Shown here: piece by piece, positions 1-64,000 of the stretch
Numbering within the stretch: position 1 is the first letter of the stretch
Layout of the letters: the number at the start of each line of letters is the position of its first letter
DNA from: an uncultured Gammaproteobacteria bacterium
GTDB taxonomy: Bacteria; Patescibacteriota; Patescibacteriia; UBA1558; 2-01-FULL-52-15
Direction: 5' to 3'
NCBI GenBank assembly: GCA_964402565.1
Contig: CAYOCJ010000001.1
Location: forward strand, 352,079 to 416,078
Length of the DNA stretch: 64,000 nucleotides
The notes under the pieces: model-generated
Told to the model about the DNA's origin: nothing
Seen by the model: the letters and a program-made list of their open reading frames with translations, nothing else
Databases searched by the model: none
Program-made: the position numbers and the translations under genes

Positions 1-133
1 GTACTATACGCTTGGTTTTTTATTTCTTTGGTCCATAGTTACCATCGGCATTATCGACGGCAAGCGCTGGTATCGCCACTGGAATATCTGGCTGAACGTA
101 CTACTATACCTTGTTTCTTCCTTTTTCTTTGTA

Positions 134-670
134 TTGATCATGACCTCATCAGAGCTGCGCCAGCTGTATATCATGCTGGGCGGCGTTGTCGCCGGCGTCC
201 TCGTGTATATGCTTCTGCGATATGCCAAGATTACCAATTTGTTTGAAGCCAAGAATTATCTGCTGGTCATTAGTTTTATACATATCATTACGTTCTGGCA
301 GGTAAGCGCTTTGGTATATTTTATGATGGTGCTTTTCGACGCCAAATTAATGCCTGGCGCTTTTTTGATAGCAGTATTGACCTACGTGCTCGGGCGCGGT
401 AGTATCTTCGATCACGGGCTGAAGAAGAGCTCCGGATGGCTGGTATTAGGAGTATTGGTGCTCACCACGACAGAGTTGAGCTTGTTGCTATCGCTCTTGC
501 CAGTGCACTACTATACGCTTGCGACTCTGCTCACGGTTTGGTTCTTTTTTGTTGTAGAAATGGTCATCGCAGGACAGGAAGTGTCGAGCCGAAAACGTTT
601 GTTTAGAAGCTATACAACTTTTTCATTGATCGTCATGGCGTTGCTTCTTCTTACGGCAACATGGCAATAA
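134..670 (+). CDS. hypothetical polytopic membrane protein
   Basis: ORF track. The sequence is strongly hydrophobic with several predicted TM helices. No catalytic motif was recognised. The true start may lie upstream of the window edge frame. Confidence 0.4.
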   Translation: MIMTSSELRQLYIMLGGVVAGVLVYMLLRYAKITNLFEAKNYLLVISFIHIITFWQVSALVYFMMVLFDAKLMPGAFLIAVLTYVLGRGSIFDHGLKKSSGWLVLGVLVLTTTELSLLLSLLPVHYYTLATLLTVWFFFVVEMVIAGQEVSSRKRLFRSYTTFSLIVMALLLLTATWQ

Positions 671-750
671 TCAACCTTTTTATGGATCAAACATCGTCAG
701 ACATGCAAAAACATTTTGAACGGCCGACGAGCCACAGCCAGGAATTTCCC

Positions 751-1809
751 ATGGTGAAACGTATCATTTTTCTGGTGCTTGTTGTTGCCATTGGCGTTAC
801 CACCGGAGCTCTGGGTTTCATTATCGCAAGCTCTCAATTGCCAATTGCATCGTATATCCCATACCCGTCGAATCTGAACTTCAACCAGCTGCAGCCGCAG
901 ACGACCGGCCGCGTGATTGCCGATGCCGCGGCCGTGGCTAAAGCACAGACTGTAACCATCATTCGATCCCGTATACGGACCAATGATGTATATGATCAAC
1001 AGATCGATCCAGCTGAGATCCTGGGCTCAGGTGTTGCCGCAACATCAGATGGCTGGGTCATGACAATGATACCAGCGGGACAGCTTACGAAAGTTTCGGT
1101 CATAGCGCGCGGCACCATATACGATGCTCAGCGCATATCAACTGACCCGATCACCGGCGTTTCATTCCTCAAGACTGATGTCCGTTTTTTTAACCCGGTG
1201 AATATCAGTGCCGGTGTGAGCGTGGGGGATTCGCTTGTACAAGATGGCGCATCAAATAATGCAGCAGAAAAAACTTCAGTTGCACGAGTTCTTGAGAACG
1301 CATATGCACCGGTGCATGCGAAACTCGACTATATTCGTTCGAGTGATTCGCTCAGCGAATATGTTTTGCTCGAATCGCTATCAGTGCCTTTGCAGGGGCA
1401 GGCATTCTTCACCAGCGATGGACGATTTGCCGGTTTTTCACAGGTAAAAAATAATGAATTGCTTTTGATCCCGGGCGGCATCATCAAACTTGCCTTGGAA
1501 CAGTCACTTCACCAGGAAGTTTCGCGTGATCTCGGGATTTCATACATGGTAACGTACCCAGCTGCTCAGGATGAGGATGCAGAAAGTATCATAGTATTTC
1601 ATCCAACTCGTAGCCCGATAAAACCAGGATCATTGGCAGCTAATGCGGGAATGAAAAAAGGAGATAGTATTCGATCTATAGGAGGCGACACAGTATCAAA
1701 GGTCGCTTCATTTGACTACCTGTGGAAAAAACACCAGCAGGATAGCGGAGGAGTTCAGTTGGTTATCGTTCGCAATGGGGTTGAAGGTCCATTATCAATT
1801 ACTTGGTAA
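751..1809 (+). CDS. membrane-anchored HtrA/DegP-like PDZ-domain protein (possibly catalytically degenerate)
   Basis: ORF 661..1809. The likely ATG is at 751 (MVKRIIFLVL, a TM anchor). Trypsin-fold blocks are present: ILGSGVAATSDGWV, DPITGVSFLKTD, SVGDSLV and FTSDGRF. A C-terminal PDZ-like block is GMKKGDSIRSIGGDTV. The canonical His of the TNnHV block is not evident. Confidence 0.5.
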   Translation: MVKRIIFLVLVVAIGVTTGALGFIIASSQLPIASYIPYPSNLNFNQLQPQTTGRVIADAAAVAKAQTVTIIRSRIRTNDVYDQQIDPAEILGSGVAATSDGWVMTMIPAGQLTKVSVIARGTIYDAQRISTDPITGVSFLKTDVRFFNPVNISAGVSVGDSLVQDGASNNAAEKTSVARVLENAYAPVHAKLDYIRSSDSLSEYVLLESLSVPLQGQAFFTSDGRFAGFSQVKNNELLLIPGGIIKLALEQSLHQEVSRDLGISYMVTYPAAQDEDAESIIVFHPTRSPIKPGSLAANAGMKKGDSIRSIGGDTVSKVASFDYLWKKHQQDSGGVQLVIVRNGVEGPLSITW

Positions 1810-2086
1810 TTGGATCATCTATTGAAGGCGGCCGAGGGCTGAATTTAGGCGCCTGAATTTGCCACTTATCCACAAACTGGCCAATACCGTCTTTTTCGAG
1901 TTTTGCTGCACGACGTTTGTTTTTTTGCGACCATGCGACAAGGCTTTCGAAATGGATCTTGTAACGGTTATTAACCACAATATATCGTAAGTCCTGAGAT
2001 TTGATAGCATCTCGGATCGTTTTGGTAGATACCCCGAAAAGTCGAGCTGCCTCAGAAACTGATACTCTTATTATGTTTTCACTCAT
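1799..2086 (-). CDS. HTH_17 / excisionase-family helix-turn-helix DNA-binding protein
   Basis: 95-aa ORF. An N-terminal HTH (VSEAARLFGVSTKTIRDAIK) is followed by a basic C-terminal tail. The gene is convergent with the upstream gene and overlaps it by 11 nt. A TATACT box lies 13 nt upstream of its ATG on the minus strand. Confidence 0.6.
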   Translation of the reverse strand: MSENIIRVSVSEAARLFGVSTKTIRDAIKSQDLRYIVVNNRYKIHFESLVAWSQKNKRRAAKLEKDGIGQFVDKWQIQAPKFSPRPPSIDDPITK

Positions 2087-2245
2087 GTTAATATTCTACA
2101 CTAGTATAGAGTTATTTTCAATTGTATTATTTGAAAGTGTATATTGGTGTAGAACCTTTATTGTTTTAAATAAATGCATCCTGACCGTTCAGGAAGTATA
2201 TATATTATCAGCTGTGTCTCAAATAACAGCTAAGTACTAAAATAC

Positions 2246-2274
2246 TTTACATTTAGCATCCTATTCTGTATAAT
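2246..2274 (+). promoter_or_regulatory. near-consensus sigma70-type promoter (TTTACA-17nt-TATAAT) directed toward the ECF sigma gene
   Basis: Read directly from sequence: TTTACA at 2246-2251, a 17-nt spacer, then TATAAT at 2269-2274. Confidence 0.5.
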
Positions 2275-2291
2275 ATCCCAACTGTTTAGAT

Positions 2292-2320
2292 AAACTTGTT
2301 TCGTGTGAAACGTCTTGTTT
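2292..2320 (+). promoter_or_regulatory. candidate ECF-type/autoregulatory promoter element (AAACTTGTT TCGTGTGAAAC GTCTTG)
   Basis: The 9-mer AAACTTGTT is followed by GTGTGAAAC. The same 9-mer plus GTGAGTGAAAT recurs at 4309-4335. AACTT resembles the -35 (GGAACTT) of RpoE-like ECF promoters. Confidence 0.3.
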
Positions 2321-2364
2321 CATAGAATAATGACAATTTGCTGAAAATATAGCTAATATTAGAG

Positions 2365-2385
2365 CCTAAGTACTTAGGTCTTTTT
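2365..2385 (+). promoter_or_regulatory. perfect 14-bp palindrome CCTAAGTACTTAGG followed by a TCTTTTT tract (leader attenuator/terminator-like or palindromic operator)
   Basis: Seen in sequence between the sigma70-like promoter and the sigma gene start. The stem is 5-7 bp and the T-run is on the + strand only. Confidence 0.35.
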
Positions 2386-2430
2386 CTATATTAGAGGTGT
2401 AACATTAGGCAGAAAATCGCGACTTACTAT

Positions 2431-2988
2431 ATGAAGGGCATTAAGGATACATTGAAAGAGAAGATTGCGCTTCTGCGTTTACGGCAGGGCGACACTGAAG
2501 CATTCGGCTTCATATACGATTCATATATTGAAAAGATATATCGATATATTTACTTTCGAGTCTCGGATACTGGGCTAGCACACGATATCTCACAGGAAGT
2601 ATTTATCCAGACATGGGAATATATCGTCAGCCAGAATACGATCGATAGTTTACAATCATTTCTGTACCGCGTTGCCTACCATAAGATTGTAGACCACTAT
2701 CGATCAAAAGAACGGCAAGCAGTATTGATCGATGACATCGCGGAGGATATCAAGGCACCGGAAACAGTGAGCAAGGAAATCGATCTGGTTTTTTTAAGAA
2801 AGAACATTGCCAAGCTGAAACAAGAGTATCAGGACGTATTGCTTCTCAGGCACGTTGAAGGACTTTCGATAGCTGAGATAGCAGACATTATAGAGAAAGA
2901 ATCAACGAATGTGCGCGTGCTGCTGCATCGAGCAACGGCAGCGCTGAAAGAGGCGTACGACAGTCCGCAGACCAACAATAAGCATTGA
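2431..2988 (+). CDS. RNA polymerase sigma-70 family ECF sigma factor
   Basis: 185 aa. Region 2 reads FIYDSYIEKIYRYIYFRV and region 4 reads LLLRHVEGLSIAEIADII..VRVLLHRATAALK, which is an HTH. The size is typical of ECF sigmas. Confidence 0.85.
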   Translation: MKGIKDTLKEKIALLRLRQGDTEAFGFIYDSYIEKIYRYIYFRVSDTGLAHDISQEVFIQTWEYIVSQNTIDSLQSFLYRVAYHKIVDHYRSKERQAVLIDDIAEDIKAPETVSKEIDLVFLRKNIAKLKQEYQDVLLLRHVEGLSIAEIADIIEKESTNVRVLLHRATAALKEAYDSPQTNNKH

Positions 2989-2989
2989 A

Positions 2990-4288
2990 ATGAATTTTAA
3001 TCAACACATCTCGAAGTTAAAGAAACTGCCAGAAGTTAATCTGGATAAGCAAAGCATTCTTTTGGGGAAGCATCAGTTGCTTGCTGAAATTAATAATCGC
3101 CAGGATTCCCGCGCTGGCGCTATTTTGACTTGGGCTGAGGCGTTCCGTTTTATGTGGCTTCGGATGCTGCGCAAGATCGTTCCGGCTGAGCGCGTTGTCA
3201 TTGCAGGTCTATTGGTCATTACACTTACGGTATCTTCGACCTATATGGCGCAAGCTGCAGTTCCTGGAGATATTCTCTGGCCACTGAAGCTGACCTATGA
3301 GAAAGCAGAGATCGCCTTAGCGACGGACGCAGCCTCAGAAGGGCGCATCCATATCCGGCATGCTGATAATCGCTTGAAAGAATTGACCGTCATAGCTGCC
3401 CGGCCGAATACCCCTGAGAAGAGCAAGAATATTTCTCAGCTGGTCCGGCGTTTAGAGAAAGATATTACTGCAGCAGACCAAAGTCTAAAGCTTACTAAGG
3501 AAGAAAAGAAAGACAGCGAGCCGCAGGTGATCATGGCTCTCGCACAGGATCTCAGCGACACCGCGTTGCAAGCGGCGACTGCTTTGAACGAAAATCATGA
3601 TCTCTTGGGAACAGATGCAGGGCAAGGATCAGAGCAAGGGCTTGCCGGGAGCGATGTCCTTGCAACAAGCACTGATGCGGCCGTGAGCACCGGAAGCCAG
3701 AATTCGTCCACGGTCCCGACCTCAACGGCGCTGTTAGACTCGACTGAGAATGAGAACGCAACTGCTGCAACCGAAGCAGCAAAAGTAGTTGCCGAAGTGC
3801 AGGCGGTCAATATTGAAGTTTCATACACGGCTCTGAGCGCTATGATCGAAGTGATCGAAGCTCCTGGGTCTGTCGTCAACCGTACCGAAGTTAATCGTCT
3901 CATGCAGCAGAAAGTCACCGGGCTTGCCAGCCGTCTGCCGGCATTGCAGGAGAAAATAGCGTTAGTTGACGACGATTATCTTCTGCATCGTAATGAGTTG
4001 AAATCACTATTGAAAAAAACGACTGAAGCATTAGGACTGGCAGGCGATTTGATCAAGCTCGATAACCTCAGCGGCTCATTTAAACAGACGCAGGATGCGA
4101 AAGATATGATGAGCAGCATGGATGAGCTGCTTGATGAGGTTGCAAGCGGCAATGGTTTTAATAAGCCAAAACCGAAAGTCGAACCACCAGCATTGCTCAA
4201 ACCAACGCCAGTAGGCCAGGTAAAGATCCAGAGCGTTGATGATCCAAATCAAGATGCAGCAGTGATAGATCCGGTCGTTACTGAATAG
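2990..4288 (+). CDS. DUF5667-like membrane protein, putative anti-sigma factor partner
   Basis: Its start is 1 nt after the sigma stop. A single TM helix (VVIAGLLVITLTV) is followed by PGDILWPLKLTYEKAEIAL, which is DUF5667-like, and a long coiled-coil-like extracytoplasmic region rich in A/E/K/T. Confidence 0.55.
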   Translation: MNFNQHISKLKKLPEVNLDKQSILLGKHQLLAEINNRQDSRAGAILTWAEAFRFMWLRMLRKIVPAERVVIAGLLVITLTVSSTYMAQAAVPGDILWPLKLTYEKAEIALATDAASEGRIHIRHADNRLKELTVIAARPNTPEKSKNISQLVRRLEKDITAADQSLKLTKEEKKDSEPQVIMALAQDLSDTALQAATALNENHDLLGTDAGQGSEQGLAGSDVLATSTDAAVSTGSQNSSTVPTSTALLDSTENENATAATEAAKVVAEVQAVNIEVSYTALSAMIEVIEAPGSVVNRTEVNRLMQQKVTGLASRLPALQEKIALVDDDYLLHRNELKSLLKKTTEALGLAGDLIKLDNLSGSFKQTQDAKDMMSSMDELLDEVASGNGFNKPKPKVEPPALLKPTPVGQVKIQSVDDPNQDAAVIDPVVTE

Positions 4289-4308
4289 CGTTATTTTCGT
4301 TTGTTAGA

Positions 4309-4335
4309 AAACTTGTTCTTTGTGAGTGAAATTAA
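4309..4335 (+). promoter_or_regulatory. second copy of AAACTTGTT..GTGAGTGAAAT motif (candidate ECF-dependent promoter of the surface-protein gene)
   Basis: AAACTTGTT is at 4309-4317, followed by CTTTGTGAGTGAAAT. It lies 20 nt after the anti-sigma-like stop codon. Confidence 0.3.
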
Positions 4336-4771
4336 TCAGCAGGTAAACGGGCACACCCATGCTTGCCGCAGTACTAGTTAAGGACGCGAAGCGCTGAAAT
4401 TCGCTTCGGCGATTTGCGCCCTTAACTAAATGTACTTTTAGACCCACGGTCTGAAGGAGCGTTTGGAAACGCTTATGCGCGCGTACATAAGGGGAACGTT
4501 TACTTTCCTTTGCACAGTGTACACTGGCAAAGGGTCTAACTCGCGTTCATTGCGAAACTATCGTCCAGAACGCTGAAGTGTCGCTCCATTAGGTTGTGTC
4601 CCCGACATTACGTCGGGGGTGTCAGCAAGGTCGACTCCGTAACAACGGAGGGCCGCAATACTAATGAACCTCTGCATACAAGCAGAGCCACGCTGTGCCT
4701 ATCGGCATAGGGCGGAGGGTGTACTTTAGTGGGATCGTAGGCGCAATCGAACGACTAAGAAAAAGAACTAA
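4336..4771 (+). ncRNA. long ORF-free, hairpin-dense region: candidate structured 5' leader or novel cis-regulatory/non-coding RNA preceding the giant surface-protein gene
   Basis: No ORF of at least 60 aa in any frame across about 480 nt. At least 8 clean hairpins are visible. Examples are AGUUAAGG..CCUUAACU enclosing GCGAAGCG..CGCUUCG, CCCCGAC-AUUA-CGUCGGGG, CUCCGUAACAACGGAG, CUCUGCAUACAAGCAGAG, GCCUAUCGGCAUAGGG, AGCGUUUGGAAACGCU and CAGUGUACACUG. Confidence 0.4.
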
Positions 4772-7700
4772 ATGAATCTACTCAAGAAAGTTTCATTGAG
4801 CGCATTGATGTTCGTAACAGTGTTCAGCATTGGCGGTTTTGGCTCTGTCAAAATGGCTCATGCAGCGACTCTCATGGCGGGTGATCTCGTCAAGGGACCG
4901 AATTCGGACGCTGTCTACTACATTGACGGCACGATGAAGCACGTATTCCCTGACAAGGGAACGTACATGACGTGGTACAGCAATTTCGATGCAGTGAAAA
5001 AAGTAACTGTAGCGGACTTGGACATGTACTCAACTGGTTCTGCAGTAGCATACCGCCCAGGTACCTATCTGGTGAAAACACCGGACAGTGCTTTCGTGTA
5101 TGCAGTCGAACCAGGCGGCAAGTTGCGCAAGATCCCATCTGAGAGCGTAGCAATGGCTCTCTATGGCTCTAGCTGGGCAAAATGGATCCGGGATATTCAT
5201 CCTCTGACCATGAGCACCACCTATGCCGTGACTTCCAATGATATGACCGCTGCCGCTCCTTCAGTCGGCACGGTCTTACAGAAGACTGGTGATTCAACCA
5301 TCTACTACTTTGATGGTACGAATATCCGTCCGTTTGCATCCTCAGCAGCATTTGATGCGAATAACCTGAACTGGGACTACGTGGTCAAGGTTTCATCCTT
5401 GGGCACCTGGACCGTCGGTTCTTCAATCACTGGCGCTGAGACCTTTGCAACGATTTCAGGTGTTGGTACAAGCGTCGTCACCGGTCCTGCCGGTAATTTG
5501 ACGGTAGCTTTGTCACCAAACACTCCAGCTGCGAATGGTATTCTCCTTGGTGGCGCTGCACGCGTTCCAATGACGACCGTTCGTTTGACCGCCGGCAGCA
5601 CCCCGGTGATCATCGATTCTTTGACGATCGAGCGAAAGGGTGTTGCAAGTGATTCTGAATTCGCAAGCTTTGATTTGCTCGATGGTAACACCATGTTGCC
5701 GTTGAATGATTCAAGCAAGTCTTTGAACTCGAATCACCAGGCTGTGTTCAATGATGACATCACCGTTCCTGCGAATGCATCGTGGGATGTGATCGTCTCA
5801 GCAAACATGGCTGCTGATCTTTCTGCTGTCGCTGGCGAATACCCAGTGATCTCAGTTGCAGGTATGGTCTTGAAGAACAATTCAACCATGTCAGGCACTT
5901 TGCCGATCATGGGTAATGTCTTCTTGTCGAACGGTACTATTACCGTCGGTACCGCAACTATTGCTTCAGGTTCAAACAACCCATCAGCAGTAACCAAGCA
6001 GGTTGGTCAGAAAGATTACATCGTTACGTCCATCAAGGTTACCAATAATTCGAGTGCTACTGGTCAGAACATGACTTTGAAGTCTGTGACCTTCACGAAC
6101 AATGGTTCTACGTCACCAACTGACGTTGCAAACCTGCGCTTGGTGAACTCGAATACGGGTGTTACCTTGGGAACTATGGCAACGGTAACTGGCGACAAGG
6201 TCAGCTTCACGAATTTGAACCTTCCAATCTTGAAGGGTAACAATGTGAACCTCGATCTTAAGCTTGATATCGTTGGCGGTTCTGGTCGTACTATCGATTA
6301 TGATGTCCAGAAGCAGGGAGATGTCGTCGTCTTCGACGAACTCCGTGGCTACAACGTCTTACCGACCTATCCAAATTCTTCAGAGCCATACTTCAACGCA
6401 GCAGCAGCTACGGTGGATAATGGCCATCTCCGCATTGAGTCTGTAGCAGTTGCTACTCAGACCATTCAGGAGAACAAGAACGGCGTTTTGATCGGTAAGT
6501 TCAAGTTCGTCGTCGAAGGTGAGCCGATCAACATTACTCGCCTTCCGATCAAGACTATCTTGAACACTTCAACGGCTGGTGCGAATATCACTGATATTAC
6601 CAACATCACCTTGAAGGATCCGGCTGGAATGGCTGTTGTTTCAGGACAGGATCCGACTTCAAATGGTTGGAGTGCAAACTCGAACTCAGATCAGGTCGGT
6701 ACTGCAACGACAACTGACACCTTCACTGCTCCTATCGGTGAAACCGTGTATTCTGTCTACGCAGACTTGTCTAGCGACTTCAGTGCGAACGACACGATCC
6801 AGACTCAGATCAACCCGGCAATGGTAATTGCAAAGGGTGATACGACTGGCGATACCTTGACGAACTCAACCGACATCACTCCGACTGTTGACGTAACTGG
6901 TTCAACCATGACCGTCAAATCAGTCGACTTGAATGTTTCTGTTTCTTCTTCACCAGCTGCTCAGACCTTGGTCGCGGGCGCTTCTGAAGTCGAAGTCGCA
7001 GACATCGTTCTCGACGCAGCAACTTCAGGCTCTGATGTTCGTGTGACTCAGTTCAAGATCCCGGTCAAGACGACTGCCCCGGTATTCCCGGACATCGTCA
7101 CGAGCTTCAAGATCTATGTTGGCGGAGTGCAAGTTCCAGTTGATTCAACTTCAACTTCGTACTCAACCGCAGGCTCAACCGCAGGCGGCAACGCTACCAC
7201 CACTTTGACCATCGCAACTGGCAATCTCACTATTCCAGCACTTCAGTCCAAGACCGTAGTGATCAAGGCGAATATTGGAACTGGTGCGACCAGCGGCTCA
7301 TTCAAAGTCGGTTCACAGGTTGATTCGATCACCGCAATTGACTCTGAAGGCCAGACCTTCACCCCAGATTACACACCAAATGACGGTCAATCGATGACCT
7401 TGTCAGGCGGCGGTATCTTGAACATCTCGAATGCAACTGATCCTCGCGCAGGCATGGTTGTCGGTAACACAACGACTGTTGTCGGCCAGTTCACCGCTCA
7501 GGCGAAGAACGACACGATCAAGTTGAATTCATTCGGATTCACGATCCAGGCACCTGATCAGGGTCGCCAGGGCACAACTATCGCAGACCAGTTGAATGGT
7601 CTCGAAGTTTGGGAACTGGGCGGCGGATCAGCCTTGGGCACCGCTTTGGTGACAGGAAATAACGCAACCGTTACTCCTTCATCACCGATTAGCTTGTCCA

Positions 7701-8530
7701 TCAACTCGTCGAAGACCTACGTGGTCAAGGCGAACTGGAAGCTTATTGACCACTTGACCTCACCAGCAGTATCTGGCGGCGGTCTCAAGGTCAATATGAC
7801 CAACGTTGATACGACAGGTCAGGCAGCTGGTTCTTCAACGGTAACGTTGAACGGAAACGGCACAGCCTTCAATACTCAGAGCTCGTTCTTGTCGACTCCG
7901 ACCGTAACGTTGGATTCTGCATCGAACACGATCTCGGGTTCTGGTGTCTTTGATCTCTTCAAGTTCCACATCACGCCAAGCGCAGGCGGTCCAGTCGGTA
8001 TTGCCAAGCTCAGCTTCGGCATCACGACTTCGACGGTCAGCGTTGCGGGTGGCGGATTCCAGCTCTATCAGTCTGATTCATCAGGCTCACAGGGTAACTT
8101 GATCTCAGGTAATACTGACTTCAAGTCTATCTTCGCTGGAACTGCTGGTTCAAAGTCACTTGTTGCTGAAGCTCGTATGGATAACTCCGATACGAACAGC
8201 TACAACACGACTGACTCTGGTGAGAACTTCTACTTCTCTGGTACGAAGTACTTCACCTTGCGCGGTACGATCTCAGGTCACACTGGATCCAGTACTGACA
8301 GCGAAAGCGTCGCAACGGTCCTTGCTGGTGATGCAGCATATGCCAGCTCGAGCCTTGTGAACTATGCAGCAGTCGACGGAACAGACACTGGATTGGATGA
8401 CTTCATCTGGTCCGATCTGAACTTTGACCTTAACTCAACAACTGCTACGCAGAACTTGGGTTGGTTCAATGGATTCCGTGTACCGGGCTTGGATAACAAC
8501 TCAACGACTGCAGAAACGATCAGTGGTTAA
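4772..8530 (+). CDS. giant secreted Thr/Ser/Gly/Asn-rich cell-surface protein (S-layer/adhesin-like) with N-terminal tandem repeats
   Basis: 1252 aa. The signal peptide is MNLLKKVSLSALMFVTVFSIGGFGSVKMAHA. Repeated units include VYYIDGTMKHVFP, VYAVEPGGKLRKIPS and IYYFDGTNIRPFAS. No Cys is apparent. Numerous NxS/T sequons are present, and the long beta-rich T/S/G stretches are typical of Ig-like surface arrays. Confidence 0.7.
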   Translation: MNLLKKVSLSALMFVTVFSIGGFGSVKMAHAATLMAGDLVKGPNSDAVYYIDGTMKHVFPDKGTYMTWYSNFDAVKKVTVADLDMYSTGSAVAYRPGTYLVKTPDSAFVYAVEPGGKLRKIPSESVAMALYGSSWAKWIRDIHPLTMSTTYAVTSNDMTAAAPSVGTVLQKTGDSTIYYFDGTNIRPFASSAAFDANNLNWDYVVKVSSLGTWTVGSSITGAETFATISGVGTSVVTGPAGNLTVALSPNTPAANGILLGGAARVPMTTVRLTAGSTPVIIDSLTIERKGVASDSEFASFDLLDGNTMLPLNDSSKSLNSNHQAVFNDDITVPANASWDVIVSANMAADLSAVAGEYPVISVAGMVLKNNSTMSGTLPIMGNVFLSNGTITVGTATIASGSNNPSAVTKQVGQKDYIVTSIKVTNNSSATGQNMTLKSVTFTNNGSTSPTDVANLRLVNSNTGVTLGTMATVTGDKVSFTNLNLPILKGNNVNLDLKLDIVGGSGRTIDYDVQKQGDVVVFDELRGYNVLPTYPNSSEPYFNAAAATVDNGHLRIESVAVATQTIQENKNGVLIGKFKFVVEGEPINITRLPIKTILNTSTAGANITDITNITLKDPAGMAVVSGQDPTSNGWSANSNSDQVGTATTTDTFTAPIGETVYSVYADLSSDFSANDTIQTQINPAMVIAKGDTTGDTLTNSTDITPTVDVTGSTMTVKSVDLNVSVSSSPAAQTLVAGASEVEVADIVLDAATSGSDVRVTQFKIPVKTTAPVFPDIVTSFKIYVGGVQVPVDSTSTSYSTAGSTAGGNATTTLTIATGNLTIPALQSKTVVIKANIGTGATSGSFKVGSQVDSITAIDSEGQTFTPDYTPNDGQSMTLSGGGILNISNATDPRAGMVVGNTTTVVGQFTAQAKNDTIKLNSFGFTIQAPDQGRQGTTIADQLNGLEVWELGGGSALGTALVTGNNATVTPSSPISLSINSSKTYVVKANWKLIDHLTSPAVSGGGLKVNMTNVDTTGQAAGSSTVTLNGNGTAFNTQSSFLSTPTVTLDSASNTISGSGVFDLFKFHITPSAGGPVGIAKLSFGITTSTVSVAGGGFQLYQSDSSGSQGNLISGNTDFKSIFAGTAGSKSLVAEARMDNSDTNSYNTTDSGENFYFSGTKYFTLRGTISGHTGSSTDSESVATVLAGDAAYASSSLVNYAAVDGTDTGLDDFIWSDLNFDLNSTTATQNLGWFNGFRVPGLDNNSTTAETISG

Positions 8531-8574
8531 TCCACGTTCGGGTCTGACAGTGTAGTTGTATCTACGTAACAGCA

Positions 8575-8612
8575 TCCCTCCCTCGTTTATTCGGGGGAGG
8601 GACTGTTATTTG
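8575..8612 (+). terminator. rho-independent terminator of the surface-protein gene
   Basis: The stem is TCCCTCCC (8575-8582) paired with GGGAGGGA (8595-8602), the loop is TCGTTTATTCGG, and a CTGTTATTTG U-rich tail follows. Confidence 0.6.
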
Positions 8613-8685
8613 TGTGAAATATTATGAGATGGAGGAGTGTAGACAGTGATGCCGGAATACTGTACAGTATATCCACATTTGGCCT

Positions 8686-9477
8686 ATGAAAACGTATCGG
8701 AAGGTATTGTTGATCGTCATTCTCCTATTACTCGCAGCCGCAGCTGCGCGTTTTTGGTATTCGCGGCAGGGTTCGTCTCCAGCACAAAAAACCGATCAGC
8801 AAGCGCATATTACTGAAGTTGTCAAACAAATGCAGACATTGGAATTCAAAAAAACTGATATCCCCAACGATCAGAAAAAGCTAATTACTGATGGATTTGC
8901 AAGCGAGGTCAAAAAACTTATTAGTGCAGCAAAACTCCTTGATACAAACCGGGATGCGGCTTATGCGAATTTATTCTGGCCATTAAATGATATCGGCGCA
9001 TTCAACCGCCAGACAGGTGACTATGGGAAAGCCGAGCTTGCATTTCAGACAGCGCATGAGCTCGTGCCATCTGCCTATGTGCCATTAGGCAATTTGGGTG
9101 ACCTGTACTCAGATGCAGCCTCGCCGTTGCTCAATGATACCAAGGCAGCAGAGAGCTATGAGCAGGCCCTGGCAGCAATCGGCGCTGACCAAAAAGGGGC
9201 AGATGCCGGGATCTATGACACGTACCTGGAAACGTACTATAATGATCTGTATGTGATCTATCGATTCCGTTTTAATGATCCTGCAAAAGCTGAGAAGTTT
9301 TTGATCGATGGCGTAAAGAAATTCCCCAAAGTTTTGAATATCCTTGCTTATCTTGCTCTGTACTACCGCGATACCAATCAGATCGACAAAGCGATCTCGC
9401 GGTACCATGAATTACTGGTCAAAGATCCGAAGAGCATCGCAGCGCAAGAAGCTTTGCAGCAATTAGAAGCTAAGTAA
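8686..9477 (+). CDS. membrane-anchored TPR-like helical-repeat protein
   Basis: An N-terminal TM anchor (VLLIVILLLLAAAAA) is followed by helical-repeat, TPR-like sequence. It is 7 nt upstream of the O-antigen-ligase/TPR gene. Confidence 0.45.
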   Translation: MKTYRKVLLIVILLLLAAAAARFWYSRQGSSPAQKTDQQAHITEVVKQMQTLEFKKTDIPNDQKKLITDGFASEVKKLISAAKLLDTNRDAAYANLFWPLNDIGAFNRQTGDYGKAELAFQTAHELVPSAYVPLGNLGDLYSDAASPLLNDTKAAESYEQALAAIGADQKGADAGIYDTYLETYYNDLYVIYRFRFNDPAKAEKFLIDGVKKFPKVLNILAYLALYYRDTNQIDKAISRYHELLVKDPKSIAAQEALQQLEAK

Positions 9478-9484
9478 CATCACC

Positions 9485-11971
9485 ATGAGATCAATGAATA
9501 GTTTCCTGAAACAGCCGATCAATACCTGGATCATCCGAGTGATCAGTTTTTTGGCGATTGTCTTGACGCTTGTTCCGATGGTGACTTTTTCTAATATCTA
9601 TTTCCCCTATATTGTACCGCGCAACGATTTTTTCAGGATCGTCGTCGCGCTCATGTTCGTACTCTATACGGTTTTAGTGATGCGCGACCGTAGCTATTTG
9701 CCGAAACGCGGATTGCCGCTGTATCTGCTTCTCGGGTTCCTTGCGTCAATGACGCTGTCGAGCCTTTTCGGCTCGGAGCCCTTGTATAGTTTCACGAGCA
9801 ATTTCGAGCGCATGGACGGGCTGGTGACGGTATATACGCTGGCGCTATTTTTCATCGTGGTGATCAGTGTATTCAAGTCCAGGGATCAGATTGAGCGTAT
9901 TTTGTGGGCCAGCCTGTTCGTAGCGTATATGACTGCGGTCATCGGCATCAGCCAGATCGTCGGCGTCAACTTACTCCAAAGTTCGTCAGGAGGAGAGCGT
10001 ATTACCGCGACTTTAGGCAATGCAACGTATCTGTCAGCGTACTTGCTGATCCACCTCTTTATAGCTTGTTATGCATTTATCCGTTCTCCGCGCGGCATTT
10101 TGACAAAGATGTTCATGTGGTTTTCTTTATTGCTTGATATCGTTTTGGTAGTGATCCATTTCCGATACGGCAGTCCCGATGGCCATGGAGGCATCTGGAA
10201 TCAGGTTTTTGGCGATCCACTTGTCGCGCTGTCATTCTGCATCATCCAGCTCCTAGCAGTGTTTCCCTTATTCTTCAAGGATAGATTCAGCATGCAGCTT
10301 CGCATCGATAAGTTCATCCCGGCCCTGCTGCTGTGCATGTTCGTACTTTTGATGATCAATACGCAGACTCGCGGTGCCATTATCGGTTTAGCCTTTGGCG
10401 CATTCGCGGTTCTTGTCGGTGGTTTCGCGAGCAAGCAATTTTCGAGGACAGCGCGTCTGGTCTGCGCAGGTTTTTTGCTTGCAGGCATTATCGGCGTCGG
10501 CGGCATTTTTATTTTTAAAGACAGCGCACTGATAAAATCCACTCCGGTTTTCCAAAAAATCAGCTCTATTTCATTTACTGATGCTACGACCCGTTCGCGT
10601 TTGGCGACATGGCATTCAGCGATCGAAGGCTTTGCAGAACGACCTGTCTTTGGATGGGGAGTGGAGAATTTCCAGGAACTTTTCAATAAACATTTTCCGA
10701 CCGAGATCTATACTGACGAAGGTACGCCGCTTTGGTTCGACAGGCCGCATAATTTGCTTTTGCAGTATCTTGCAGAAGGCGGAGTCATAGGCATCGGCCT
10801 CTATCTCGCATTTCTCATAACCTTGATCATTGCTTCGTTCAAAAAGCTTCCGCGCAAGGAGGCGCTCTTCCTGCTCGGATTCATTGTTGCGTATATCGGG
10901 CAGAATGTATTCGTTTTCGACAGCATTAATAGTTATTTGCCGTTGTATATCGTGCTTGCCTTCAGCTATGCGTCGATCTATGTTTATTCCGCCCAAGCGG
11001 TTGATGCCGAGAAAAAAGCTCTCGTGCCCAGGGTCGGAGGTGCTGCAGTGGTCATTGTCGTGGGCGCGGTCCTTTGGATGGGTTTGTGGTATACCGTTTT
11101 TTGGCCGTTGTCGGTCAATAAGGAATTTGTATCATATTATTTTGCGCAGACAAGCTCACAGACGCCAGGATATAAACCTGAGATCACGAAGAAAGTCTTT
11201 GACCTTATCGATCACAGCCCCTATCTAGGCCGAGCTGAGTTGTTGGGTGTGTATTCTGAATTTGCGGTGAGCCGCTTCCGAGATGATAATCCAAACGGTG
11301 ACGATATGAAATTTCTGGCCTCAGGACTCGAGGAGCGGTTCGATCGGGAGCGCGCACAGGGTTATACGAAAGATGCCCGTTTCAATATGTTTGAGCTGAA
11401 CTTGCTCCTGAACGCAGGGCAATTTGATCCGATATTTTACGAAAAGGCCCTCGCGCTCAGCAATGAAAGTATTCCATTAAGCCCTGATCGTCCGCAATTC
11501 TATTATATTCGCGGCAGGGTCTATATGAACATGAAGCAATATGATAAAGGTATTGCTGATTTCAAGCATGCGGTTGAGCTTGCACCGTTGATCCCTGAAG
11601 CGCATTCGAATTTGTTCGCGGCCTATGCGACCATGGGCGATAAGGATCATGCGCGTACTGAGCTCATGGAATTAAGCAAATTGATGCCATTTGATGCAAA
11701 AGCGATCGCGCATGCGACGAGCGTCTATGTAGCAGCGGGTCTCTATGATGAGGCAGTCAATCTATTGCAGGAAGCAATAGTAGAATTCCCGAGCGAGGAA
11801 GCGCAGTTCCATGTCGGTCTAGCGCAGGTATATGCCGCATCAGGTGATGCAAAGACGGCCAGAAAAGAAATGGAAACAGCGGTAAAACTTGATCCAAGTA
11901 TCGCTCAGTATACCGAAGACTTCTATAAAAAGCTGGACGCAGGCGAGCTTACGCGGAAGAAGGCTCAGTAG
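9485..11971 (+). CDS. O-antigen ligase/polymerase-like (Wzy_C) polytopic membrane protein fused to C-terminal TPR repeats
   Basis: 828 aa. More than 10 TM helices and a Wzy_C signature (WFDRPHNLLLQYLAEGGVIGIGLYLAFL). C-terminal TPR units are present, for example YYIRGRVYMNMKQYDKGIADFKHAVELAP. Confidence 0.7.
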   Translation: MRSMNSFLKQPINTWIIRVISFLAIVLTLVPMVTFSNIYFPYIVPRNDFFRIVVALMFVLYTVLVMRDRSYLPKRGLPLYLLLGFLASMTLSSLFGSEPLYSFTSNFERMDGLVTVYTLALFFIVVISVFKSRDQIERILWASLFVAYMTAVIGISQIVGVNLLQSSSGGERITATLGNATYLSAYLLIHLFIACYAFIRSPRGILTKMFMWFSLLLDIVLVVIHFRYGSPDGHGGIWNQVFGDPLVALSFCIIQLLAVFPLFFKDRFSMQLRIDKFIPALLLCMFVLLMINTQTRGAIIGLAFGAFAVLVGGFASKQFSRTARLVCAGFLLAGIIGVGGIFIFKDSALIKSTPVFQKISSISFTDATTRSRLATWHSAIEGFAERPVFGWGVENFQELFNKHFPTEIYTDEGTPLWFDRPHNLLLQYLAEGGVIGIGLYLAFLITLIIASFKKLPRKEALFLLGFIVAYIGQNVFVFDSINSYLPLYIVLAFSYASIYVYSAQAVDAEKKALVPRVGGAAVVIVVGAVLWMGLWYTVFWPLSVNKEFVSYYFAQTSSQTPGYKPEITKKVFDLIDHSPYLGRAELLGVYSEFAVSRFRDDNPNGDDMKFLASGLEERFDRERAQGYTKDARFNMFELNLLLNAGQFDPIFYEKALALSNESIPLSPDRPQFYYIRGRVYMNMKQYDKGIADFKHAVELAPLIPEAHSNLFAAYATMGDKDHARTELMELSKLMPFDAKAIAHATSVYVAAGLYDEAVNLLQEAIVEFPSEEAQFHVGLAQVYAASGDAKTARKEMETAVKLDPSIAQYTEDFYKKLDAGELTRKKAQ

Positions 11972-13136
11972 TTTTGTAAAAACGCAAGTACAATTCTTCA
12001 GTTTTCTGAAGCATCTTGTCGAGAGTGAATTCTTCTCGCACCTTTTTTTGTAATGCATGCGACATAGATGCACGGAGTTTCGGGTCATCGTAGAAGGCCG
12101 CAAGCGCTAATGCAATGTCCTGTGCATTGCCCGGCTCTACCAAAAGTCCAAAAACCTGATGTTCAATGATCTCAGGGATGCCGCCGACTCTGCTGGCGAT
12201 GACCGGGACTCCTGCAAGGCCCGCTTCCAAAATCGCTAAAGGAAGTCCTTCCTTCAGCGACGGCAGAATACTTATATCAAATGCCTTCAACAGGCGTGAG
12301 GCATTGGGTACTGCACCATGGAATTGAACTGAATCTAAAATGCCTAAATTAGTGGCTTGTGTTTCAAGGTCTTTGCGCAGAGGGCCATCACCAAGGATCG
12401 AGAATTTCATTTTTTTATCACGCGGCAGTAATTGTATAGCATCCAGCAGTGCTGATAGACCTTTTGTAGGGTAGAGAGCTGCAATAGTACCAACGACAAA
12501 ACTGTCTTCTGGAATGTGTAATTGTGCACGAGCTTCTGATCGTGTGAGAAGCTCTTGTTTCGTATTAATGCCGTTGTGAATGACAACCATCCGCGCATCA
12601 GGAGCGATCTTATGTTGTATACCTTGTTGTTTATCATAGTCTGAGACGCATATCAGCGCGCCTTTCCAGCCCGCTGAGACTTTCTCAATGATGCGGTACA
12701 CCTGTTTTTTGAGAGCGGGGAGCGGTTCATTAAAAACAAAACCGTGTACGGTATAGATAACACGGATAACTTTATTTAACGGGTCGAAGCGATAGAGCCA
12801 AGCGGCGCATGCGCCGATCGCGCCTGCCATGGAGCTGTTGATATGAATAAAATCTGGTTGTTCGTTTTTGAGAAGTTTTCTGATTTCGAGTGTCGCCTCC
12901 CAGGCTTTCACCAGAGAGATGTCACGGATTAAACTATGAATGATGATCGGTTCGATACCGAGCGCACGAGCCTCAGCGAAAAATTGTGCGTCCTGATTTT
13001 TTTCTTCGCCGACCGCGATCAGAACTTGATTATGTTGCGAAAAAAAACGTGCGAGTTCGAGCAGATATTTTTGGGCACCACCATATTTGCTCTGGGTTAT
13101 GAGTAAAATGATTTTTTTCTTGTCAAGTCGGTCCAT
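11949..13136 (-). CDS. GT4-family glycosyltransferase
   Basis: GT-B C-terminal motif LKEGLPLAILEAGLAGVPVIASRVGGIPEII. The 3' end overlaps the convergent upstream gene by 23 nt. Confidence 0.8.
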   Translation of the reverse strand: MDRLDKKKIILLITQSKYGGAQKYLLELARFFSQHNQVLIAVGEEKNQDAQFFAEARALGIEPIIIHSLIRDISLVKAWEATLEIRKLLKNEQPDFIHINSSMAGAIGACAAWLYRFDPLNKVIRVIYTVHGFVFNEPLPALKKQVYRIIEKVSAGWKGALICVSDYDKQQGIQHKIAPDARMVVIHNGINTKQELLTRSEARAQLHIPEDSFVVGTIAALYPTKGLSALLDAIQLLPRDKKMKFSILGDGPLRKDLETQATNLGILDSVQFHGAVPNASRLLKAFDISILPSLKEGLPLAILEAGLAGVPVIASRVGGIPEIIEHQVFGLLVEPGNAQDIALALAAFYDDPKLRASMSHALQKKVREEFTLDKMLQKTEELYLRFYKTTEPSSA

Positions 13137-13231
13137 TTCTGTTGCATTATTGGCATTCTATGTTAAGATTCTACAGTAGTATCAGCAAAAAAACAAGAAA
13201 AATGGCAGAACGAGTAGGCGATGCTAAAGTA

Positions 13232-14392
13232 ATGAACGAAAGCAAACTGCGGGTATTGATGATAAGTCTTGACCCTGGCTTGCTGCATGCGAATGCAGGC
13301 ACCGGCGATACCCTGGAGCGCCATGCGATCTATGCTTCGCGGGTTGCGAGTTTAGATATTATCGTGCTCGGAGGAGCGTCTGACAGCAGCCTTGAGCACG
13401 GAACTCTGACCATACATAGCACCGGAGCAAAAGGCATTTCTTCTGTATTCCGGGGTTTATCGCATGCGCGGCATTTGATCGAGCGAAAGAAGATCAACTT
13501 GATCGTCACGCAAGATCCGCATGCAACCGGCTGGATAGGCGTAAAGCTGAAGAAAGAGTTTCACATTCCGCTGCTCGTTGATGTGCACGGAGACTTCTGG
13601 AATAACCAGGCCTGGCTGAGAGAATCATGGAAGAATTTTCTATTAGCTGCCAAGCAGCAAAGCATCATCCACGCGGCTGATCGTATTCGCGTCGTATCAT
13701 ATGGCATTGAAGAAAAACTATTGAAGTTAGGCATTGCTGCGGATAAAGTTGCAGTCATCAATACGCCGATCAATACGGCCATTTTTCAGGAGCTTGACGC
13801 GCATCAACAAGTTTTTTTAGAGGAGTTGCGATTTAAATACCAGGGTAAGCACGTCATCGTGTTTTGCGGACGGCTCGTGGCGGCAAAAAATTTGAGCTTC
13901 CTGATCGATGTAGTCTCTGATCTTAAAAAGCGGCGCAGTGATTGGATCTTGCTGATCATAGGCACCGGAGAACTACAGCAGGAACTCGAAAAACAGATCA
14001 AGAAACATCGCTTGTCATCGCATATTCAGCTTGTCGGTCCAAAACCTCCGCTTGAGCTTGCCGCGTACTATCATCTTGCGCTGCTCATGGTGTTGCCTTC
14101 GACGAATGAAAGCTTTGGCAAGGTCATCATCGAGGCTGGCGTATCCTCGATACCGACTTTATCCAGTGATACGACGGGTGCGCGCCACATCATTAAGGAT
14201 GGCAGGACTGGATTTCTGGTGCCCGTGAATGACCGAAACGCATTCCTCGAGGTGCTCTCAGAAATGCTCGAGTTCCCCGATCAAACGAAGCAGTTGGGCG
14301 AATGGGCGCGCGAGCTGTATGTACAACAGTACGCACGAGAAGCGACGATTGATCGCATCATTGAATTGTGGAGGAAAACAAGCGGTCTATGA
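13232..14392 (+). CDS. GT4-family glycosyltransferase
   Basis: The ORF is called from a TTG at 13142. Plausible ATG starts are 13202 and 13232. Motif ESFGKVIIEAGVSSIPTLSSDTTGARHIIKDGRTGFLV. Divergent from the GT4 at 11949..13136. Confidence 0.7.
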   Translation: MNESKLRVLMISLDPGLLHANAGTGDTLERHAIYASRVASLDIIVLGGASDSSLEHGTLTIHSTGAKGISSVFRGLSHARHLIERKKINLIVTQDPHATGWIGVKLKKEFHIPLLVDVHGDFWNNQAWLRESWKNFLLAAKQQSIIHAADRIRVVSYGIEEKLLKLGIAADKVAVINTPINTAIFQELDAHQQVFLEELRFKYQGKHVIVFCGRLVAAKNLSFLIDVVSDLKKRRSDWILLIIGTGELQQELEKQIKKHRLSSHIQLVGPKPPLELAAYYHLALLMVLPSTNESFGKVIIEAGVSSIPTLSSDTTGARHIIKDGRTGFLVPVNDRNAFLEVLSEMLEFPDQTKQLGEWARELYVQQYAREATIDRIIELWRKTSGL

Positions 14393-15426
14393 AATTACTC
14401 ATGATCACGCGGAAGGTGGATCGAAATGATTCCCTGGCAGGGTTTACCTATACATGGGTGAAGGCTTTTGCTGAGCTTGTTGCCGAGCTTCATGTGATAT
14501 GCCTGGAAAAAGGGGATACAACAGGCTTGCCTGAGAACTGCAACATTTACTCTCTGGGCAAGGAGCTAAAGAAAGATCGCTGGTCAGAGTTCGTTTTGTT
14601 CCATAGGTATGCCAAGCGCATCGTCCCGAATGTGGACGCTATCTTTTCTCATCAAAACCCTGAGTATGGTATTTTGATCGCTCCATGGGCAAAAGCATAC
14701 AAAAAAAAGCTCATTGCGTGGTATACACATCGGGCCGTTACCTGGCGCTTGCGGCTAATGACTGCGCTCTGCACTACGGTCGTAACGGCATCAAAAGAAA
14801 GCTTTCGGCTGCCAACAAAAAAGTTGAAAGTCCTCTCGCATGGCATTGATACTGATCATTTCGTATCTGTACCGCAGAGTAGCTCTACTGCAAAAAGGCT
14901 GCTCTCTGTCAGCAGGCTGTCGCCTTCGAAGCATATAGAGATGATGATAAGCCTTCTTCCTGCATTGTCTGAGCATATGAAGGAAAAAATACAATTACGC
15001 ATTGTCGCGACGCCTGCACGGCCGGGTGACCATGCATATGCAGAAAAACTGCGAAAACAGGTTTCGGATATGAAGCTAGAACAATATGTCCAATTCATCA
15101 CTTCAGTCCCGTATACTGACTTGCCGCAGGAATACGCACAGGCAGATCTTTTTTTGAATTTTTCGGATACCGGGAGTCTTGATAAAGCGGTCCTTGAAGC
15201 GCTGTCATGCGGCATTCCTGTGCTCACGACAAATATTGCTTTTAAGGAAATATGCGAGCAACTCGATCCGCGGATGTTCACTGAAAACAGCGCTGAGCAG
15301 ATAGGCGCTCATGCCAAGGATTTATTGGTGAATCATTCGGTCCGACCTGAACTGCTCAGGCAGTACGTAATTGACGAGCATAGCCTTCATCATTTGATCA
15401 AAAAGATATTGGCGCTCTATGTCTGA
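14389..15426 (+). CDS. GT4-family glycosyltransferase
   Basis: The ATG at 14389 overlaps the upstream stop (ATGA). Motif LEALSCGIPVLTTNIAFKEI. Confidence 0.65.
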   Translation: MKLLMITRKVDRNDSLAGFTYTWVKAFAELVAELHVICLEKGDTTGLPENCNIYSLGKELKKDRWSEFVLFHRYAKRIVPNVDAIFSHQNPEYGILIAPWAKAYKKKLIAWYTHRAVTWRLRLMTALCTTVVTASKESFRLPTKKLKVLSHGIDTDHFVSVPQSSSTAKRLLSVSRLSPSKHIEMMISLLPALSEHMKEKIQLRIVATPARPGDHAYAEKLRKQVSDMKLEQYVQFITSVPYTDLPQEYAQADLFLNFSDTGSLDKAVLEALSCGIPVLTTNIAFKEICEQLDPRMFTENSAEQIGAHAKDLLVNHSVRPELLRQYVIDEHSLHHLIKKILALYV

Positions 15427-16105
15427 TATCGTAAAACAGTATTATGAAACAACCGGGGAGCGGTATCGCATGAGTTCTACGCGGCGAGACCGGGTTTTTA
15501 GCTTGCTTGGTCAGGCCATCAATTCGTATGATGCTCAGACGCCGATCTCCGTCCTTGACATCGGCATTGGGAGCGGCGAGATCGCATCCTATTGCCGCGA
15601 ACATTTTTCAGATAGGAACATATCAGTAACTGGCATTGATATTTCAGAGCGCTTGCTTGCACAGCATGCGCATTTGTATGCAGAGACAAAAGCGGTCAAT
15701 GTCGATGCAGATCAATGGACGGATCAATTCAAACAGCAGTTTCATATAGTTATTGCCTCGGAATTGGTTGAACACTTGTTCAGGCCGGATGCTTTTTTTA
15801 AGTCCTTGCCCACCGTTATAGCGCCGCATGGGTATGTACTGCTTTCAACTCCGAATATGCTTCTCTGGTCGCAACGTATCAAATTTTTGCTGGGGCGCCA
15901 TGCATGGAGCGATGGCGGCGTTTTCGAATGGGGCCATATCCATCTTTTTTCATGGAAGTTTTTATGCGATCAGCTTGAAAAGAATGGATTCGCCATTCAC
16001 TCAACCAAACACGTATTGCATCCAAATGCGCTGAACGCATGGCAGCATATATTGCCGCCGGGCCTCTTCGCATTTCAATTTGTCCTGCTAGCTCAAAAGA
16101 AATGA
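15419..16105 (+). CDS. class I SAM-dependent methyltransferase
   Basis: SAM-binding motif I, VLDIGIGSGEIASY. There is an 8-nt overlap with the upstream gene. Confidence 0.7.
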   Translation: MSDIVKQYYETTGERYRMSSTRRDRVFSLLGQAINSYDAQTPISVLDIGIGSGEIASYCREHFSDRNISVTGIDISERLLAQHAHLYAETKAVNVDADQWTDQFKQQFHIVIASELVEHLFRPDAFFKSLPTVIAPHGYVLLSTPNMLLWSQRIKFLLGRHAWSDGGVFEWGHIHLFSWKFLCDQLEKNGFAIHSTKHVLHPNALNAWQHILPPGLFAFQFVLLAQKK

Positions 16106-17112
16106 AGCGAGTCATTTTTTTTGGCACGTATAATGGAGACTATCCGCGCAACCGTCTCTTGCTGAAGTGGACTGCCGAGGCCGCTGCGGTTGTAGAAGTC
16201 AATGAACGGGGCAGAGGAGTCGATAAGTATTTTCGCTTAGCGCGCTCTCTGATGAAATTAAAAAATTACGACGCAGTCGTCATCGGCTTCCCAGGGCATC
16301 TCGCATGCATCATTGCGCGGCTGGTGAGCCGCAAGCCGGTCATTTTTGACGCATTTATTTCGATGTATGACACCTATGTCTTTGACCGTGCAACTGTGAA
16401 GCCTGGTTCATTCGGCGCATGGTATTATTGGTGCATTGATTGGTTAGCATTTCATGCTGCCACGATGGTGGTTATCGATACGAACGAGCATGCGAAGTAT
16501 TTGGAAAACGAGTTCGGCATACCATCTGAACGGATCACAGTGGTACCTGTCGTGACCGACGTCGGCTTGTTCAAACCAGCACCAAAGGCAGCAACTGAAC
16601 AAAAGGTTATTTGGTGGCATGGTAAATTTTCTCGCTTGCATAATGTAAACTATATTATGGATGTTGCTACGCTCATGCGCGATGAAAAAAATATCAGCTT
16701 TCATTTTCTCGGGAGTGGCGGCGACGCGAAATCGATACGTTCGATCATCGAGTCTCGTCATTTGCAAAACGTGATTCTGTTCCCCCCGGTTCCCTATGAA
16801 CAATTGGCAAACAGCATTGTAACTGGCGATATATGCCTCGGTGTCTTTGGATCAAGCGACAAGGTCGACCGGGTCGTACCAAATAAGATCTTTGAGTATC
16901 TCAGCTGCGGCAAGCCGGTAGTGACGCGCAATTCGCATGCGGTACAGCGAATGTGTGCCGGCATGCCCATACGCTTCGTCGATGCACAACCGAAAGAGTG
17001 CCGAGATGCAATTCTTGAGCTGCTGCGCGTTCCTGTCGACCCAGAGAAAACACACAAAAAAGTTGAAGAATGGTATCAGAAAGCACAACAAACTTGGAAA
17101 CAATTGGTATGA
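16102..17112 (+). CDS. GT-B-fold glycosyltransferase (GT4-like)
   Basis: The ATG at 16102 overlaps the upstream stop (ATGA) and begins MKRVIFFGTYNGDYPRNRLL. The C-terminal half is Rossmann-like: VIWWHGKFSRLHNVNYIMD..VVPNKIFEYLSCGKPVV. Confidence 0.55.
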   Translation: MKRVIFFGTYNGDYPRNRLLLKWTAEAAAVVEVNERGRGVDKYFRLARSLMKLKNYDAVVIGFPGHLACIIARLVSRKPVIFDAFISMYDTYVFDRATVKPGSFGAWYYWCIDWLAFHAATMVVIDTNEHAKYLENEFGIPSERITVVPVVTDVGLFKPAPKAATEQKVIWWHGKFSRLHNVNYIMDVATLMRDEKNISFHFLGSGGDAKSIRSIIESRHLQNVILFPPVPYEQLANSIVTGDICLGVFGSSDKVDRVVPNKIFEYLSCGKPVVTRNSHAVQRMCAGMPIRFVDAQPKECRDAILELLRVPVDPEKTHKKVEEWYQKAQQTWKQLV

Positions 17113-18767
17113 AATTTATAGCTACAGTTAAACTGCTTTTCCAGCGGCAGAAGTTTCTGGTAATGCTCTGCCTTGTTTCATTTGTTATGGTTTTGATCGG
17201 CATCAACTATGGATTGCCATTGCATTTGATTGGCGATGAAGAGTCGCTCATCGGCGGCACGCTCAGCATGGCGCTGCATCACTCGTTCATACCCTCGTTA
17301 CACCCTGAATATTTTGACCTGCTCTATTATCCGGTGTTGCTGCCCTATAGTATTTTGGCAGCTTCTCTGCCGTTCGTTGCATGGCAATTAGCCCTCCATG
17401 GAGGTTCGCTTGCCATGACGCAGAATTATTTGATGTGGCATCTTTCTGGGTTATGGATTTCCGCCCGCTTGATCAGTGCCGTATGTTTTTGTGGGCTCAT
17501 AGCCGTTACCTATGCACTTGCAGCCTTGCTGTATAACAAGCGTACGGCAGTATTTGCCTCGCTGCTCGTCGCATCAAGTTTTTTTGGCGTCAATCTCAGT
17601 CATTGGATGCGGCATTGGTCGGCAACCACGCTCAGCGTCTATGTCACGTTATACGTTATACTTCGCTATATGCAACGGCGTGATGTGCCTGCTTGGCTCC
17701 CTGGCGTTGTCGGCGTCATCGGCATGGGTATTGCGTATGTTGTTGCATTCGGCTATGCGGTCGGCGCGTGCATCGTCATTGTGCAGAGGAAATTACTCGG
17801 AAAGGATTTCGTTCAATTCATTGTTCGCAACGTACTTATTTTCGTTATCGGTACCGCTGCGATCGTCAGTCTGTATTATCAGGATTTTATTCATCAATTT
17901 TATTCAGAAGATGGCACGATAACTGCTGTAAAGTCTTTTGCCGACGGTGTAGTGTCGATGAATCTTAGTTTCCTAAGTTTAATTTTGCATGAACCTATTT
18001 TGGTCCTGCTCTTCGTTTTTGGCCTTGTCCTGGCCAAAGCATACAGGAAAAGAGCGTTATTCATTTTGGGCACCTGCTTTCTCTATATGTTCTGTCTGTA
18101 TCTTTTTTACCATACGGCGCCGCGGTACATGTATTTTTGCGTCCCTGCACTTGCCTTAGTAGGAGGATCAGGATGTGATTGGCTTATCGAACATTTCTCA
18201 CATCGTGGCAAAATGTTTGTCTATGCATGCCTGTGCATTGCATTTGCAATTGTCATACGCTTTGACTGGCTTTTGTTGCATACGGATACGCGCCTGCTGG
18301 CGCTTCATTGGATGCGCACCCATGCAAGCGAGTCCATGGTCATTTCTTCGCCAAATATCAATGCCGCGCGCACGCATGAGAGTTTGCTTCGCGAACAGGA
18401 TATCGCTACGATCAATGCGGTGGAACGATCGCTGCTCGCGCATCCTGATGAAGCCGGGTCAACAGTGCTTATGGATTATACCAATCTCCATTTTTGGAAA
18501 AGCGAATCGCTTGATGATCTGAATGATTACCTGGAAAAAGTTCATCCGAGGTATGCGATACTGCAATACTGGGAAGCAGGAGATTTTGGCAATCAGGAAC
18601 ACAGTCTGCGAGCTGGCAGCACCATGGTCGCCCGGTTTACACAATCTTCGAGCGAGACGGCGCTCGATATCGCCGGGGATTTTTATGCGCCTAATTGGGT
18701 ATTCTTTACCATGCAGCGCTTGGGGCCTACGGTCGAAATATACGAATTGCAGTATCCGTCAAAGTAG
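17109..18767 (+). CDS. GT-C-fold membrane glycosyltransferase (ArnT/PMT, GT39/GT83-like)
   Basis: The start overlaps the upstream stop (ATGA). The protein is polytopic. A DE motif sits in the first extracytoplasmic loop (HLIGDEESLIGGTL). A C-terminal soluble domain is present. Confidence 0.55.
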   Translation: MKFIATVKLLFQRQKFLVMLCLVSFVMVLIGINYGLPLHLIGDEESLIGGTLSMALHHSFIPSLHPEYFDLLYYPVLLPYSILAASLPFVAWQLALHGGSLAMTQNYLMWHLSGLWISARLISAVCFCGLIAVTYALAALLYNKRTAVFASLLVASSFFGVNLSHWMRHWSATTLSVYVTLYVILRYMQRRDVPAWLPGVVGVIGMGIAYVVAFGYAVGACIVIVQRKLLGKDFVQFIVRNVLIFVIGTAAIVSLYYQDFIHQFYSEDGTITAVKSFADGVVSMNLSFLSLILHEPILVLLFVFGLVLAKAYRKRALFILGTCFLYMFCLYLFYHTAPRYMYFCVPALALVGGSGCDWLIEHFSHRGKMFVYACLCIAFAIVIRFDWLLLHTDTRLLALHWMRTHASESMVISSPNINAARTHESLLREQDIATINAVERSLLAHPDEAGSTVLMDYTNLHFWKSESLDDLNDYLEKVHPRYAILQYWEAGDFGNQEHSLRAGSTMVARFTQSSSETALDIAGDFYAPNWVFFTMQRLGPTVEIYELQYPSK

Positions 18768-18836
18768 ACTTTGTCTAGACACCTGAACCCGATTTTGCTA
18801 GTATCAGCGAAGTTGATACAGTTTATTTTTTGACTC

Positions 18837-19961
18837 ATGAACGCATCGTTGCTCTACATTACGAACTATCGAATGCCGACTGAAAAGGCTCATGGCTTGC
18901 AAGTGGCGCGCATGTGCGATGCATTCGCCGAAGCGGGCGCATCACTTGAGCTCGTTGTTCCAAAAAGGCCATTCATCAAAGAGTCAGTGCGGGCATACTA
19001 TGGCCTTCGCCATGAATTTCCGGTGACCTATTTGCCGGTATGGGATCTGACAGGAAAAATTCCATTCATTGGTTTTTTCATCCAGAGCCTGACATTCGCT
19101 TTTGCAGCATTGCAGTATGTCCGAATGAAGAAATATAACGGACCGATCATAACACGCGATCAGTTCACTGCATTTGTATTTTCTTTGGCCGGCCGCAATG
19201 CTTTTTTTTATGAAGCGCATACGCTTCCGAAGCGCGGTTCTTTTTTTTATCGCAGCATCTTTAAAAAAGCCACGCGCATCATCGTCATTAGCGACGGATT
19301 GCGAGATGCGCTTGTGCAGCAAGGTGTTCCCTCCGATAAGATAGTTGTGGAACGCGATGCGTATGAACCTTCGCTTTTTTTGAAAACGGGAGCATCAAGC
19401 GAGATCCGCCAGCGCCTTGGAGTAGAGGAGCATAAAGCATTGATCATGTATATCGGGTCGCTCATGCGCTGGAAAGGCGTCTATACGTTACTTGATGCTG
19501 CGGATATGCTGCCGAGCACCTACCATGTAGTTATCATCGGTGGTCCGCAAAAAGATTTTGAAGCTCTTGAACAGTATTTTCATGAGCATCACATACGCAA
19601 TGTTAGTTTAAAAAAACAGACTCCGCACAGCGAAATTGCGCTCTATGTACGCGCGGCAGATATTCTGGTGCTGCCGAATAGCGCTGTGGATGATATTTCG
19701 CGACTCTATACATCACCCTTAAAGCTATTTGATTACCTCGCCAGTGCGCGGCCCATTGTTGCAAGCGATGTACCTTCATTGCATGAAATTGGCGACCAAT
19801 TCAGCGGCATTTCGTATTTCAAGCCTGATGATGCCGGCGAACTTGCTCGGGTCATTACTTCAGCGGACTATCGCCAACATTATAAGCGGGACATGCGTGC
19901 ATATACCTGGGACGCTCGGGCAAGCCGCATTTTGAAGCTTATAGCAGATGCATCAGCATAG
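18837..19961 (+). CDS. GT4-family glycosyltransferase
   Basis: GT-B architecture. Motif LKLFDYLASARPIVASDVPSLHEIG. Confidence 0.65.
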   Translation: MNASLLYITNYRMPTEKAHGLQVARMCDAFAEAGASLELVVPKRPFIKESVRAYYGLRHEFPVTYLPVWDLTGKIPFIGFFIQSLTFAFAALQYVRMKKYNGPIITRDQFTAFVFSLAGRNAFFYEAHTLPKRGSFFYRSIFKKATRIIVISDGLRDALVQQGVPSDKIVVERDAYEPSLFLKTGASSEIRQRLGVEEHKALIMYIGSLMRWKGVYTLLDAADMLPSTYHVVIIGGPQKDFEALEQYFHEHHIRNVSLKKQTPHSEIALYVRAADILVLPNSAVDDISRLYTSPLKLFDYLASARPIVASDVPSLHEIGDQFSGISYFKPDDAGELARVITSADYRQHYKRDMRAYTWDARASRILKLIADASA

Positions 19962-19994
19962 ACAAAATCAGGCCATTTTGTTAGTATACTTCGT

Positions 19995-20969
19995 ATGTTA
20001 ACGACACAAGAACCGCTCAACAAAGAGAAATTTCAACTCATTTCAATCGTTGTACCGATCTATAATGAGGAAGAGAGCATTCATTTGCTCTATGACAAGA
20101 TACGGGAGCAAAACGCTTTTGATTGGGAAATCATTATGGTCAACGATGGGTCAACTGATGCCAGCGCTGATCGTCTGCGTGAGCTGGCAGAGAAAGATGC
20201 TCGTGTAAAAGTCATTAATTTACGAAGAAATTACGGACAAACGGCTGCTATGGCTGCCGGTTTTAATTTCGCTCACGGCGATGTGGTGGTTCCGCTGGAT
20301 GCTGATCTGCAAAATGATCCGAGCGACATCCCTCAGCTGCTCTCAGTTCTAGCCGAGGGGTACGACGTAGTATCTGGCTGGAGAAAGGAGCGATGGCAGG
20401 ATAAGCGCTTGTCTCGAAAGCTTCCGTCCTTGCTCGCGAATATTCTTATTTCGCGCATTACGGGGACCACATTGCACGATTATGGCTGCACCCTGAAAGC
20501 GTACCGCCGAACTGTTTTGAACGACGTGAAGCTCTATGGAGAAATGCATCGCTATATTCCGGCTTTCGCCGCATGGCAAGGAGCCCGTGTTACAGAAATA
20601 CCAGTTCACTACCATAAACGTCGCTTCGGCAAGACAAAATATGGCATGAGCCGTATTTTTCGCGTGATCTTAGATCTGGTAACGGTTAAATTTTTGATCG
20701 GCTATTCGACAAAACCAATGCATTTTTTCGGCAAGTTCGGCGTCTGGAGCCTGATCGTATCAGCGGTGGCCGGCGGATTAGCCATCGACTGGAAGATTTA
20801 CTACGGCACGAGCCTCATTTCTACGCCATTGCCATTGTTTGCAGCGCTTTTCTTCATTGTAGGTGTGCAGTTGATCTTAATGGGCCTGGTGGCAGAAATG
20901 ATGACGCGGAATTACTACGAAACATCCGGCAGGCCTATTTATAACGTGAAGGATACATTGAACATGTAA
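19995..20969 (+). CDS. GT2 polyprenyl-phosphate sugar synthase (GtrB/ArnC/DPM1-like) with C-terminal TM helices
   Basis: Motifs ISIVVPIYNEEESI, VNDGSTDAS and DADLQNDPSDIP. The C-terminus has 2-3 TM helices. Confidence 0.8.
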   Translation: MLTTQEPLNKEKFQLISIVVPIYNEEESIHLLYDKIREQNAFDWEIIMVNDGSTDASADRLRELAEKDARVKVINLRRNYGQTAAMAAGFNFAHGDVVVPLDADLQNDPSDIPQLLSVLAEGYDVVSGWRKERWQDKRLSRKLPSLLANILISRITGTTLHDYGCTLKAYRRTVLNDVKLYGEMHRYIPAFAAWQGARVTEIPVHYHKRRFGKTKYGMSRIFRVILDLVTVKFLIGYSTKPMHFFGKFGVWSLIVSAVAGGLAIDWKIYYGTSLISTPLPLFAALFFIVGVQLILMGLVAEMMTRNYYETSGRPIYNVKDTLNM

Positions 20970-20979
20970 CTCTTCCTGG

Positions 20980-21013
20980 TCGTTCGCCTGATCTAGTTCG
21001 AACGATTTTTTAT
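20980..21013 (+). terminator. rho-independent terminator
   Basis: The stem is TCGTTCG (20980-20986) paired with CGAACGA (20999-21005). A TTTTTTATT tract follows. Confidence 0.55.
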
Positions 21014-21040
21014 TAAGCAAAGAAATTTAATAGACATCAC

Positions 21041-21904
21041 ATGGCAGATGCGCAAGAACTCTCGATGCGACCGGCTCTGAAATGGAAATGTCTTTCATGT
21101 TCCGGCGCTTTGCACGCAGAGAACGGCGCTTTACGATGCGCGTCGTGCGGGACCGTATACGCTTACAAGAACGGCCAGTATTTTTTTTTGAAGACCACTG
21201 TTAACGATAATCGGTTCGAGGTCAGACTGCGCAATTTCTATAAACGTTTTCCGCGGCTGTATTATTTCGTCGCAACTTTTTTTGGACCAGCGCTCTTTAC
21301 CGGAATGACAGCAAGGCGTTTTTTGAAAAAGTACTATCACGACGGAATGACCGTATTGAATCTTGGGTCAGGGCCCAAGATCCTTGGCGACTCGATCATA
21401 AATATAGATATGTTTCCGTACCATGGCGTGACCATAGTGTCTGATGTGTGTACTGTACCTCTCGCAGACGGTACCGCTGACCTCATTCTGTGTGATGAGC
21501 TCGTAGAGCACGTTGAAAGCGTCGACAAACTGTTTGCCGAAGTGAAGCGTCTGCTGAAACCGGGCGGACATGTGTACTTTTCTATACCATTTTTGTATCC
21601 TTTCCATTCGTCGCCGGTTGATTTCTCTCGGTGGACATTATCAGGCTTCAAACAAAAACTTTCTGCGGTTGGGCTCTCTGATGTTGAGAAAGGCGTTTTG
21701 GCCGGACCCTTTTCTGCGTTAAGCGCCTATGCCTGTTATGTCTTTGCGCTGATGTTCTCATTTAACAGCGAGCGCCTGTTCTGGTTGCTCATGAATATAA
21801 GTATTTTCATTTTTTTTCCGATCAAATTTCTTGATCTCATCGCACATCGATTGCGATTAGCAAGCCATGTTGCATCGGTTCTCTATTATGTCGCTAAAAA
21901 ATAA
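21041..21904 (+). CDS. SAM-dependent methyltransferase with N-terminal zinc ribbon
   Basis: The zinc ribbon is CLSCSG..17..CASCG. The class I methyltransferase motif is VLNLGSGPK..D. Confidence 0.6.
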   Translation: MADAQELSMRPALKWKCLSCSGALHAENGALRCASCGTVYAYKNGQYFFLKTTVNDNRFEVRLRNFYKRFPRLYYFVATFFGPALFTGMTARRFLKKYYHDGMTVLNLGSGPKILGDSIINIDMFPYHGVTIVSDVCTVPLADGTADLILCDELVEHVESVDKLFAEVKRLLKPGGHVYFSIPFLYPFHSSPVDFSRWTLSGFKQKLSAVGLSDVEKGVLAGPFSALSAYACYVFALMFSFNSERLFWLLMNISIFIFFPIKFLDLIAHRLRLASHVASVLYYVAKK

Positions 21905-21911
21905 CAACGCT

Positions 21912-22685
21912 ATGCCTACCATGCACGATCGTTTTGGTTTCGAATGGGAAAAATACAATAGTATTAAACCCGAATATCGCGAGCAATATCGTGAACAGTT
22001 TCTGAATTGGACGCATCCGTTGCAGCCGGATTTTTATACAGGGAAGCGCATCCTCGATGCAGGGTGCGGCATGGGGCGGAACAGCTACTGGTGCCTGGAA
22101 TGGGGCGCTGCGTCTCTTGTCGGCTGCGACCATGATCTGAGATCGGTCGAGGCAGCTCGAGAAACATTGAAGAAATTTTCGAATGTCGAATTATCTCAGC
22201 TTGATCTCGAAGACCTGCCGTGGCAGAACGAGTTTGATTTTATATTCTCCATTGGCGTAGTGCATCATACGAAGCATCCTGACATAGTCATGAAAGAGCT
22301 CTATGAAGCGCTGAAGCCCGGTGGCGAGGTATTGCTATGGGTATACTCGAGCGTCGGGTACGAAGGCGTTTTGAAGATATTGAACCCGATCAGAAAATAC
22401 ATCACGAGTCATATGAACCTGCGCCTCTTGCATGTGGTGACCTATCTCTGCAGTATACCGCTGTACGCATGGATACATCTGTTCCCGGTCAAAAAGCCGT
22501 ACTTCCAGCAAATGAAAACATTCTCATTTTCGCACATGCACAGCATTCTATTCGACCAATTGCTTCCCGAGATAGCGCGGTATTATTCGAAAGATGAAGC
22601 CGCAGATCTCGTATCGCAATTTAAGGACGCTGAAGTATATGCTCCGCCCAATGCTACCGGCTGGATAGTTCGGGCAAAAAAATAA
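21912..22685 (+). CDS. class I SAM-dependent methyltransferase
   Basis: The ORF is called from 21867. The ATG at 21912 follows the upstream stop. Motif ILDAGCGMGRNSYW. Confidence 0.65.
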   Translation: MPTMHDRFGFEWEKYNSIKPEYREQYREQFLNWTHPLQPDFYTGKRILDAGCGMGRNSYWCLEWGAASLVGCDHDLRSVEAARETLKKFSNVELSQLDLEDLPWQNEFDFIFSIGVVHHTKHPDIVMKELYEALKPGGEVLLWVYSSVGYEGVLKILNPIRKYITSHMNLRLLHVVTYLCSIPLYAWIHLFPVKKPYFQQMKTFSFSHMHSILFDQLLPEIARYYSKDEAADLVSQFKDAEVYAPPNATGWIVRAKK

Positions 22686-22702
22686 CATCGTTTAAGGTTC
22701 GC

Positions 22703-24508
22703 ATGCAGATCACTCATTACCCCCGACAATTACTGCATCGTTTTTGGATACCCGCATGCGTCGCGGTATTGGTCGCTTGTCTCTACGGCATGCCCTACAT
22801 CGTTTCCATTGTGCAGCTGGGTTCACGTTATCACGGCATACCGATGATGGTGACCGGTGATGAAGAGACCTATGTGGCCAGGATGCATGATATTCTTGAT
22901 GGCCATCCCATGTTAGGTTCGCCAGTTTTCTTTGAGTACAAAGACCAGATCCCGCTTTTGCCGCCGACAGGGGAGTGGCTCTATATACTGCCGAGTCTCG
23001 TATTCGGAGCGAATCTCATCGATGTGGTCATAGCGAGCAAATTTATAGTACCTGCGCTGCTTGCGCTAGCGGTATATGTTTGTGCTCTAAGTTTTTTTGA
23101 AGAACGCAATCGTAATGTGAGGGTGATCGCTGGTGCTATTTCTCTAGCTGTGCTGTGCGGGTATGATGTTGTCGATTTCAGGCAGGTAGTCGGCTTGCTG
23201 CGCGGGTCTGTAACGCCGAGTGCTTTTCTTATCTGGTCCAGACTGGTGAACCCCATCACCGGTGCGATCGCATTATTCGTTTACCTTGCGTCACTGAATC
23301 GTATACTCAAAGGCTCTCAGTCTTGGCGTCCCATGACGGTGGGCGCTATCGCTTTGGCTTTCATGTTCGCGTCTTATTTTTTCAGCTGGGCATATGCCCT
23401 TACGATCACCCTGTGCGTATCGATATTGCTTGCTGTCACTCGGCGATTGAAACTCATGAAGCGGCTGCTAGCGCTTGCGGGCGCTGGTATTTTGCTCGCA
23501 GCGCCGTATTGGTATATGCTTGCGCGGTTATTCAGCCAGCCCTCATATATGCATGGAGAGGGTTTATCAGCTCTGTTCCATACGCATCAACCAGTCATCA
23601 ATAAATTTGTGCTGCTGATGCTCATTGTTTTTTGTGCAGCGTTGTTTCTGTGGCGGCGGTATGAAAAGTCCGACGTGCTCCGCGATAATGCAGTACTGAT
23701 GATGGCTGCATGCGTTCTTGCAAGTTGTATCGTATTTATGCAACAGATCGTCACCGGTGTTGCCATTTGGCCTTTTCATTTTGTGCAATACACCATACCG
23801 GTTCTGATCATGATTTTGTATCTCATCATCTATCGATCATTGCGCTTTGCAGGTTTTGCATGGATACGCACGATCGGAAAAGCTGCGCTGTTCTATATAC
23901 TCCCGTTATGCGCGCTTCTCTATGCGATAACGTTGCAATCGCGGGTCTATGCATTCTGGGTGCCGACGGTTATTGATCAGCAGCGCTATGCTGCAGTGTT
24001 TCAATGGCTTGATGAGCATACCGACCATGATTGCGTTGTGCTGACTCGTGAGGGCGCGGATGACAATTTAAATGCGCTTGTACCAGGTTTTACGCATTGT
24101 AATGTCTATACGTCAAATTATCGCTTCTTGCATGCGCCCAATATACAGGAGCGCTTTGAGCATAACTATTTTACGCAATTGCGTTTGCATGGCATTACTC
24201 CGGCGACGGCGCCACTGTATATCCGCGACCACGAACGTGAAGCGCGAAGCTACCTGGGCGATACGCTGCAAGAATATTTTGGGGAACAAAAATTTTCTGA
24301 TGTGCCTCTTTCTGATTTCAAGTCAAAGATCGGGGAGCTGAGCATTTTGTATAAAAAATTCTATGAACAAGACTTTCGCACTGAACTTGAGAAATATCGA
24401 ATTGACGTGCTGATATCTACAACGCCTCTTGCATCGGATGTGATCGGATCGATACAGGGCCTGCACAGCGAAGGTGAACTTAATGGCGTTTCAGTGTATA
24501 CTCTATAG
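22703..24508 (+). CDS. polytopic GT-C-like membrane protein (ArnT/PMT-like DE motif)
   Basis: 601 aa with more than 10 TM helices. The first-loop motif VTGDEETYVARMHDILDGH resembles the one in the GT-C at 17109. Confidence 0.45.
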   Translation: MQITHYPRQLLHRFWIPACVAVLVACLYGMPYIVSIVQLGSRYHGIPMMVTGDEETYVARMHDILDGHPMLGSPVFFEYKDQIPLLPPTGEWLYILPSLVFGANLIDVVIASKFIVPALLALAVYVCALSFFEERNRNVRVIAGAISLAVLCGYDVVDFRQVVGLLRGSVTPSAFLIWSRLVNPITGAIALFVYLASLNRILKGSQSWRPMTVGAIALAFMFASYFFSWAYALTITLCVSILLAVTRRLKLMKRLLALAGAGILLAAPYWYMLARLFSQPSYMHGEGLSALFHTHQPVINKFVLLMLIVFCAALFLWRRYEKSDVLRDNAVLMMAACVLASCIVFMQQIVTGVAIWPFHFVQYTIPVLIMILYLIIYRSLRFAGFAWIRTIGKAALFYILPLCALLYAITLQSRVYAFWVPTVIDQQRYAAVFQWLDEHTDHDCVVLTREGADDNLNALVPGFTHCNVYTSNYRFLHAPNIQERFEHNYFTQLRLHGITPATAPLYIRDHEREARSYLGDTLQEYFGEQKFSDVPLSDFKSKIGELSILYKKFYEQDFRTELEKYRIDVLISTTPLASDVIGSIQGLHSEGELNGVSVYTL

Positions 24509-24518
24509 TATTGTCCGT

Positions 24519-25250
24519 ATGGATAAACAATACGAATCAATATATCATTCAGCAGAAGATACTAATTGGTGGTTCAAGGCTCGGCAAGATTTTGTATATC
24601 GTTTTTTAAAGTTGCACGCATACGCTCCGGATACCCGGATATTAGATATTGGTTGCGGCGGAGGAGGGCTCTTGAGCTATTTACAGCAGCGGGGATTTTC
24701 GAAATTATCAGGCATCGATCTGTCGCCTGAGGCGATCGCGTTCTGCAAGTCGCGCAATCTATCATCGGTTACGCTCGACGATGCGCAATACGCACAGACC
24801 CTCGCTGAGGGCAGTTTCGATGTTATTATTGCTTCTGATGTTCTTGAGCATCTTCAGCACGCATCAGAAGCAATGCAGCGATGGAAAGACCTCCTTGCGC
24901 CCGGTGGCGTCATCATCCTTTTTGTGCCTGCCTATCAGGCGCTCTGGAGCGAGCGCGATGTGTTGAATAAACATATCATGCGGTATACGCAGCGGCAGGT
25001 ACTCGCTATGGTGGAAACATTGCATTTGCAGACGCTCACGCGCAGCTACTGGAATTTTTTTATGTTCGCTCCTTATGCGCTTTTGCTCAAAATAAAGAAG
25101 CATACGAAGAATAAGATCGTCACCATTCGCAACAAAGAAACCATCGTCAATAAAATTTTGAAAGCGATATTGAAGATCGAAAATAGTATGATACTGAAAG
25201 GCGCGCACTTGCCATTTGGTGTCAGTTTCCTGGGCATATTTAAAAAATGA
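24519..25250 (+). CDS. class I SAM-dependent methyltransferase
   Basis: The ORF is called from a GTG at 24474. The ATG at 24519 is 10 nt after the upstream stop. Motif ILDIGCGGGGLLSYL. Confidence 0.65.
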   Translation: MDKQYESIYHSAEDTNWWFKARQDFVYRFLKLHAYAPDTRILDIGCGGGGLLSYLQQRGFSKLSGIDLSPEAIAFCKSRNLSSVTLDDAQYAQTLAEGSFDVIIASDVLEHLQHASEAMQRWKDLLAPGGVIILFVPAYQALWSERDVLNKHIMRYTQRQVLAMVETLHLQTLTRSYWNFFMFAPYALLLKIKKHTKNKIVTIRNKETIVNKILKAILKIENSMILKGAHLPFGVSFLGIFKK

Positions 25251-25256
25251 CCGATC

Positions 25257-27662
25257 ATGAACAGCAACACTGACCATCCATCAGCATTGAACGGGTGGCG
25301 AGCAAAAGTTATTTTTATATTGCCCATCCTGGCGCTATTGATCATTTTTCGAGATGTGCTCTTTGCCGGCCGTATTTTTTCAGACGGCGATTCTTTTTTG
25401 TATTTTTATCCGCTATTCAAGATCATTGCATCTTCGAAATCTCTGGTCACGCCTTCTATACTCTCAGGTTTTCCGCTCTATACATCGGTCAATGCTTCAT
25501 GGTTTTATCCGGTATATAGTTTCCTGTTTCGTTTTTTTGACCTGTATAACGGCTATCATTACCTGACGCTGCTTAATTTTATTCTTGCATATGTCGGCAC
25601 CTACTGGTATACCCGATCGTTAAAAGTATCGCATGCCGGAAGCAGCATAGCAGGAGCGGTATTCATCTTTTCAGGACAATTGATGATGTGGGGTTCGGTC
25701 ATTGTAAATACGAACTATTATTGGATCCTGCCTTTCGTTCTGTACGGCATTGAGCATGCAAAAAAAGGAGGCTATTATTCGTCGTATCTTCTGTTGTCTG
25801 CACTGTTGCTAGGCACCGGATGGCTGTCGAGCCACACGCAATTCATCGTGTATATTCACGCTTTTGTTTTTTGCTACTATCTGAGATTTTGCATCGTTCC
25901 GGTCCGCAAAGATGCGGCCAGAGCGATGTACCGAACCGTCCTCATGTTGATCATGTTCGGCATATCGGCAGCCATAGGATATGTGCAGATACACTCGATC
26001 TTGTCGTTTACAAGCCAAACAGCGCGTGCCGGAGGCGTTGCATTGTCAGAGGCGTTTGCCGGCAGCTATCTGCCGCAGGACTTGCTGCAATACATTATTC
26101 CGTTCTGGCGTTTGCCTTTTTTTCCCGCTGCTGCGCCGAATCTGTATATTGGCATTATTCCGTTCATCTTGCTGGTATACGCGCTCTGGAACAATAAGCA
26201 AAATAGCACTGTACGTTTTTTTGCTTTCACGTTTTTTGTTTCTCTAGTAACAGGATTCTATTATTCGCCGGTTGCTCTTTTGATACACTACTTGCCTTTT
26301 GCACATGCATTCCGCGAATTGAGCAGACTTATGCTCATCGGGGATTTCGCTGCGGCAATGCTTGCGGCTTTTGCATTTGATCGACTTGCGATGAGCACTT
26401 CTGATGAACGTTTTCTGAAACTGCTCCTGATCTTTAAAAAGGTATTGCTTTGGGTTGGAGCGCCTCTCGTTTTCATTGCAACAGTATCCCGCCTTTTTTT
26501 CACAGTTATGATTGAACAGGTACTGCAGGGCTTGTTTTTTAAATTTAAATATGCGAATACCGCTCACTTAGCTCCGGAGCATTATCAGGCATTGATTCGA
26601 CAATATACGAAGAGTGCTTTGGATATTTTTTCACTGACGAATCCGCAGACCATCGTATCGATCATATTCATAGTGCTCTTGTTCGTAGCATGTCGGCAGC
26701 GGGCGCGCGTACATCAAAGTGGCTGGGCATTGCTCATAATGCTGCTGATCGTTTGCAATACCACATGCACCTATGCTGGTTTCTATACAACAGTGCCGCG
26801 CGCACTCGCCGAATCAGAGCCAGCCTCAATAGCCGCTATCAGTGATGACCGAAGCAATGATCAGCCCTTTCGAATATTCTCATTATTTACCGGTGTCGCA
26901 GAATATGACCGTTTCGCAGTGAATTGCAGTAATGACTCAGCGGAAGATAGGCTTGCTTTTGAACAGGCGCTTGCGGTGCCGAATATCAATATTCAATACG
27001 AGCTCGAGTCTGCAGACGGATATGAAAACTTCATGCCAAAACGGATAGCTGAGCTCCTGGCATATGTCGGATCTGAGCGCGCGACCGCAGGAGAATTGCT
27101 TTCTTCAAAAAAAATTCCGGTCGAAGAACGTATTCAGGAGTTTACCCGCAGAACGGATGTGCTGCGTCTCATGAATGTGCAGTATGTATTGTCGCCGTAC
27201 CAGATCAATGATCCCGGCCTCTTTGAAATATATCATGGGGATTTACCGGGATGCGGCGGCACCGACTACGTTTACAAGCTCTTGAATGCAATGCCGAGAT
27301 ATTTCTTTACGGATAAAGCCGAACAGCTGAAATCAAGTTCGGATGATATCGACGCCCTTGCTCATGAGCTCGGCCAGGCAATGCATAATCACTCGATCGT
27401 ACTTGAAACAGCTGCGGTGCATTCTGCGGAAGAGGGCACTGCGTTGATCGCTGAATTGCAGCCAGAAACAAGCGGCGATAAAATTACGTTTACGGTGAAC
27501 GAACCAAAGAGCGGATACGTTTTTGTCGGCAATGCATGGCTGCCCGGCTGGCACGCGAGCGTCGACAGCAAGCCGGTAACGATCGAACGTGCAGATTATA
27601 TGTATATGGCTGTTCCAGTTGAGGCGGGCTCTCACCGCATTGAATTTTTCTATGAACGATAA
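25257..27662 (+). CDS. YfhO-family polytopic membrane protein (GT-C-like; candidate extracytoplasmic glycan transferase)
   Basis: 801 aa. The N-terminal region is multi-TM. The YfhO-like C-terminus reads VGNAWLPGWHASVDSKPVTIERADYMYMAVPVEAGSHRIEFFYE. Confidence 0.55.
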   Translation: MNSNTDHPSALNGWRAKVIFILPILALLIIFRDVLFAGRIFSDGDSFLYFYPLFKIIASSKSLVTPSILSGFPLYTSVNASWFYPVYSFLFRFFDLYNGYHYLTLLNFILAYVGTYWYTRSLKVSHAGSSIAGAVFIFSGQLMMWGSVIVNTNYYWILPFVLYGIEHAKKGGYYSSYLLLSALLLGTGWLSSHTQFIVYIHAFVFCYYLRFCIVPVRKDAARAMYRTVLMLIMFGISAAIGYVQIHSILSFTSQTARAGGVALSEAFAGSYLPQDLLQYIIPFWRLPFFPAAAPNLYIGIIPFILLVYALWNNKQNSTVRFFAFTFFVSLVTGFYYSPVALLIHYLPFAHAFRELSRLMLIGDFAAAMLAAFAFDRLAMSTSDERFLKLLLIFKKVLLWVGAPLVFIATVSRLFFTVMIEQVLQGLFFKFKYANTAHLAPEHYQALIRQYTKSALDIFSLTNPQTIVSIIFIVLLFVACRQRARVHQSGWALLIMLLIVCNTTCTYAGFYTTVPRALAESEPASIAAISDDRSNDQPFRIFSLFTGVAEYDRFAVNCSNDSAEDRLAFEQALAVPNINIQYELESADGYENFMPKRIAELLAYVGSERATAGELLSSKKIPVEERIQEFTRRTDVLRLMNVQYVLSPYQINDPGLFEIYHGDLPGCGGTDYVYKLLNAMPRYFFTDKAEQLKSSSDDIDALAHELGQAMHNHSIVLETAAVHSAEEGTALIAELQPETSGDKITFTVNEPKSGYVFVGNAWLPGWHASVDSKPVTIERADYMYMAVPVEAGSHRIEFFYER

Positions 27663-28566
27663 CGCTCACATGCAAAGCGAAATGCAGCTACACAAATCGT
27701 CCGTTTGCCCGCTCTGCCAGCGTGATCACGTGATGCCTTTGTTTAACAAAAATGGCTACCAGATAGTTCGATGCACTGACTGCGATTATACCTTCATCGA
27801 TCCTAGGCCAAGTGAAGCTGCTATGAAGGCATACTATGATTCGCATATGTATACGCGCGGGAATAAATATGTCTATACGAAAGAGGGGAGTGCGTTGACC
27901 TATGGCGAGCAAATAAATGACGAGCGAAAGCTGGCGTATATACGGAAATTTATATCCAGCGGCGCATTGCTCGATATCGGTGCGGCATTTGGATTTTTTG
28001 TCCACCAGGCCGCCCGGTTTTTTGATGCTCAAGGAGTCGAGCCATCGCACGAATCGGTCCTGAAAGCGCATGAGCTTGATATTCCTGTCCGCGAAGGAAC
28101 GGTCGATGCTATCCCCGAATCAGAACAGTATGATTGCATTGTGACGTGGGATGTGATCGAGCACGTATTTGATCCTCGAGACTTTGTACGAAAGATATCG
28201 AAACGCTTGAAATCGGATGGCTATTTATTTATCTCAACGGGCGACGCCTCTGGGATCGTTCCGCGGTTGTCGCTGAAGCACTGGGCTTTGATGACGCCGC
28301 CGGATCATCTGCAGTTTTTTTCAAAGACGACAATTTCATCGCTGCTTGAACAAGAGGGTTTCAAAGTCCTTGATATTCGGCATAGCGGGAAGTCCATGAC
28401 ATTAGAATGGTTTTTGTTCAAACTGTCAGATACATTTACGATCGCGCCCTTGCGTTTTTTGGCCCAGATTGTTAAAAAGTCAGGATTGAAGAGATTCCGC
28501 GTCTACGTGAATACCTTCGATATTATGACTGTTTGCGCGCAAAAGGTGCGTGATATACAATACTAA
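27652..28566 (+). CDS. SAM-dependent methyltransferase with N-terminal zinc-binding domain (sugar C/O-methyltransferase-like)
   Basis: The ORF is called from 27589. Starts are available at 27652 and 27670. The zinc ribbon is CPLCQ..17..CTDCDY. Methyltransferase motif LLDIGAAFGFF. Confidence 0.6.
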   Translation: MNDNAHMQSEMQLHKSSVCPLCQRDHVMPLFNKNGYQIVRCTDCDYTFIDPRPSEAAMKAYYDSHMYTRGNKYVYTKEGSALTYGEQINDERKLAYIRKFISSGALLDIGAAFGFFVHQAARFFDAQGVEPSHESVLKAHELDIPVREGTVDAIPESEQYDCIVTWDVIEHVFDPRDFVRKISKRLKSDGYLFISTGDASGIVPRLSLKHWALMTPPDHLQFFSKTTISSLLEQEGFKVLDIRHSGKSMTLEWFLFKLSDTFTIAPLRFLAQIVKKSGLKRFRVYVNTFDIMTVCAQKVRDIQY

Positions 28567-29432
28567 TGAGTTATTCTATGCCGATATCTTTCAGCATCAT
28601 CATCCCGTGTTTTAATGAAGCACCAAATATCGAGAAAACATTGCACGATCTCTTAGCGCATCTAAAAACGATCAGCATTGCACATGAAGTTATTGTAGTG
28701 AATGACGGGTCAACTGATGCATCCGCAGAGATCCTGAAAAAATTTCCGGTTCACGTCGTGCAGCACGCGATCAACAGAGGATATGGCGCTTCGTTGAAAA
28801 CAGGATCACTGGCCGCACAGTATGACTGGCTGCTTTTTTATGATGCAGACGGCCAGCATAAACCAGAGCATATTGATGACCTGCTCCGAGAAGCTGACAA
28901 CCATGATATGGTTGTCGGTGCCCGTGAAGGGTATCAGGGTCCGATGGTGAGACAGCCCGGAAAAAAGATCGTTAAATTGATCGCGCAATATTTGAGCGAT
29001 GCGCGCATCCCTGATCTGAACTCGGGTTTTCGTCTCGTGCGCAAAAGCATTTTTAATGAATTCATCAATCTGTATCCTGATGGTTTTTCATTGAGCACGA
29101 CCATTACGATCGCGCTACTCAAAAATCATTATCGCGTTTCATATGTGCCTATTCGCATCAACAAGCGATTGGGAAAGAGTACCGTAAAATGGAGCGATAT
29201 GCTGGGACAATTGGTGCTGATCAGCCGCTTGATCGTTCTATTTTCTCCGCTGCGTCTCTTTATTACCATCGCCGGTATCCTGTTTGCGTTCGGTTTCATT
29301 TCGCTGATCAATGACATCCTTGCCTTTAACCTGAACGAGTCGACTTATTTTCTGATCACTACATCACTGATCATTTTCTCATTCGGTTTGCTCGCTGATC
29401 AGCTTTCTGAAATTCGAAAACGTTTACGATGA
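28566..29432 (+). CDS. GT2 polyprenyl-phosphate sugar synthase (GtrB-like) with C-terminal TM helices
   Basis: TAATG overlap with the upstream gene. Motifs FSIIIPCFNEAPNI, VNDGSTDAS and YDADGQHKPEHIDDL. TM helices follow residue 220. Confidence 0.8.
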   Translation: MSYSMPISFSIIIPCFNEAPNIEKTLHDLLAHLKTISIAHEVIVVNDGSTDASAEILKKFPVHVVQHAINRGYGASLKTGSLAAQYDWLLFYDADGQHKPEHIDDLLREADNHDMVVGAREGYQGPMVRQPGKKIVKLIAQYLSDARIPDLNSGFRLVRKSIFNEFINLYPDGFSLSTTITIALLKNHYRVSYVPIRINKRLGKSTVKWSDMLGQLVLISRLIVLFSPLRLFITIAGILFAFGFISLINDILAFNLNESTYFLITTSLIIFSFGLLADQLSEIRKRLR

Positions 29433-31486
29433 ATACCTTGCGCACCACTATCCGCGATGCCCGAGGAGATAGCAGCGATTATATTTTGGTAGCGACATGG
29501 GTGATGTGCGCAGTCGGCATTGTAGCCTTGCTCGGAGGTTTTTTTTGGTTTTGGCTTATCATTCCACTCGCTGTTTGTTGTGCAGGCGTCGGCGTGTATG
29601 GGTTCGTCAATAAGCGGATCATCATGCCGAAAGGTTTTGTACAAATCATGGCAGTAATGCTATTTTTTTTGTTTGGCGTCATGCTTCTGCGGGGGTTCTA
29701 TACCGGCGATGGCCCGGCATACTGGCTGCCGTTTGCACGCAGTATGGTAGAGAACCACAGGATCATTCCGTTTATACAAACACAGGACGCGGCTACCGGT
29801 AGAGAACCGTTATTGCCCATTTTTTTGAGCATTGGAATATTTTTTTCTCAATCTGAGTGGGCATATGGCTGGGTACCGCTGCTTTTTACACTGGGAACTT
29901 TGCTGTATATAGTACGCTGGCTGCGCGATTCAGATATTGAGCCAGTATATCAGCGATGGGCCGTCGCTATTTTTTTATCAGCGCCATTGATCGCGTTCTG
30001 GAGCTGGAATATCCTTGAAGAGGCCCCGGTGCTTTTTGCATTCACTGCATTTTTTTTCTACGCGGACCGGTATCGCAAGTCGCTCTCTGATATTGATTTT
30101 ATTTTTCTAACGACCGCGCTTGGCATAGCATTATTGACCAGGTATATTGCTCTTGTTCTGCTGCTGCCGTATGGGTTGCTTTGGCTGCAGTCCCAAAAAA
30201 AAGTACACAAGCTCCTATTTTTTGGTATAGCGTGCCTTCCATTTTTGATGTGGATCACTAAGAATTGCCTGGTTTACCATTCGCCATTTTTCCCGTTATT
30301 TTCATCGCTCTTTGGCGGCCCCTATGCTGCGTATCAGGCTCACTCGCACTTTCTGGGTTCACTCTCAATGAGCCTGGTTGATAAAATATATTTCGTCATT
30401 CGACAGCTCGCATTTGAGCTGCCCATCGTTTGCATAGGCTTCTGGGCACTGATACGCGAAAAGCGATATGCATACGCAGCCGTCGTCGCGATCATTCTTC
30501 TGGCATTAACATCGCTATTTTTTACACAGACGTCTGCAACTCGTTATTTCTACCCATTCGCTGGCTTGCTTGTTGTATATGGTTTTCGCTATCTTGTGTC
30601 CGAAAAAAACCAAAATACACTGTTGTTTTTTCTTCTCATCTTGTGTGCTTCTTTATTGAGTGTCGATGTAACGCAGTCGTCTAGCCATTTCATAGGAAGC
30701 ATTGAGCATCTATTTCATGTTGCAGTACCACTGCTTAATTTCATATCACGATATGCGTGGATTTTTGCGCTGTGTATCCCTGCGGTCATGCTCGTGGTCA
30801 AGATGCCCGTAGATCGAATACGCAGCAGTATTTTTGTGTTGCTGGCGCTGCACATAGTTCATCTACGTTTCATTGAGAACAAAAGCTGGATCGCGACATG
30901 GCCATGGATCATCTTGTGCATGATCTTGATCATGGCACTCGCATCAAAAAAACTATCAGTTGTAGTTTCGCGGACCATGACAGCTCTTGTGCTTATCGCC
31001 ATCCTCACGGATACGTGGGGCCTCGCTATCGTCTATGCCATGCAAAACCATGATCTGAGCTTCAACTCGGTTTCGCGGATCTATTCAGCGCAGGACATCA
31101 TCGGGCGCGAGATCGATCGCCGCGAGAAAGGAGCAAAGGATTTTTATCTCCTCACCGAAGCTCCGGGGTATTATGCATGGGACCTCCATTACCATGTCGT
31201 GACGTTCAGATCCTTCAATTTTAATTATATTACGAAACTGCACCTCGAGAACGCGCATTCGGCAGCTGAAGTCCGTGATGCGCTCCAGACAGGAACTATC
31301 AAATACCTTATTTACGAGGGCGACGAAAATGTGCCGGCATATGAACAGTTTGACACCGGGTATATAAATGCGCACAATACCATCTATCAAGTAGCTCGAG
31401 ATAATCCAGCAATTTTCCCGTCCGTATTCAACGTAACGGACCCTGAAAACGGCATTCAAGCAGTGGTCTATCAGGTCTATGAGTAA
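29429..31486 (+). CDS. large polytopic membrane protein, GT-C-like candidate acceptor-side partner of the adjacent GtrB-like enzyme
   Basis: ATGA overlap with the GT2 gene. 685 aa, more than 12 TM helices and a C-terminal soluble domain. No specific family motif was recognised. Confidence 0.4.
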   Translation: MNTLRTTIRDARGDSSDYILVATWVMCAVGIVALLGGFFWFWLIIPLAVCCAGVGVYGFVNKRIIMPKGFVQIMAVMLFFLFGVMLLRGFYTGDGPAYWLPFARSMVENHRIIPFIQTQDAATGREPLLPIFLSIGIFFSQSEWAYGWVPLLFTLGTLLYIVRWLRDSDIEPVYQRWAVAIFLSAPLIAFWSWNILEEAPVLFAFTAFFFYADRYRKSLSDIDFIFLTTALGIALLTRYIALVLLLPYGLLWLQSQKKVHKLLFFGIACLPFLMWITKNCLVYHSPFFPLFSSLFGGPYAAYQAHSHFLGSLSMSLVDKIYFVIRQLAFELPIVCIGFWALIREKRYAYAAVVAIILLALTSLFFTQTSATRYFYPFAGLLVVYGFRYLVSEKNQNTLLFFLLILCASLLSVDVTQSSSHFIGSIEHLFHVAVPLLNFISRYAWIFALCIPAVMLVVKMPVDRIRSSIFVLLALHIVHLRFIENKSWIATWPWIILCMILIMALASKKLSVVVSRTMTALVLIAILTDTWGLAIVYAMQNHDLSFNSVSRIYSAQDIIGREIDRREKGAKDFYLLTEAPGYYAWDLHYHVVTFRSFNFNYITKLHLENAHSAAEVRDALQTGTIKYLIYEGDENVPAYEQFDTGYINAHNTIYQVARDNPAIFPSVFNVTDPENGIQAVVYQVYE

Positions 31487-31492
31487 TACTTA

Positions 31493-32839
31493 ATGTCTGA
31501 CGTTATTCAAAAATATAAAGAGCGGGCGCTTAGTAGTCTTTTCATAAAGGACGTTGCATTGCTGCAAGCAAGTACACTCGCGATCACAGCGCTTTCAGTA
31601 GCATCGTCGGTCATTTTGGCCCGCATGCTGGGGCCTGAACAATATGGCACCTATGCGATCATCTTTTCTTTTACCGCATTGCTCGCGAGTTTTGCTGATT
31701 GGAGCGGCGCCAACTATGTCGTCACCACCTTTCTGTCGAGAGCGTACGTGGAGAAGAACAGAGCGCAGATCGAATCCATCATCGGGTATGTCGTTAAAAT
31801 GTTCTTGTTCGTTTTTCTGCCGCTGACCGTGCTTGCCATTTTGGTAGCGCCGCAACTGTCCACGCGTTTCTATCACAGCTCCTATATAGGCGTCATGACG
31901 CGATTGCTTTTGTTTGAGAATATACTCGGAGCTGTTTTTGGCATTTTTAAGGTATTGCTCGAGGCCAGCAGAAAAATAAAGAAATTAACGATACTTGAGG
32001 TCACTGAAAAATTATTTTTCATCATCATTCCGATCCTCTTTGTCATTTTCCATTTCGGCGTGACCGGTTATGTGTGGGGCGTGATCATCGCCTCAACGTG
32101 CATGGTCGCGATCGGCTACTATCTGTACCGGGTATTAACCCGCCGAGATCCGTTGTTTCCACCTATGAGAAAGGTGCTCGCGAATGCTACTGAAAAAAAT
32201 TCGCGCGAGTATGTTCTGTTCGGATTCAATGCTTCTCTGGATAAGACACTTTCGAATATCAGTGCTACATTACCGATAGCTTTTTTGGCAGCAGTAGCCT
32301 CGCGGTCAGAGGTTGGCTTTTATAAATTAGCTCTCAGTTATATATCGTTATCGACCCTGCTTTTGAAACCGGCGGCTCGCTTGTTAAATTCACAGCTGCC
32401 GAAATCCTTATCGTTCGGCATCGGTAATTTAAAGAGAGATTTCTATAGAGCTACGTATTTTTCAGCAGGATTCGCGATCATCGCCGTGGTGCCGTTCATT
32501 CTTTTGGCAAAGCCGCTGGTTTATATTTTTTATGGAGAACGGTTCGCTCCGGTGGTTGCGCTGGTTCCGGCACTTATGATCTTCGCAGTCATTTCAGCCG
32601 TTTCAACAGGCATCGGAGCGCTGTTCCGAACGATACAGAAGGTGCGCGTTGCGGTCATTATAAATATTTTGAATTTTTGTATCGCAATGCCTATTAGTTA
32701 TGTTATTATCATGCAGTACGGGGTGTGGGGGATGGTATGGTCAAGCATAGGAGACTCGCTTGTCATTGCCATAGTCTGTCATATATACTTTAGAAATTAT
32801 TTTTCATTCATGGCCAAGAATACTGCGCAGGCGAATTAG
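31493..32839 (+). CDS. Wzx-type oligosaccharide flippase (MOP superfamily polysaccharide biosynthesis protein)
   Basis: 448 aa with about 14 TM helices. Size and topology are typical of Wzx/PST. Confidence 0.6.
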   Translation: MSDVIQKYKERALSSLFIKDVALLQASTLAITALSVASSVILARMLGPEQYGTYAIIFSFTALLASFADWSGANYVVTTFLSRAYVEKNRAQIESIIGYVVKMFLFVFLPLTVLAILVAPQLSTRFYHSSYIGVMTRLLLFENILGAVFGIFKVLLEASRKIKKLTILEVTEKLFFIIIPILFVIFHFGVTGYVWGVIIASTCMVAIGYYLYRVLTRRDPLFPPMRKVLANATEKNSREYVLFGFNASLDKTLSNISATLPIAFLAAVASRSEVGFYKLALSYISLSTLLLKPAARLLNSQLPKSLSFGIGNLKRDFYRATYFSAGFAIIAVVPFILLAKPLVYIFYGERFAPVVALVPALMIFAVISAVSTGIGALFRTIQKVRVAVIINILNFCIAMPISYVIIMQYGVWGMVWSSIGDSLVIAIVCHIYFRNYFSFMAKNTAQAN

Positions 32840-32848
32840 CTGATCTCT

Positions 32849-33460
32849 ATGCACACTACCCGAGATGTAATCAATCATTGTAAACAGTATTTTTCCGGAG
32901 CCCTTCTTGATGTGGGCGCCGGCAATGCCAAATACCGCGGGCTTATTCAACCCTCAGTGTCAGCATATACCACCTGTGATATGTTTCCTGGGAAGAATAT
33001 TGATGTTGTTTGTGATGTCGATCATTTAACTTTTGCGGACGGAGCATTTGATACTGTTATTTCGACGCAGGTATTGGAACATGTGCCGCATCCATGGCGC
33101 ATGATTGCCGAAGTGAGTCGCGTTTTGAAACCAGGCGGCATCTGTATGGTGTCAGCGCCTTTTTTGGTTCCCTATCATGCAGATCCGCATGATTATTTCA
33201 GATATACGCCCGAAGGCCTGCGCTCGCTCATGGAAGATAATGGTTTTGAAGTAGTAGAATGCGCATCCTATGGAAAGATCGGCGTGGTCCTTTCAGAGTT
33301 GACCAGGTTTACTTTTTTTTCGCCTTATGAACGAAACGAAAGCCGCTTTGCTCGCGTGAGCACCAGGGGGATACAGGCGATCGGTCGCGGTATTGATACA
33401 CTTTTTAAAACGAAGCACATATACGCCAATGTATATTGCGTAGCGCGTAAAAAGCACTAG
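32849..33460 (+). CDS. class I SAM-dependent methyltransferase (Methyltransf_11-like)
   Basis: Motif LLDVGAGNAKY. Confidence 0.65.
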   Translation: MHTTRDVINHCKQYFSGALLDVGAGNAKYRGLIQPSVSAYTTCDMFPGKNIDVVCDVDHLTFADGAFDTVISTQVLEHVPHPWRMIAEVSRVLKPGGICMVSAPFLVPYHADPHDYFRYTPEGLRSLMEDNGFEVVECASYGKIGVVLSELTRFTFFSPYERNESRFARVSTRGIQAIGRGIDTLFKTKHIYANVYCVARKKH

Positions 33461-33463
33461 ACG

Positions 33464-34669
33464 ATGAGGATCTTGTATCTCAGCGATGATTTTCCTCCCT
33501 CTGTAGTAGGCGGAGCAGGCAAGGTGGCGGAATCGCTTGCACTCGGCATGGTGAAGGCAGGACACACCGTTGCAGTTATTTGTCGCGTGGGTGAACAAGC
33601 AGAGGAGCGATCAGAAATGTATAAAGGCATGATGGTGCATTACGTGTATTCATCGTATCATGTCCGCTGGCGCCACTATCGGTCGCTCTATAATTCGCAG
33701 ACCGTAGGCAAGGTTGATGGGATCATGGCCGGTTTCAAGCCGGACATTGTACATGCGCATAATGTTCATTTTTATCTCTCGTATGCGTGCCTTGAGCGTG
33801 CACGCAAGTATACGCGCCGTATTTTTCTGACCGTGCATGATGTCATGCTATTCCACTACGGCAAGCTCCTCGGCGGTCATGGTGAAACTTCGCCGTGGAA
33901 ACAAATGAACATGGCAGGTCTGCGCTATAATCCATTGCGAAATAGGATCATACGGAAGTATCTGCGGTCAGTAACGACTATTTTTGCAGTAAGCGACGCA
34001 TTGCGTGATGTCTTGCGAGAACATGGCTTCAAGAATGTGGTGACCATCCACAATGGTATCAATACGGACGAATGGAAAGAAGACCGTCAGCAGATTGAAA
34101 TATTCAAAAAGAAATTTAATATCCTGTCGAAGAAGGTCATCTTGTTCGCCGGGCGCATCACCGGTATGAAGGGCGGCAATGTACTCGTGAACGCGTTGCC
34201 TGCGATCGTTCAGAACGTACCTGACGCGGTTCTGGTGATAGCAGGAAAAAATGACGATTATGCATCTGCACTGTTTGCTCAAATTGAGAAGCTTCATTTG
34301 GGCGATCATATGAAGATTACCGGATGGCTATCTGGCAATGAGCTTGTAGCAGCGTATCATAGCGCAACGGTCGTCACGGTACCGTCGCAGTATCTGGATC
34401 CGTTCCCGACGGTGAATTTAGAGGCAATGGCATGCGCTAAACCAGTTATATGCACGAATAAAGGCGGATCTCCTGAAGCAGTGGTGCACGGAACGACGGG
34501 AATCGTATTTGACGCGACGAATTACGAGGAGCTTGCCCGCGACATAGCGGATCTATTGACCGATGATGTTCGGGCGCGGCAGATGGGCGCAGAAGGTTTG
34601 AGGCGCGTTCGTGAAGTTTTTTCAATTGAAGCACAAGTGAAATCAGTGCTCGAGCACTATACGCAGTGA
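33464..34669 (+). CDS. GT4-family glycosyltransferase
   Basis: Motif NLEAMACAKPVICTNKGGSPEAVVHGTTGIVFD. Confidence 0.8.
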   Translation: MRILYLSDDFPPSVVGGAGKVAESLALGMVKAGHTVAVICRVGEQAEERSEMYKGMMVHYVYSSYHVRWRHYRSLYNSQTVGKVDGIMAGFKPDIVHAHNVHFYLSYACLERARKYTRRIFLTVHDVMLFHYGKLLGGHGETSPWKQMNMAGLRYNPLRNRIIRKYLRSVTTIFAVSDALRDVLREHGFKNVVTIHNGINTDEWKEDRQQIEIFKKKFNILSKKVILFAGRITGMKGGNVLVNALPAIVQNVPDAVLVIAGKNDDYASALFAQIEKLHLGDHMKITGWLSGNELVAAYHSATVVTVPSQYLDPFPTVNLEAMACAKPVICTNKGGSPEAVVHGTTGIVFDATNYEELARDIADLLTDDVRARQMGAEGLRRVREVFSIEAQVKSVLEHYTQ

Positions 34670-34734
34670 TCGAGCGAGCCGTTCTTGCGTAATATAAGCA
34701 TACTGATACAATGCACCAGTAAATATTTGCTTAT

Positions 34735-36765
34735 ATGTGCGGAATTATTGGCGTTATTGCAAAACAGGGAGCCTCGTCGAAATACCCACTCCAGTCTTTG
34801 GTGCGGGAATTATTATTACTGTCTGAATCGCGCGGTAAGGAAGCATCAGGGATCGCGATCGCTAGTAGCGATGCGATACAGGTATTCAATGCGCCGCAGC
34901 CAGCATCGATTCTTTTGAAGCAACATACCTATACCGAAGCGATACAACGTGCAAATGATATGAATACTGATCCATTCGTGTGCATCGGCCATGCTCGTCT
35001 TGTTACCAATGGCACCATGGAGCATCCATACAATAACCAGCCTATTATCAAGGACGGTATTGTCGGCATTCACAATGGCATTATCGTGAACGACCGAGAT
35101 TTGTGGGAGCGTCATCCGGATCTCAAGCGTGCATATGAAGTTGATACTGAAGTTGCACTCAGTATATTAAGAAGCTATCTTCGATCAGGCTTGAGCATTG
35201 ATAACTCTCTGCAGAAGTTATATGGGTCACTGCGAGGCACTGCCTCAATGGCGCTACTGTTCGATGATCGATCGGAACTGGTCTTAGCGACGAATAATGG
35301 CTCGCTCTATATGTGCAGCAATGCTGATACGTCTGTTTTTTTCTTTGCATCCGAGCTGCATATCGCAGAAAAAATTATTGAAAAATTTGGCGTAGGTATC
35401 GGGATGGCACAATTCGATATTATTCACGTGAAAGCCAATGAGGCATACACCATTGATCCGGACACCCTTCAGGTGCGGAATATTCAGCTTGCAGCAGGAA
35501 ATCATACTGACGAGCATTCTGTTAGTATAACTGCAATTAAAAAGCGCAGCATAGTTCGATTGAATCCGAGTACGCGTGTCGACCTAGCAAGCACTGGGTT
35601 GCCGGAAGCTCATTCAGTGGAGCGAGAGCGGCAGCTGCATACTTCATTCGGTTCTTTGTATGAGCGGGCATCAGCCCGTATTCATTCACTTCGCCGCTGT
35701 ACTCGCTGCGTCTTGCCTGAAACAATGCCTTTCATTCATTTTGATCCTGAGGGGGTTTGCAATTATTGCAAGAATTATGCTCAGATCACCTATCAAGGCG
35801 CAGATGTTCTGAAGAAAAAATTGAATGATCTGGCGTCAGCAGGACCTTCGCGATTCGTGGTGTGTCTGAGCGGCGGACGCGATTCAAGCTATGGATTGCA
35901 TTATTTCAAGAAAATACTGGGTCTTGATGTGGTCGCCTATTCCTATGACTGGGGCATGGTCACTGACCTTGCCCGCCGTAATCAAGCGCGCATGTGCGGA
36001 AACTTGGGCGTTGAGCATATTTTGGTTTCAGCGGACATAAAAAAGAAACGGAACAATATTCGCCTGAATGTCCTGGCATGGCTTCAAAAACCTGATCTGG
36101 GAACGATACCGCTGTTCATGGCCGGGGATAAGCAGTATTTTTACTATGCGAATGAGGTAGCAAAACAAACGCATGCGCAGCGCATAGTAATGTCAGAAAA
36201 TGCTCTTGAGCGAACGCACTTTAAGCATGGTTTTTGCAATATTTCCCATTCGCATTCAGACAAATCGCCATACGCCATGAGTTTTAGCGATAAAACGCGC
36301 CTCGCATGGTATTATGCCCGTCAATTCGCGACAAACAGAGCTTTTTTGAACCGTTCGTTGTTAGACACTATTGATGGGTATCGGTCATACTATTTTATCC
36401 CACATGACTACCTGTATTTGTTCGATTATATTCCGTGGGTCGAAGAAGAGATCAATACTACCTTGATCAAGGATTATGATTGGGAAATAGCAGAAGATAC
36501 CAAGAGTACCTGGAGAATAGGGGACGGGACTGCGCCTTTCTATAACTATATCTACTATTTGCTCGCAGGTTTTACTGAAAATGACACCTTCCGCAGCAAT
36601 CAGATCAGACAAGGCATACTTGATCGCGCTACGGCCCTTGAACTGGTACGACGCGATAATCAGCCGCGCTATGCGTCCATTGATTGGTATTGCAAGACGA
36701 TCTCGATTGATACTGAGACAACGCTGAAAGCCATACACGCTATGCAGCGTCTCTATGAATCATAA
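34735..36765 (+). CDS. glutamine amidotransferase: Ntn (class II) glutaminase domain fused to zinc-ribbon PP-loop N-acetyl-sugar amidotransferase (WbuX/PseA-like)
   Basis: The N-terminus is MCGIIG, giving the Cys2 nucleophile. A central zinc ribbon is CTRC..17..CNYC. The PP-loop is VCLSGGRDSSYGL. Downstream WbuX-like blocks include DWGMVTDLARRNQ. Confidence 0.6.
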   Translation: MCGIIGVIAKQGASSKYPLQSLVRELLLLSESRGKEASGIAIASSDAIQVFNAPQPASILLKQHTYTEAIQRANDMNTDPFVCIGHARLVTNGTMEHPYNNQPIIKDGIVGIHNGIIVNDRDLWERHPDLKRAYEVDTEVALSILRSYLRSGLSIDNSLQKLYGSLRGTASMALLFDDRSELVLATNNGSLYMCSNADTSVFFFASELHIAEKIIEKFGVGIGMAQFDIIHVKANEAYTIDPDTLQVRNIQLAAGNHTDEHSVSITAIKKRSIVRLNPSTRVDLASTGLPEAHSVERERQLHTSFGSLYERASARIHSLRRCTRCVLPETMPFIHFDPEGVCNYCKNYAQITYQGADVLKKKLNDLASAGPSRFVVCLSGGRDSSYGLHYFKKILGLDVVAYSYDWGMVTDLARRNQARMCGNLGVEHILVSADIKKKRNNIRLNVLAWLQKPDLGTIPLFMAGDKQYFYYANEVAKQTHAQRIVMSENALERTHFKHGFCNISHSHSDKSPYAMSFSDKTRLAWYYARQFATNRAFLNRSLLDTIDGYRSYYFIPHDYLYLFDYIPWVEEEINTTLIKDYDWEIAEDTKSTWRIGDGTAPFYNYIYYLLAGFTENDTFRSNQIRQGILDRATALELVRRDNQPRYASIDWYCKTISIDTETTLKAIHAMQRLYES

Positions 36766-37891
36766 GCCTATGCGCATCTGCTTTATTACTGAAAGCATTA
36801 CAGCAAAAAATGGATGGGGAGTGTATGCACGCGATTTGATTGGCGCGGTTCGCGCTCAAGGCATTGAGTGCACGGTACTTACCAGTCATTCGCATATACA
36901 CAGCGGCGATCCAGCTCCTTTTGAAAAGCGTTTATTGGGTTCGCCGAAATCCCCTTTCAAGACATTGCAGAATGCACGACGCATTAAATCCATTATACAG
37001 GCGAACGATTGCGTGCATATTCTCCAGGAACCATACCTAGCGCATATCTATCCGCTGAAAGGCAAGGTGCCTGTGGTCATGACAGCTCACGGCACATCAG
37101 CAGTCGAGCCGCTCGATAAAGGAAAACTCCGCTCATTGCGCCGGTCATTGTATCCGAAACTTGATGCGCTGATCTGCGTGAGCAACTTTACCAAGCAGGA
37201 AGTATTGAAACGCATTCCGAATACTTCAGTTGCCGTAATACCAAACGGCATCAATCTGAAGCACTTTAACATGGCAGCAAAATCTCACAGCGCAGGTGAT
37301 AGCTTTTCCGGAAAGAGACTGATCCTGAGCGTAGGAACTTTAAAGTCCCGAAAGGGTTATCATATAGCGATAGAAGCTATAGCTCGTCTGCGTGATCAGT
37401 TTTCAAATATAGCGTACTGCATTGTCGGTAGCACTGAAAATAAGACCTATACACAGACATTGAAAGATCTCATCCGCAAACTCCAAATTGAAAATGTGGT
37501 GATCATCAAGGGTGAAAGTTCAGACGATGAGCTCGCGGGCTTATATGCAGCTGCGGATGTTTTTGTCCTTACCAGCATTAATACAGCTGCAGGCGCTTTT
37601 GAGGGTTTTGGCCTGGTGTATCTTGAAGCAGGATTGCATGGACTGCCGGTCATAGGCACTCGCGGCAATGGTTCTGAAGAAGCAATTCAGGAAGGGAGAA
37701 CGGGGCTACTCGTACCGCAGAATGACATAGAAGCAACAGCAGCAGCTATAGGAAAGCTATTGGCTGACCGCGCCAAAGCAAAAGCAATGGGCGCTCAAGG
37801 CAAAGCCTATGCACAGTCACAAAGCTGGAATGCGATAGCGCCTCAGTATATTCAGGTCTATCGCAAGGCTATGAAGCAGGAAGGTTCTTGA
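36755..37891 (+). CDS. GT4-family glycosyltransferase
   Basis: Motif FEGFGLVYLEAGLHGLPVIGTRGNGSEEAI. 11-nt overlap with the upstream gene. Confidence 0.8.
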   Translation: MNHKPMRICFITESITAKNGWGVYARDLIGAVRAQGIECTVLTSHSHIHSGDPAPFEKRLLGSPKSPFKTLQNARRIKSIIQANDCVHILQEPYLAHIYPLKGKVPVVMTAHGTSAVEPLDKGKLRSLRRSLYPKLDALICVSNFTKQEVLKRIPNTSVAVIPNGINLKHFNMAAKSHSAGDSFSGKRLILSVGTLKSRKGYHIAIEAIARLRDQFSNIAYCIVGSTENKTYTQTLKDLIRKLQIENVVIIKGESSDDELAGLYAAADVFVLTSINTAAGAFEGFGLVYLEAGLHGLPVIGTRGNGSEEAIQEGRTGLLVPQNDIEATAAAIGKLLADRAKAKAMGAQGKAYAQSQSWNAIAPQYIQVYRKAMKQEGS

Positions 37892-38600
37892 TGATAGCGC
37901 GCCATTTGCTGCTATCGAGAGAAACATCGCGAGGAAGGACCGTGGGAATATCGTGAATCGACATTTTCCCCACGTTAGGCGTTTGAGCTGAAGCCAGGTC
38001 AAAGGTCGTTTTTCGTTCACCGCCGATATGCAGCACGCCGAATACAGACTTCAGGAGTGCAATCTGCAGCAGCTGGGGAGCGCGCGTGGATGCATAGTCG
38101 GCCGTTGTCCACTGATCGATGAACGCTTTGGGATAGGGCCAGGGCCCGTCTTTTTTAAATGAGGTTCTCAGAATTAAGGTATTCGGATACTGGCGAACTG
38201 CCATTTCTCCCAAAAGTTTGGTTAAGGCATAGTAATTAACCGGATTTGGCACATCCGTTTCTCTGTAATTCCCTTTTGTGCCGTCGAATACATAGTCAGT
38301 CGAGATGTATACGAATTTTTTTCCCTTGAATGATCGCAATACGTTTTCAGTTCCCTCCACATTCACCCGGTAGCAAAGATCTTTGCTCGTCTCGGCGCCG
38401 GCAACATCAGTTATCGCCGCGCAGTGTATGAGAAGATCGTACGTCTTGGCCTGAAAAAAGCGTTCGACAGCAGCTTTGTCCGTGATATCAAGATCGTTTT
38501 TGTCGATGCCGGTACTGTCGATCAGCGACATCAGAAGCGAACCTAAGGTACCGCGTGCACCAGTAATAAGTATCCGCTGATTCGGTGCAAAGGGTTTCAT
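37869..38600 (-). CDS. rmlD: dTDP-4-dehydrorhamnose reductase-like short-chain NAD(P) oxidoreductase (RmlD family)
   Basis: Motifs ILITGARGTLG, YISTDYVFDG and YALTK (YxxxK). The protein is short at 243 aa. It is convergent with the GT4 gene and overlaps it by 23 nt. Confidence 0.6.
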   Translation of the reverse strand: MKPFAPNQRILITGARGTLGSLLMSLIDSTGIDKNDLDITDKAAVERFFQAKTYDLLIHCAAITDVAGAETSKDLCYRVNVEGTENVLRSFKGKKFVYISTDYVFDGTKGNYRETDVPNPVNYYALTKLLGEMAVRQYPNTLILRTSFKKDGPWPYPKAFIDQWTTADYASTRAPQLLQIALLKSVFGVLHIGGERKTTFDLASAQTPNVGKMSIHDIPTVLPRDVSLDSSKWRAIIKNLPAS

Positions 38601-38603
38601 GTA

Positions 38604-40007
38604 TTATTGCCCCAGCGTTGCGTTGAGAACCGTATTGATAGTCTTCAGGATAATAGATATATCCAGCGTAAAGGTTCGGTTCTTTATGTAGAAAAGATCA
38701 TACTGCAATTTCGTCATAGCATCATCGATAGAGTCGCCATATTTGAAATTGATCTGTGCCCAGCCTGATAAACCGGGTTTTACCAAAAGACGCTCCTTAT
38801 AAAACGGTATCTTTTCGGAGAGGAGCGCGACGAATTCCGGGCGTTCAGGACGAGGTCCGACAAAGCTCATATCGCCTTTCAAAATATTGATGAATTGCGG
38901 AATTTCATCAAGGCGCGTTTTGCGTAAAAATTTTCCAAGCTTGGTTATACGCGGATCGTTCTTTGCGGCCCATTGCGGGCCATTCTGCTCGGCATCGAGA
39001 ACCATGGTGCGGAATTTCATTGCCATGAATCCTTTACCGCCCTTGCCGGTTCTCGTTTGCTTGAAGAGCAGAGGTCCTGGCGAGGTTAGTTTGATCCCCA
39101 GTATGATGAACGGAACCAGCGGTAATGAGAGAATGCCGAACAGCATGCCGGCGGTGATATCCTGGACGCGCTTATTCAGTTCATAGAAATGCTTATTGCC
39201 GCTCAGTAAGTTTTCTAAGAACCAATCTTTTTCCAAAGATGCAACGGGGACTTTTCCTGTTATCTTTTCATAAAAGTCGGGGAAAGTGTAATACGAAATG
39301 CCAATGCTTAACGTTTCAAATAGGTAGCGTGAAATTATCGCACTGTGCTGCGGCGAAGGGACAGTAACCACGGTCTGTATCTTGTTTTTTTTGATGGTGT
39401 TTACGAGATCTGCAAGATCCTTCGCATGCGGAATATGTTGCAGCGTCTGAGGGAGCGGGTTTTGATCAATATTAACGATGAGACTGAGTTTATAGCCGAA
39501 TTGCGGCGACCGTTCGATAGCTTCAGCGAGTTGTATCGCTTCGCTATTGATGCCGATGAGCATCAGCTTATTGGACAATGCTTTGCTGCTGGTCAGGCTA
39601 TAGAACAATTTTCTCCACAAGAGGAACAGAATCGCAAATATGATCACCAGAATGATGAGCACGCCGATCGGCTTCAGCGTCGTCAGCGTCAGCGGCACGA
39701 TGTAAAAAAAGGCAAAGCCGACTATGGTATTGATGATGAGATTTTGGACTAAATAGCCGTAAAATTTAAAATCGTTCTTCACCAATTGCACGGTATAGAG
39801 ATTATTGATGAAAAAAACAATGATCCAGATGATGAATAGGAGTGAGAAAGGTAGCAGGTGATCAAGCCACAGCTGGTAGGAGATACTGCCTCTATATCTG
39901 AATACCAAGGTCAAAAAAAGCGACGTATATAGCAATGCAATATCGCCTATGAGAAGTATTATTTTTTTCAAACGAATGACAGACATGCTAAGTAAACCTG
40001 AAAACAA
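38604..40007 (-). CDS. polyprenyl-phosphate sugar phosphotransferase (WbaP/bacterial sugar transferase family), initiating enzyme
   Basis: N-terminal TM helices. The C-terminal bacterial-sugar-transferase domain reads ..RLLVKPGLSGWAQINFKYGDSIDDAMTKLQYDLFYIKNRTFTLDISIILKTI. Confidence 0.8.
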   Translation of the reverse strand: MFSGLLSMSVIRLKKIILLIGDIALLYTSLFLTLVFRYRGSISYQLWLDHLLPFSLLFIIWIIVFFINNLYTVQLVKNDFKFYGYLVQNLIINTIVGFAFFYIVPLTLTTLKPIGVLIILVIIFAILFLLWRKLFYSLTSSKALSNKLMLIGINSEAIQLAEAIERSPQFGYKLSLIVNIDQNPLPQTLQHIPHAKDLADLVNTIKKNKIQTVVTVPSPQHSAIISRYLFETLSIGISYYTFPDFYEKITGKVPVASLEKDWFLENLLSGNKHFYELNKRVQDITAGMLFGILSLPLVPFIILGIKLTSPGPLLFKQTRTGKGGKGFMAMKFRTMVLDAEQNGPQWAAKNDPRITKLGKFLRKTRLDEIPQFINILKGDMSFVGPRPERPEFVALLSEKIPFYKERLLVKPGLSGWAQINFKYGDSIDDAMTKLQYDLFYIKNRTFTLDISIILKTINTVLNATLGQ

Positions 40008-40041
40008 GCATACTGATTTTATTCGCTTTCGTCAATAATTC

Positions 40042-40070
40042 TTCATATTTTTTAAAAAAGCCAGTATACT
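40042..40070 (+). promoter_or_regulatory. candidate promoter (TTCATA-17nt-TATACT) with near-leaderless start of the downstream gene
   Basis: TATACT is at 40065-40070. The ATG at 40077 is only 6 nt downstream. No Shine-Dalgarno sequence is present. Confidence 0.35.
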
Positions 40071-40076
40071 TGTCCA

Positions 40077-42164
40077 ATGAAACTTCTCAGGATTTACTTG
40101 AAAACATTTGCGTATGCCGGTGCATTCGTTCCTCTTGTATATTGCGTAGGTTTTACATCGCCCTATATTTTCGCGCAAACAAGCTTGATCTACTTGATAG
40201 CCTGCGCGACGGTTGTGCCTGTGTTCGTGCTCTGGTATGCAGATGCGAATGCAAGGCCGCATGTAGACCGCTGGACGATCATTCCCTTGATCTACTTGTG
40301 CACGATGATCCTCAGCGCTTGTTTCGGTGTGAATCCAGCAAAGAGCTTTATCGGCGTATGGGAGCGCTTTGGGGGTGTTTTGGATTGGACAGTAGTCTTC
40401 TGGTATGGCATTCTTCTGATCTCAATTTTTAAGACCAAAGCCGAATGGTATGCATTTCTTCGTACCGTGAGCATAGTTGCTGCAGCAGAAACTATGTATG
40501 CGCTGCTGCAGCTGTCGCCTTGGCATATCGTCTATGCAAGCGGTACGCGGTTATTCGGCACTATCGGTAATCCGGCATTTCTCGCCGGCTATTTGCTGCT
40601 GGCGATGGGTATTACCTTTGTCATGCGTCTGCAAGCAGGCACGCGCATCCGTTTTGTCTATGATCTATGCATTATCGCCCAATGTTTGGTGCTGATGCTC
40701 ACACAAACACGTGCAGCTTTGATCGGGCCTCTGGTCGGACTCGCGGGTTATGCAGTTATAGCATCAAAGGGCCAAAGAAATGCCTTGCGTTCAGCGCTAC
40801 GTACATTCGGTATTTTTTTTATCATCATTGGTATCGCCATCGGAAGCATCATTTCTCTAAAAAAAATAGATATCACCCATGTGACTCAATCGGTCCTGCA
40901 TGGAGATACGTCTCAGACACGAGCAGCCATCTGGGAGGCGGCATTGCAGGGGTTTAGCGACCGGCCGTTACTCGGCGCCGGAGAGAATAACTTTATCATC
41001 GTTTTCCAGCGGCATTTTGATCCTCGTATCTATCTGGGACAAGAAGATAGCGCATGGTCAGATCATGCGCATAATGAATTTCTTGACCGTTTGGCCCTGG
41101 GAGGAGCATTGGGGCTCATTGCATATCTGTTGATGCTATTGGTTTTGCCTTTCAAGCTCGTACGAAGATCTGATGTGAACGATGCCGATGGTGTAGCTCG
41201 GGCAAGTATGGTGCCATGGATACTGGCGTATGCGACCTACCTTTTTTTCTTTTTTCATTCAATCGCTGACTCAATGCTGTGGGTCATAGCAATTGCATTC
41301 CTGATCTCTACGCGTTCGAGTATGGTGCCTGCTGCAGCATCTGCAGAAAAAAAAGTCGCACCTACGAGCATGGCTCTGGCGAGTTTCGTTTCTGTCATGC
41401 TCGTTACTTGGTATGTACTGGTGCCGATGCGAACGAATATCTTGGTCCGGCAGGGCATGCAGGCACAGAGCATCGAGCAGGCCATGCCTTTGTATATGCG
41501 GGCATGGAACGGAGATGTGCGGGGGCGGCCGCATATGCTCATGGATCTATTTGATCGCGTACAATTCAGAGATGAGGACCCGCGGTATGCAGCGCTGCAT
41601 ATTTTGCAATTACAGCATTTTGCTGAAGCAGTTGCGGAGCAGTATCCGTTCGAGCTTCAATATCAGAGCCCGCTCATTTTTGCCTATCGGCATCGCACAG
41701 ATGATCCGGCGTATCTGTGGCATGCCATCGGCCTTGCCGGCCTTGGCATTGAGCTGAGTCCCGACCATCCTGAGCCGTATATGACCCGGGGTGTCACTGA
41801 GCTTGATGCAGCAGCGGCAGCGCAGGATGCAAAACTAAAAGCTTCTTACTTCGACCAAGCCAAAACTGATTTTTCTGCAGCGCATCGTTTAGCGCCGCAA
41901 TCTGCTGACACGTCAATTCTATTCTTAGGCACCGATGACGTTTCAAATACAGAGCCTCATGTACAGCTGAAAAAGTATATACATGACAATGCCCAGCGCA
42001 TTAAGTTCAATGACTGGGTATTAGCAATTCAACTAGGCATATATTATCGCGACAGAGATCTGATGACATTTTTGGGAAATGAACTTGATGTGTTCGATTC
42101 GTATGATGTTGCACGCTTCAAAGTGCTTCGTGACTACCTGGAACGGGAAAAGGCAATGCTCTGA
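40077..42164 (+). CDS. O-antigen ligase/polymerase-like (Wzy_C) polytopic membrane protein with C-terminal helical-repeat domain
   Basis: Wzy_C motif AWSDHAHNEFLDRLALGGALGLIAYLLMLL. Same architecture as 9485..11971. Confidence 0.65.
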   Translation: MKLLRIYLKTFAYAGAFVPLVYCVGFTSPYIFAQTSLIYLIACATVVPVFVLWYADANARPHVDRWTIIPLIYLCTMILSACFGVNPAKSFIGVWERFGGVLDWTVVFWYGILLISIFKTKAEWYAFLRTVSIVAAAETMYALLQLSPWHIVYASGTRLFGTIGNPAFLAGYLLLAMGITFVMRLQAGTRIRFVYDLCIIAQCLVLMLTQTRAALIGPLVGLAGYAVIASKGQRNALRSALRTFGIFFIIIGIAIGSIISLKKIDITHVTQSVLHGDTSQTRAAIWEAALQGFSDRPLLGAGENNFIIVFQRHFDPRIYLGQEDSAWSDHAHNEFLDRLALGGALGLIAYLLMLLVLPFKLVRRSDVNDADGVARASMVPWILAYATYLFFFFHSIADSMLWVIAIAFLISTRSSMVPAAASAEKKVAPTSMALASFVSVMLVTWYVLVPMRTNILVRQGMQAQSIEQAMPLYMRAWNGDVRGRPHMLMDLFDRVQFRDEDPRYAALHILQLQHFAEAVAEQYPFELQYQSPLIFAYRHRTDDPAYLWHAIGLAGLGIELSPDHPEPYMTRGVTELDAAAAAQDAKLKASYFDQAKTDFSAAHRLAPQSADTSILFLGTDDVSNTEPHVQLKKYIHDNAQRIKFNDWVLAIQLGIYYRDRDLMTFLGNELDVFDSYDVARFKVLRDYLEREKAML

Positions 42165-42165
42165 G

Positions 42166-42194
42166 TTGCTTTGTAAGATATTTTTTTGTATACT
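42166..42194 (+). promoter_or_regulatory. sigma70-like promoter TTGCTT-17nt-TATACT
   Basis: TTGCTT at 42166-42171, a 17-nt spacer, then TATACT at 42189-42194. It precedes the ATG at 42216. Confidence 0.45.
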
Positions 42195-42215
42195 ATCTGC
42201 ACTATACAGACTGAC

Positions 42216-44261
42216 ATGATACGTACTTTAGCCAAGAAAATTAGTTTTCTAACGCTTGCGGGCGTTCTTTTTATTGTCCAGGCATTTCCTGTGCATGCGA
42301 GCACGCCGAATGACCCTGATTTTACCAAGCAGTCCTATTTGTGGCGCGTGAAAGCGCCCGCAGCATGGGACTTGGTTCAAAAATATGCGCAGAAACGCGA
42401 CATTGTTATTGCAGTCCTCGATACCGGAGTTGCGATCGATCATCCGGACTTGAAGAACAATATTTGGGTCAATAAAGGCGAGATCCCAGGCGATGGCATC
42501 GATAATGATAATAATTCATATATTGATGACGTGAATGGATGGGATTTTTTGACGTCTACTCCTGACCCGCGGCCAAAGCTGACCGACAACTATGCGTTCG
42601 ACGCCGTCAATCATGGTACGGTCGTTGCCGGGGTCATTGCAGCTGAGGCAAACAATAATCTCGGCATAGCCGGAGCAGCCTATAATGTTAAGATCATGCC
42701 ATTGCGCGTCCTGGACAGTGAAGGTTCCGGCAATACCTTGCTTCTTGCTCAGGCCGTAGACTATGCAGTTGAGAACGGAGCGAATGTGATCAACTTAAGC
42801 TTAGTCGGCGAGGTGAATGATCCGCAGCTCTCCGCGAGTATCGATGCAGCATATCGGGCAGGCGTTGCCGTTGTTGCGGCATCAGGAAATCAGGAGCATG
42901 CAGGCGTGAATTTGAATCAATCGCCGCGATACCCCGTATGCGAAACTGATGCCCTTAATAGGGTTCTGGGAGTCGCTGCCGTTGATGAAAATGATACCCT
43001 GGCAGATTTTTCAAATTATGGTTCGCAATGCATCGATGTGTCAGCTCCCGGAACAGACTTTTACAGCACATCAGTACATTTCGATCAGGACCCAGCGTTT
43101 AGCAATTATTATAGCGGAGGATGGAGCGGCACCTCAGTCGCAGCTCCTCTCGTATCTTCGGCGATCGCGTTGATAGAGGAAGTTGCCCCGAATATCAGTT
43201 TGTCTGAAGTGTATAAATTGATCCTGAACAATGCATCGAGCTTGAATGCATCGAACGGGCATCCTGCTGATCTAGGGCATGGCATGCTTGATATGTCAGC
43301 GGCGCTGGAGCATGCGATCGAGCGTTCGAGGAGTAATCCGGTCGTGATCGTCATGTCACAGGGCAGAGGATTTGAACCGCGGATAAGCATCCGGGATAAA
43401 AATGGGATTATCACCTCTGAATTCATGGCTTACGCGAAGTCATTTAGAGGAGGAGTAAATGCTACGGTCGGTAATGTCAGCGGAGATTCACAGCCCGAGA
43501 TCATTACGGCACCTGCTTCTTCGGGTGGTCCGCATGTGCGCGTTTTTGATACCAAAGGCCAGCTCAAGTCGCAGTTCATGGCGTATAGCAGCAAATTTAA
43601 CGGAGGCTTAAGCATAGCTACCGGAGATATTGACGGTGACGGTGTCGACGAGATCATTACCGCGCCTTTGCAAGGAGTTAAGAATGGTCCTGAAGTGCAT
43701 GTCTTCAATGCGCGAGGTGATTTGCTCTATACCTTTTACGCCTATGCAAAGAATTTCAGAGGAGGAGTGAAGCTTGCGCTCGGCGATGTGGATGGCGACG
43801 GCATTGATGAGATCATCACAGCACCCGCATCAGCCGGCGGGCCGCATGTGCGGATCTTTTCGCGCTCAGGGCAATTGAAAGGGCAGTTCATGGCCTTTAA
43901 TCAGAATTATAGGGGAGGATTGAGCTTAGGTGTGGGAGACGTTGACGGCGACGGTCATCAGGATATCGTCGCGGTGCAGGAGACTGATGATGATGTACAG
44001 GTGCATATATTTAACGGGCAAGGAACCGAAAAGAACCGGTTCCCGGTATACCCTGAAGTCACCAGCCTGGAACAGCCATCAGACCTCATTGTCGGCGACT
44101 ATACCGGTGATGGCCAGGCGGACATTTTGACCTATGGACTCTCTGCCGGCTCAGGCCTTAAATTATTCGATTACTATGGCCGTGTGATCGATACCATCAA
44201 TGTCAGCGGTACCGCACCTGATCAAAGCGCTATAAAGTATAGCTTTGCACTCTTACACTAA
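42216..44261 (+). CDS. secreted subtilisin-like (S8) serine protease fused to FG-GAP/beta-propeller repeats
   Basis: The ORF is called from a TTG at 42186. The ATG at 42216 gives a signal peptide MIRTLAKKISFLTLAGVLFIVQAFPVHA. The catalytic triad is Asp in VAVLDTGV, His in HGTVVAG and Ser in GTSVAAPLV. Four or more FRGG..GDVDGDGxDEIITAP..GGPHVRxF repeats follow. Confidence 0.8.
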   Translation: MIRTLAKKISFLTLAGVLFIVQAFPVHASTPNDPDFTKQSYLWRVKAPAAWDLVQKYAQKRDIVIAVLDTGVAIDHPDLKNNIWVNKGEIPGDGIDNDNNSYIDDVNGWDFLTSTPDPRPKLTDNYAFDAVNHGTVVAGVIAAEANNNLGIAGAAYNVKIMPLRVLDSEGSGNTLLLAQAVDYAVENGANVINLSLVGEVNDPQLSASIDAAYRAGVAVVAASGNQEHAGVNLNQSPRYPVCETDALNRVLGVAAVDENDTLADFSNYGSQCIDVSAPGTDFYSTSVHFDQDPAFSNYYSGGWSGTSVAAPLVSSAIALIEEVAPNISLSEVYKLILNNASSLNASNGHPADLGHGMLDMSAALEHAIERSRSNPVVIVMSQGRGFEPRISIRDKNGIITSEFMAYAKSFRGGVNATVGNVSGDSQPEIITAPASSGGPHVRVFDTKGQLKSQFMAYSSKFNGGLSIATGDIDGDGVDEIITAPLQGVKNGPEVHVFNARGDLLYTFYAYAKNFRGGVKLALGDVDGDGIDEIITAPASAGGPHVRIFSRSGQLKGQFMAFNQNYRGGLSLGVGDVDGDGHQDIVAVQETDDDVQVHIFNGQGTEKNRFPVYPEVTSLEQPSDLIVGDYTGDGQADILTYGLSAGSGLKLFDYYGRVIDTINVSGTAPDQSAIKYSFALLH

Positions 44262-44265
44262 TGCT

Positions 44266-44667
44266 ATGAAAGGTGTAATGGATTCAGTACATGTGCGCCA
44301 GTTCATCAAGTTCGGCATCGTAGGCCTTGGCAATACGGTCATTGATTTCGGCGGTTTCGCGATCGGAACCCGTTTTTTTCATTGGCATTATATATTAGCA
44401 AATATATTCTCATGGTTCTGCGCTGTTTTTTTTAGTTTCGCGATGAATAAATATTGGACTTTTCGAGCCGTGCAGCAGGGAGCTCTGCTGCAACAGTATG
44501 TTAAATTTTTTATCGTAAGCCTGGTGTCCCTCGGTATTTCGCTTGCCCTCCTCAAAGTATTTATCGACCTCTGGCATGTGCAGGACCTTGTTTCCAAATT
44601 ATTGACCATAGGCGTCGTAGTTTTTTGGAATTTTTTCATGAATAAATTCTGGACCTTTTCTTCTTAA
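44266..44667 (+). CDS. GtrA-family small membrane protein (polyprenyl-phosphate-sugar flippase component)
   Basis: Four TM helices. Motifs FIKFGIVGLGNTVIDF and MNKYWTF occur twice, as expected for GtrA. The ORF is called from a TTG at 44245. Confidence 0.7.
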   Translation: MKGVMDSVHVRQFIKFGIVGLGNTVIDFGGFAIGTRFFHWHYILANIFSWFCAVFFSFAMNKYWTFRAVQQGALLQQYVKFFIVSLVSLGISLALLKVFIDLWHVQDLVSKLLTIGVVVFWNFFMNKFWTFSS

Positions 44668-44677
44668 CAGAATTGCG

Positions 44678-45376
44678 ATGGAGATCAGCGTCGTCATCCC
44701 GGCTTTCAATGAAGCGTCTTCTATAGCTGAAACGCTGGCAGAAGTCCTGTCATACCTGAAGTCGCATTTCAAATCATATGAGCTGATCGTCGTGAATGAC
44801 GGGTCAACTGACAAAACTGTCGATATTGTTTCCGCCATTCCCGGTGTGACGCTCCTGCAGTATGGCGCGAATCGCGGGAAGGGTTATGCGGTTAAATCCG
44901 GCATCCTCGCGGCACAGGGCGATGCCATTTTGTTTATGGATGCTGACAATTCTACCAGGATCAGCGAGCTCGACCATTGCATGCAGGAGCTGAAAAATGT
45001 TGACATCGTGATCGGCTCTCGCGCTCTGACCGAGTCGCAGGTCCAGGTGAGCCAGAATCCCATCAAAAAACTGTTCGGAAGAATAGGCAATAAGCTCATA
45101 CAAGGTGTACTCGGCGTGCCTTTTCATGATACGCAATGCGGCTATAAACTTTTCAGAAAAAATGTTCAGCCCGTATTCAAGCAGCAGACGATCGATCGAT
45201 GGGGGTTTGATTTCGAGATCTTGTACCTTGCACACCGGCAGGGCTTCCGCATCCATGAGTCGCCGGTGCATTGGGTGAATAATTTCGACTCGAAAGTCTC
45301 GATGTTTTCATATCCGCGCACCTTATTTGAGCTTCTGACCATTCGTATGAGGCACCTGTTTCCAAAGAAGCAGTAA
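44678..45376 (+). CDS. GT2 polyprenyl-phosphate sugar synthase, soluble DPM1-like form
   Basis: Motifs ISVVIPAFNEASSI, VNDGSTDKT and MDADNSTRISELDHC. No C-terminal TM helix. Confidence 0.75.
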   Translation: MEISVVIPAFNEASSIAETLAEVLSYLKSHFKSYELIVVNDGSTDKTVDIVSAIPGVTLLQYGANRGKGYAVKSGILAAQGDAILFMDADNSTRISELDHCMQELKNVDIVIGSRALTESQVQVSQNPIKKLFGRIGNKLIQGVLGVPFHDTQCGYKLFRKNVQPVFKQQTIDRWGFDFEILYLAHRQGFRIHESPVHWVNNFDSKVSMFSYPRTLFELLTIRMRHLFPKKQ

Positions 45377-45396
45377 TGCGATACTATTAAGTTGCT

Positions 45397-46431
45397 ATGA
45401 CGGTCGTCTTGCCAAATCAAAAGAAAAACATTCTCGTCCTCGGGGGAGCAGGCTTTATCGGCTCGCATTTGTGCGAGCATTTGCTGCATAAAGGGGATAA
45501 TATCATTTGCCTCGATAATTTCAGTACGTCAGATGTCGAGAATATCAAAATGATGCTGGAATTCCCGAACTTTGAATTTATCCGGCATGACATTACGCAG
45601 GAGATCGATTTTGCAAAAGAGCCAGGCCTGCGCAAATTCAAGGTGCATATCAACGGCATCCAGGAGATCTACAATCTAGCATGTCCGACCTCTGCGGCAG
45701 ATTACACGACCATGCCTATAGAGACAGCGCTTGCAAATTCTCAGGGCACCAAGGTATCGCTTGATCTGGCAGAAAAGTATAAGGCTAAGTACTTGCTTAC
45801 CTCGTCCTCCGCAGTGTATGGGCGCGGACCAGAGGATAACAATATCATTGATGAAAATTATTTAGGGAAAGTTAATTTTATCGGGCCGCGCGCCTGTTAT
45901 AATGAAGGCAAGCGGTTCAGTGAAACATTAGTCACTACCTATCGTGACCACTATAAGCTTGATGCGAAGATAGCCCGGATCTTTACCACCTACGGACCCA
46001 GAATGATGAAGAATAGCGGACGCTTTATTCCTGATATGATCAATACCGCACTCGGCAATCATGATATCGTTATTGCCGGCGATGCAAGCACTGGTTCGTC
46101 TCTCTGCTATGTGAAAGACATGGTAGAAGGCATCGTCTCGCTGATGCATTCTGATATTTCGCAGCCGGTTAATTTTGGCAATGATAATTTTCTTTTGTAC
46201 AAAGACGTCGCTGATAAGATCAAAGTGATCTTAGGCTCAACTTCGCAAGTCACTTTCGCAGCAGCGTTGCCCTATACGCACCAGCAGGCGGTGCCTGACA
46301 TAACTTTAGCCAAGGAAAAATTGAATTGGTTTCCGCTGGTCAATATTGACGAAGGATTAAAGCAAACTATTGCGTACGCCAGATCGAACTATATCGAAAG
46401 ACCGGATATACGGCAGTACGGGAGGCGATAG
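45397..46431 (+). CDS. NAD-dependent sugar-nucleotide epimerase/dehydratase, UDP-glucuronate decarboxylase (UXS)-like
   Basis: Motifs ILVLGGAGFIGSHLCEHLL and CLDNFSTS. The catalytic YNEGKR is the YxxxK of UXS-type SDRs. Confidence 0.55.
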   Translation: MTVVLPNQKKNILVLGGAGFIGSHLCEHLLHKGDNIICLDNFSTSDVENIKMMLEFPNFEFIRHDITQEIDFAKEPGLRKFKVHINGIQEIYNLACPTSAADYTTMPIETALANSQGTKVSLDLAEKYKAKYLLTSSSAVYGRGPEDNNIIDENYLGKVNFIGPRACYNEGKRFSETLVTTYRDHYKLDAKIARIFTTYGPRMMKNSGRFIPDMINTALGNHDIVIAGDASTGSSLCYVKDMVEGIVSLMHSDISQPVNFGNDNFLLYKDVADKIKVILGSTSQVTFAAALPYTHQQAVPDITLAKEKLNWFPLVNIDEGLKQTIAYARSNYIERPDIRQYGRR

Positions 46432-46445
46432 ATACTCTACTACGT

Positions 46446-47636
46446 ATGCGCATCGTTATCGCCGCTGGCATTTTTCCACCTGATATAGGCGGGCCTGCTA
46501 CCTATGCAGAAGCGTTCGCCGAGTTTTGTGCTACACAGGATATCGGTGTTACGGTTCTGTGCTTCGCCGATACTGCCGGCATTGAGCGGTCTCATGCATA
46601 TGCCATTCATCGCATTGGCCGCACCGGATCGAAGTTTTTTTCCTACGCTCGTTATTTGTTGAAGCTCATATCGCTTTCTCGTTCTGCTGACCTGGTATAT
46701 GCCCAGGGGCCTGTAGCCGGGGGCCTACAGGCGTTTCTAGCTCGTTTTGTAACGGCGAAGAACTATATTGTGAAAGTAACAGGAGATTATGCTTGGGAGC
46801 AAGCCGTAGGGAAGCACGGCCTCGATATAAACATTGACCGCTTTCAACAAGCAGGTATCCAGCTGCCGTTTCGAATTCGATTGATGAGATTCACGCAGCG
46901 TTTGGTTACCGCGCATGCCCGGCGCGTCATCGTTCCGAGCCAGTATCTGCGTTCGCTCGTTCGCGGCTGGGGCGTTTCTCGCGGGCGCATTGAGGTCATG
47001 TATAACGCGGTGCCTGAGCACAAACTCCAACAGCAGTCTGCTCGACAAGCAAAGTTAGCATTGCATATCACCGGATGCGCGGTTATCAGCATTGGCAGGC
47101 TGGTCCCATGGAAAGGATTTCATACATTGATCAAGGCATGGCCTGAAATAGTGAAGAAAGTTCCTGATGCACATTTGTATATTATCGGAAGCGGACCCGA
47201 GCATGGCTCGCTGCAAGCCTTGATCGAAGAAGCCAACCTGTCTCAATGCATAACCTTAACAGGTAAAAAATCCCAAGAGGAATTATCTGATTGGTATCAG
47301 GCTGCCGATCTTTTTGTCTTAAATTCAAGTTATGAAGGTCTTTCACATGTCATACTTGAGGCAATGTCATACCAAGTGCCTTGCGTCGTATCGTCGAACG
47401 GGGGAAATCCAGAGCTGATCCAGCATGAACGAACCGGCTTGCTGTTCCGCTATGATCATAAGTACGAGATCATTGAGACCGTGAATAGATTATTGCTGCA
47501 TCCTGCAGAGGCAGAACGGTATGTCACTGAAGCTACTTCGTGGTTGCAGGGCCACACGCAACAGCATATGCTTGACTCCACGCTTGAGCTTTTCAGAGGC
47601 ATGCAATACCGGGACATTCATAGAAACGATGTATGA
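46446..47636 (+). CDS. GT4-family glycosyltransferase
   Basis: Motif SSYEGLSHVILEAMSYQVPCVVSSNGGNPELIQHERTGLLF. Confidence 0.8.
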   Translation: MRIVIAAGIFPPDIGGPATYAEAFAEFCATQDIGVTVLCFADTAGIERSHAYAIHRIGRTGSKFFSYARYLLKLISLSRSADLVYAQGPVAGGLQAFLARFVTAKNYIVKVTGDYAWEQAVGKHGLDINIDRFQQAGIQLPFRIRLMRFTQRLVTAHARRVIVPSQYLRSLVRGWGVSRGRIEVMYNAVPEHKLQQQSARQAKLALHITGCAVISIGRLVPWKGFHTLIKAWPEIVKKVPDAHLYIIGSGPEHGSLQALIEEANLSQCITLTGKKSQEELSDWYQAADLFVLNSSYEGLSHVILEAMSYQVPCVVSSNGGNPELIQHERTGLLFRYDHKYEIIETVNRLLLHPAEAERYVTEATSWLQGHTQQHMLDSTLELFRGMQYRDIHRNDV

Positions 47637-48292
47637 ATATCTTTGTTGTCATACCTGCATTCAATGAAATAGAGAGAATTGAAAAGACTTTGATCGATCT
47701 TTCGAAAAGCGGTTCGTATCAGATCGTGGTCGTTGATGATGGATCCACTGACGGCACAGCGGCCATTGCTGAGAAGTATGCAGTCGTGCTGCGGCATCCT
47801 ATCAATAGAGGCATGGGAGCAGCACTTGCCACGGGCACTGCATACGCTGTGCAACAGGGAGCAGATATAGTTGTGCATTTTGATGCGGACGGCCAGCATA
47901 GTGCTGCAGATATCCCGCGGATCGTTGCTCCTATCATTGATAAAAAAGCAGAAGTAGTGTTCGGATCGCGGTATCTGGGCAATAGCCATGTGCCATTCTC
48001 GAAAAAATACCTGATACATATGCCGGCGCGTGTGCTCCAGAACGCTCTGACCGGCATTCGGCTGACCGATGTGCATAATGGTTTCAGGGCCATGAGCCGC
48101 GATGCCGCAGGCAAGATCCGGATACAGCAGGATCGGATGGCGCACGCATCAGAAATCGTAGCTGAGGTGCATCGGCTTGGTTTGCCATTCACTGAGGTAC
48201 CTGTTACCATTTCGTATCGAGAGTATGGCCAGGGTTTTGCAGCCGGCATACGCATTTTGAAGGACCTTATTGTCCGCAAACTATTGCCCTAA
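47633..48292 (+). CDS. GT2 polyprenyl-phosphate sugar synthase-like, short soluble form
   Basis: ATGA overlap with the upstream gene. Motifs IFVVIPAFNEIERI, VDDGSTDGT and FDADGQHSAADIPRIV. Confidence 0.7.
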   Translation: MNIFVVIPAFNEIERIEKTLIDLSKSGSYQIVVVDDGSTDGTAAIAEKYAVVLRHPINRGMGAALATGTAYAVQQGADIVVHFDADGQHSAADIPRIVAPIIDKKAEVVFGSRYLGNSHVPFSKKYLIHMPARVLQNALTGIRLTDVHNGFRAMSRDAAGKIRIQQDRMAHASEIVAEVHRLGLPFTEVPVTISYREYGQGFAAGIRILKDLIVRKLLP

Positions 48293-48294
48293 CT

Positions 48295-48654
48295 ATGTGG
48301 ATCCAAATTATCGGCACGGTATTGGCAGGCATTGCTCTGGTGAGGATAGTCCAGAATTATCGCGCACGGAGGTTGTCAGGATCGCTCAGTTTTGTGTGGG
48401 GGTTGATATGGCTTTCAGTAGGTGTAATCTTTTGGTCGCCTGATATTGCAAGCAGATTAGCGCTTAGCGTTGGCATCGGGAGAGGAGCAGATCTCATCAC
48501 CTATAGCGCGATCATAGTTCTGGTGTATTTGGTGTATCGCATCTTTATCCGCATGGAGCGGCTCGAGCATTCACTGACCCAACTAACGCGCGCAATTACA
48601 TTGCATGATGCAAAAGGCAAAGATCATAGTACCAATACTGATTCTGAATTATAA
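48295..48654 (+). CDS. small 3-4 TM membrane protein (DUF2304-like) paired with the upstream GT2
   Basis: 119 aa and hydrophobic. The GT2 plus small-membrane-protein pairing is a recurrent arrangement. Confidence 0.4.
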   Translation: MWIQIIGTVLAGIALVRIVQNYRARRLSGSLSFVWGLIWLSVGVIFWSPDIASRLALSVGIGRGADLITYSAIIVLVYLVYRIFIRMERLEHSLTQLTRAITLHDAKGKDHSTNTDSEL

Positions 48655-49675
48655 CGGGCGGCAATACCTGGATGATTGCATCGGCTCACTTATTGCAGAT
48701 GTGTACGATGATCTCGAGCCTGTTATCTATGTCGTTGATAATCAATCAACGGATGATTCGGCCCAGTACCTGAGAGAGCGTTGGCCGGAGGTATGCATAT
48801 TTTCAGCACCGTCGAATCTTGGTTTTGCAGCAGGAAATAATTTTGGTTGGGCTCAGATACTGAAAGACATTCCTGAAGTCCAGTACCTTTTTCTATTGAA
48901 TCAGGACACTGTTGTTGAGCGGGGCTTCCTGGCGCCCTTGGTACGCGCATTCGAGCGTGATCCGCGTTTAGGATCTGCACAAGCGAAGCTGCTTTTGCAC
49001 CCTGAAACGACAAAGGTGAATTCACTGGGGAATGTCATTCATTTCCTTGGTTTTGGGTATGGCAGCTATGATGGCGTTGCTGAAGCATCGGCACCGAAAC
49101 AAGATCATGCGATCAACTATCCATCCGGCGCGGCGGTCCTGCTGCGAGCCAGCGCCCTGCGTGAAGTCGGTCTTTTTGATGATTTTATGTTCATGTATTT
49201 AGAAGATCTGGACCTTGGCTGGAGATTGTCTTTGGCCGGATGGAAGAATGTGCTGATCGCCTCATCGCGGGTCTACCATAAATATCAATTCAGCAGGAGC
49301 ATGAAGCAATACTATTTTTTTGAGCGGAACCGCCTGTGGATCATCTTGAAGAATTATCATATTGCAACACTGCTCCTGCTTGCGCCGGCATGGTCGATGA
49401 TGGAATTGGGGCAGCTGCTCTTCGCAGCGATCAACGGTGTATTGCCGAAGAAGATCAGCTCGTATACTTATTTTTTTTCAAGGAAACATCTGAACATGCT
49501 GAAAGAAGACCGTAAGCGCACGCAAGCGCTTCGCAAAGTGAAAGACAGGGATATTCTCAGTACATTTTCAGGCGTGATCGATTTTCAACCGTTGCAAAAT
49601 CCCTTGATCACCTATATTGCAAACCCGGTCTTTTCGTTGTACCATCGATTGATTCAGTATTGTATTTTTTGGTAA
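48605..49675 (+). CDS. GT2-family glycosyltransferase (rhamnosyl/WbbL-like, Glyco_tranf_2_3)
   Basis: N-terminal motif IVPILILNYNGRQYLDDCIGSL. A DxD region is present. It overlaps the upstream small ORF by about 50 nt in another frame. Confidence 0.6.
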   Translation: MMQKAKIIVPILILNYNGRQYLDDCIGSLIADVYDDLEPVIYVVDNQSTDDSAQYLRERWPEVCIFSAPSNLGFAAGNNFGWAQILKDIPEVQYLFLLNQDTVVERGFLAPLVRAFERDPRLGSAQAKLLLHPETTKVNSLGNVIHFLGFGYGSYDGVAEASAPKQDHAINYPSGAAVLLRASALREVGLFDDFMFMYLEDLDLGWRLSLAGWKNVLIASSRVYHKYQFSRSMKQYYFFERNRLWIILKNYHIATLLLLAPAWSMMELGQLLFAAINGVLPKKISSYTYFFSRKHLNMLKEDRKRTQALRKVKDRDILSTFSGVIDFQPLQNPLITYIANPVFSLYHRLIQYCIFW

Positions 49676-50820
49676 TGAAAATAGCGCATGTCGTTTCAAC
49701 ATTTCCGCCGTATAAAGCTGGTGTCGGCAATTCTGCGTACCACTTGAGCTGGGAGTTGGCCCAGTTGGGATGTGACGTGACCGTTTTTACGATCGCGACC
49801 AAGGGGCATTATGCCATGGATGCAAGCCTGCCTTTCAAGGTCGTGCGGTTGCGGCCATGGTTTTGGTATGGGAATGCCGGGTTTGTCCCGCAGCTGCTAT
49901 GGCGCCTGCAGGACTTCGATATTATTCACCTGCATTATCCTTTTTTTGGAGGCGCTGAAATGATATATCTGCGCGACATCGTACGGCCGCTCAATATCAT
50001 CCTGCATTACCATATGGATGTTGTCGGTGATGGCGTTATGAAACGTTTATTCTCATTTCACAGCGCCTATGTGCTGCCGCGCATTTTGGACCATGCGAAT
50101 AAGATTATTGTAACTTCGATGGATTATGCACGGCGTTCATTGCTGTATGATCGCATGGCGAAAGAGGAGGACAAGTTCATTGAAATTCCGCTCGGCGTTG
50201 ATCCTGATGTCTTCAAGCCGCGCATCAAACCAAAGGAACTGGTGCAGAAATACAATCTCCATAATAAGAAAGTGCTTTTGTTCGTGGGGGCGCTTGATCG
50301 TGCGCATTATTTCAAGGGCGTCAATTACCTTATCAAGGCCTTTCAGCTGATCTCATCGAACGATGCATATCGTCTTATCATCGTCGGCGGCGGCAATTTG
50401 AAACCGACCTATGAAAGCCTGGCCGTGAATTTCGGTCTTGAGCGCAAGGTGATCTTCACTGATACTGTGCCAGATGATGTCTTGCCGCTGTACTATAATC
50501 TGGCAGACATTTTTATTTTTCCCTCGATCGACAGCTCTGAAGCTTTCGGGATCGTTGCCCTGGAAGCAATGGCGTCAGGGCTGCCCGTGATCGCTTCAGA
50601 TCTGCCAGGCGTTCGGAGTGTTGTGGATAGGGAAGCGACAGGACTTCTGGTAAAACCGAAGGACGTGACCTATTTAGCAAAACAGATGCATTATTTACTT
50701 GAGAACCCGCAAGTGTGCAATAAGCTTGGCAAGCATGCGCGGTCACGGGTCTTGAATCGCTATACCTGGAAAGTGGTCGGCAGGGAGGTATATGATATGT
50801 ATCAGCAGCATCAACTATGA
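49675..50820 (+). CDS. GT4-family glycosyltransferase
   Basis: TAATG overlap with the upstream gene. Motifs MKIAHVVSTFPPYKAGVGN and EAFGIVALEAMASGLPVIASDLPGVRSVV. Confidence 0.8.
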   Translation: MKIAHVVSTFPPYKAGVGNSAYHLSWELAQLGCDVTVFTIATKGHYAMDASLPFKVVRLRPWFWYGNAGFVPQLLWRLQDFDIIHLHYPFFGGAEMIYLRDIVRPLNIILHYHMDVVGDGVMKRLFSFHSAYVLPRILDHANKIIVTSMDYARRSLLYDRMAKEEDKFIEIPLGVDPDVFKPRIKPKELVQKYNLHNKKVLLFVGALDRAHYFKGVNYLIKAFQLISSNDAYRLIIVGGGNLKPTYESLAVNFGLERKVIFTDTVPDDVLPLYYNLADIFIFPSIDSSEAFGIVALEAMASGLPVIASDLPGVRSVVDREATGLLVKPKDVTYLAKQMHYLLENPQVCNKLGKHARSRVLNRYTWKVVGREVYDMYQQHQL

Positions 50821-52016
50821 AGATCTGTATCGTAACTAATCTCTATCCGCCGCTCACGCGTGGCGGCGCTGAGATCATAGCTGAGACGATGGCACAGGGG
50901 CTGCATGCGAAGGGGCATGACGTATTCGTAGTCACCTCTGGGCCATATGCAGGTTTCAAATCGTTGCAGGCACGCTCTGAAAAGCGGCACGGCATCCAGG
51001 TATACTCGTGGTATCCTCTGAATCTTTATCAGTATGCGGACGGTCATACGAAGCCAGTTATCGTACGCTGCATCTGGCATGTCATTGATCTCTTCAATAT
51101 ACATTCGTGGCATCAGTTGAAAAAAATTTTGCGTCGCGAGAAGCCTGATCTCGTGATCACCCATAATCTGATGGGAATCGGTTTTCTTTCGCCAGTGGCC
51201 ATACGGCACATGCACATTCGCCATGTGCATGTGGTGCATGATGTCCAGCTCTATACTCCCTCGGGAATTATTTTACACGGCCAAGAGCATTCCTTCATAC
51301 AAAGTCTCTATACTGCGATCGGATACAGCACAGTGATGCGATGGCTGTTCAAAAAAGTTGAGCTTGTTATTTCGCCCTCACAATTCCTGATAGATTTTTA
51401 TGTACGGCATCGTTTTTTTTCAAACGCAAAAAAAGCGGTAGTCAAGAATCCGATATCATTCCCGGCACAGCAGCTGTATCGTCCGCAGAACGGCAGATTA
51501 CGATTGTTGTATATTGGTAATTTGCAAAAAGCTAAAGGAGCCGTTGACCTAGCCAAAACAGTCGCTCAACTAGACGACCCGAACATTACATTGACGCTTG
51601 TCGGAACTGGAGCAGATACAGACCGTATTCGATCGCTAGTAGAGCGATCAGATGGACGCATTATGCTTGCAGGCCGCGTGCAGCATGATGCATTGCCTGC
51701 GTTTTTCGCCAAGGCTGATGTACTAGTTGCTCCGACGCTTTGCTATGATAATTTCCCTACCGTAGTCGCTGAGTCTTTGCGCCACGGCATCCCTGCCATA
51801 GTTTCTGACCTTGGCGGAGCAAAAGAAATTGTGCGCAATGGACACAATGGCTGGGTCATACCCGTCAATGATTGGGATAGGCTTTTGTCTTTGATCCAGG
51901 AACTGGCGCGTGATCGATCTCAAATAGATGCAGCCGCATCCCAGGCTATCGACTCAGTGAAAGAGCTGACCGTCGATCAGTATAGCGATCAGTTGTTTCG
52001 TTTGCTTCAAAAATAA
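50817..52016 (+). CDS. GT4-family glycosyltransferase
   Basis: ATGA overlap with the upstream gene. Motifs MKICIVTNLYPPLTRGGAE and NFPTVVAESLRHGIPAIVSDLGGAKEIV. Confidence 0.8.
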   Translation: MKICIVTNLYPPLTRGGAEIIAETMAQGLHAKGHDVFVVTSGPYAGFKSLQARSEKRHGIQVYSWYPLNLYQYADGHTKPVIVRCIWHVIDLFNIHSWHQLKKILRREKPDLVITHNLMGIGFLSPVAIRHMHIRHVHVVHDVQLYTPSGIILHGQEHSFIQSLYTAIGYSTVMRWLFKKVELVISPSQFLIDFYVRHRFFSNAKKAVVKNPISFPAQQLYRPQNGRLRLLYIGNLQKAKGAVDLAKTVAQLDDPNITLTLVGTGADTDRIRSLVERSDGRIMLAGRVQHDALPAFFAKADVLVAPTLCYDNFPTVVAESLRHGIPAIVSDLGGAKEIVRNGHNGWVIPVNDWDRLLSLIQELARDRSQIDAAASQAIDSVKELTVDQYSDQLFRLLQK

Positions 52017-54102
52017 AGATATCGACGCGGCCGGTTTTTTCGTCTATGACATGCGTACGCGCGGCGCCTGTTTGCAAAGCTGTTCGAATTTTTTCAGAAG
52101 AATCCCAGTACTCATTGAGGACCACATAGACGGCCTGTACACCGGTGATTGCTCTTGTCTCATCAAGTGCATGCTGAGCCTGATCGTGATCTATGGTCAT
52201 GACCTTGAGGAATTTTTGGTAGAGCGGGCCATTCGTCGGGATTGGATAGTACAAGAGCCCGTTATGATATTGTGCGAAACCGTACGACTGCAGGGCAACC
52301 GCTGATACGGTCTGATCTGCAAGGACTACATACTCATGAGAGCCTGCATCAGCGTGTATCCACTGCACTGCATCATAGTCTGATGCTGAGGCGCTATATC
52401 CTTTATTTTGATCGCGAGTATCGAATCGAGGAAAGGATCCATACCATGACGCTGTTATGCCTAACGAGAGCAGCAGCACAGCGATCAGCATTGTCTGTCG
52501 TCCCATTGTGCTGGCTCGGCTGAATGTCGCAACAATGAAATACAGCGCCAGCGGGGCCAATGTGATCAAACAGAGCATTGCAATTCGCTGGGCAAAAATA
52601 TTTGATTCGATCTCGGTCGAAAAATCAAATTGCATGAAGGTCCGCATTCCTACATAGGCGCACAGCATTGTACCGGACATGATCAAAAATGGGCGCAAGT
52701 TTTTTTTCTGTGCTTTGTCCGCAAGAGCATATCCAGAAAGCGAAATGATGATCCAGAGAAAACCAGCGCTCTGAATGAAAGAATAGAGCAGGTCATCGAT
52801 ATTTGTGAACCGGAAAACAGAAGGCAAGAACGGCTGCCAGAGAGATATGCTTTGATAGAATCCGAAGTGAATAGAGAATTCGCCAGAACGAAGTGCAGCA
52901 ATGACGAGCATGCTTGGCACCATCACTATGCCGGCTGCAACGATCAGCGAAAGGAAAGTCATGCGTACTGTTGACGAAAGGGAGGTGCGTTGATACGCGA
53001 GAAAGAAAAATGCCATGATCGCCAGCGGTATGCCCGTCAGCGGATGCATCGCCGTGGCGGTTATGGCTATGCCTGCGAGCGGCCACCAGGGAAGAACATC
53101 AGTGGCATAGTGCAGGGCTGTAAACATGAAGAGTAGTGCAAGAAGATATGATGCTGCTTGCGGAGTGCTCTGGACCATATACGCATAGGGCAACAGAAGT
53201 ATGCTGAGAGCTGCGATCAATGAGAATTTTTTTTCTCGACCGATATACCGCAGGCCGCTACTGGCGGCTAAGGGCACAAGCACTGCACACAAGATCAAAT
53301 TGAGATACGTATTGGCATTTGCCAGAGGGATATGCACGATGCGCACGAGCCAAACCACGAGGGAATAGTATCCGACATAGTAGAACGGGCGCGGCTGTAT
53401 CGTATTATGAGTCAGCAGCAGCTGCTCAGTGGCATGATGAATGAACGGATCAAAGCCATAACCGAGGGGAAAGATGATAGCCAGTACGCAGAGTGATAGC
53501 GCATAGGCGGGAATTAATCTTTTCCAGCCGGCCCGGTCGCTGTAGATGATCGATGCCATCGATATACAGATCAGCACGCCGTAGATGACGAAGGAGATCG
53601 CCGGCATCAATGACCAGGGGGTTACTGCACTCGACAGCGTTCGCGAACGCATCATGAGAAAAAAGAGCAAACCTGCAAGTATGGTTATGCTGCCGAGACC
53701 CAACGTGGTCGTCGGACTCGGATAACGAAATGAAAATTCGATGCGGTCGGTTTTTTTGAGCACTCGCATATGAGTCAGCACCAGGAGCGGGCTGAGAGCA
53801 GTGATCAGGCCAAAAACGAAAGCATTCAATTCGTAGAAATAAAACAGGGACGTCAGTACGCAGGTGTAGTATCCAAGCATCATGAGCGCGCCCATCAGCC
53901 ATTGCGTTTCAGGATGATTATTGGGGAAATACGCTTTGCCAAGCAGTTTGCTGAAGAACAGGATATAGACCATGGCAACCGGGGCTGCGATAGTGATAGT
54001 TCCCATCTGTAATGACAGAAAAAGAGCGCTGATCAGAACTGCGCTTACTGATAGTTCATGGGGTATGGCAAGGGTTTGAGTGGCGGTGTTGTGCTTCTGC
54101 AT
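51946..54102 (-). CDS. large polytopic membrane protein with C-terminal soluble domain (GT-C-like / polymerase-like, unassigned)
   Basis: 718 aa, more than 12 TM helices and a hydrophilic C-terminal region of about 150 aa. Its 3' end overlaps the convergent GT4 gene by 71 nt. Confidence 0.5.
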   Translation of the reverse strand: MQKHNTATQTLAIPHELSVSAVLISALFLSLQMGTITIAAPVAMVYILFFSKLLGKAYFPNNHPETQWLMGALMMLGYYTCVLTSLFYFYELNAFVFGLITALSPLLVLTHMRVLKKTDRIEFSFRYPSPTTTLGLGSITILAGLLFFLMMRSRTLSSAVTPWSLMPAISFVIYGVLICISMASIIYSDRAGWKRLIPAYALSLCVLAIIFPLGYGFDPFIHHATEQLLLTHNTIQPRPFYYVGYYSLVVWLVRIVHIPLANANTYLNLILCAVLVPLAASSGLRYIGREKKFSLIAALSILLLPYAYMVQSTPQAASYLLALLFMFTALHYATDVLPWWPLAGIAITATAMHPLTGIPLAIMAFFFLAYQRTSLSSTVRMTFLSLIVAAGIVMVPSMLVIAALRSGEFSIHFGFYQSISLWQPFLPSVFRFTNIDDLLYSFIQSAGFLWIIISLSGYALADKAQKKNLRPFLIMSGTMLCAYVGMRTFMQFDFSTEIESNIFAQRIAMLCLITLAPLALYFIVATFSRASTMGRQTMLIAVLLLSLGITASWYGSFPRFDTRDQNKGYSASASDYDAVQWIHADAGSHEYVVLADQTVSAVALQSYGFAQYHNGLLYYPIPTNGPLYQKFLKVMTIDHDQAQHALDETRAITGVQAVYVVLNEYWDSSEKIRTALQTGAARTHVIDEKTGRVDIFIFEANETTDRYTDRRSALSLSR

Positions 54103-54187
54103 AGGTCGTGTACCCTATACTAGCATACCTTTTTTTCGAAAACCATATACATTTTTTGGTATACTATTATATGGAGCACACCGACCT
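54103..54187. promoter_or_regulatory. divergent promoter region between two polytopic membrane-protein genes with two TATACT boxes
   Basis: Sequence ctatactagcatacc.....tggtatactattatatgg. TGgTATACT fits an extended -10 on the + strand. Confidence 0.35.
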
Positions 54188-55786
54188 ATGACTGAGGTTC
54201 GCAGAATTCAAATTCTTAGTATCTACATTGCACTGTTCGTCCTGGTGCAGTCAGTTTTCATCTGGAATGGCGGAACATTCGGCGTCTTTAATTCGCCTGA
54301 TGCGAACGCGAATTATTATTTCTCATTGCAGATTTTCCAGGGCAAACCCCTCGGTATGCAGCTGCCGGATGCGCCGAACGAGGCACGGCAATTTTTATTC
54401 ACTCGAAGCACGCATATCGTAGGTGATACCGTGCTTCCGGTCGGGTTCCTGGGACTGATCATGATCTACGGATCTATCAGCAAGCTGCTATTCATAAACC
54501 TGATTCCATATCTGACTGTTTTTGCTTCAGCGGCCGGAATTTTTTTCTTTTATCATTTAATGAAATATTTTTTTTCATCAGACGCAGCGTTCGCGTCAGC
54601 TCTAGCACTCGGCCTGCATCCCGCATGGTGGTACTACACCAATGACTCATTGCTTCCAAACGTGCTTTTCATGAGCCTTGCTATCATCAGCTTTACGGCT
54701 GTATTGCGCGCCCTCACAAACAATTCAATTCGAATGGCTCTGATTGCAGGCATTGTCAGCGTGCTTGCGATCTGGGTCCGCATGTCTGAAGCGCTTTGGT
54801 TCATACCGCTGCTCATTCTTTTTTCATATATGGTGCCGGAGCATCCGAAAGAAGTACGCCGCACATTTTCAATATACTGGCTGACGGTTCTTGCCGGCGC
54901 GCTATGCGCATGGATGGTGCAACGAGGTTTGACTCAGACTTCACACCTGTTCGGGTATGTCGTACCAGGTGATGCTGCAAAAAATGGGGGAGGCCTGCTT
55001 TCATTGCTCTTCCCGTTTGGTTTTCACCCGCGTCTGATCGCCTTGCACGCCTATCAATATGGTTTACGGATATTTTGGCTGTATACGCTTGCGACGGCAG
55101 TGTCGCTTTGGATATCAGGCCTTGCAGTGTATGTCCGGTCTCGCCTGGCGAAAATATATTTTGCTGCAGCAGCAGTATGTTCGGCAGTCGTATTGATACT
55201 GTACGGATCATGGCAGGTGACTGATGCGCTGTCGCCATGGGCGATCACTATCGGCACTTCATATGTACGATATTTTTTGCCTGTGTATACCTTTGTCTGC
55301 ATACCGTTGATCGCGAATGGGGCCGTTAAGGGATTACAGTATGTTTCAAAAAAATATCGCTTTTCTGTTTTAGTAATGCTCGTCGGCATTGGCATTGTGT
55401 CGCTCTATGCAACGACTATGGCGGGTTTTCCTGAGTCTATCATTGCGAAGGCAGAAACAGTGAAAAGCTATGACACCATTGCCGGCTGGGTTCTCGAGCA
55501 TACATCTGAAGATAGCATCATACTCACGGCTAAAGGCGACAAATATCTCTGGCCAAAGAGGAATGTCATCACTTCATTTTCCACTCAGCAGGGGCTGCAG
55601 GCAGCTTTGATTTTTCAAAAGCAGGGGCATCCGCTGTACTATAGCGGCGTGACATTCGACCAAAAAAAACTTGATGAATTTAATACCAAGCTGCAGGCGG
55701 TTGGTCTGCTACTAGGTCTGCCTCTCTATACCTATGCCGATGTAAGTATTTATCCGATAACACCTCTCCAGCCTCATGCGCCATAG
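54188..55786 (+). CDS. polytopic membrane protein (GT-C-like, unassigned)
   Basis: The ORF is called from 54080. The ATG at 54188 (MTEVRRIQIL) avoids overlap with the divergent gene. More than 10 TM helices and a C-terminal soluble domain. Confidence 0.5.
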   Translation: MTEVRRIQILSIYIALFVLVQSVFIWNGGTFGVFNSPDANANYYFSLQIFQGKPLGMQLPDAPNEARQFLFTRSTHIVGDTVLPVGFLGLIMIYGSISKLLFINLIPYLTVFASAAGIFFFYHLMKYFFSSDAAFASALALGLHPAWWYYTNDSLLPNVLFMSLAIISFTAVLRALTNNSIRMALIAGIVSVLAIWVRMSEALWFIPLLILFSYMVPEHPKEVRRTFSIYWLTVLAGALCAWMVQRGLTQTSHLFGYVVPGDAAKNGGGLLSLLFPFGFHPRLIALHAYQYGLRIFWLYTLATAVSLWISGLAVYVRSRLAKIYFAAAAVCSAVVLILYGSWQVTDALSPWAITIGTSYVRYFLPVYTFVCIPLIANGAVKGLQYVSKKYRFSVLVMLVGIGIVSLYATTMAGFPESIIAKAETVKSYDTIAGWVLEHTSEDSIILTAKGDKYLWPKRNVITSFSTQQGLQAALIFQKQGHPLYYSGVTFDQKKLDEFNTKLQAVGLLLGLPLYTYADVSIYPITPLQPHAP

Positions 55787-56324
55787 TTCATATACATTCG
55801 TCATGCAGGCTGCTCGAGCAAGTATCTATGGCGTCATACCGCTGCTGGTTCTCGCGGCTATGATCATGCAGCTGAATCCAAGCGGAATCAGGAGCTTCCG
55901 GTATTCCGTCGGCAAACCCTCAGCGCTTATTTCTCAATTTTTTCCCGGACAGCGTTTAACCATGCCTCAGGACGGCAAGCAACAGGTGAAGCAGGAACCG
56001 GTATATGTATGGGTCCGTTATCCGCATCGATATGATAGTGCTGAGGTGCATGTAGCTATCGACAATCCTTCTGGGCGTATGTGGAAAGTCGGCATTGCTA
56101 CTGCGAGTACGCCGATGTGGGCATATTCACTGGCAGTACCCGACAGCAATGGGGATGCTGTATTTGAGCTATCAAAAGCATATGTAGACCATGGGCGTTT
56201 GCGTTTCATTATTTCAATTCCGGGTTTAGAAGCTGATAATGACGTTGCTCTCAAAGGTTTCGATATACGGTTGCAGCGCGAGTCGCTCCTACAGACACTG
56301 CAGAGAAGGCTCTTGCAGAAATAA
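55776..56324 (+). CDS. hypothetical signal-anchored extracytoplasmic protein
   Basis: An N-terminal hydrophobic segment (IYGVIPLLVLAAMIM) is followed by a beta-rich soluble region. No motif was recognised. Confidence 0.35.
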   Translation: MRHSSYTFVMQAARASIYGVIPLLVLAAMIMQLNPSGIRSFRYSVGKPSALISQFFPGQRLTMPQDGKQQVKQEPVYVWVRYPHRYDSAEVHVAIDNPSGRMWKVGIATASTPMWAYSLAVPDSNGDAVFELSKAYVDHGRLRFIISIPGLEADNDVALKGFDIRLQRESLLQTLQRRLLQK

Positions 56325-56325
56325 T

Positions 56326-56709
56326 ATGCTATCAATGTCATCAAAAAATAATTTTCGGCATTTGTACACTGACGTGAGCATTGCATTAACCTGTGGCGCT
56401 TTGATCTCGGTTTTGATCGAACTCTTGAATCCCGGTCTCATGAGCAGCATCGTGAACATCAGTGCGCTGTGGGCGCTGGCCGTGGTCATAGATTTCACAG
56501 GTATTTCCTGTTCGTTGTTTTCCGGATCCCTTGACCGGCTGCAACAGCAGTATGTGGAAGTATCGCTTGCTCTGTCTAGTGTATTGTTGCTTCTCTATTT
56601 TTCTTTACAATACAGTGCTCATTTGTTAGGTTTAGGTATAGTTTTCGTTATCTGCGGAGTATGCGCAGTTAATGTTTGGAAATTCTATGATAGAAGGGGT
56701 AACAATTAA
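56326..56709 (+). CDS. small 4-TM membrane protein, hypothetical
   Basis: The ORF is called from 56239. The ATG at 56326 sits directly after the upstream stop. The protein is hydrophobic. Confidence 0.35.
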   Translation: MLSMSSKNNFRHLYTDVSIALTCGALISVLIELLNPGLMSSIVNISALWALAVVIDFTGISCSLFSGSLDRLQQQYVEVSLALSSVLLLLYFSLQYSAHLLGLGIVFVICGVCAVNVWKFYDRRGNN

Positions 56710-57163
56710 ACAACTGAAAGTTCATCAGGATATTCCCGATACGGAGGAAGTCACCAAGCCGGGATTTCTTATGGAAGTGCTGCGCGATGATGAACAATTG
56801 CTCTCACATTTCGGCCAAACGACATTCACAGTTGCCTACCAGGGTACGATCAAAGCATTTCACCGGCATGAACGCCAAGATGATCTCTGGTTCATTGCAA
56901 CAGGCAAAGCGCGCGTAGTGCTGTATGATACCAGGGAAGCATCTGCTACATTCGGCAAAACACAGGTGATTCATGCAGGCGCAGGCGACTATAAATTGAT
57001 CTGCATCCCCGTAGGCGTTGCGCATGGTTATCAGGTGCTGTCAGAAGAACCGGTGCTTCTTTTTTACCACACGACAGCATCATATCATGCACAAAAACCG
57101 GATGAATTCAGGATCCCGTATAATGATCCTGCGATTGCGTTCGATTGGAATAAGCAGGACTAA
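56672..57163 (+). CDS. rmlC: dTDP-4-dehydrorhamnose 3,5-epimerase-like cupin (RmlC family)
   Basis: RmlC blocks FHRHERQ, ATGKARVVLYDTRE, IPVGVAHGYQVLSE and RIPYNDPAIAFDW. An alternative ATG is at 56687. Confidence 0.65.
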   Translation: MFGNSMIEGVTIKQLKVHQDIPDTEEVTKPGFLMEVLRDDEQLLSHFGQTTFTVAYQGTIKAFHRHERQDDLWFIATGKARVVLYDTREASATFGKTQVIHAGAGDYKLICIPVGVAHGYQVLSEEPVLLFYHTTASYHAQKPDEFRIPYNDPAIAFDWNKQD

Positions 57164-57174
57164 CCTATACGTCT

Positions 57175-57603
57175 ATGACTGATTGTATTTTCTGCAAAAT
57201 AATACGCCGCGAAATCCCTGCCCATATTCTGTATGAAGATGAACACTGTATTGTTTTTTTGGACGCCTTTCCTACGACGTCGGGTCATTCGCTGGTTGTG
57301 CCGAAAGTGCACTATGCGCGATTTGATGAAACGCCCCTTGAAGTCGTTGAAAAACTTGTATCCGTCATTCGCAGGCTCGCGCCTGAGATAGCAGCAGCGT
57401 TAAGCGCCGATGGTTTTAATCTTGGCCTGAATAATGGCTCTGCTGCTGGCCAGGTCGTTGAGCATGTACACTGGCATATCATTCCGCGCTCCTTCGACGA
57501 TGGCCTGAAAGCCTGGTCGCCGAAAAAAGGCGGATCAGAAGAACTCACAGCTGTTGCGAAGATGCTTTCAGATAGTTTGCGTAATGTACAGAACCCCGTA
57601 TGA
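57175..57603 (+). CDS. HIT-family (histidine triad) nucleotide hydrolase/transferase
   Basis: HIT motif HVHWHIIPR. Confidence 0.75.
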   Translation: MTDCIFCKIIRREIPAHILYEDEHCIVFLDAFPTTSGHSLVVPKVHYARFDETPLEVVEKLVSVIRRLAPEIAAALSADGFNLGLNNGSAAGQVVEHVHWHIIPRSFDDGLKAWSPKKGGSEELTAVAKMLSDSLRNVQNPV

Positions 57604-58604
57604 AGCTCATCGTTACCGGAGGCGCTGGCTTCATTGGTTCAAATTTTATTTATTATCTTGCAGACAAGTATCCTGGCTATGAGATCGTCACGGTGGATTA
57701 TTTGACGTATGCGGGGAATCGTGCGAATTTGGATGATGTGCCGAAAGGAGCAAAACATACGTTGGTGCGCGCAGACATCGCAAATGTAACTGCCATGCGC
57801 GAGCTGACCAAGGGGGCTGATGCGATCATACACTTTGCCGCGGAAACGCATGTCGATCGTTCGATCGATGACCCTGGTGTTTTTTTGAAAACAAATGTTA
57901 TCGGCACAGAGTCGCTGTTGCGCGCAGCCGTTGCAAATAATGTTCCTCGTTTTCATCATGTCTCTACTGATGAAGTCTACGGACAGCTGTCGGATCAGGG
58001 CGCCTTTAATGAACAAACGCCCTATGCTCCTCGAAGCCCGTATTCTGCCTCGAAGGCCGCATCAGATCATATTGTGCGGGCCTATTTCCACACGTTTGGA
58101 TTGCCGGTAACCGTCAGCCATTGCTCGAACAATTACGGGCCCCGCCAATTTCCGGAAAAATTCATTCCGTTAAGCGTAACGAATCTCATGTCAGGTAAAA
58201 AGATCCCTGTCTATGGCAAAGGCCAGAATATTCGCGACTGGTTATATGTCGATGACCATTCGCGGGCGCTGGATGCTATTCTGCATAAGGGCAAGATAGG
58301 CGAGACGTATTGCATAGGTGGCGGCACCGAGATGAGGAATATCGACATTGCAAAAAAGATACTCGCTGTTTTCGGCAAGGATGAGTCCGACTTAGAGTTC
58401 GTGGAAGACAGAAAAGGTCATGATTATCGGTATGCGATCGACGCTTCGAAGATGCATGCTGAGCTCGGATGGTCGCCGCAGGCGAATTTTGAAACTGCCC
58501 TTGCTGAGACCATTCAATGGTATCGCGATAATGAAACCTGGTGGCGCGATATTGTAAGCGGCGCCTATAAGGATTACAATGCAGAAGTAGAAATTTTTTC
58601 TTGA
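57600..58604 (+). CDS. rmlB: dTDP-glucose 4,6-dehydratase
   Basis: Motifs MKLIVTGGAGFIGSNF, HVSTDEVYG and YSASKAASDH (YxxxK). ATGA overlap with the HIT gene. Confidence 0.8.
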   Translation: MKLIVTGGAGFIGSNFIYYLADKYPGYEIVTVDYLTYAGNRANLDDVPKGAKHTLVRADIANVTAMRELTKGADAIIHFAAETHVDRSIDDPGVFLKTNVIGTESLLRAAVANNVPRFHHVSTDEVYGQLSDQGAFNEQTPYAPRSPYSASKAASDHIVRAYFHTFGLPVTVSHCSNNYGPRQFPEKFIPLSVTNLMSGKKIPVYGKGQNIRDWLYVDDHSRALDAILHKGKIGETYCIGGGTEMRNIDIAKKILAVFGKDESDLEFVEDRKGHDYRYAIDASKMHAELGWSPQANFETALAETIQWYRDNETWWRDIVSGAYKDYNAEVEIFS

Positions 58605-58607
58605 ACT

Positions 58608-59324
58608 ATGCGCGGAATTATTCTAGCGGGCGGGCATGCAACGCGATTGCGACCGCTGACCAAGATCACGAGTAAGCAGCTCCTGCCGGTCTACAATAAA
58701 CCGATGATCTTTTATCCGTTAGAGACGCTCTTGCGCGCCGGTATCAAGGAAGTCCTGATTATTGTAGCGCCAGAATACGCGGGCCATTTTCTGCATTTGC
58801 TCGGTTCAGGCAAAGAATTCGCTTCTGATGTCAAGTTTACCTATGAAATTCAGGAGCAGCCAAGAGGCCTTGCCGATGCATTCATCATCGGAGAGAACTT
58901 TATCGATGATCAGCCGGTTACCATGATCCTCGGAGACAATATTTTTATTGATGACCTGAGTGTAAGCATTGTCGATTTCAAATCGGGAGCCCGCGTATTT
59001 GCACGAGAGGTGCATGATCCTGAGCGATTCGGCGTCGTCGAATTCGACGCGCAGCGAAAGGCAATATCAGTCGAGGAAAAGCCGAAAGCGCCGAAAAGCA
59101 ATTTCGCAATTACCGGATGCTATGTCTACGATTCGCGCGTGGTCAAATTTGCAAAGGAACTCGAACCCTCAGCTCGCGGCGAGATCGAGATCACTGATCT
59201 GAACCGACGGTATTTGGAGCTGAACGAGCTCGATGTCAGGATCATCGAAAAACCATGGTTCGACGCAGGAACCTTTGATTCATTGCTCGAAGCCTCGAAC
59301 TATATCGCTGAGCACAAGGCGTAA
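58608..59324 (+). CDS. rmlA: glucose-1-phosphate thymidylyltransferase-like sugar nucleotidyltransferase (RmlA family, short form)
   Basis: N-terminal motif MRGIILAGGHATRLRPLTKITSKQLLPVYNKPMIFYPLE. At 238 aa it lacks the usual C-terminal extension. Confidence 0.7.
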   Translation: MRGIILAGGHATRLRPLTKITSKQLLPVYNKPMIFYPLETLLRAGIKEVLIIVAPEYAGHFLHLLGSGKEFASDVKFTYEIQEQPRGLADAFIIGENFIDDQPVTMILGDNIFIDDLSVSIVDFKSGARVFAREVHDPERFGVVEFDAQRKAISVEEKPKAPKSNFAITGCYVYDSRVVKFAKELEPSARGEIEITDLNRRYLELNELDVRIIEKPWFDAGTFDSLLEASNYIAEHKA

Positions 59325-59325
59325 C

Positions 59326-60630
59326 TTATTGAATAGTCAGTATCGTATTTTTTGTCGGTTCCATGATAAAGATCTTGGAGCCTTTTTTGTTGAATACCAG
59401 ATGGCTTTCATCTGAAGCATGGATATCGATCGGTATGCTGTTTCTGACATCGCGATCATCAAGTTCGACCAGGGAGAATGAACCTGATTTTTGCACTAAG
59501 AAATAACTGCCGCTCGGATGCCAGGCTATGCTCTGGATCTTTTCAGAGCTGCGGTCGATGAGCTGCGTATTTTTTGTCATATGATTGTAATAGGACACCT
59601 CGAAGTCTGTGGCGAAGAGCAGCCGCTCATTGCGCCATGCAATGTATGTTGCATCAAAATCCTGCACGTCATTCGCCGCAGGATCGACGAGCCAGACCGT
59701 TCCATCGCCTGTGCAGGTGATCAGCCCGTTATTGTTGACGGCAGCGATATGCAATTTTTCTTTGGTTTGGATGGTATATTGCCACAATAAAGTCAATGTA
59801 TCCCGCGCATAGACAATGATATGCGTACCGTCTTTTGCCGCGGTGAGCGTTATCAGATGGGCGCCGTCGAACGAAAAGTCATCAACGGTCGGTAATCGCT
59901 GCTCGGAGGTTCCGGTGAGCAAATTCAGAGTATCGAGCTGCCCGTTACGCACGAGCCACACGATATCGCGATTGAAAGGATCCCAGATTATTTTTGATGC
60001 AGTCAAAGGCCGCTGGCTTACCAGAACGGTCTTTTCTGTATTCACATCGACTTTGTACCACAGGGAACCTTTGGCAAACAGAATAGAATCAGCAGCCGGA
60101 TTTATGGCAAGTATCGTATCAGGCAGCGGATCCGTGGAGATCTGGTAATCGCTTTCACTAATGAGGCTTGTCAGGTGCAATCCTTGTGATGCATCCAGGT
60201 ATGCGTAGGCGTTTTCACTATCAGTCAGAATGAATTGATCGCCGCCCGTGGAGAGCTGCGTACTGAGCTGCTGTTTTTGAAAAAGCACGATGTCGCGGAC
60301 AAAGGTCGTCTCTGCAGGCCCGATCTCCAGTTGCTTCTGCCAAGGCATATAGCCATCGCGAGCGACTTGAATGGTATGCATGCCGGGGAGAATGTTCAGA
60401 ATGCGGTTCGGCGTTTTTTTGCCTGTTTTTTTTCCATCGATCAAAATAGGCGAGCCTGAGGGGAACGATTTGATATACAGGGCGCCGACCTTGGTGATCT
60501 CATGCCGGGCGAAATCGTAGCGGTTCCCTGTAGCGTAAAAAATGAGCGCTGGCGCAATCGTAAAAAAAAGCAAGAAAACGAAGATATAAAGCGCCCTGCG
60601 GAGTCGTAACGTCATCTTGTTTAAATTCAA
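59326..60630 (-). CDS. signal-anchored PEGA-domain protein with beta-propeller-like C-terminal region
   Basis: The PEGA block is YIKSFPSGSPILIDGKKTGKKTPNRILNILPGMHTIQVARDGYMPW. An N-terminal TM anchor is present. Its stop codon lies 1 nt beyond the rmlA stop codon (convergent). Confidence 0.6.
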   Translation of the reverse strand: MNLNKMTLRLRRALYIFVFLLFFTIAPALIFYATGNRYDFARHEITKVGALYIKSFPSGSPILIDGKKTGKKTPNRILNILPGMHTIQVARDGYMPWQKQLEIGPAETTFVRDIVLFQKQQLSTQLSTGGDQFILTDSENAYAYLDASQGLHLTSLISESDYQISTDPLPDTILAINPAADSILFAKGSLWYKVDVNTEKTVLVSQRPLTASKIIWDPFNRDIVWLVRNGQLDTLNLLTGTSEQRLPTVDDFSFDGAHLITLTAAKDGTHIIVYARDTLTLLWQYTIQTKEKLHIAAVNNNGLITCTGDGTVWLVDPAANDVQDFDATYIAWRNERLLFATDFEVSYYNHMTKNTQLIDRSSEKIQSIAWHPSGSYFLVQKSGSFSLVELDDRDVRNSIPIDIHASDESHLVFNKKGSKIFIMEPTKNTILTIQ

Positions 60631-60675
60631 ACGATACTTTACAATAGACCAGTACTAGACCCTACGAATACTACT

Positions 60676-61971
60676 ATGGACACTTTTATTATACAAGGCG
60701 GACGGAAATTATCCGGCACCATCGACATACAGGGTGCAAAAAATTCAGTAGGACCTATCATCGCGGCTACGATTTTGATTACCGGCGATTGCATTATTCA
60801 TAATATACCCCGCATCGGCGATGCAGAGGTTCTCCTGGGTATTTTGGAAAGCATGGGTGCCCGGGTGAAATGGGAAGGTCATGCTACAGCGGTCATCAAC
60901 TGCGATGCTATCGACCCGACGAAGATCGATTATACAGCCGTAAAGCGGATACGATTATCGGTGCTTCTGATCGGCGCTCTGGTACGGCGCTTTGGCAAGG
61001 TGCGGATGTCAGTGCCAGGCGGCTGTAATATCGGCAATCGATCGCTCGATGCTCATTTCGAAGGGTTGAAGTCGCTTGGATATGCGGTGGAACAAAAGGA
61101 CGATTTTTTTCATATCGAACGCGTCAGTGATCCGGAAATGCAAGTGGTCATGACCGAGTTCAGCGTCACGGCGGCCGAGAATATGATCTTGGCCACGATA
61201 CTGGGAAGCCATACGGTTACATTCCATTGCATCGCCGCAGACCCGCAGGTACAGGATTTATGCTGGTTTTTGGAAGCAGCGGGCGCAAAGATCGAAGGCA
61301 TTGGTACTCATACATTGACCATCAAAGGCGTAGAGAAGCTCAATGGCACTGAGTATACGGTCATGCCTGACCCATTAGAATTAGGCACCTTCATTGTGCT
61401 GGCAGCCGCCTTGCATTCAGAGATACGGATTCAGAATGCAGTGCCGGATTTTTTGCATTTAACGATCCGGAAATTCGAAGAGATCGGGGTGGCATTCGAG
61501 TATAGTGATATGCGCAGGTCTCCGAATGGGAAGTATGATATCAAAACCATGATCCCGCATTTAGCACATCGGCCCTTGAAGCCGGTACAGGGCAAGGTGC
61601 ATACCATGCCATATCCTGGTTTTTCGCCGGACATCATTCAGCCATTTGCATTATTGCTCACACAGGCAGCAGGCGTCAGCCTCGTGCATGACTGGATGTA
61701 CGACGGGCGCCTGCGCTATGTACAGGAATTGCAAAAAATGGGAGCAAATATTACGGTGCTTGATCCGCATCGCATTTTGATCGTGGGTCCGACGCCGCTG
61801 TATGGAAAAGAAATTACCAGCTATGATATACGTGCAGGAGCAACGGTCGTCATCGCAGCGCTGTTGGCAGAAGGCCAGTCAGTGATCCAGAATATAGCCC
61901 AGGTCGACAGAGGATATGAACGTCTTGATGAACGTTTGAAATCATTAGGCGCTTCCATTGAGCGCACGTAG
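60676..61971 (+). CDS. murA: UDP-N-acetylglucosamine 1-carboxyvinyltransferase
   Basis: Motifs MDTFIIQGGRKLSGTIDIQGAKNS and GGCNIGNRSLD (active-site Cys). Confidence 0.85.
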   Translation: MDTFIIQGGRKLSGTIDIQGAKNSVGPIIAATILITGDCIIHNIPRIGDAEVLLGILESMGARVKWEGHATAVINCDAIDPTKIDYTAVKRIRLSVLLIGALVRRFGKVRMSVPGGCNIGNRSLDAHFEGLKSLGYAVEQKDDFFHIERVSDPEMQVVMTEFSVTAAENMILATILGSHTVTFHCIAADPQVQDLCWFLEAAGAKIEGIGTHTLTIKGVEKLNGTEYTVMPDPLELGTFIVLAAALHSEIRIQNAVPDFLHLTIRKFEEIGVAFEYSDMRRSPNGKYDIKTMIPHLAHRPLKPVQGKVHTMPYPGFSPDIIQPFALLLTQAAGVSLVHDWMYDGRLRYVQELQKMGANITVLDPHRILIVGPTPLYGKEITSYDIRAGATVVIAALLAEGQSVIQNIAQVDRGYERLDERLKSLGASIERT

Positions 61972-61977
61972 CACACT

Positions 61978-63213
61978 ATGTTCTCGCCACAAAAAATTTC
62001 ACAAACAAAAAAATCGAATCCAGTCTTGCTGTTCTGGGTGGTCATGCTGTTATTCGTGAGTTTTTTTACCGGTTTTGTCGTCGCTATCCGCGTGAGCGGC
62101 GGCCTGCCTGGCGATGCTACCGTTACTGCTCGAAATCTGGGAGACGTTGGATATTTTGATGAAAAACTCTATGCAGAGGTGTGGAGCATTTTGAAAAATA
62201 ATTTCGTTGATAAGAAGAAGATAGATGATAAGAAACTTTTCTACGGAGCCCTGGAAGGCATGGTGAATGCAGTCGGCGACCCCTATACGACATTCTTTAC
62301 GCCCCAGGCAAGCAAGGACCTGAATGAAGAGCTCCAGGGCAGCTTCGAGGGAATTGGCGCAGAGATCGGCATCAAAGATAAGTTTTTGACCGTCATCGCG
62401 CCATTGCCGGGATCGCCTGCTGAAAAGTCCGGCCTGCGTGCGAGCGATGTAATCCTGTCTATCGACGGTGTTTCAGCAAGCACCTTGTCTTTAGATGATG
62501 CGGTTGCGAAGATACGGGGCAAAGCCGGGACCGCTGTGAAGTTATTGGTATTACATCCTGATGCAAAATCACCGGTCGATATTTCTGTGACCCGCGAGAA
62601 AATTGCCATACCTGCGGTCAAACTGGAGATGCAGGATGATATTGCGGTCATACATTTGTATAAATTTAGCGCTGAATCCGAGCATGAATTCATTGCGGCA
62701 TTACGGGAAGCTTCGTCCAAACAATTAAAGGGCCTGATCGTCGATCTGCGCAATGACCCGGGCGGTTTTCTGGATCAAGCAGTTCTGATCGCGAGCGCAT
62801 GGGTAGAGGAGGGAAAGCCGGTAGTCCGCGAGGTGTATCATGATGAACGCGATTCAAAAGAATATGATGCCGAAGCACAGTTCGCAGCTCCAAATGTGCC
62901 GACCGTTCTGCTCGTGAATGAAGGCTCTGCGTCTGCTTCAGAGATTTTGGCTGGCGCACTGCAAGATTATGGTAAAGCAACCTTGGTCGGGGCAAAGACC
63001 TACGGCAAGGGTTCGGTTCAGGATTTGCGCAGTTTGCCGGACGGATCTGAGCTGAAGATAACTATTTCACAATGGCTAACGCCTCGTGGTAGAATAATCA
63101 ACGGCGAAGGCATCACCCCGGACAAAGAAGTGCCCATGAGCCAGGATGACTATGACCAGAAGCGCGACCCGCAGCTTGATGCAGCTAAAGCGATCATCAA
63201 TGCAAAAAAATAA
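61978..63213 (+). CDS. carboxy-terminal processing protease (S41, CtpA-like) with PDZ domain
   Basis: N-terminal TM anchor. PDZ block GLRASDVILSIDG. Catalytic motif GSASASEILAGAL and downstream Lys. Confidence 0.8.
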   Translation: MFSPQKISQTKKSNPVLLFWVVMLLFVSFFTGFVVAIRVSGGLPGDATVTARNLGDVGYFDEKLYAEVWSILKNNFVDKKKIDDKKLFYGALEGMVNAVGDPYTTFFTPQASKDLNEELQGSFEGIGAEIGIKDKFLTVIAPLPGSPAEKSGLRASDVILSIDGVSASTLSLDDAVAKIRGKAGTAVKLLVLHPDAKSPVDISVTREKIAIPAVKLEMQDDIAVIHLYKFSAESEHEFIAALREASSKQLKGLIVDLRNDPGGFLDQAVLIASAWVEEGKPVVREVYHDERDSKEYDAEAQFAAPNVPTVLLVNEGSASASEILAGALQDYGKATLVGAKTYGKGSVQDLRSLPDGSELKITISQWLTPRGRIINGEGITPDKEVPMSQDDYDQKRDPQLDAAKAIINAKK

Positions 63214-63219
63214 GGCTGT

Positions 63220-64000
63220 ATGAAGAATACGAAGTATATTTTTATCACCGGAGGAGTTTGCTCAGGCCTTGGCAAAGGAATAGCGTCAGCATCGATCGGC
63301 GCTATTTTGAAATCCTGCGGATATTCAGTTTTCAGCCTGAAGCTCGATCCGTATCTCAATGTAGATCCGGGCACCATGAGTCCCTATCAGCATGGCGAGG
63401 TCTTTGTGACCAATGACGGTGCTGAAACGGATCTGGACCTTGGCCACTATGAGCGTTTCATCGATACCAATGTCAGCAAGCTTTCAAATCTGACGACGGG
63501 CCAGGTATACCAGGAAGTACTGCGCAATGAGCGTCGAGGTGATTTTCTTGGGAAAACCATCCAGATCATTCCGCATATCACAGAGGCAATAAAGAAGTAT
63601 ATCGATAAGACAGCCCGGCAAAGCAAGGCGGATATTCTATTGATCGAGATCGGAGGCACTGTCGGAGACATTGAAGGCGAGCCGTTTCTTGAAGCCATCA
63701 GAGAGTTCACACAGGAAAAAGGCGAGACGAATGTGTTCTTCGCCCACTTAACGCTATTACCATTTTTAGCTGCATCGCAAGAACTAAAGACCAAACCAAC
63801 GCAAATGTCTTTGGGAGAACTATTCAGGCGCGGCATACGCCCTGATGTCGTCTTGTGTCGGACAGATTATCCGATAGGCATTGGCGAAAGAAAAAAGATT
63901 GCACTCTTTGCATCGATCCCACTGGCCGCAGTCATCCCTGCGCCTACGGTCAAATCTATTTATGAAGTGCCATTGAACCTCGAAAAAGCGAAGATCTCGC
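63220..64000 (+). CDS. pyrG: CTP synthase, N-terminal part (runs off window end)
   Basis: Motifs [31 protein letters not shown] and [25 protein letters not shown]. No stop codon before the window end. Confidence 0.85.

Follow-up and report, generated by a model that had tools for sequence, protein, structure and literature searches.

Organization and Conservation of the Locus

The region analyzed here is a 64-kb window, the whole stretch of DNA under study, whose plus strand carries, in order, a gene for an ECF sigma factor (2431–2988), a gene for a DUF5667 single-pass membrane protein (2990–4288), a long structured spacer (4289–4771), a gene for a very large secreted protein (4772–8530) and an intrinsic terminator-like hairpin with a U-rich tail (8570–8612). 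These features had been proposed in an initial annotation, and all are present at its coordinates; the 1-nt gap that it placed between the sigma and DUF5667-like genes agrees with the ends of the open reading frames (ORFs) at 2988 and 2990, and the surface-protein gene is indeed the largest in the window, with 1252 codons for amino acids against 828 in the next largest ORF. Divergent from the sigma gene, on the minus strand, lies a gene for an HTH_17/excisionase-type DNA-binding protein (1799–2086; Pfam HTH_17, E = 4.8e-9; NCBIfam excisionase-family domain), and a membrane-anchored HtrA-family PDZ protein is encoded near the cassette (661–1809); judged by eye, this PDZ protein seems to lack catalytic residues. 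Downstream of the large gene, Pfam identifies a TPR protein (8686–9477, plus strand) and a Wzy_C (O-antigen-ligase-like) plus TPR membrane protein (9485–11971, plus strand), followed by GT4 glycosyltransferases.

The host lineage is Komeilibacteria-type Patescibacteria, and what the region carries is an envelope cassette conserved among Patescibacteria of the ABY1 type. The order minus-strand HTH gene, ECF sigma, DUF5667 membrane protein, long spacer, secreted protein of about 1250 aa and terminator is shared by about 75 of 80 species-level genomes, and the same order is found in independent metagenome contigs; the HTH_17 gene is detected by tblastn upstream of sigma, on the minus strand, in most loci. 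Across the large-protein family, which covers over 532 genomes, a same-strand sigma gene and a DUF5667-family ORF lie upstream at nearly every locus with sufficient upstream DNA, and searches started from DUF5667 recover the identical cassette. The initial description of a self-contained module is thereby upheld as a real, syntenic unit. Judged by this gene order, the cassette of ECF sigma, membrane partner, leader RNA and giant surface protein is kept throughout one class of the ultra-small CPR/Patescibacteria. The initial annotation had also held that sigma/DUF5667 pairs occurring without the surface protein would speak against the module; such pairs do exist in a distant class (L100–L106), where a non-homologous PG_binding_1-TIG/PKD surface protein is encoded nearby instead. 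The surface-protein gene near a distant-class pair has its own sigma70-type promoter (TTGACA-18-CATAGT) and no ECF site.

The ECF Sigma Factor and Its Promoter

The sigma factor (185 aa) consists of sigma2 and sigma4 only (Pfam Sigma70_r2 at residues 28–95; Sigma70_r4_2 at residues 126–171), and both this domain set and its size, within about 170–200 aa, are those of ECF (group IV) sigma factors. It scores 69 bits against the ECF superfamily model TIGR02937 (cut-off 42.9), and its relatives in the PDB are ECF sigmas, namely 6dxo_A, SigW and SigH. The best specific NCBIfam model is TIGR02952, the BldN family; since its score of 114.8 bits falls below the family cut-off of 206.45, the protein was rejected as a BldN equivalog.

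Just upstream lies an ECF-type, putatively autoregulatory promoter (2398–2423, plus strand), with the -35 element TGTAAC at 2398–2403, a 16-nt spacer, the -10 element CGAC at 2420–2423 and 7 nt to the ATG at 2431; TGTAAC-N16-CGAC conforms to the pattern of autoregulated ECF promoters, whose -35 element includes AAC and whose -10 element includes CGT. The arrangement is stereotyped at the sigma gene as TGTAAY-N16-CGWC-N7-ATG: TGTAAY-N16-CG[AT][CA] occurs upstream of sigma in 48 of 76 unique loci, in most at exactly 7 nt from the called start, and the median best position weight matrix (PWM) score upstream of sigma is 22.4 versus about 0 in controls. In the 64-kb window, the site at 2398–2423 is the sole match to the PWM and also to the regular expression. 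It can be inferred that the sigma factor transcribes its own gene from TGTAAY-N16-CGWC, and because the -10 element stands only 7 nt from the sigma ATG, the mRNA is apparently leaderless or nearly so. In total, 61 of 79 loci have an ECF-type promoter upstream on the same strand as the unit, 52 of them before sigma and 8 between sigma and DUF5667, with one more in L065, where it precedes the DUF5667 gene and no sigma gene is nearby. The promoter thus stands directly before the DUF5667 gene in 9 loci, including L065, and it stays with the DUF5667 and large-gene unit where sigma has been displaced or is missing (L020, L065 and others). The remaining 18 of 79 loci, mostly high-GC and Uhrbacteria-like, lack a PWM match at any upstream position. 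A sigma70-type promoter-like site, TTTACA-17-TATAAT (2246–2274, plus strand), also precedes the ECF promoter and agrees with 11 of 12 consensus positions; about 16 loci of the Komeilibacteria clade carry TTTACA-N17-TATAAT at a distance of about 110–155 nt 5' of the ECF -35 element.

The DUF5667 Membrane Protein

The second gene encodes a protein of 432 aa that matches PF18915 over residues 90–188 (E = 1.9e-9; 38.3 bits, gathering threshold 27). Hydropathy gives a short cytoplasmic N-terminus, a single hydrophobic segment at about residues 64–88 and an ectodomain of about 345 aa, in line with the one transmembrane helix described initially. In all clades, one homologous DUF5667 family lies 3' of sigma, sharing a conserved N-terminal motif and the core PGDxLYPxKLxxEKAxL, and the junction with sigma, a 1-nt gap here, is an overlap in other loci. 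Pfam and NCBIfam searches at E<=0.01 returned no known anti-sigma domain and no zf-HC2, and the protein contains no Cys at all; assignment to the classical class I or zinc-binding (ZAS) anti-sigma factors therefore failed, there being no Cys and no zf-HC2/RskA-type match. Similarly, an RsbN-type assignment (PDB 6C03) failed by sequence, as the PDB sequence search gave only noise at E<=10. From its genetic position and topology, the DUF5667 protein is most likely the anti-sigma factor of the adjacent sigma.

The Structured Spacer and Its RNA Motif

The 483-nt spacer (4289–4771, plus strand) folds at -194.6 kcal/mol, with z = -8.55 against dinucleotide shuffles (opposite strand, z = -6.5). Orthologous spacers reach z = -5.3 to -10.6, and the median spacer z in a 24-locus sample is -6.4 versus -3.0 for coding controls. 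Neither a tRNA nor a tmRNA was found, and the ORF signal of the spacer is not above that of shuffles. Neither the 64-kb window nor 10 related loci gave a gathering-level match in Rfam 15, and at E<=5 within 2000–9000 the sole match was a chance snoRNA inside a coding region. The spacer contains a hairpin, H1 (UAGUUAAGG...CCCUUAACUA; inverted repeat I3, 4375–4428, plus strand), which is confined to the Komeilibacteria clade; in the consensus fold of 11 leaders, 26 pairs are predicted, 10 of them with double compensatory changes, and all of these are in H1. It is followed by a conserved sequence island, UGCGCGCG...AAGGGGAACGUUUAC (4476–4503, plus strand), made of invariant or near-invariant columns in alignments A1 and A6 and seen in an anchored view of about 20 loci.

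The core RNA motif lies at 4618–4659 (plus strand) and comprises helix P1, the asymmetric internal loop CAAGGUCGA (box 4626–4633), hairpin P2 (ACUCCGU/ACGGAG) and P1'; P1 is bulged in the window. Family-wide, the motif consists of helix P1, the internal loop MAAGGUCGR and helix P2. Covariance model R2, run over both strands of the whole window, has its top match at 4621–4653 (16.5 bits, E about 0.16). The loop 7-mer is present in 68 of 76 spacers, against 1.7 expected (P about 1e-86). All 15 modelled pairs show double changes, and 92.9% of cells are paired, compared with 52.6% for shuffles and no more than 47.9% when partners are slid, both measures being taken on an alignment fitted to the model. 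The structured leader of the initial annotation is real and has a covarying RNA motif inside it. By its position, orientation, unpaired nucleotides and covariation, the motif is a conserved structured RNA of cis-regulatory type; it is previously undescribed and absent from Rfam.

The strong structure and covariation, together with the lack of an Rfam match, would also suit a separate non-coding RNA gene that acts in trans and happens to lie between the two protein-coding genes, and one extra R2 match falls off-site in an ORF-poor stretch (L023:1328–1372). Against this, 43 of the 44 family matches lie at one place and in one orientation, on the plus strand directly 5' of the large gene; the spacer varies from 125 to 1319 nt among loci, with a module of about 45 nt as its sole universal part; terminators are uncommon between the motif and the large gene; and model R2 found no second copy in the window. 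We regard a trans-acting RNA gene as very improbable.

Transcription of the Surface-Protein Gene

ECF sites are found before the large gene in 0 of 75 spacers, whose best scores equal those of controls; sigma70-like promoters are not enriched there (10 vs 8 and 6), and no fixed-distance or position-specific signal was found upstream of the RNA motif. Searches with promoter consensus sequences are weak evidence in little-studied organisms. The terminator that closes the unit 3' of the large gene has a hairpin core at 8575–8602 of 11 bp, 8 of them G-C, and the extended hairpin 8570–8607 folds at -25.1 kcal/mol; with its U-rich tail it corresponds to the intrinsic terminator first proposed at 8575–8612. 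A terminator-like site occurs within 200 nt 3' of the large gene in 52 of 63 loci, whereas one is present in only 19 of 76 spacers, about 4 of them directly after the DUF5667 stop. Co-transcription of sigma, DUF5667, leader and large gene is the simplest reading, because the spacer has no ECF- or sigma70-type promoter signal and few terminators, and terminators follow the large gene. As the large gene has no ECF promoter of its own in any locus, control by the sigma factor would be possible only through read-through.

Alternatively, the large gene may have its own, unrecognised promoter in the spacer, with the leader as its 5' UTR, and the sigma/DUF5667 pair may monitor the coat or wall and control genes elsewhere; the surface protein would then be the input or context of the circuit, not its output. 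A very abundant coat protein more usually has its own strong promoter, and for S-layer genes a strong promoter of their own and a long, stabilising 5' UTR are the usual case. This alternative would also accommodate the lack of ECF sites before the large gene, the sigma70-type promoter of the distant-class surface-protein gene, the terminators right after the DUF5667 gene in L002, L064, L079 and L080, and spacers reaching 1.3 kb. It is opposed by the missing sigma70-like enrichment in the spacers, although the same genomes carry near-consensus TTTACA-N17-TATAAT elsewhere, by the missing fixed-distance signal 5' of the RNA motif, by the ECF promoter that is kept with the DUF5667 and large-gene unit when sigma is displaced or absent, and by the absence of any further ECF-type site in the 64-kb window. 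We consider a separate promoter a real, if tentative, possibility. The initial proposal of a circuit dedicated to this one surface protein is borne out in part: the linkage is strong, most loci have the upstream ECF promoter and terminators follow the large gene, but the large gene lacks an ECF promoter and the L100–L106 pairs lack the large protein.

The Surface Protein and Its Neighbors

The 1252-aa protein has a Sec-type signal peptide (residues 1–31, ...KMAHA|A), an N-terminal alpha/beta triple repeat (about residues 32–230), a short linker and a string of beta-sandwich (Ig-like) domains. It contains 0 Cys, carries a net charge of -35 and is composed of T 12.8, S 11.1, G 9.7 and N 6.9%, compared with 5.6, 7.0, 6.4 and 3.7% in the other long ORFs of the window, as expected from its first description as a secreted, Cys-free, T/S/G/N-rich protein. 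It has no Pfam or NCBIfam match, and the 89 homologs found carry only CPR/Patescibacteria names where the source is named. AlphaFold models residues 32–1231 with pLDDT 88.6 and pTM 0.46, and the N-domain with pLDDT 93.1 and pTM 0.87. In Foldseek, the body matches Ig-like strings, best of all adhesin stalks (PrgB, AgI/II, Bap) and integrin legs; the N-domain matches EccB repeats (E 5e-4, prob 0.97, low TM; marginal) and phage lysin-associated domains. It has been reported that the EccB1 repeat weakly resembles the cell-wall-binding PlyCB (PMC4769845). In its predicted fold, the N-terminal triple repeat looks wall-binding and EccB/PlyCB-like, and some relatives have SLH or PG_binding_1 at its position, in its stead.

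Structure prediction, suggested at the outset for telling an S-layer protein from an adhesin, yields a model of a triple repeat followed by an Ig-like string, but the matches do not decide between the two. Bacteria of this group are thought to be episymbionts, and an adhesin or fibril for attachment to a host, as opposed to an S-layer that forms a lattice, would fit the Ig-like chain with its adhesin-stalk and integrin-leg matches, the restriction of body matches to generic Ig-like strings, the low overall pTM, which suggests beads on a string, and the absence of solved S-layer proteins among the high-ranking Foldseek matches. The composition, however, is S-layer-typical (acidic, Cys-free, Thr/Ser-rich), the N-terminal module is swapped for SLH or PG_binding_1 in relatives, Wzy_C and glycosyltransferase genes adjoin as in S-layer glycosylation loci, and hundreds of genomes keep the gene at a fixed locus as a single conserved copy. 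An adhesin seems the less likely of the two, and the protein is probably an S-layer-like glycoprotein coat anchored to the wall, as far as its sequence and model indicate. A Wzy_C-like gene lies downstream of the large gene in 43 of 59 loci, and glycosyltransferases are also found downstream in L001 and L002; the Wzy_C/TPR protein is a likely glycosylation or assembly partner of the surface protein.

Comparison with Known Systems

In the sigma-BldN/RsbN system, an ECF sigma and a single-pass anti-sigma control a surface sheath, the anti-sigma gene is a target of the sigma, and feedback from sheath assembly has been proposed (PMC6101532). Like this Streptomyces system, with its chaplin/rodlin sheath, the cassette pairs an ECF sigma with a single-pass partner that has a short cytoplasmic part and a large ectodomain (of unknown function in RsbN) and whose gene would itself be a target of the sigma, and the pair is tied to a secreted, putative cell-surface coat protein; the DUF5667 protein, like RsbN, shows no similarity to classical anti-sigma domains, and BldN is the best specific NCBIfam family for the sigma. 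Unlike BldN, however, the sigma stays at 114.8 bits against a cut-off of 206, and BldN (PDB 6C03) is outside its significant PDB matches; the cytoplasmic part of the DUF5667 protein is about 60 aa, compared with 117 aa in RsbN, and the surface gene lacks its own sigma-type promoter and lies in cis behind a structured RNA. Similarly, the sigmaE-RseA-DegS system of E. coli and SigW-RsiW of Bacillus share with the cassette a promoter of the autoregulated ECF kind, its -35 element including AAC and its -10 element CGT, a co-transcribed single-pass anti-sigma (here presumed) and, nearby, an HtrA-family PDZ protein. The cassette differs from them in that the DUF5667 protein lacks an anti-sigma domain of the zinc-binding or RseA type, the PDZ protein seemingly has no catalytic residues (by eye), the mRNA is apparently leaderless and the circuit is fixed beside one giant surface-protein gene.

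S-layer genes can have long structured 5' UTRs, and long surface or polysaccharide operons have leader elements such as ops/JUMPStart-RfaH and the LoaP leader hairpins. In a comparison drawn from general knowledge, the spacer resembles both kinds as a long leader before a long, probably highly expressed surface gene and in having a short invariant element within conserved helices; by this likeness, a role in mRNA stabilisation, processing or processive antitermination is plausible. It differs in that the MAAGGUCGR loop matches no Rfam family, and neither a NusG paralogue nor another partner was identified. Gram-positive S-layer glycoproteins have SLH anchors and slg-type glycosylation loci. 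The large protein is like them in its Sec signal peptide, in its predicted N-terminal wall-anchoring module followed by an assembly or display part, in its acidic, Cys-free, Thr/Ser-rich composition, in the adjoining genes for a Wzy_C-type putative O-oligosaccharyltransferase and glycosyltransferases, and in the true SLH domain of some family members. It differs in its EccB/PlyCB-like N-terminal fold and is unrelated to known S-layer families by sequence or Pfam; any lattice would be conjectural.

Proposed Mechanism and Significance

The most economical explanation, to which we give about an even chance, is one sigma-dependent unit of sigma, DUF5667, leader RNA and surface protein, with a coat product and ectodomain feedback, because neither an ECF- nor a sigma70-type promoter, and in most loci no terminator, was found between DUF5667 and the large gene, and a strong terminator follows the latter. 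In such a unit, the ECF sigma would transcribe its own gene into an apparently leaderless mRNA, and the DUF5667 protein made from the next gene would hold the sigma as its anti-sigma. Transcription would read through the leader into the large gene and stop at the terminator; the leader RNA would probably uncouple surface-protein output from that of the two regulators, by way of a binding, processing or stabilising site or of an antitermination or translation-control site. The surface protein would be anchored to the wall by the triple repeat, with its Ig-like chain projecting outward, and probably be glycosylated by the downstream Wzy_C protein and glycosyltransferases. As RsbN-BldN and RseA-sigmaE suggest by analogy, the ectodomain of the DUF5667 protein may register the condition of the wall or coat and free the sigma. 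Given its class-wide conservation and its composition of sigma, membrane partner, leader RNA and surface protein, the cassette probably governs the building of the outer coat in this class of CPR/Patescibacteria.

Organization and Conservation of the Cassette

An ECF sigma factor, a DUF5667-like membrane protein, a structured leader, a very large surface protein and a terminator had been proposed in the initial annotation to form a self-contained module, and ORF listing, Pfam searches and folding recovered each of these elements where it had been placed. The sigma gene (2431–2988, + strand, 185 aa) matches Pfam Sigma70_r2 and r4_2 and, above its cut-off, NCBIfam TIGR02937, which confirms the ECF assignment; after a gap of 1 nt it is followed by the DUF5667 gene (2990–4288, +, 432 aa), whose product, the presumed anti-sigma factor, scores 38.3 bits against PF18915 (cut-off 27) and has a single hydrophobic segment at residues ~64–88. 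A spacer of 483 nt (4289–4771, +) then forms a genuinely structured leader, with a folding z of −8.55. The gene behind it (4772–8530, +, 1252 aa) is the largest ORF of the window, the runner-up having 828 aa, and encodes a protein with a Sec-type signal peptide, no cysteine, about twofold enrichment of T, S, G and N relative to the other window proteins, and a net charge of −35. It is closed by a terminator-like hairpin with a U-rich tail (8570–8612, +; stem of 11–15 bp, −25.1 kcal/mol).

Homologs of the large surface protein that carry a source name come exclusively from CPR/Patescibacteria (Komeili-, Kerfeld- and Uhrbacteria); in a scan of one genome per species at least 532 genomes encode a relative, and Falkow- and Magasanikbacteria join, by record title, among its 80 best loci. 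The test of synteny suggested by the initial annotation was made by tblastn of the window proteins against 85 loci, and the gene order is kept in nearly all loci with enough upstream DNA: where at least 2.5 kb is available, the sigma gene almost always lies on the same strand, 1.3–3 kb upstream of the large gene, with a DUF5667-family ORF in between; an HTH_17 gene usually stands on the opposite strand ahead of sigma. Gene calls and Pfam gave the same order in four graded homologs, from 64% down to 35% identity. In all clades compared, the ORF following sigma belongs to one homologous family, with the cytoplasmic motif LKxL---PDxxW---RxxLLSQI, then one transmembrane segment, and the conserved core PGDxLYPxKLxxEKAxL. 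Searches starting from the DUF5667 protein recover the same cassette (L086, L087), also in an independent metagenome collection (L091–L097); word-indexed DUF5667 searches returned 8 and 14 matches. The module is thus a real unit, ancient within ABY1, and the cassette is plausibly a single transcription unit. Many metagenome genomes of TPA records labelled ‘uncultured Gammaproteobacteria bacterium’ (L007, L009, L010, L012–L015 and others) carry this CPR-specific cassette, and the organism names on those records look wrong.

Predicted Nature of the Large Surface Protein

Residues 32–1231 of the large protein were modelled with AlphaFold from a 64-sequence alignment. In the model (pLDDT 88.6), three alpha/beta repeats make up an N-terminal module, which a short disordered linker joins to a long series of beta-sandwich domains; the pTM of 0.46 fits a flexible chain. 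Modelled alone, the N-domain reaches pLDDT 93.1 and pTM 0.87; its best Foldseek match is to the EccB repeat domains of type VII secretion (E 5e-4, prob 0.97), and for its single repeats the matches are small phage proteins and also domains found in CHAP, amidase and lysin proteins. It has been reported that the EccB1 repeat weakly resembles the cell-wall-binding protein PlyCB, and peptidoglycan binding was suggested but not proven (PMC4769845). In the two homologs checked (P0088 and P0054), the triple repeat is replaced at the N-terminus by SLH or PG_binding_1, which indicates that the wall anchor is exchanged as a module within the family; a precomputed PG_binding_1 match also falls somewhere in homologs P0067 and P0089.

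Downstream of the terminator (8686–13136) lie genes for a TPR protein, a membrane protein with Wzy_C (O-antigen-ligase-like) and TPR regions, and GT4 glycosyltransferases, a conserved putative glycosylation cluster beside the surface-protein gene, with Wzy_C found downstream in 43 of 59 loci. One locus (L003) adds a PMT_2 protein glycosyltransferase. The N-domain matches, the homologs with SLH or PG_binding_1, the composition and these TPR, Wzy_C and glycosyltransferase neighbours together point to a wall-anchored coat protein, probably glycosylated. As to whether it is an S-layer protein or an adhesin, for which AlphaFold and Foldseek had been proposed as the check, the N-domain looks wall-anchor-like, but the body matches only generic Ig-like strings (PrgB, AgI/II, integrin legs, mastigonemes), and an adhesin is possible.

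Promoters of the Cassette

The sigma gene is preceded by TGTAAY-N16-CG[AT][CA] in 48 of 76 unique loci, a motif that bears the AAC/CGT hallmarks of ECF promoters and in most of the 48 ends exactly 7 nt from the start codon; in the window it reads TGTAAC (2398–2403) and CGAC (2420–2423) ahead of the ATG at 2431 (+). Its position implies that the sigma factor would autoregulate, and because the spacing to the start codon is so short, the sigma mRNA would be leaderless or nearly so. Scanned over the 64-kb window, a PWM built from the sigma-upstream sites returns a single site, and so does the core regex of the promoter. Among 79 unique loci, 61 carry a strong ECF site upstream of the large gene on the same strand. 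It precedes sigma in 52 of them and separates sigma from the DUF5667 gene in 8; in the remaining one (L065) it stands before the DUF5667 gene, and the 4 kb upstream contain no sigma gene. The promoter therefore tracks the unit of DUF5667 gene and large gene. The 18 loci without a PWM match are mostly high-GC and Uhrbacteria-like, and may use a diverged motif.

No ECF-type site was found in the spacer of any locus, the nearest lying 1.2 kb from the start codon of the large gene. With relaxed spacing, the best spacer score has a median of −0.1, compared with 0.0 for reverse complements, 0.7 for shuffles and 22.4 for sequence upstream of sigma. AAC-N16-CGT-like strings in some Komeilibacteria leaders, such as TTGAAC-N16-CGTT in L003, were considered as candidate ECF promoters of the large gene; since the spacers score no better than reverse-complement or shuffled controls and the spacing of the strings varies (14–17 nt), they were dismissed as a general feature. 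In the initial annotation, transcription of the large gene from its own sigma70 promoter alone was a finding that would count against the proposed circuit. The window spacer has no sigma70-type site of at least 10/12, and such sites are unenriched in spacers generally (10 of 76, against 8 and 6 in controls); the same genomes carry a near-consensus TTTACA-N17-TATAAT upstream of the ECF promoter (2246–2274 in the window). With loci anchored on the leader RNA motif, no position-specific signal appeared upstream of it. Of 63 loci, 52 have a terminator-like site in the 200 nt behind the large gene. Only 19 of 76 spacers, which amount to 2.8 times more sequence, contain one; most spacer sites are weak or internal, and about four directly follow the DUF5667 stop codon. 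Co-transcription of the large gene from the upstream promoters is the simplest reading, although we consider a dedicated promoter that escaped recognition about equally probable.

Several further features surround the ECF promoter. The sigma70-type site lies ~125 nt upstream of the ECF −35 in the window and is kept ~110–155 nt upstream of it in ~16 Komeilibacteria-clade loci. A palindrome (GCTAATATTAG / CCTAAG..CTTAGG) and a T-run come after it at ~2351–2387, and the arrangement could represent two promoters in tandem, an operator of the divergent HTH protein, or a short transcript ended by attenuation. The direct repeat AAACTTGTT.C.TTGTGA (2292 and 4309) was considered as a shared operator and discarded, not being conserved in the sigma upstream region of L010; in the window it is probably due to chance. 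The same probably holds for a 14-nt inverted repeat (I6): 2374–2387, immediately before the ECF promoter, has 93% complementarity to 4758–4771, where the ribosome-binding region of the large gene lies; a T-run faces an A-run, and conservation in L010 is weak. The product of a conserved gene further upstream (661–1809, +; ~25 loci) is a divergent member of the HtrA/DegP family, membrane-anchored and carrying a PDZ domain (PDB 8kic_D, E 5.5e-7), in which the catalytic His and Ser, judged by eye, are seemingly replaced; a DegS-like, possibly inactive protein beside a sigma/anti-sigma pair is suggestive.

The Leader RNA Motif

The most novel concrete result is an RNA motif in the leader. Orthologous spacers fold with z = −5.3, −8.5 and −10.6, and in a 24-locus sample the median was −6.4, compared with −3.0 for coding controls of the same length. 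As a small ORF the spacer gave no signal beyond shuffles; no tRNA or tmRNA was detected in it, and Rfam families had no match in the window spacer or in those of ten other loci. Komeilibacteria-clade leaders share a long hairpin (4375–4428 in the window), to which the ten pairs showing double compensatory changes are all confined; they also share the islands UGCGCGCG and AAGGGGAACGUUUAC (4476–4503) and the box CAAGGUCG (4626–4633). The box is the universal element of the leaders: its AAGGTCG 7-mer occurs on the + strand of 68 of 76 spacers, where 1.7 copies would be expected and 71 are present (P ~1e-86).

The box forms part of an asymmetric internal loop (consensus MAAGGUCGR) bounded on one side by the closing helix P1 and on the other by the hairpin P2; the helix sequences vary freely from locus to locus. 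The box is embedded in P1/P2-like helices in 46 of 78 cases in spacers and 88 of 819 elsewhere (Fisher P ~1e-21). Since a MAFFT alignment (A3) left the stems out of register, a covariance model was built instead from a geometry-matched seed of three sequences in two rounds of Infernal. In 1.14 Mb searched on both strands it gave 44 matches at E<1, of which 43 lie on the + strand directly upstream of the large gene; the minus strand yielded none. In the alignment, which was fitted to the model and so favours structure, paired cells amount to 92.9%, compared with 52.6% in shuffles and no more than 47.9% when partners are slid. Each of the 15 modelled pairs changes on both sides, and 0 of 500 shuffles reached the covariation score. 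The best match in the window on either strand is the leader site itself (4621–4653, 16.5 bits), whose copy is diverged and has a bulge in P1. The box lies ~100–155 nt from the start codon in one set of clades and 200–675 nt in others, and clade-specific domains sit ahead of the motif. For instance, ~20–80 nt upstream of it, Uhrbacteria-like loci (L038, L044, L047, L059, L074) share CCUGACGGGCGGGGGA...CCGCUCGU..AUCCUCGCC, and Falkowbacteria-like loci (L056, L070, L081, L083) share an AAUCCGC-AUUAAG-GCGGAUU hairpin. The sole match not upstream of the large gene (L023:1328–1372, +, 30.8 bits) lies in ~1 kb without an ORF of at least 60 aa, and could be a second copy or another RNA.

The conserved, single-stranded nature of the loop within its frame of helices suggests a site for protein binding or for processing. 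In the window (4618–4633) and in many loci, GGUC of the invariant loop can also pair with (G)ACC, the 5' strand of P1; a small alternative hairpin, GACC-AGCAA-GGUC, therefore competes with P1, and a conformational switch is possible. Distal mRNA stabilisation, antitermination and translational control are all plausible roles. More speculatively, and with considerable doubt on our part, P1-[MAAGGUCGR]-P2 might be a new class of cis-regulatory RNA, a protein or small-molecule site and possibly a switch, that gates coat synthesis across a CPR class within an ECF-driven operon, so that from a regulatory transcript made at low level the surface protein would be expressed at high level and under separate control.

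Distant Sigma/DUF5667 Pairs and Known Systems

A more distant class of loci on metagenome contigs (L100–L106), with sigma factors ~26% identical, has the pair followed by an EamA transporter and then a 545–581-aa protein with PG_binding_1 and TIG/PKD domains (for example, sigma/DUF5667 to surface-protein region at L105:1320–5770). No ECF site precedes the PG_binding_1-TIG/PKD gene in these loci; it has its own conserved sigma70-type promoter, TTGACA-18-CATAGT. It also has a conserved leader (..TAGTCGTYG..ATATCTATATTTT), and the distant-class sigma gene retains a TGTAAT/CGTAAG-N16-CGTC promoter. The proposed circuit dedicated to one surface protein accords with the strong linkage within the cassette, but here the pair occurs without that protein, a finding that the initial annotation had named as refuting the proposal and that in part does so. 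The distant class also shows that sigma/DUF5667 pairs are recurrently associated with wall-anchored Ig-like surface proteins. The proposed interpretation thus holds in part: the module is a conserved unit, direct control of the surface protein by sigma is putative, and the pair is not exclusive to the large-protein family.

In function, the nearest known counterpart is Streptomyces sigma-BldN/RsbN, an ECF sigma factor with a single-pass anti-sigma factor of novel fold, in which the RsbN-encoding gene is a target of sigma-BldN and the regulon encodes a surface sheath, and for which the authors speculated on feedback from sheath assembly (PMC6101532). The window pair does not belong to that system: its sigma factor scores under the BldN-family cut-off, BldN (PDB 6C03, the RsbN–BldN complex) is not among the PDB matches of that sigma factor, and the DUF5667 protein matches no solved chain. 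The literature searched on DUF5667, the CPR S-layer, ECF sigma factors in CPR and Komeilibacteria yielded no description of the cassette and no paper naming DUF5667.

Significance

CPR/Patescibacteria form a large, almost wholly uncultured share of bacterial diversity, and their dependence on hosts is believed to run through the cell surface; to our knowledge, almost nothing has been described of their regulation. The RNA motif is new and strongly covarying, and is a candidate entry for RNA family databases. The large-protein family, with its confident structural model, is a candidate major surface (S-layer-like) protein of ABY1 lineages. The cassette is one of the few regulatory circuits in reduced CPR genomes that can be read from sequence, with its promoter motif, leaderless design and DUF5667 partner, and such a circuit would give DUF5667, so far without a known function, a role.

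Follow-up and report, generated by a model that had tools for sequence, protein, structure and literature searches.

A conserved structured leader RNA 5' of a putative surface-layer gene in Patescibacteria

The 483-nt, ORF-free spacer at positions 4289–4771 (plus strand) of the 64,000-nt stretch of Patescibacteria DNA that we analysed (the window) is a real folded RNA leader, hitherto uncatalogued, which precedes the major secreted surface-protein gene of hundreds of ultra-small Patescibacteria/CPR bacteria and has a bulged hairpin of near-invariant sequence at its centre. On balance, we favour the interpretation that a conserved RNA of several helices acts in cis as the leader of the surface-protein mRNA and represents a new RNA family specific to Patescibacteria. 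Probably, it controls how much of the surface protein is made. A sequence-only reading of the same DNA had offered three options for the spacer, namely a riboswitch-like element, an otherwise undescribed cis-regulatory RNA or an independent non-coding RNA. Among these, a structured leader of the surface-protein mRNA fits best, and the Rfam searches, the folding statistics and the analysis of conservation and covariation all support the idea of an undescribed cis-regulatory RNA.

Extent, fold and relatives of the spacer

The spacer lies between the end of a DUF5667 anti-sigma-like ORF at 4288 (2990–4288, plus strand) and the start of a 1252-aa ORF at 4772 (4772–8530, plus strand), and the borders given by the sequence-only reading are therefore exact. 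Its claim that no ORF of at least 60 aa is present was also correct, as the longest ORF of the spacer comprises 47 aa on the minus strand and those on the plus strand have at most 38 aa. That long spacers are confined to this site and to 2087–2430 agrees with a rough ORF tiling of the window, in which overlapping long ORFs fill what look like further gaps.

For the plus strand of the spacer, we calculated a minimum free energy (MFE) of -194.6 kcal/mol with a z-score of -8.55, which is far beyond chance and was not reached by any of 100 dinucleotide shuffles, while the minus strand has a z-score of -6.5. Forty random windows of 483 nt from the same contig showed a mean z-score of -1.15 (sd 1.6), and the other spacers of the window range from -3.1 to +0.9. 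Besides, the coding region of the surface gene also folds unusually well. Where at least eight hairpins had been noticed before, we found nine or more perfect stems of 6–8 bp. The nested hairpin reported at that time is present, with AGTTAAGG/CCTTAACT (4376–4427) around CGAAGCG/CGCTTCG (4387–4408), and further perfect stems are located at 4440–4452, 4458–4473, 4472–4491, 4507–4533, 4600–4618, 4635–4650 and 4670–4687. The two ACAA-containing loops that had been pointed out as related do exist (4641–4644 and 4676–4681), but this detail carries no weight, because the loop sequences vary among relatives.

The protein encoded directly downstream carries a signal peptide, is conserved in about 500 species-level genomes and has no match in Pfam, NCBIfam or the PDB sequences. 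Its signal peptide, large size and wide conservation, together with a Wzy_C/glycosyltransferase cluster of neighbouring genes on the 3' side, suggest that it may be an S-layer or surface protein. To cover its relatives, we collected about 160 encoding loci from Komeili-, Buchanan-, Kuenen-, Falkow-, Uhr- and Magasanikbacteria. Nearly all of them contain an ORF-free spacer of 100–950 nt 5' of the surface gene, and the homologous spacers of 74 loci have a median z-score of -6.2, with 93% below -3. The test of conservation and covariation proposed from the sequence thus turned out positive: leaders are kept across many Patescibacteria lineages and show abundant compensatory changes, with stems that turn over completely in sequence between relatives.

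The search against known families, likewise proposed beforehand, gave no match at the gathering threshold for any covariance model of Rfam 15 in the entire 64-kb window. Matches below the threshold are noise with E-values of 2.9–6 and comprise a miRNA, a snoRNA and SAM-SAH, the latter on the wrong strand and with 12.6 bits vs a threshold of 40. Literature searches on a CPR S-layer leader, a CPR RNA motif and the motif sequence itself found no description. The only exact match to the motif sequence was a synthetic TetR aptamer, which we treated as a coincidence.

Architecture of the leader

The common core of the collected leaders is a motif of 37 nt in this window (4619–4655, plus strand) and comprises i) helix P1, formed by GTC (4621–4623) with GGC (4651–4653), ii) a 5' bulge, which reads AGC-AAGGTCG-A here (heptamer at 4627–4633) and A-AAGGUCG-A in the common core, and iii) the hairpin P2 (CTCCGT-AACA-ACGGAG, 4635–4650). 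The invariant bulge is 9–11 nt long, and the heptamer AAGGTCG is found in 142 of 154 leaders, compared with 0.097 occurrences per kb of background. We recovered the geometry of P1, bulge and P2 in 73 of 117 unique leaders vs 1.5% of the flank-shuffled controls. Inspection of three leader alignments revealed no conserved complementary block that could serve as a pseudoknot partner for the bulge.

Both P1 and P2 show heavy covariation with many G.U pairs. In the hand-built seed alignment of the core, 93.8% of the cells pair, a value that is partly due to the construction of this alignment from per-sequence folds with N padding; two-sided changes occur in 161 cells vs 48.5 in shuffles, and the covariation score is 1.09 vs 0.27, with none of 500 shuffles as high. 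The N-padded alignment, in which loops and 5' spacer were padded to equal length, replaced a MAFFT alignment of the trimmed core motifs that had left-justified the 3' strands and was unusable for structure, and it served as a bootstrap for model R1 only. For the final covariance model R2, we used real sequences aligned by Infernal, and in the resulting alignment of 67 real sequences 87.8% pair, with a score of 0.88 vs 0.27 and slid controls of 0.11–0.22. The hits of R2 fall on the expected site in 63 of 67 and 57 of 58 cases (120 of 125), 123 of the 125 are on the strand of the gene, and the five off-site matches are weak or within ORFs. With filters switched off, R2 yielded one significant match in the 64-kb window, which is the core motif at 23.2 bits. 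The many G.U pairs, together with the lower MFE of the plus strand, point to an RNA of the plus strand.

The core is part of a universal domain, the size of which varies with lineage from roughly 100 to 230 nt and is about 210 nt in this window. Its closing helix, for which two other lineage groups yield a prediction as well, is formed in the MFE structure by CGTTCATTGC (4544–4553) and GCAATCGAACG (4743–4753). Compensatory variants, read by eye from the sequences of the nine closest relatives, are present in L003, L007, L004, L086, L083 and L085; RNAalifold on these nine relatives missed the closing helix because of misalignment. Across three lineage groups, the closing and the nested helices show compensatory changes, and a generic duplex test of the closing helix over all lineages gave only a moderate signal (median z-score -1.7). 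Here, 18 nt separate the end of the 3' strand from the ATG, and close behind this end follows the purine-rich ribosome-binding region TAAGAAAAAGAAC (4756–4771, including AAAGAAC at 4762–4768), at which relatives have AAGGA or AAGAAAGGA; over the lineages, the distance from the helix end to the Shine-Dalgarno sequence or the ATG is 3–18 nt. Inside the domain, RNAalifold supports helix P0 between CCATTAGGTTG (4586–4596) and CAATACTAATG (4656–4666), with compensatory changes in most pairs. An inserted, lineage-specific hairpin CCCCGAC/GTCGGGG (4600–4618) makes a three-way junction, and a further hairpin CTCTGC-ATACAA-GCAGAG (4670–4687) covaries, as relatives have CCTTCG/CGGAGG, CTCCGCC/GGCGGAG or CCCGC/GCGGG instead.

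Komeilibacteria, including this genome, have an extra 5' domain (4376–4533) with an invariant GCGCGC/GGGGAACGUUUACUU core, and GCGCGC occurs in 62 of 154 leaders. This core consists of the hairpin CTTATG-CGCGCGTA-CATAAG followed by GGGGAACGTTTACTTTCC (4472–4508, corresponding to the invariant alignment columns C182–T217). The nested hairpin at 4376–4427 covaries with several two-sided pair changes (alignment columns 150–236), and so does the hairpin CCTTTGC...GCAAAGG (4507–4533), the stems of which still pair despite wholly different sequences in L083, L085, L003, L007 and L004. The conserved junction TCTAAC (4535–4540; TCTAAT or TTTAAT in relatives) resembles a -10 element, but lies directly after this covarying helix.

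Gene neighbourhood and alternative explanations

The gene order ECF sigma factor, DUF5667 anti-sigma factor, leader and surface gene is ancient and holds in diverse lineages. In this window, the leader lies 5' of the surface gene on the same strand and without an intervening ORF or terminator, an arrangement that is found in about 150 homologous loci. We detected no terminator-like site in the region 3800–5200 and thus none between the anti-sigma and the surface gene, and a strong terminator-like hairpin at 8575–8602, 3' of the surface gene, marks the end of the transcription unit. As the ECF sigma/anti-sigma pair precedes without a terminator, the leader may not be a true 5' UTR but an intercistronic element. 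The earlier suggestion of a promoter at 4309 with a transcription start near 4345 is not supported: GTTCTTTG at 4309 is not conserved beyond the closest relatives, its frequency in the window matches chance expectation, and a sigma-70 consensus scan found nothing inside the leader. TCTAAY/TATAAT may act as the -10 element of an internal promoter in Buchananbacteria, whereas TCTAAY of Komeili-like genomes is directly preceded by a covarying helix.

According to our favoured interpretation, the leader would be co-transcribed with the surface gene. Transcription would start at the autoregulated ECF promoter of the sigma/anti-sigma genes and read through, or start at a putative promoter within the spacer. 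The RNA would fold into a compact and nuclease-resistant structure, in which the Shine-Dalgarno sequence stays accessible immediately 3' of a stable helix, and the invariant bulge may be the docking or cleavage site of a conserved trans-acting factor, for which an RNA-binding protein, a ribonuclease and the ribosome are candidates. In this way, the leader would set stability or translation of the surface-protein mRNA, and a very abundant envelope protein would be made from a long-lived and well-translated message that is uncoupled from the scarce regulators encoded 5' of it.

A more far-reaching version, which we propose only tentatively, sees in the leader a large cis-regulatory RNA of a new class, which would be an RNP or a sensor of the riboswitch type and accompany the envelope-protein gene universally in much of the CPR. 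Here, the invariant AAAGGUCGA bulge would be the specific receptor for a protein or ligand and couple the status of the envelope, as sensed by the co-conserved ECF sigma/DUF5667 anti-sigma pair, to surface-layer production; it could also be a cleavage site that frees a stable surface-protein message from the regulator cistrons.

We consider it rather doubtful that the leader is a riboswitch-like or protein-responsive sensor in the narrow sense, in which the closed domain binds a small molecule or a regulatory protein, perhaps tied to envelope status and the adjacent ECF sigma/anti-sigma pair, and switches translation or the fate of the transcript. The several junctions and covarying helices would suit an aptamer-like fold, and its unpaired nucleotides are invariant across deep divergence, down to 28% protein identity; as many of them are not obviously needed for a purely stabilising role, there is room for a sensor function. 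The closing helix also ends beside the ribosome-binding site, CCCUUAAC has alternative pairing partners, and in the outermost MFE pairing a GTTCTTT box (4315–4321) binds AAAGAAC at 4762–4768, which would cover the Shine-Dalgarno-like stretch. However, this GUUCUUU/AAAGAAC pairing is conserved only in the nearest relatives and does not covary, and the alternative pairings are conserved in sequence without covariation. In most lineages, the Shine-Dalgarno sequence is unpaired and outside the helices. Neither an intrinsic terminator nor another obvious expression platform is apparent, the fold has no likeness to any Rfam riboswitch, and the regulated gene is structural instead of metabolic or a transporter.

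A separate gene for a small or large non-coding RNA, with no tie to the two protein genes around it, would match the large, ornate and strongly conserved structure without an Rfam family, as well as the -10-like TCTAAY/TATAAT preceding the universal domain in some lineages. It is nevertheless very unlikely, because the core is tied to the strand of the surface gene at 63–390 nt upstream of the ATG, the Shine-Dalgarno sequence adjoins the 3' strand of the closing helix and no terminator precedes the ATG. In addition, the core motif never occurs away from a surface gene in 1.7 Mb of loci.

It is highly improbable that the spacer acts at the DNA level, through promoters and through operators made of inverted repeats that serve the ECF sigma factor or an HTH regulator, without any RNA structure. 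S-layer genes frequently have several promoters, an ECF sigma/anti-sigma pair is encoded directly upstream, and GTCGAC in the core contains the CGAC of the -10 element of the sigma gene, whose ECF-type promoter TGTAAC-N16-CGAC is found at 2398–2423, 5' of the sigma gene itself (2431–2988). The corresponding motif GTAAY-N15-17-CG[TA]C (2399–2423 in this window) is present 30–49 nt before the sigma start in 60 of 81 unique loci, but only in 1 of 82 leaders, and it is absent from 4289–4771; with the motif missing from the leaders, AAGGTCGA(C) was also rejected as an ECF -10 element. Moreover, the sequence 5' of AAGGTCG is not conserved and yet covaries with the sequence 3' of P2, G.U pairs are frequent, helices join strands about 200 nt apart, and the complete turnover of the stems is unlike operators that are recognised by proteins. 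Finally, a hairpin-rich but functionally neutral spacer, arising by chance, by composition or from dispersed palindromic repeats such as REP- or MITE-like elements, which can yield hairpin-dense spacers, is effectively refuted, as sequence and structure are kept across phylum-level lineages, the leader is more conserved than the neighbouring genes (75% nucleotide identity to L010 vs 60–69% for the flanking genes), and neither the leader nor the core motif has a second copy in the 64-kb window.

Relation to known leader RNAs and significance

Long structured leaders occur on mRNAs for S-layer proteins and further highly abundant surface proteins, as exemplified by slpA of Lactobacillus and sap/eag of Bacillus anthracis. 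The leader described here resembles them in that it immediately precedes, on the same strand, a gene for a large secreted envelope protein, extends over hundreds of nucleotides, folds far more stably than expected by chance and has the presumed purpose of a long-lived, highly expressed message. In contrast, those leaders are short-range and species-specific and are not known to have a deeply conserved motif, whereas a near-invariant bulge and a covarying architecture extend across phylum-level lineages in our case. In general, strong promoters and mRNAs of unusual stability are typical of S-layer genes (PMC8056022).

A second comparison concerns 5'-terminal stem-loops, and the role of such a stabiliser is played by the aprE leader of B. 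subtilis. For E. coli ompA, a stabilising 5'-terminal stem-loop is described as well (Emory et al., 1992, as cited in PMC8056022). Common features are the stable helix just upstream of an accessible Shine-Dalgarno sequence and a hairpin near the presumed 5' border. The ompA and aprE elements are simple hairpins without known sequence conservation, in contrast to a domain of nested helices with an invariant bulge of 9–11 nt and a 5' border that is presumed.

The STAB-SD element, which stabilises the cry3A mRNA of Bacillus thuringiensis, has the full Shine-Dalgarno complement GAAAGGAGG. It shares with the bulge a short purine-rich AAAGG..., which precedes the start codon of a massively expressed gene by roughly 60–170 nt. 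In the surface genes, the genuine Shine-Dalgarno sequence reads AAGAAAGGA, and as read from the sequence only AAAGG of the bulge resembles it and matches the canonical AAAGGAGG. Unlike in STAB-SD, only five bases of the bulge could pair with the anti-Shine-Dalgarno sequence, and ribosome pairing accounts neither for the invariant UCG(A) nor for the flanking helices.

Intercistronic processing or stabiliser elements are further known from operons whose cistrons differ in output, such as E. coli papBA, Rhodobacter puf and B. subtilis cggR-gapA. The arrangement is similar, as a structured spacer leads from low-abundance regulators to a high-abundance structural gene on one strand, with a terminator only after the structural gene; however, those elements are not known to be conserved beyond genera, and co-transcription and cleavage are putative in our system. 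With Rfam riboswitches and ornate non-coding RNAs (c-di-GMP-I/II upstream of surface proteins, raiA, OLE, ROOL, GOLLD), the leader has covarying helices, invariant junction nucleotides and a location upstream of a gene in common. It differs from them in that no model scores above noise, the gene context is not related to a ligand, and there is no terminator or clear sequestering platform.

The Patescibacteria/CPR make up a large share of bacterial diversity and are almost uncultured, and their post-transcriptional regulation is essentially uncharted. In this context, few conserved non-coding elements can be defined for a wide range of Patescibacteria classes. The leader RNA is one of them, and it is tied to what is probably the most abundant envelope protein as well as to a conserved ECF sigma/anti-sigma module. 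We consider it a candidate for a new Rfam family. The 37-nt core motif, the closing helix and the covariance model offer a testable handle on the control of the surface layer, and should the leader turn out to have a strong stabilising effect, it may also become an expression element for the emerging genetics of Patescibacteria.

Structured spacer and its genomic neighbourhood

The spacer at 4289-4771 (plus strand) extends from the stop codon of the gene for a 432-aa DUF5667 protein (2990-4288), which is itself preceded by an ECF sigma factor gene (2431-2988), to the ATG of the surface gene, a 1252-aa ORF (4772-8530). The sequence-only reading had described about 480 nt without ORFs and with at least eight hairpins, one of them nested, and both statements hold: the longest ORF within the spacer has 47 aa, and there are at least nine perfect hairpins of 6-8 bp, including the nested one. 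The folding, Rfam and covariation analyses that it had proposed also turned out in its favour. As plus-strand RNA the spacer folds with -194.6 kcal/mol and z = -8.55 against dinucleotide shuffles (minus strand, z = -6.5), while 40 windows of 483 nt drawn at random from this contig have a mean z of -1.15 (sd 1.6) and the remaining non-coding gaps of the window lie between -3.1 and +0.9. Using Rfam 15, no family matched the whole window at gathering thresholds or the surroundings of the spacer at E up to 10, and compensatory changes were found in homologous leaders. Neither a second copy of the spacer or its parts elsewhere in the 64-kb window nor a tRNA gene (1-64000) was detected.

The 1252-aa protein carries a signal peptide and has no match in Pfam, NCBIfam or PDB; its many homologues, where named, belong to Candidatus Komeilibacteria and other Patescibacteria. 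Protein-profile scans recovered 498 relatives from species-representative genomes and another 510 from metagenome contigs, and the locus set comprises 160 that were kept plus 4 from exact protein look-up. In nearly every locus, an ORF-free stretch of 100-950 nt lies 5' of the homologous gene, as does a gene of 250-480 aa on the same strand. According to Pfam, the order ECF sigma, DUF5667, spacer and surface gene is found in 8 of 10 diverse lineages; in the other 2, the DUF5667 gene and the spacer are separated by a methyltransferase gene. On the 3' side of the surface gene (8686-13136; 3925-13769 in locus L001) are encoded a TPR protein, a Wzy_C (O-antigen-ligase-like)-TPR protein, several GT4 glycosyltransferases, a methyltransferase and a PMT_2 protein, a glycosylation cluster that fits a glycosylated surface layer.

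Homologous spacers are structured as well, with a median z of -6.2 for the 74 usable ones and 93% of them below -3. The closest relative (L010) aligns along the entire leader with about 75% identity, above the 60-69% of the flanking genes. When nine leaders are aligned, invariant blocks alternate with variable stems, and RNAalifold predicts 52 pairs, 28 with compensatory changes; the profile of this alignment reaches distant leaders via a few blocks only, chiefly CAGNAAGGTCGA. The loci L001 and L002 come from independent Logan assemblies of this organism, and both contigs break inside the leader (window 4495-4762), one stopping at 4495 and the other beginning 10 nt 5' of the ATG, which may reflect strain variation or poor assembly through hairpins.

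Bulged-hairpin core

Of 154 upstream regions, 142 contain the heptamer AAGGTCG (4627-4633), down to 28% protein identity and mostly 63-170 nt 5' of the ATG; its background frequency is 0.097 per kb. Anchored on this heptamer, the leaders have an A directly 5', a P2 hairpin of variable sequence that starts one base 3', and a helix, P1, in which the bases just 5' of the heptamer pair with those just 3' of P2. Therefore, the core motif (4619-4655) is a helix broken by a bulge of 9-11 nt on its 5' side with nothing on the 3' side. With the heptamer alone constrained as unpaired, this geometry was the MFE structure in 73 of 117 unique leaders, compared with 36 of 2340 flank-shuffled controls.

A first core alignment, built from the folds with loops padded by N, had 93.8% pairing cells, changes on both sides in 161 cells (48.5 when shuffled) and a covariation score of 1.09 versus 0.27, which none of 500 shuffles reached and which slid controls (0.14-0.23) fell short of. 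Since this alignment is partly circular, having been made from the folds, its model was used to search the loci and rebuilt from the real matches, giving the final model R2. When 67 sequences are aligned by R2, pairing cells amount to 87.8%, covariation scores 0.88 versus 0.27, all nine pairs have changes on both sides, and common G.U pairs argue for a plus-strand RNA. Searching 1.15 Mb with R2 yielded 67 matches (E up to 1), 63 at the expected place, and a further 0.56 Mb yielded 58, all on the strand of the gene and 57 at the expected place; one off-site match that was inspected lies within a coding ORF. Against the window with filters off, 4619-4655 is the sole significant match (23.2 bits; runner-up 11.7). 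Here P1 is short, GUC (4621-4623) with GGC (4651-4653), and a three-way junction arises from an additional hairpin (4600-4618) together with the outer covarying helix P0 (4586-4596 with 4656-4666).

Two loci, L054 (about 5879-5914) and L138 (2879-2914), have AAGGCCG in place of AAGGUCG and are still matched by the covariance model. In the Falkowbacteria-like L040 (4799-5557) and L044 (4706-5470), an inserted class I methyltransferase gene separates the DUF5667 gene from the leader, and the core lies 300-390 nt 5' of the ATG. The in-vitro-selected TetR-binding aptamer 5-1.2 contains AAAGGUCGA (PMC3466194), nine bases of the family consensus; the window copy (4626-4634) reads CAAGGUCGA and shares only AAGGUCGA with the aptamer. 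This likeness is probably a coincidence, and we record it because an HTH_17 gene (1799-2086, minus strand) belongs to the conserved neighbourhood in the closest relatives.

Closing helix and lineage-specific domains

A long-range helix closes the core-bearing 3' domain of the leader in the window, CGUUCAUUGC (4544-4553) pairing with GCAAUCGAACG (4743-4753), and it forms in the MFE structure too. Compensatory versions can be read from the sequences of the homologous loci L003 (CGUUCG-UUGUC with GACAA-U-CGAACG), L007 (CGUUC-UU-UACAUAG with CUAUGUA-GA-GGACG), L004 (GGUU-C-UUUAC with GUAAA-GGCC), L086 (GUUCUUG-GUAC with GUAC-A-CAAGAAU) and L083 (CUCUCUUAC with GUAAGAGA). In Buchananbacteria, this helix consists of AGUUCAUUCAAAU with GUUUGAAUGAAC, covaries to GCUC/GAGC and ACUU/GAGU, and stops 3-4 nt 5' of AAGAAAGGA. 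Another 15 Komeili-like leaders, the second group, are predicted by RNAalifold to form two long-range helices, one nested in the other (GUUCCUAGAC with GUUUAGAGAAC and UUAUAGGC with GUCUAUAA; 16 of 30 predicted pairs compensated), which surround the core and stop a few bases 5' of the Shine-Dalgarno sequence. A crude duplex test on 85 leaders found a general but moderate excess of complementarity (median z -1.7). The public gene call of L083, beginning at GTG 3001, is probably 78 nt too short, because the ATG at 2923 has AAGAAAGGA and the closing helix before it.

Komeili-like genomes have an additional 5' domain, consisting of a nested hairpin (4376-4427) and an invariant core (4472-4508) of the form CUUAUG-CGCGCGUA-CAUAAG, then GGGGAACGUUUACUUUCC; of the 154 leaders, 62 contain GCGCGC. 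Within this domain, CCCUUAAC (4420-4427) could pair either upstream with GUUAAGG (4377-4383, the nested hairpin) or downstream with AUAAGGGG (4484-4491), and the second group has a similar choice (AUCCCUAA with UUAGGGAU); pairings of this kind may represent alternative structures. Confined to the nearest relatives is a possible pairing of GUUCUUU (4315-4321) with AAAGAAC (4762-4768) across the SD-like purine stretch, which shows no covariation.

Transcription and possible role of the leader

A classical ECF promoter, TGTAAC-N16-CGAC (2398-2423), ends 8 nt 5' of the sigma ATG (2431), and 60 of 81 unique loci carry GTAAY-N15-17-CG[TA]C 30-49 nt 5' of the sigma start, suggesting an autoregulated, nearly leaderless sigma mRNA. 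The leaders contain this motif in only 1 of 82 cases and there is no terminator-like site between the anti-sigma gene and the surface gene; therefore, the latter is either co-transcribed with the sigma and anti-sigma genes, in which case the leader may be intercistronic, or has its own promoter within the spacer. A -10-like TCTAAY/TATAAT lies 5-9 nt 5' of the closing helix, and since the Komeili-like helix directly 5' of it covaries, that segment is RNA as well. A strong terminator-like hairpin (8575-8602; 11 bp, 8 G-C, T-rich tail) follows 45 nt 3' of the surface-gene stop. When the 64 kb were scanned by sliding folds (12 shuffles per window), 11 of the 15 windows of 240 nt with the strongest structure fell within 4321-8640, so that the entire surface-gene message looks unusually structured; this stretch spans leader, surface gene and terminator, with structured coding windows at, e.g., 7921-8160, 6121-6360 and 7561-7800.

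Taken together, our data establish a conserved, strand-specific RNA structure dedicated to the surface gene. A riboswitch-like sensor is possible, but the leader has no evident expression platform. Three other readings are each contradicted by specific results: an independent ncRNA by the constant strand and position before the ATG and the missing terminator, control at the DNA level through operators or promoters by the covarying helices with their G.U pairs and the near-absence of the ECF motif, and a hairpin-rich but neutral spacer by its conservation and the lack of a second copy.

Long, stable leaders on the mRNAs of surface-layer proteins are known as a general concept. This RNA family is absent from Rfam 15, and we found no description of it in the searchable literature. 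New are the deeply conserved bulged-hairpin core, the closing helix and the association of the leader, throughout Patescibacteria, with a module of ECF sigma and DUF5667 genes. Most economically, the leader would act in cis and control how stable and/or how well translated the mRNA of a very abundant envelope protein is. This is supported by three features: the Shine-Dalgarno sequence is exposed directly after the stable closing helix, a terminator 5' of the surface gene is missing and the coding region itself is highly structured. Such a mechanism is in line with the unusually stable mRNAs of S-layer genes in general (PMC8056022). The near-invariant bulge persists even where the sequences of both flanking helices have been replaced entirely, which implies its recognition by a conserved trans-acting factor; this may be a protein, a ribonuclease, a ligand or the ribosome.

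Follow-up and report, generated by a model that had tools for sequence, protein, structure and literature searches.

The gene at positions 4772–8530 (plus strand) of the window, the whole 64,000-nucleotide stretch of DNA that was analyzed, probably encodes the principal S-layer protein of a Komeilibacteria-type Patescibacterium. An S-layer role is well supported by the domain architecture, the swapping of anchors among homologs, a published predicted family, an extreme codon bias and the monocistronic arrangement of the gene behind a structured leader. The source of the DNA is an ultra-small bacterium of the Patescibacteria (CPR), and an S-layer prediction for the protein family has already appeared in a preprint, as far as its accessible part goes (10.1101/2024.05.28.596244). 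New here are an undescribed wall anchor, a likely glycosylation locus beside the gene and a conserved, strongly folded RNA leader.

Domain Architecture of the Surface Protein

The 1252-amino-acid product is secreted, acidic, all-beta and free of Cys (computed pI 4.55, mature mass 126 kDa; 12.8% Thr, 11.1% Ser, 9.7% Gly). An earlier sequence-only reading had correctly noted the lack of Cys and had called the protein giant; at 126 kDa it is large rather than giant. Its sole hydrophobic segment is a Sec-type signal peptide (positions 4772–4864, plus strand, residues 1–31) that consists of MNLLKK, a hydrophobic core and AHA followed by Ala, with the predicted cut after AHA. The protein contains no lipobox Cys, LPXTG motif, C-terminal transmembrane segment or SLH motif.

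Residues 33–226 form three homologous repeats of ~65 amino acids, R1 (4868–5047, residues 33–92), R2 (5051–5245, residues 94–158) and R3 (5255–5449, residues 162–226), all on the plus strand and delimited by hhalign, HMM boundaries and AF2. Profile–profile alignment with hhalign supports homology at 97% for R1–R3 (E 2.6e-11) and at about 75% for R1–R2 and R2–R3 (E ~2.5e-5), and each repeat is modeled as strand-strand-strand-helix-strand-helix (AF2, pLDDT 96.5, pTM 0.89), so that the three related N-terminal units reported earlier are real and homologous. The triple repeat has no sequence match in Pfam, NCBIfam or the PDB. The best PDB fold matches of the anchor model are EccB repeat domains (Foldseek, E 2.8e-4, prob 0.97) at low TM-scores of 0.23–0.25; PlyCB is not among the top Foldseek matches, and the EccB repeat fold has been likened to the PlyCB wall-binding fold (PMC4769845). 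Wall binding by the EccB repeats is itself a proposal. EccB (ESX type VII secretion) shows no sequence-level kinship to the anchor, which lacks a Pfam T7SS_ESX1_EccB match, and it combines four repeats with a core domain, whereas the candidate anchor has three units and the phage lysin subunit PlyCB forms a ring of single units.

The repeat anchor is present in 108 of 188 family sequences, and the remainder carry a coiled coil with PG_binding_1, SLH or a related repeat instead. The same module was found fused to Peptidase_M23 and cupredoxin domains in other proteins. The swaps and fusions together indicate that the triple repeat is a portable envelope anchor, and the wall-anchoring N-terminus suggested earlier is well supported. 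Aromatic residues make up 12.7% of the anchor, compared with 4–6% of domains D1–D5.

Beyond the anchor, the body consists of six homologous Ig-like domains of ~160 amino acids that the sequence-only reading had missed (between-domain homology 94–99%, hhalign). The beta-sandwich domains D1 (5483–5950, residues 238–393), D2 (5951–6421, residues 394–550), D3 (6422–6925, residues 551–718), D4 (6926–7411, residues 719–880) and D5 (7412–7891, residues 881–1040) were delimited by hhalign, HMM boundaries and AF2, and D6 (7892–8527, residues 1041–1252) by hhalign and HMM boundaries, all on the plus strand. The body is all-beta in the AF2 model (pLDDT 90.6), in line with the beta-rich remainder proposed before. 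D6 is longer than D1–D5 and holds the conserved C-terminal motif of the family, DDFIWSD...W.NGFRVPGL, as well as a nearly invariant W985 (body numbering). A fold search with the body returned generic Ig-like arrays (PrgB, integrins, alpha-2-macroglobulin, antigen I/II) and no solved S-layer proteins.

At E <= 1e-3 the family has 1018 representative proteins, and at E <= 1e-30 it has 230; almost all of them match colinearly across the entire body. The family median is two Cys. Six domains and a length of ~1100–1300 amino acids are fixed in >200 divergent representatives. Every member that bears an organism name belongs to the Patescibacteria, and body-profile matches of the same size include proteins of Kaiserbacteria, Lloydbacteria, Parcubacteria and Peregrinibacteria, among others.

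Gene Neighborhood and Expression

Synteny was compared across 10 repeat-anchored loci (nine with DNA and the P0011 gene table). The conserved upstream block begins with a PDZ-domain protease-like gene (661–1809, plus strand; Pfam PDZ_2/PDZ_6), whose orthologs are HtrA/DegS-like, those in the same position with an added Trypsin_2 domain, and whose position is kept in L001, L002, L003, L005, L006, L007, L132 and L133. It is followed by an ECF-type sigma factor gene (2431–2988, plus strand; Pfam Sigma70_r2 and Sigma70_r4_2), which precedes the surface-protein gene in all 10 loci, and by a gene for a DUF5667 membrane protein and putative anti-sigma factor (2990–4288, plus strand; Pfam DUF5667) that starts 2 nt past the sigma gene stop. 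The DUF5667 protein has one transmembrane segment (residues 63–87) preceded by about 60 cytoplasmic residues; its gene was called upstream of the surface-protein gene in nine of the 10 loci (exception L003), and in Ca. Yanofskyibacterium it also adjoins the SLP-like gene, which is highly expressed.

Codon bias in the surface-protein gene far exceeds that of the other window genes (ENC 43.2 versus 53.6 +/- 2.6 for 44 other genes; no GGG among 122 Gly codons), which suggests that the gene is highly expressed. A terminator-like hairpin with an 11-bp stem (8 GC pairs), recognized by consensus match, lies 3' of the stop codon (8575–8602, plus strand). Codon bias and long structured 5' UTRs have been described for S-layer genes (PMC3666127).

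A candidate 5' leader RNA occupies the long, highly structured intergenic region between the DUF5667 gene and the surface-protein gene (4289–4771, plus strand). The segment 4330–4771 has an MFE of -184 kcal/mol (z -8.4), and the folding z-scores of nine orthologous intergenic regions range from -5 to -12, compared with -1.2 +/- 1.5 for controls. The leader region has no Rfam match, and the orthologous regions share conserved sequence blocks. Block A (4470–4503, plus strand; CGCTTATGCGCGCGTACATAAGGGGAACGTTTAC) contains a CTTATG/CATAAG hairpin with a CGCGCG loop followed by GGGAACGTTTAC; it is clear in seven orthologous leaders (in diverged form in L132) and recurs in L067. Block B (4616–4661, plus strand) consists of CAGCAAGGTCGA and a covarying hairpin, H2 (4635–4650), closed by GGUC/GGCC. 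It matches the covariance model R1 with 52 bits; an independent match in L067 sits 67 nt ahead of another ortholog. H2 is 100% paired with compensatory changes at six of six pairs; this covariation and the extreme folding z-scores argue for selection on RNA structure.

The Downstream Glycan Locus

The glycosyltransferase locus that had been placed near the gene begins 155 nt past its stop codon and runs to about 59.3 kb. Its first gene encodes a membrane-anchored TPR protein in a WsaA-like position (8686–9477, plus strand; Pfam TPR, N-terminal transmembrane segment). In all 10 repeat-anchored loci and in the PG_binding_1 variant L008, the surface-protein gene has a gene of ~230–290 amino acids downstream, which is its direct neighbor in eight of the 10; some of these genes have a faint or no TPR match. 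The following gene encodes a Wzy_C membrane protein with C-terminal TPR (9485–11971, plus strand; Pfam Wzy_C 7e-20 and TPR) of the O-antigen ligase/O-oligosaccharyltransferase family, a putative S-layer O-oligosaccharyltransferase. The only PDB sequence relative of its membrane part is annotated "Oligosaccharyltransferase" (9rmk, E 1.3e-6), and its architecture equals that described for WsfB/PglL (PMC2943079). Eight of the 10 loci have a Wzy_C gene no more than about 5 kb downstream (exceptions L003 and L007, the latter with a PMT-type GT-C in its place), and in L008, the single PG_binding_1 variant examined, the distance is 6 kb.

The envelope-glycan locus proper spans about 47 kb (11949–59324, mixed strands; Pfam and NCBIfam scans) and encodes some twenty GT4/GT2 glycosyltransferases and seven SAM methyltransferases. 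The GtrB-like, GT-C and YfhO-like enzymes named earlier were recovered as a GtrB/ArnC/PgfS-like GT2 (19995–20969), two PMT_2 GT-C enzymes (17070–18767 and 54080–55786) and a YfhO-like protein (25257–27662). Also present are a Wzx-type flippase (31493–32839), an asparagine-synthase-like protein (34735–36765), a Bac_transf initiating transferase (38604–40007, minus strand), a second Wzy_C (40077–42164), and RmlD (37869–38600, minus strand), RmlC (56672–57163), RmlB (57600–58604) and RmlA (58608–59324). No gene of the pyruvyltransferase type was observed in the window.

Proposed Mechanism

The surface protein would be made from a monocistronic, highly expressed mRNA with a structured 5' leader of roughly 300–480 nt, and the neighboring conserved ECF sigma, DUF5667 anti-sigma and PDZ-protease module may control its expression. 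The precursor would pass through Sec and lose residues 1–31. The three EccB-repeat/PlyCB-like units are predicted to fold into one compact N-terminal module that would bind peptidoglycan or a secondary wall polymer and so hold the protein non-covalently at the cell wall, and domains D1–D6 would form the lattice. The TPR protein, the Wzy_C+TPR enzyme and the roughly 47-kb locus probably attach a rhamnose-containing, methylated glycan to Ser/Thr; judged from gene context, transfer would occur en bloc at the external face of the membrane, as with WsaB/WsfB in Geobacillus and Paenibacillus.

Alternative Interpretations

The sequence-only reading had proposed an S-layer glycoprotein with dense NxS/T sequons; its S-layer part with a wall-anchoring N-terminus holds up well, and the glycoprotein part draws on gene context. 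The sequon excess itself is real (32 versus 20 +/- 3.7 after both global and local shuffling, z about 3), and the reversed motif, found 16 times (z -1), is not enriched. The excess is still poor evidence of glycosylation, as it is weak across the family (mean z 0.7 in 86 homologs). N-glycosylation at these sites, as in the S-layer proteins of archaea or the PglB substrates of Campylobacter, is highly improbable: no STT3/PglB/AglB-type family matched among the roughly 55 window ORFs scanned, the bacterial D/E-x-N-x-S/T form is limited to three sequons, and beta-rich proteins also commonly use Asn-x-Ser/Thr in turns. O-glycosylation on Ser/Thr is plausible since the TPR and Wzy_C+TPR genes, rmlABCD and Bac_transf mirror the slg clusters discussed below. 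The locus could instead, or also, build a wall polymer bound by the anchor. That it makes a rhamnose-containing, methylated secondary cell-wall polymer as the anchor ligand and leaves the protein unglycosylated, with the Wzy_C enzymes as polymerases or ligases for the polymer (compare SLH/pyruvylated SCWP and CWB2/PSII), is quite possible, if short of probable. Wzx, Wzy_C and Bac_transf make up the classical Wzy-type polysaccharide route, YfhO and GtrB-like enzymes are known from teichoic-acid glycosylation, and PlyCB, a distant fold relative of the anchor, binds the wall carbohydrate polyrhamnose. The glycan genes are absent from the SLH-anchored variant locus L004, and SCWP synthesis genes co-distribute with anchor type (10.1101/2025.04.02.646754). 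However, the PG_binding_1-anchored L008 also has TPR and Wzy_C-TPR genes, which, in this one locus, thus go with the body and not with the anchor; a TPR-bearing Wzy_C beside an S-layer gene is a protein O-OTase signature (PMC2943079), and the closest solved relative of Wzy_C carries the oligosaccharyltransferase annotation given above. One role does not preclude the other.

A wall-anchored adhesin or host-attachment fiber, in which the Ig-like domains form a stalk and not a self-assembling lattice, would fit the largely episymbiotic life of the Patescibacteria and the best structural matches of the body (PrgB, antigen I/II C123 and integrin legs). Homologs of the predicted S-layer family rank in the top five of signal-peptide genes by expression, and related highly expressed PGBD and Ig-like proteins were interpreted by the authors as host-adhesion factors (PMC10936435). 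An adhesin is nevertheless quite unlikely: the fixed domain number and length suit a geometric lattice unit better, repeat number in stalks usually varies, the codon bias is extreme, the protein has no recognizable tip or ligand-binding domain, and AF-multimer models of the family form p6 lattices in the accessible part of the preprint (10.1101/2024.05.28.596244). It is also unlikely, if slightly less so, that 4289–4771 is no leader of the gene but a stand-alone non-coding RNA or a regulatory element at the DNA level (e.g., an ECF promoter with operators). The candidate leader could be a separate RNA; GGGAAC in block A resembles an ECF -35 element, and a search upstream of the structured region found no sigma-70-like promoter. 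Against this stand the signs of selection on RNA structure, the absence of a GGAAC-N14-19-CGT promoter-like match from the structured region, and its constant position on the strand of the gene, directly 5' of the same gene.

Comparison with Known and Predicted S-Layer Systems

The S-layer protein proposed here shares its signal peptide, six tandem Ig-like domains, size, N-terminal anchor and phylum-wide spread with the family predicted in the preprint (10.1101/2024.05.28.596244), whose accessible part describes six Ig-like domains, 1131–1274 amino acids, a predicted p6 lattice and numerous members across Patescibacteria classes, e.g., Nealsonbacteria A0A1G2EN61, Doudnabacteria A0A1F5NRV7 and Kaiserbacteria A0A0G1WWP5. 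The match is one of architecture, size and lineage and not of shared accessions, and the triple EccB/PlyCB-like anchor, the sigma/anti-sigma synteny, the O-OTase-like genes and the leader RNA are not described in that part. The same source notes a "striking resemblance" of the predicted family to Haloferax volcanii csg: six Ig-like domains, a left-handed spiral and p6 hexagonal pyramids. The csg protein is a glycoprotein that carries a lipid anchor at the C-terminus and receives its N-glycans from AglB, whereas the surface protein has an N-terminal, predicted non-covalent anchor and a C-terminal domain as predicted apex, and the window yielded no N-OST.

The Bacillaceae proteins SbsB, Sap and EA1 combine a Sec signal, an N-terminal wall anchor of three motifs and about six beta-sandwich lattice domains, and SLH-anchored S-layer proteins of this family are acidic with few or no Cys. 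Logic and layout are the same as in the surface protein, but the anchor is SLH and there is no sequence or top-ranked structural similarity. The slg clusters of SgsE, SpaA and SgtA (Geobacillus stearothermophilus, Paenibacillus alvei and G. tepidamans; PMC2943079) share a monocistronic S-layer gene beside a glycan cluster, a Wzy_C O-OTase that either comes after a small TPR protein (WsaA/WsaB) or bears a C-terminal TPR domain itself (WsfB), rmlABCD, a WsaP-like Bac_transf, methyltransferases and an asparagine-synthase homolog (wsfA). Glycan export in the slg clusters follows a Wzm/Wzt ABC-transporter route, whereas a Wzx flippase and a second Wzy_C are found instead in the window, where export is apparently of the Wzx/Wzy type. 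At about 47 kb, the window locus is far larger than the slg clusters and adds a branch of GtrB-like and GT-C (PMT_2, YfhO) enzymes.

The Surface Protein and Its Homologs

The open reading frame at 4772-8530 on the forward strand encodes a surface protein of 1252 aa that lacks cysteine and is rich in threonine (12.8%), serine (11.1%), and glycine (9.7%), with a mature mass of 126 kDa and a pI of 4.55. A signal peptide is predicted at the N-terminus (MNLLKK, a hydrophobic core and AHA↓A), residues 7-26 being the sole hydrophobic segment, and inspection of the sequence revealed neither a lipobox nor a sortase motif nor an anchor at the C-terminus. The whole protein had no matches in Pfam, NCBIfam, or PDB-sequence searches, and its domains are absent from every other ORF of the window. 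The body consists of six tandem copies of a single beta-sandwich domain of ~160 aa (D1, residues 238-393; D2, 394-550; D3, 551-718; D4, 719-880; D5, 881-1040; D6, 1041-1252) that align pairwise with hhalign probabilities of 94-99%. Structure prediction, proposed in the sequence-only reading, gave an all-beta AF2 model of the body (pLDDT 90.6), which together with the absence of cysteine bears out the beta-rich, Cys-free remainder described there. The PDB neighbors of the body in a fold search are generic Ig-like arrays (PrgB, integrin legs, alpha-2-macroglobulin, antigen I/II), and this search cannot discriminate an S-layer protein from an adhesin.

Homologs of the surface protein form a family of about 1100-1600-aa proteins, and all members with an organism name are Patescibacteria (including Komeilibacteria, Kerfeldbacteria, Uhrbacteria, Buchananbacteria, Azambacteria, Lloydbacteria, Kaiserbacteria, Peregrinibacteria, and others). 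A phmmer search of 1.84 billion representatives returned 1018 matches at E ≤ 1e-3, 629 at E ≤ 1e-10, and 230 at E ≤ 1e-30, nearly all of them colinear across the full 1024-aa body with an N-terminal extension of 150-270 aa ahead of it. A profile of the body retrieved same-sized proteins of Kaiserbacteria, Lloydbacteria, and Parcubacteria as well as many same-sized proteins bearing PG_binding_1. A locus search with the surface protein alone yielded two metagenome loci, and an identical sequence was found on a 633-kb contig.

A new family of Patescibacteria S-layer proteins, obtained by genome scanning, is described in the supplement of a preprint (bioRxiv 10.1101/2024.05.28.596244). As described there, the proteins are 1131-1274 aa long, carry an N-terminal signal peptide and six Ig-like domains arranged as a left-handed spiral, are predicted to form a p6 two-dimensional lattice, and have many homologs across the Patescibacteria classes, with homologs among the five most expressed signal-peptide genes of a study of three Paceibacteria (PMC10936435). 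The latter study reports extracellular proteins that are strongly expressed and carry a peptidoglycan-binding domain at the N-terminus, and others with Ig-like folds. Compared by description, the signal peptide, the six Ig-like domains, and the 1252-aa length of the surface protein agree with these descriptors, so that a look for homologs annotated as S-layer proteins, as the sequence-only reading suggested, leads to a same-descriptor family that the preprint predicts to form S-layers. Five accessions that the preprint lists as members (A0A1G2EN61, A0A1F5NRV7, A0A0G1WWP5, A0A1F4NSF7, and GMX59286.1) were absent from 20 cluster look-ups, and because there is no accession-level link to the preprint's list, we infer membership in its family from matching descriptors rather than accessions.

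A Probable Portable Envelope Anchor

The body is preceded by three repeats (R1-R3). With profiles built from 36 homologs, R1 (residues 33-92) aligned with R3 (162-226) at an hhalign probability of 97% (E = 2.6e-11), and the R1-R2 and R2-R3 pairs reached ~75% (E ~2.5e-5). In the AF2 model of residues 33-228 (pLDDT 96.5, pTM 0.89) each unit has the same strand-strand-strand-helix-strand-helix order. The three related N-terminal units claimed from the sequence are real repeats by both measures, and the high pTM suggests that they pack into one compact body, which would be analogous to the three-motif anchors SLH and CWB2.

Pfam matched no known enzymatic or other domain in the repeats, including T7SS_ESX1_EccB and, at E ≤ 1, SLH (PF00395), and a search of the anchor profile against PDB sequences recovered neither EccB nor PlyCB. 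A match to designed beta-propellers in the same search was dismissed as spurious (17 residues only). Two or three anchor repeats are present in 108 of 188 family sequences; the remaining sequences place a coiled coil with PG_binding_1, SLH (present in homologs P0088, P0224, and P0233), or a related GD-x-IK...VYIV...KR repeat before the same six-domain body. A search with the module profile identified other Patescibacteria proteins in which the anchor is joined with Peptidase_M23 or with cupredoxin domains. Aromatic residues make up 12.7% of the anchor versus 4-6% of D1-D5, and aromatic enrichment is usual on carbohydrate-binding surfaces. Because the N-terminal module is swapped with PG_binding_1 or SLH, shuffled onto M23 and cupredoxin proteins, and rich in aromatic residues, it is, as judged from sequence, a portable envelope anchor, and the wall-anchoring reading of the repeats fits this swapping. 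A bipartite architecture of an anchor and an Ig array, together with anchor swapping, is general in bacterial S-layer proteins (10.1101/2025.04.02.646754). Given its fusions to M23 and cupredoxin domains, the triple-repeat module might be used to recognize wall-associated proteins by sequence in Patescibacteria genomes. The fourth anchor type (in P0040, P0150-P0154, P0165, P0202, P0204, and P0220), which likewise precedes the six-domain body, consists of repeats of the form GD-x-IK..D..VYIVK..G.KKFKRLILNP.VFNSYGHL.W and is probably distantly related to the triple repeat.

Conserved Neighborhood and a Candidate Leader RNA

Gene tables were compared for ten loci, at 28-64% protein identity, whose surface proteins carry the triple-repeat anchor (L001, L002, L003, L005, L006, L007, L131, L132, L133, and the locus of P0011, the last as a gene table without DNA). 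The common order is PDZ protease, ECF sigma factor, DUF5667 protein, a gap of 250-670 nt, the surface-protein gene, a gene for a small TPR protein, a Wzy_C-TPR gene (TPR domain C-terminal), and GT4 glycosyltransferases, and it is kept in full in most of the ten loci. Upstream of the surface-protein gene, the sigma gene is found in 10/10 loci and the DUF5667 and protease genes in 9/10 each. In the window, the HtrA/DegS-like PDZ protease, the ECF sigma factor, and the single-pass membrane DUF5667 protein occupy 661-4288 on the forward strand, in synteny with loci including L001, L002, L005, L006, L007, L131, L132, and L133. Among the departures from this order, neither a DUF5667 nor a Wzy_C gene is called in L003, L005 has two other genes before the TPR gene, and L007 has a PMT-type GT-C in place of Wzy_C. 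In orthologous loci the protease gene is sometimes followed by an HTH_17 (excisionase/MerR-like) gene, and a small ORF (1850-2095, reverse strand) lies at this position in the window, between the protease and sigma genes. An SLH-anchored variant (L004) is without the PDZ/sigma/DUF5667 set and the glycan context, and in a PG_binding_1 variant (L008) the TPR gene is retained and Wzy_C-TPR lies 6 kb downstream, with no sigma pair. The DUF5667 protein has the predicted topology of an anti-sigma factor, and the arrangement resembles the sigmaE/RseA/DegS envelope-stress circuit, by analogy with which the three genes may control the S-layer gene. A highly expressed 692-aa secreted protein of Ca. Yanofskyibacterium also adjoins a DUF5667 gene (PMX_810_sub_00350/PMX_810_sub_00351, PMC10936435 supplement), and the preprint (10.1101/2024.05.28.596244) gives this protein as a three-Ig-domain S-layer protein.

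The DUF5667 gene is separated from the start codon by a 483-nt region (4289-4771, forward strand) with a minimum free energy of -184 kcal/mol (z = -8.4 versus shuffles). All eight orthologous upstream regions gave z-scores of -5 to -12, and those of the PG_binding_1, SLH, and Uhrbacteria variants gave -8.3, -4.6, and -4.5, versus -1.2 +/- 1.5 (minimum -4.2) in 23 control windows. The orthologous regions lie at 8710-9169 in L001, 9574-10000 in L002, 7384-8000 in L005, 7335-8000 in L006, 5566-6000 in L131, 5536-6000 in L132, 5608-6000 in L133, and about 600-893 in L067. Within a putative leader of roughly 300-480 nt, two blocks are near-invariant, block A at 4470-4503 and block B at 4616-4661 (CAGCAAGGTCGA at 4623-4634); the invariant parts read CGCGCG...GGGAACGUUUAC and CAGCAAGGUCGA.

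A covariance model of block B and the adjoining hairpin H2 (4635-4650), also called R1 and spanning 47 positions, was run over 893 kb, 80 unrelated genome loci among them, and retrieved the five training loci, L005, and L067, where the match stops 67 nt before the gene of another ortholog, of 1232 aa; rearranged versions in L131, L006, and L007 were missed. Compensatory changes are found at 6/6 pairs of H2, counts that are inflated by an alignment fitted to the model, and MAFFT with RNAalifold on whole leaders recovered only a mini-hairpin and H2. A long-range helix apparently covaries by eye (CATTAG/CTAATG in the window, CATTCG/CGGATG in L001, CATTG/CAATG in L132). A genome-wide DNA scan for the block A pattern GCGCGCG-N3-10-GGGAACGTTT gave at least 120 matches, mostly GC-rich chance occurrences, with one, L067, at a true ortholog locus. 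L067 (CAYYYA010000023.1, 621-4592), which holds the leader blocks and the 1232-aa ortholog, is binned as "uncultured Gammaproteobacteria bacterium" and is probably a mis-binned Patescibacteria contig. The region had no match in Rfam 15 at E ≤ 1, no ECF promoter pattern (GGAAC-N14-19-CGT) was found near the surface-protein gene, and a sigma-70 scan found no promoter in 4200-4771.

The region is a candidate structured 5' leader that would stabilize or regulate the S-layer mRNA, and a candidate for a new family of leader or cis-regulatory RNAs; if confirmed, this family would be linked with the envelope gene of highest expression. The effective number of codons, a proxy for expression, is 43.2 for the surface-protein gene versus 53.6 +/- 2.6 for 44 other genes of the window (minimum 48.6), GGG is used for none of 122 glycine codons, and there is a strong preference for AAC and TTG. 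S-layer genes with biased codons and long stabilizing 5' UTRs are documented (PMC3666127). Codon bias and the structured leader, taken as proxies, independently suggest very high expression, and the S-layer assignment made in the sequence-only reading is well supported by codon bias, anchor swapping, the six-Ig architecture, and the match to the descriptors of the preprint family.

The Glycan Locus and Possible Glycosylation of the Surface Protein

A very large glycan locus fills 8.7-59.3 kb of the window. Its presence had been recognized from the sequence, where it was placed a few kb from the surface-protein gene; it begins only 155 nt past the stop codon, with the TPR gene (8686-9477) and the Wzy_C-TPR gene (9485-11971). 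The locus contains some twenty GT4/GT2 enzymes, a Wzx-type flippase (31493-32839), a second Wzy_C, RmlA, RmlB, RmlC, and RmlD, and the initiating phosphoglycosyl transferase Bac_transf. The GtrB-like, GT-C, and YfhO-like enzymes named earlier were all recovered, as an ArnC/GtrB/PgfS-like polyprenyl-phosphate glycosyltransferase, two PMT_2 proteins, and a YfhO-like protein. An asparagine-synthase-like protein (GATase_7/GATase_6; 34735-36765, forward strand) lies among the glycosyltransferases and parallels wsfA of the Paenibacillus alvei S-layer glycosylation (slg) cluster (PMC2943079). Methyltransferases are unusually many, with six to seven SAM-dependent genes (15419-16105, 21041-21904, 21867-22685, 24474-25250, 27589-28566, 32849-33460, and a methyltransferase-like region in neighboring ORFs), which hints at a heavily O-methylated glycan. 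Three ORFs without a Pfam or NCBIfam match (22703-24508, forward, 601 aa; 29429-31486, forward, 685 aa; 51946-54102, reverse, 718 aa) may be novel membrane glycosyltransferases or polymerases. Two further genes, which interrupt or flank the locus, encode probable envelope proteins, a subtilase (Peptidase_S8) with FG-GAP repeats (42186-44261, forward strand) and a protein that combines a PEGA domain with a beta-propeller-like C-terminus (59326-60630, reverse strand).

The dense NxS/T sequons had been cited as a sign of glycosylation, and the excess is real in this copy (32 versus 20 +/- 3.7 after global shuffling or local shuffling in 30-residue stretches, with the reversed motif not enriched). 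Among 86 homologs the mean z is 0.7 and the median cysteine count is 2, so both the sequon excess and the absence of cysteine belong to this copy and not to the family, and the sequons are dropped as an argument. N-glycosylation as the main reading is unlikely given this weak family signal, the lack of an STT3 match among the scanned ORFs of the window, and the presence of only three extended D/E-x-N-x-S/T sequons. O-glycosylation of the Ser/Thr-rich body by enzymes of the locus is a reasonable inference from gene context, because the locus parallels the slg clusters and the membrane part of the Wzy_C-TPR protein has as its single PDB sequence relative an "Oligosaccharyltransferase" (9rmk, E = 1.3e-6); the second Wzy_C has no PDB sequence relative. 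The same genes could instead build a secondary wall polymer bound by the anchor, and both roles are possible together.

Comparison with Known Systems

An S-layer role is not in itself new, as it was proposed at the family level in the preprint (10.1101/2024.05.28.596244). New as far as found are the anchor type, the conserved neighborhood of sigma factor, putative anti-sigma factor, protease, and O-oligosaccharyltransferase-like genes, and the candidate leader RNA. A broader proposal, which we consider doubtful, is that the locus is a self-contained, Patescibacteria-specific S-layer module with three undescribed parts: a new class of anchor, of three EccB/PlyCB-like units, that would recognize a methylated wall glycan containing rhamnose and synthesized by the neighboring locus, a dedicated PDZ-protease/ECF sigma/DUF5667 circuit that would sense S-layer or envelope status and drive the gene, and a new large structured leader RNA that would control either the stability of the cells' most abundant mRNA or its translation.

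The Patescibacteria (CPR) account for a large part of bacterial diversity, although most have not been cultured. They rely on contacts between their cell surface and their hosts, and their envelope is known mainly through cryo-EM images. The assignment of an S-layer gene in Komeilibacteria, with its wall anchor, probable dedicated O-glycosylation machinery, and regulatory neighborhood, provides targets for metaproteomics and cryo-ET fitting, for labeling with antibodies or lectins, and for phage-receptor studies.

A close parallel to the glycan locus is found in the slg clusters of Geobacillus and Paenibacillus (PMC2943079), where a monocistronic S-layer gene adjoins the cluster in some species, the small TPR protein WsaA precedes the O-oligosaccharyltransferase WsaB, WsaB and WsfB carry a Wzy_C domain, and WsfB, like PglL, ends in a TPR motif; these clusters further feature WsaP as the initiating enzyme, methyl capping, rmlABCD, and wsfA, a homolog of asparagine synthase. 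The window differs in having no ABC-transporter family (Wzm/Wzt) among the scanned ORFs and a Wzx-type flippase with a second Wzy_C instead. As far as genes alone can indicate, it shares with the slg clusters the TPR and Wzy_C-TPR genes next to the S-layer gene, rmlABCD, and an initiating enzyme of the Bac_transf family.
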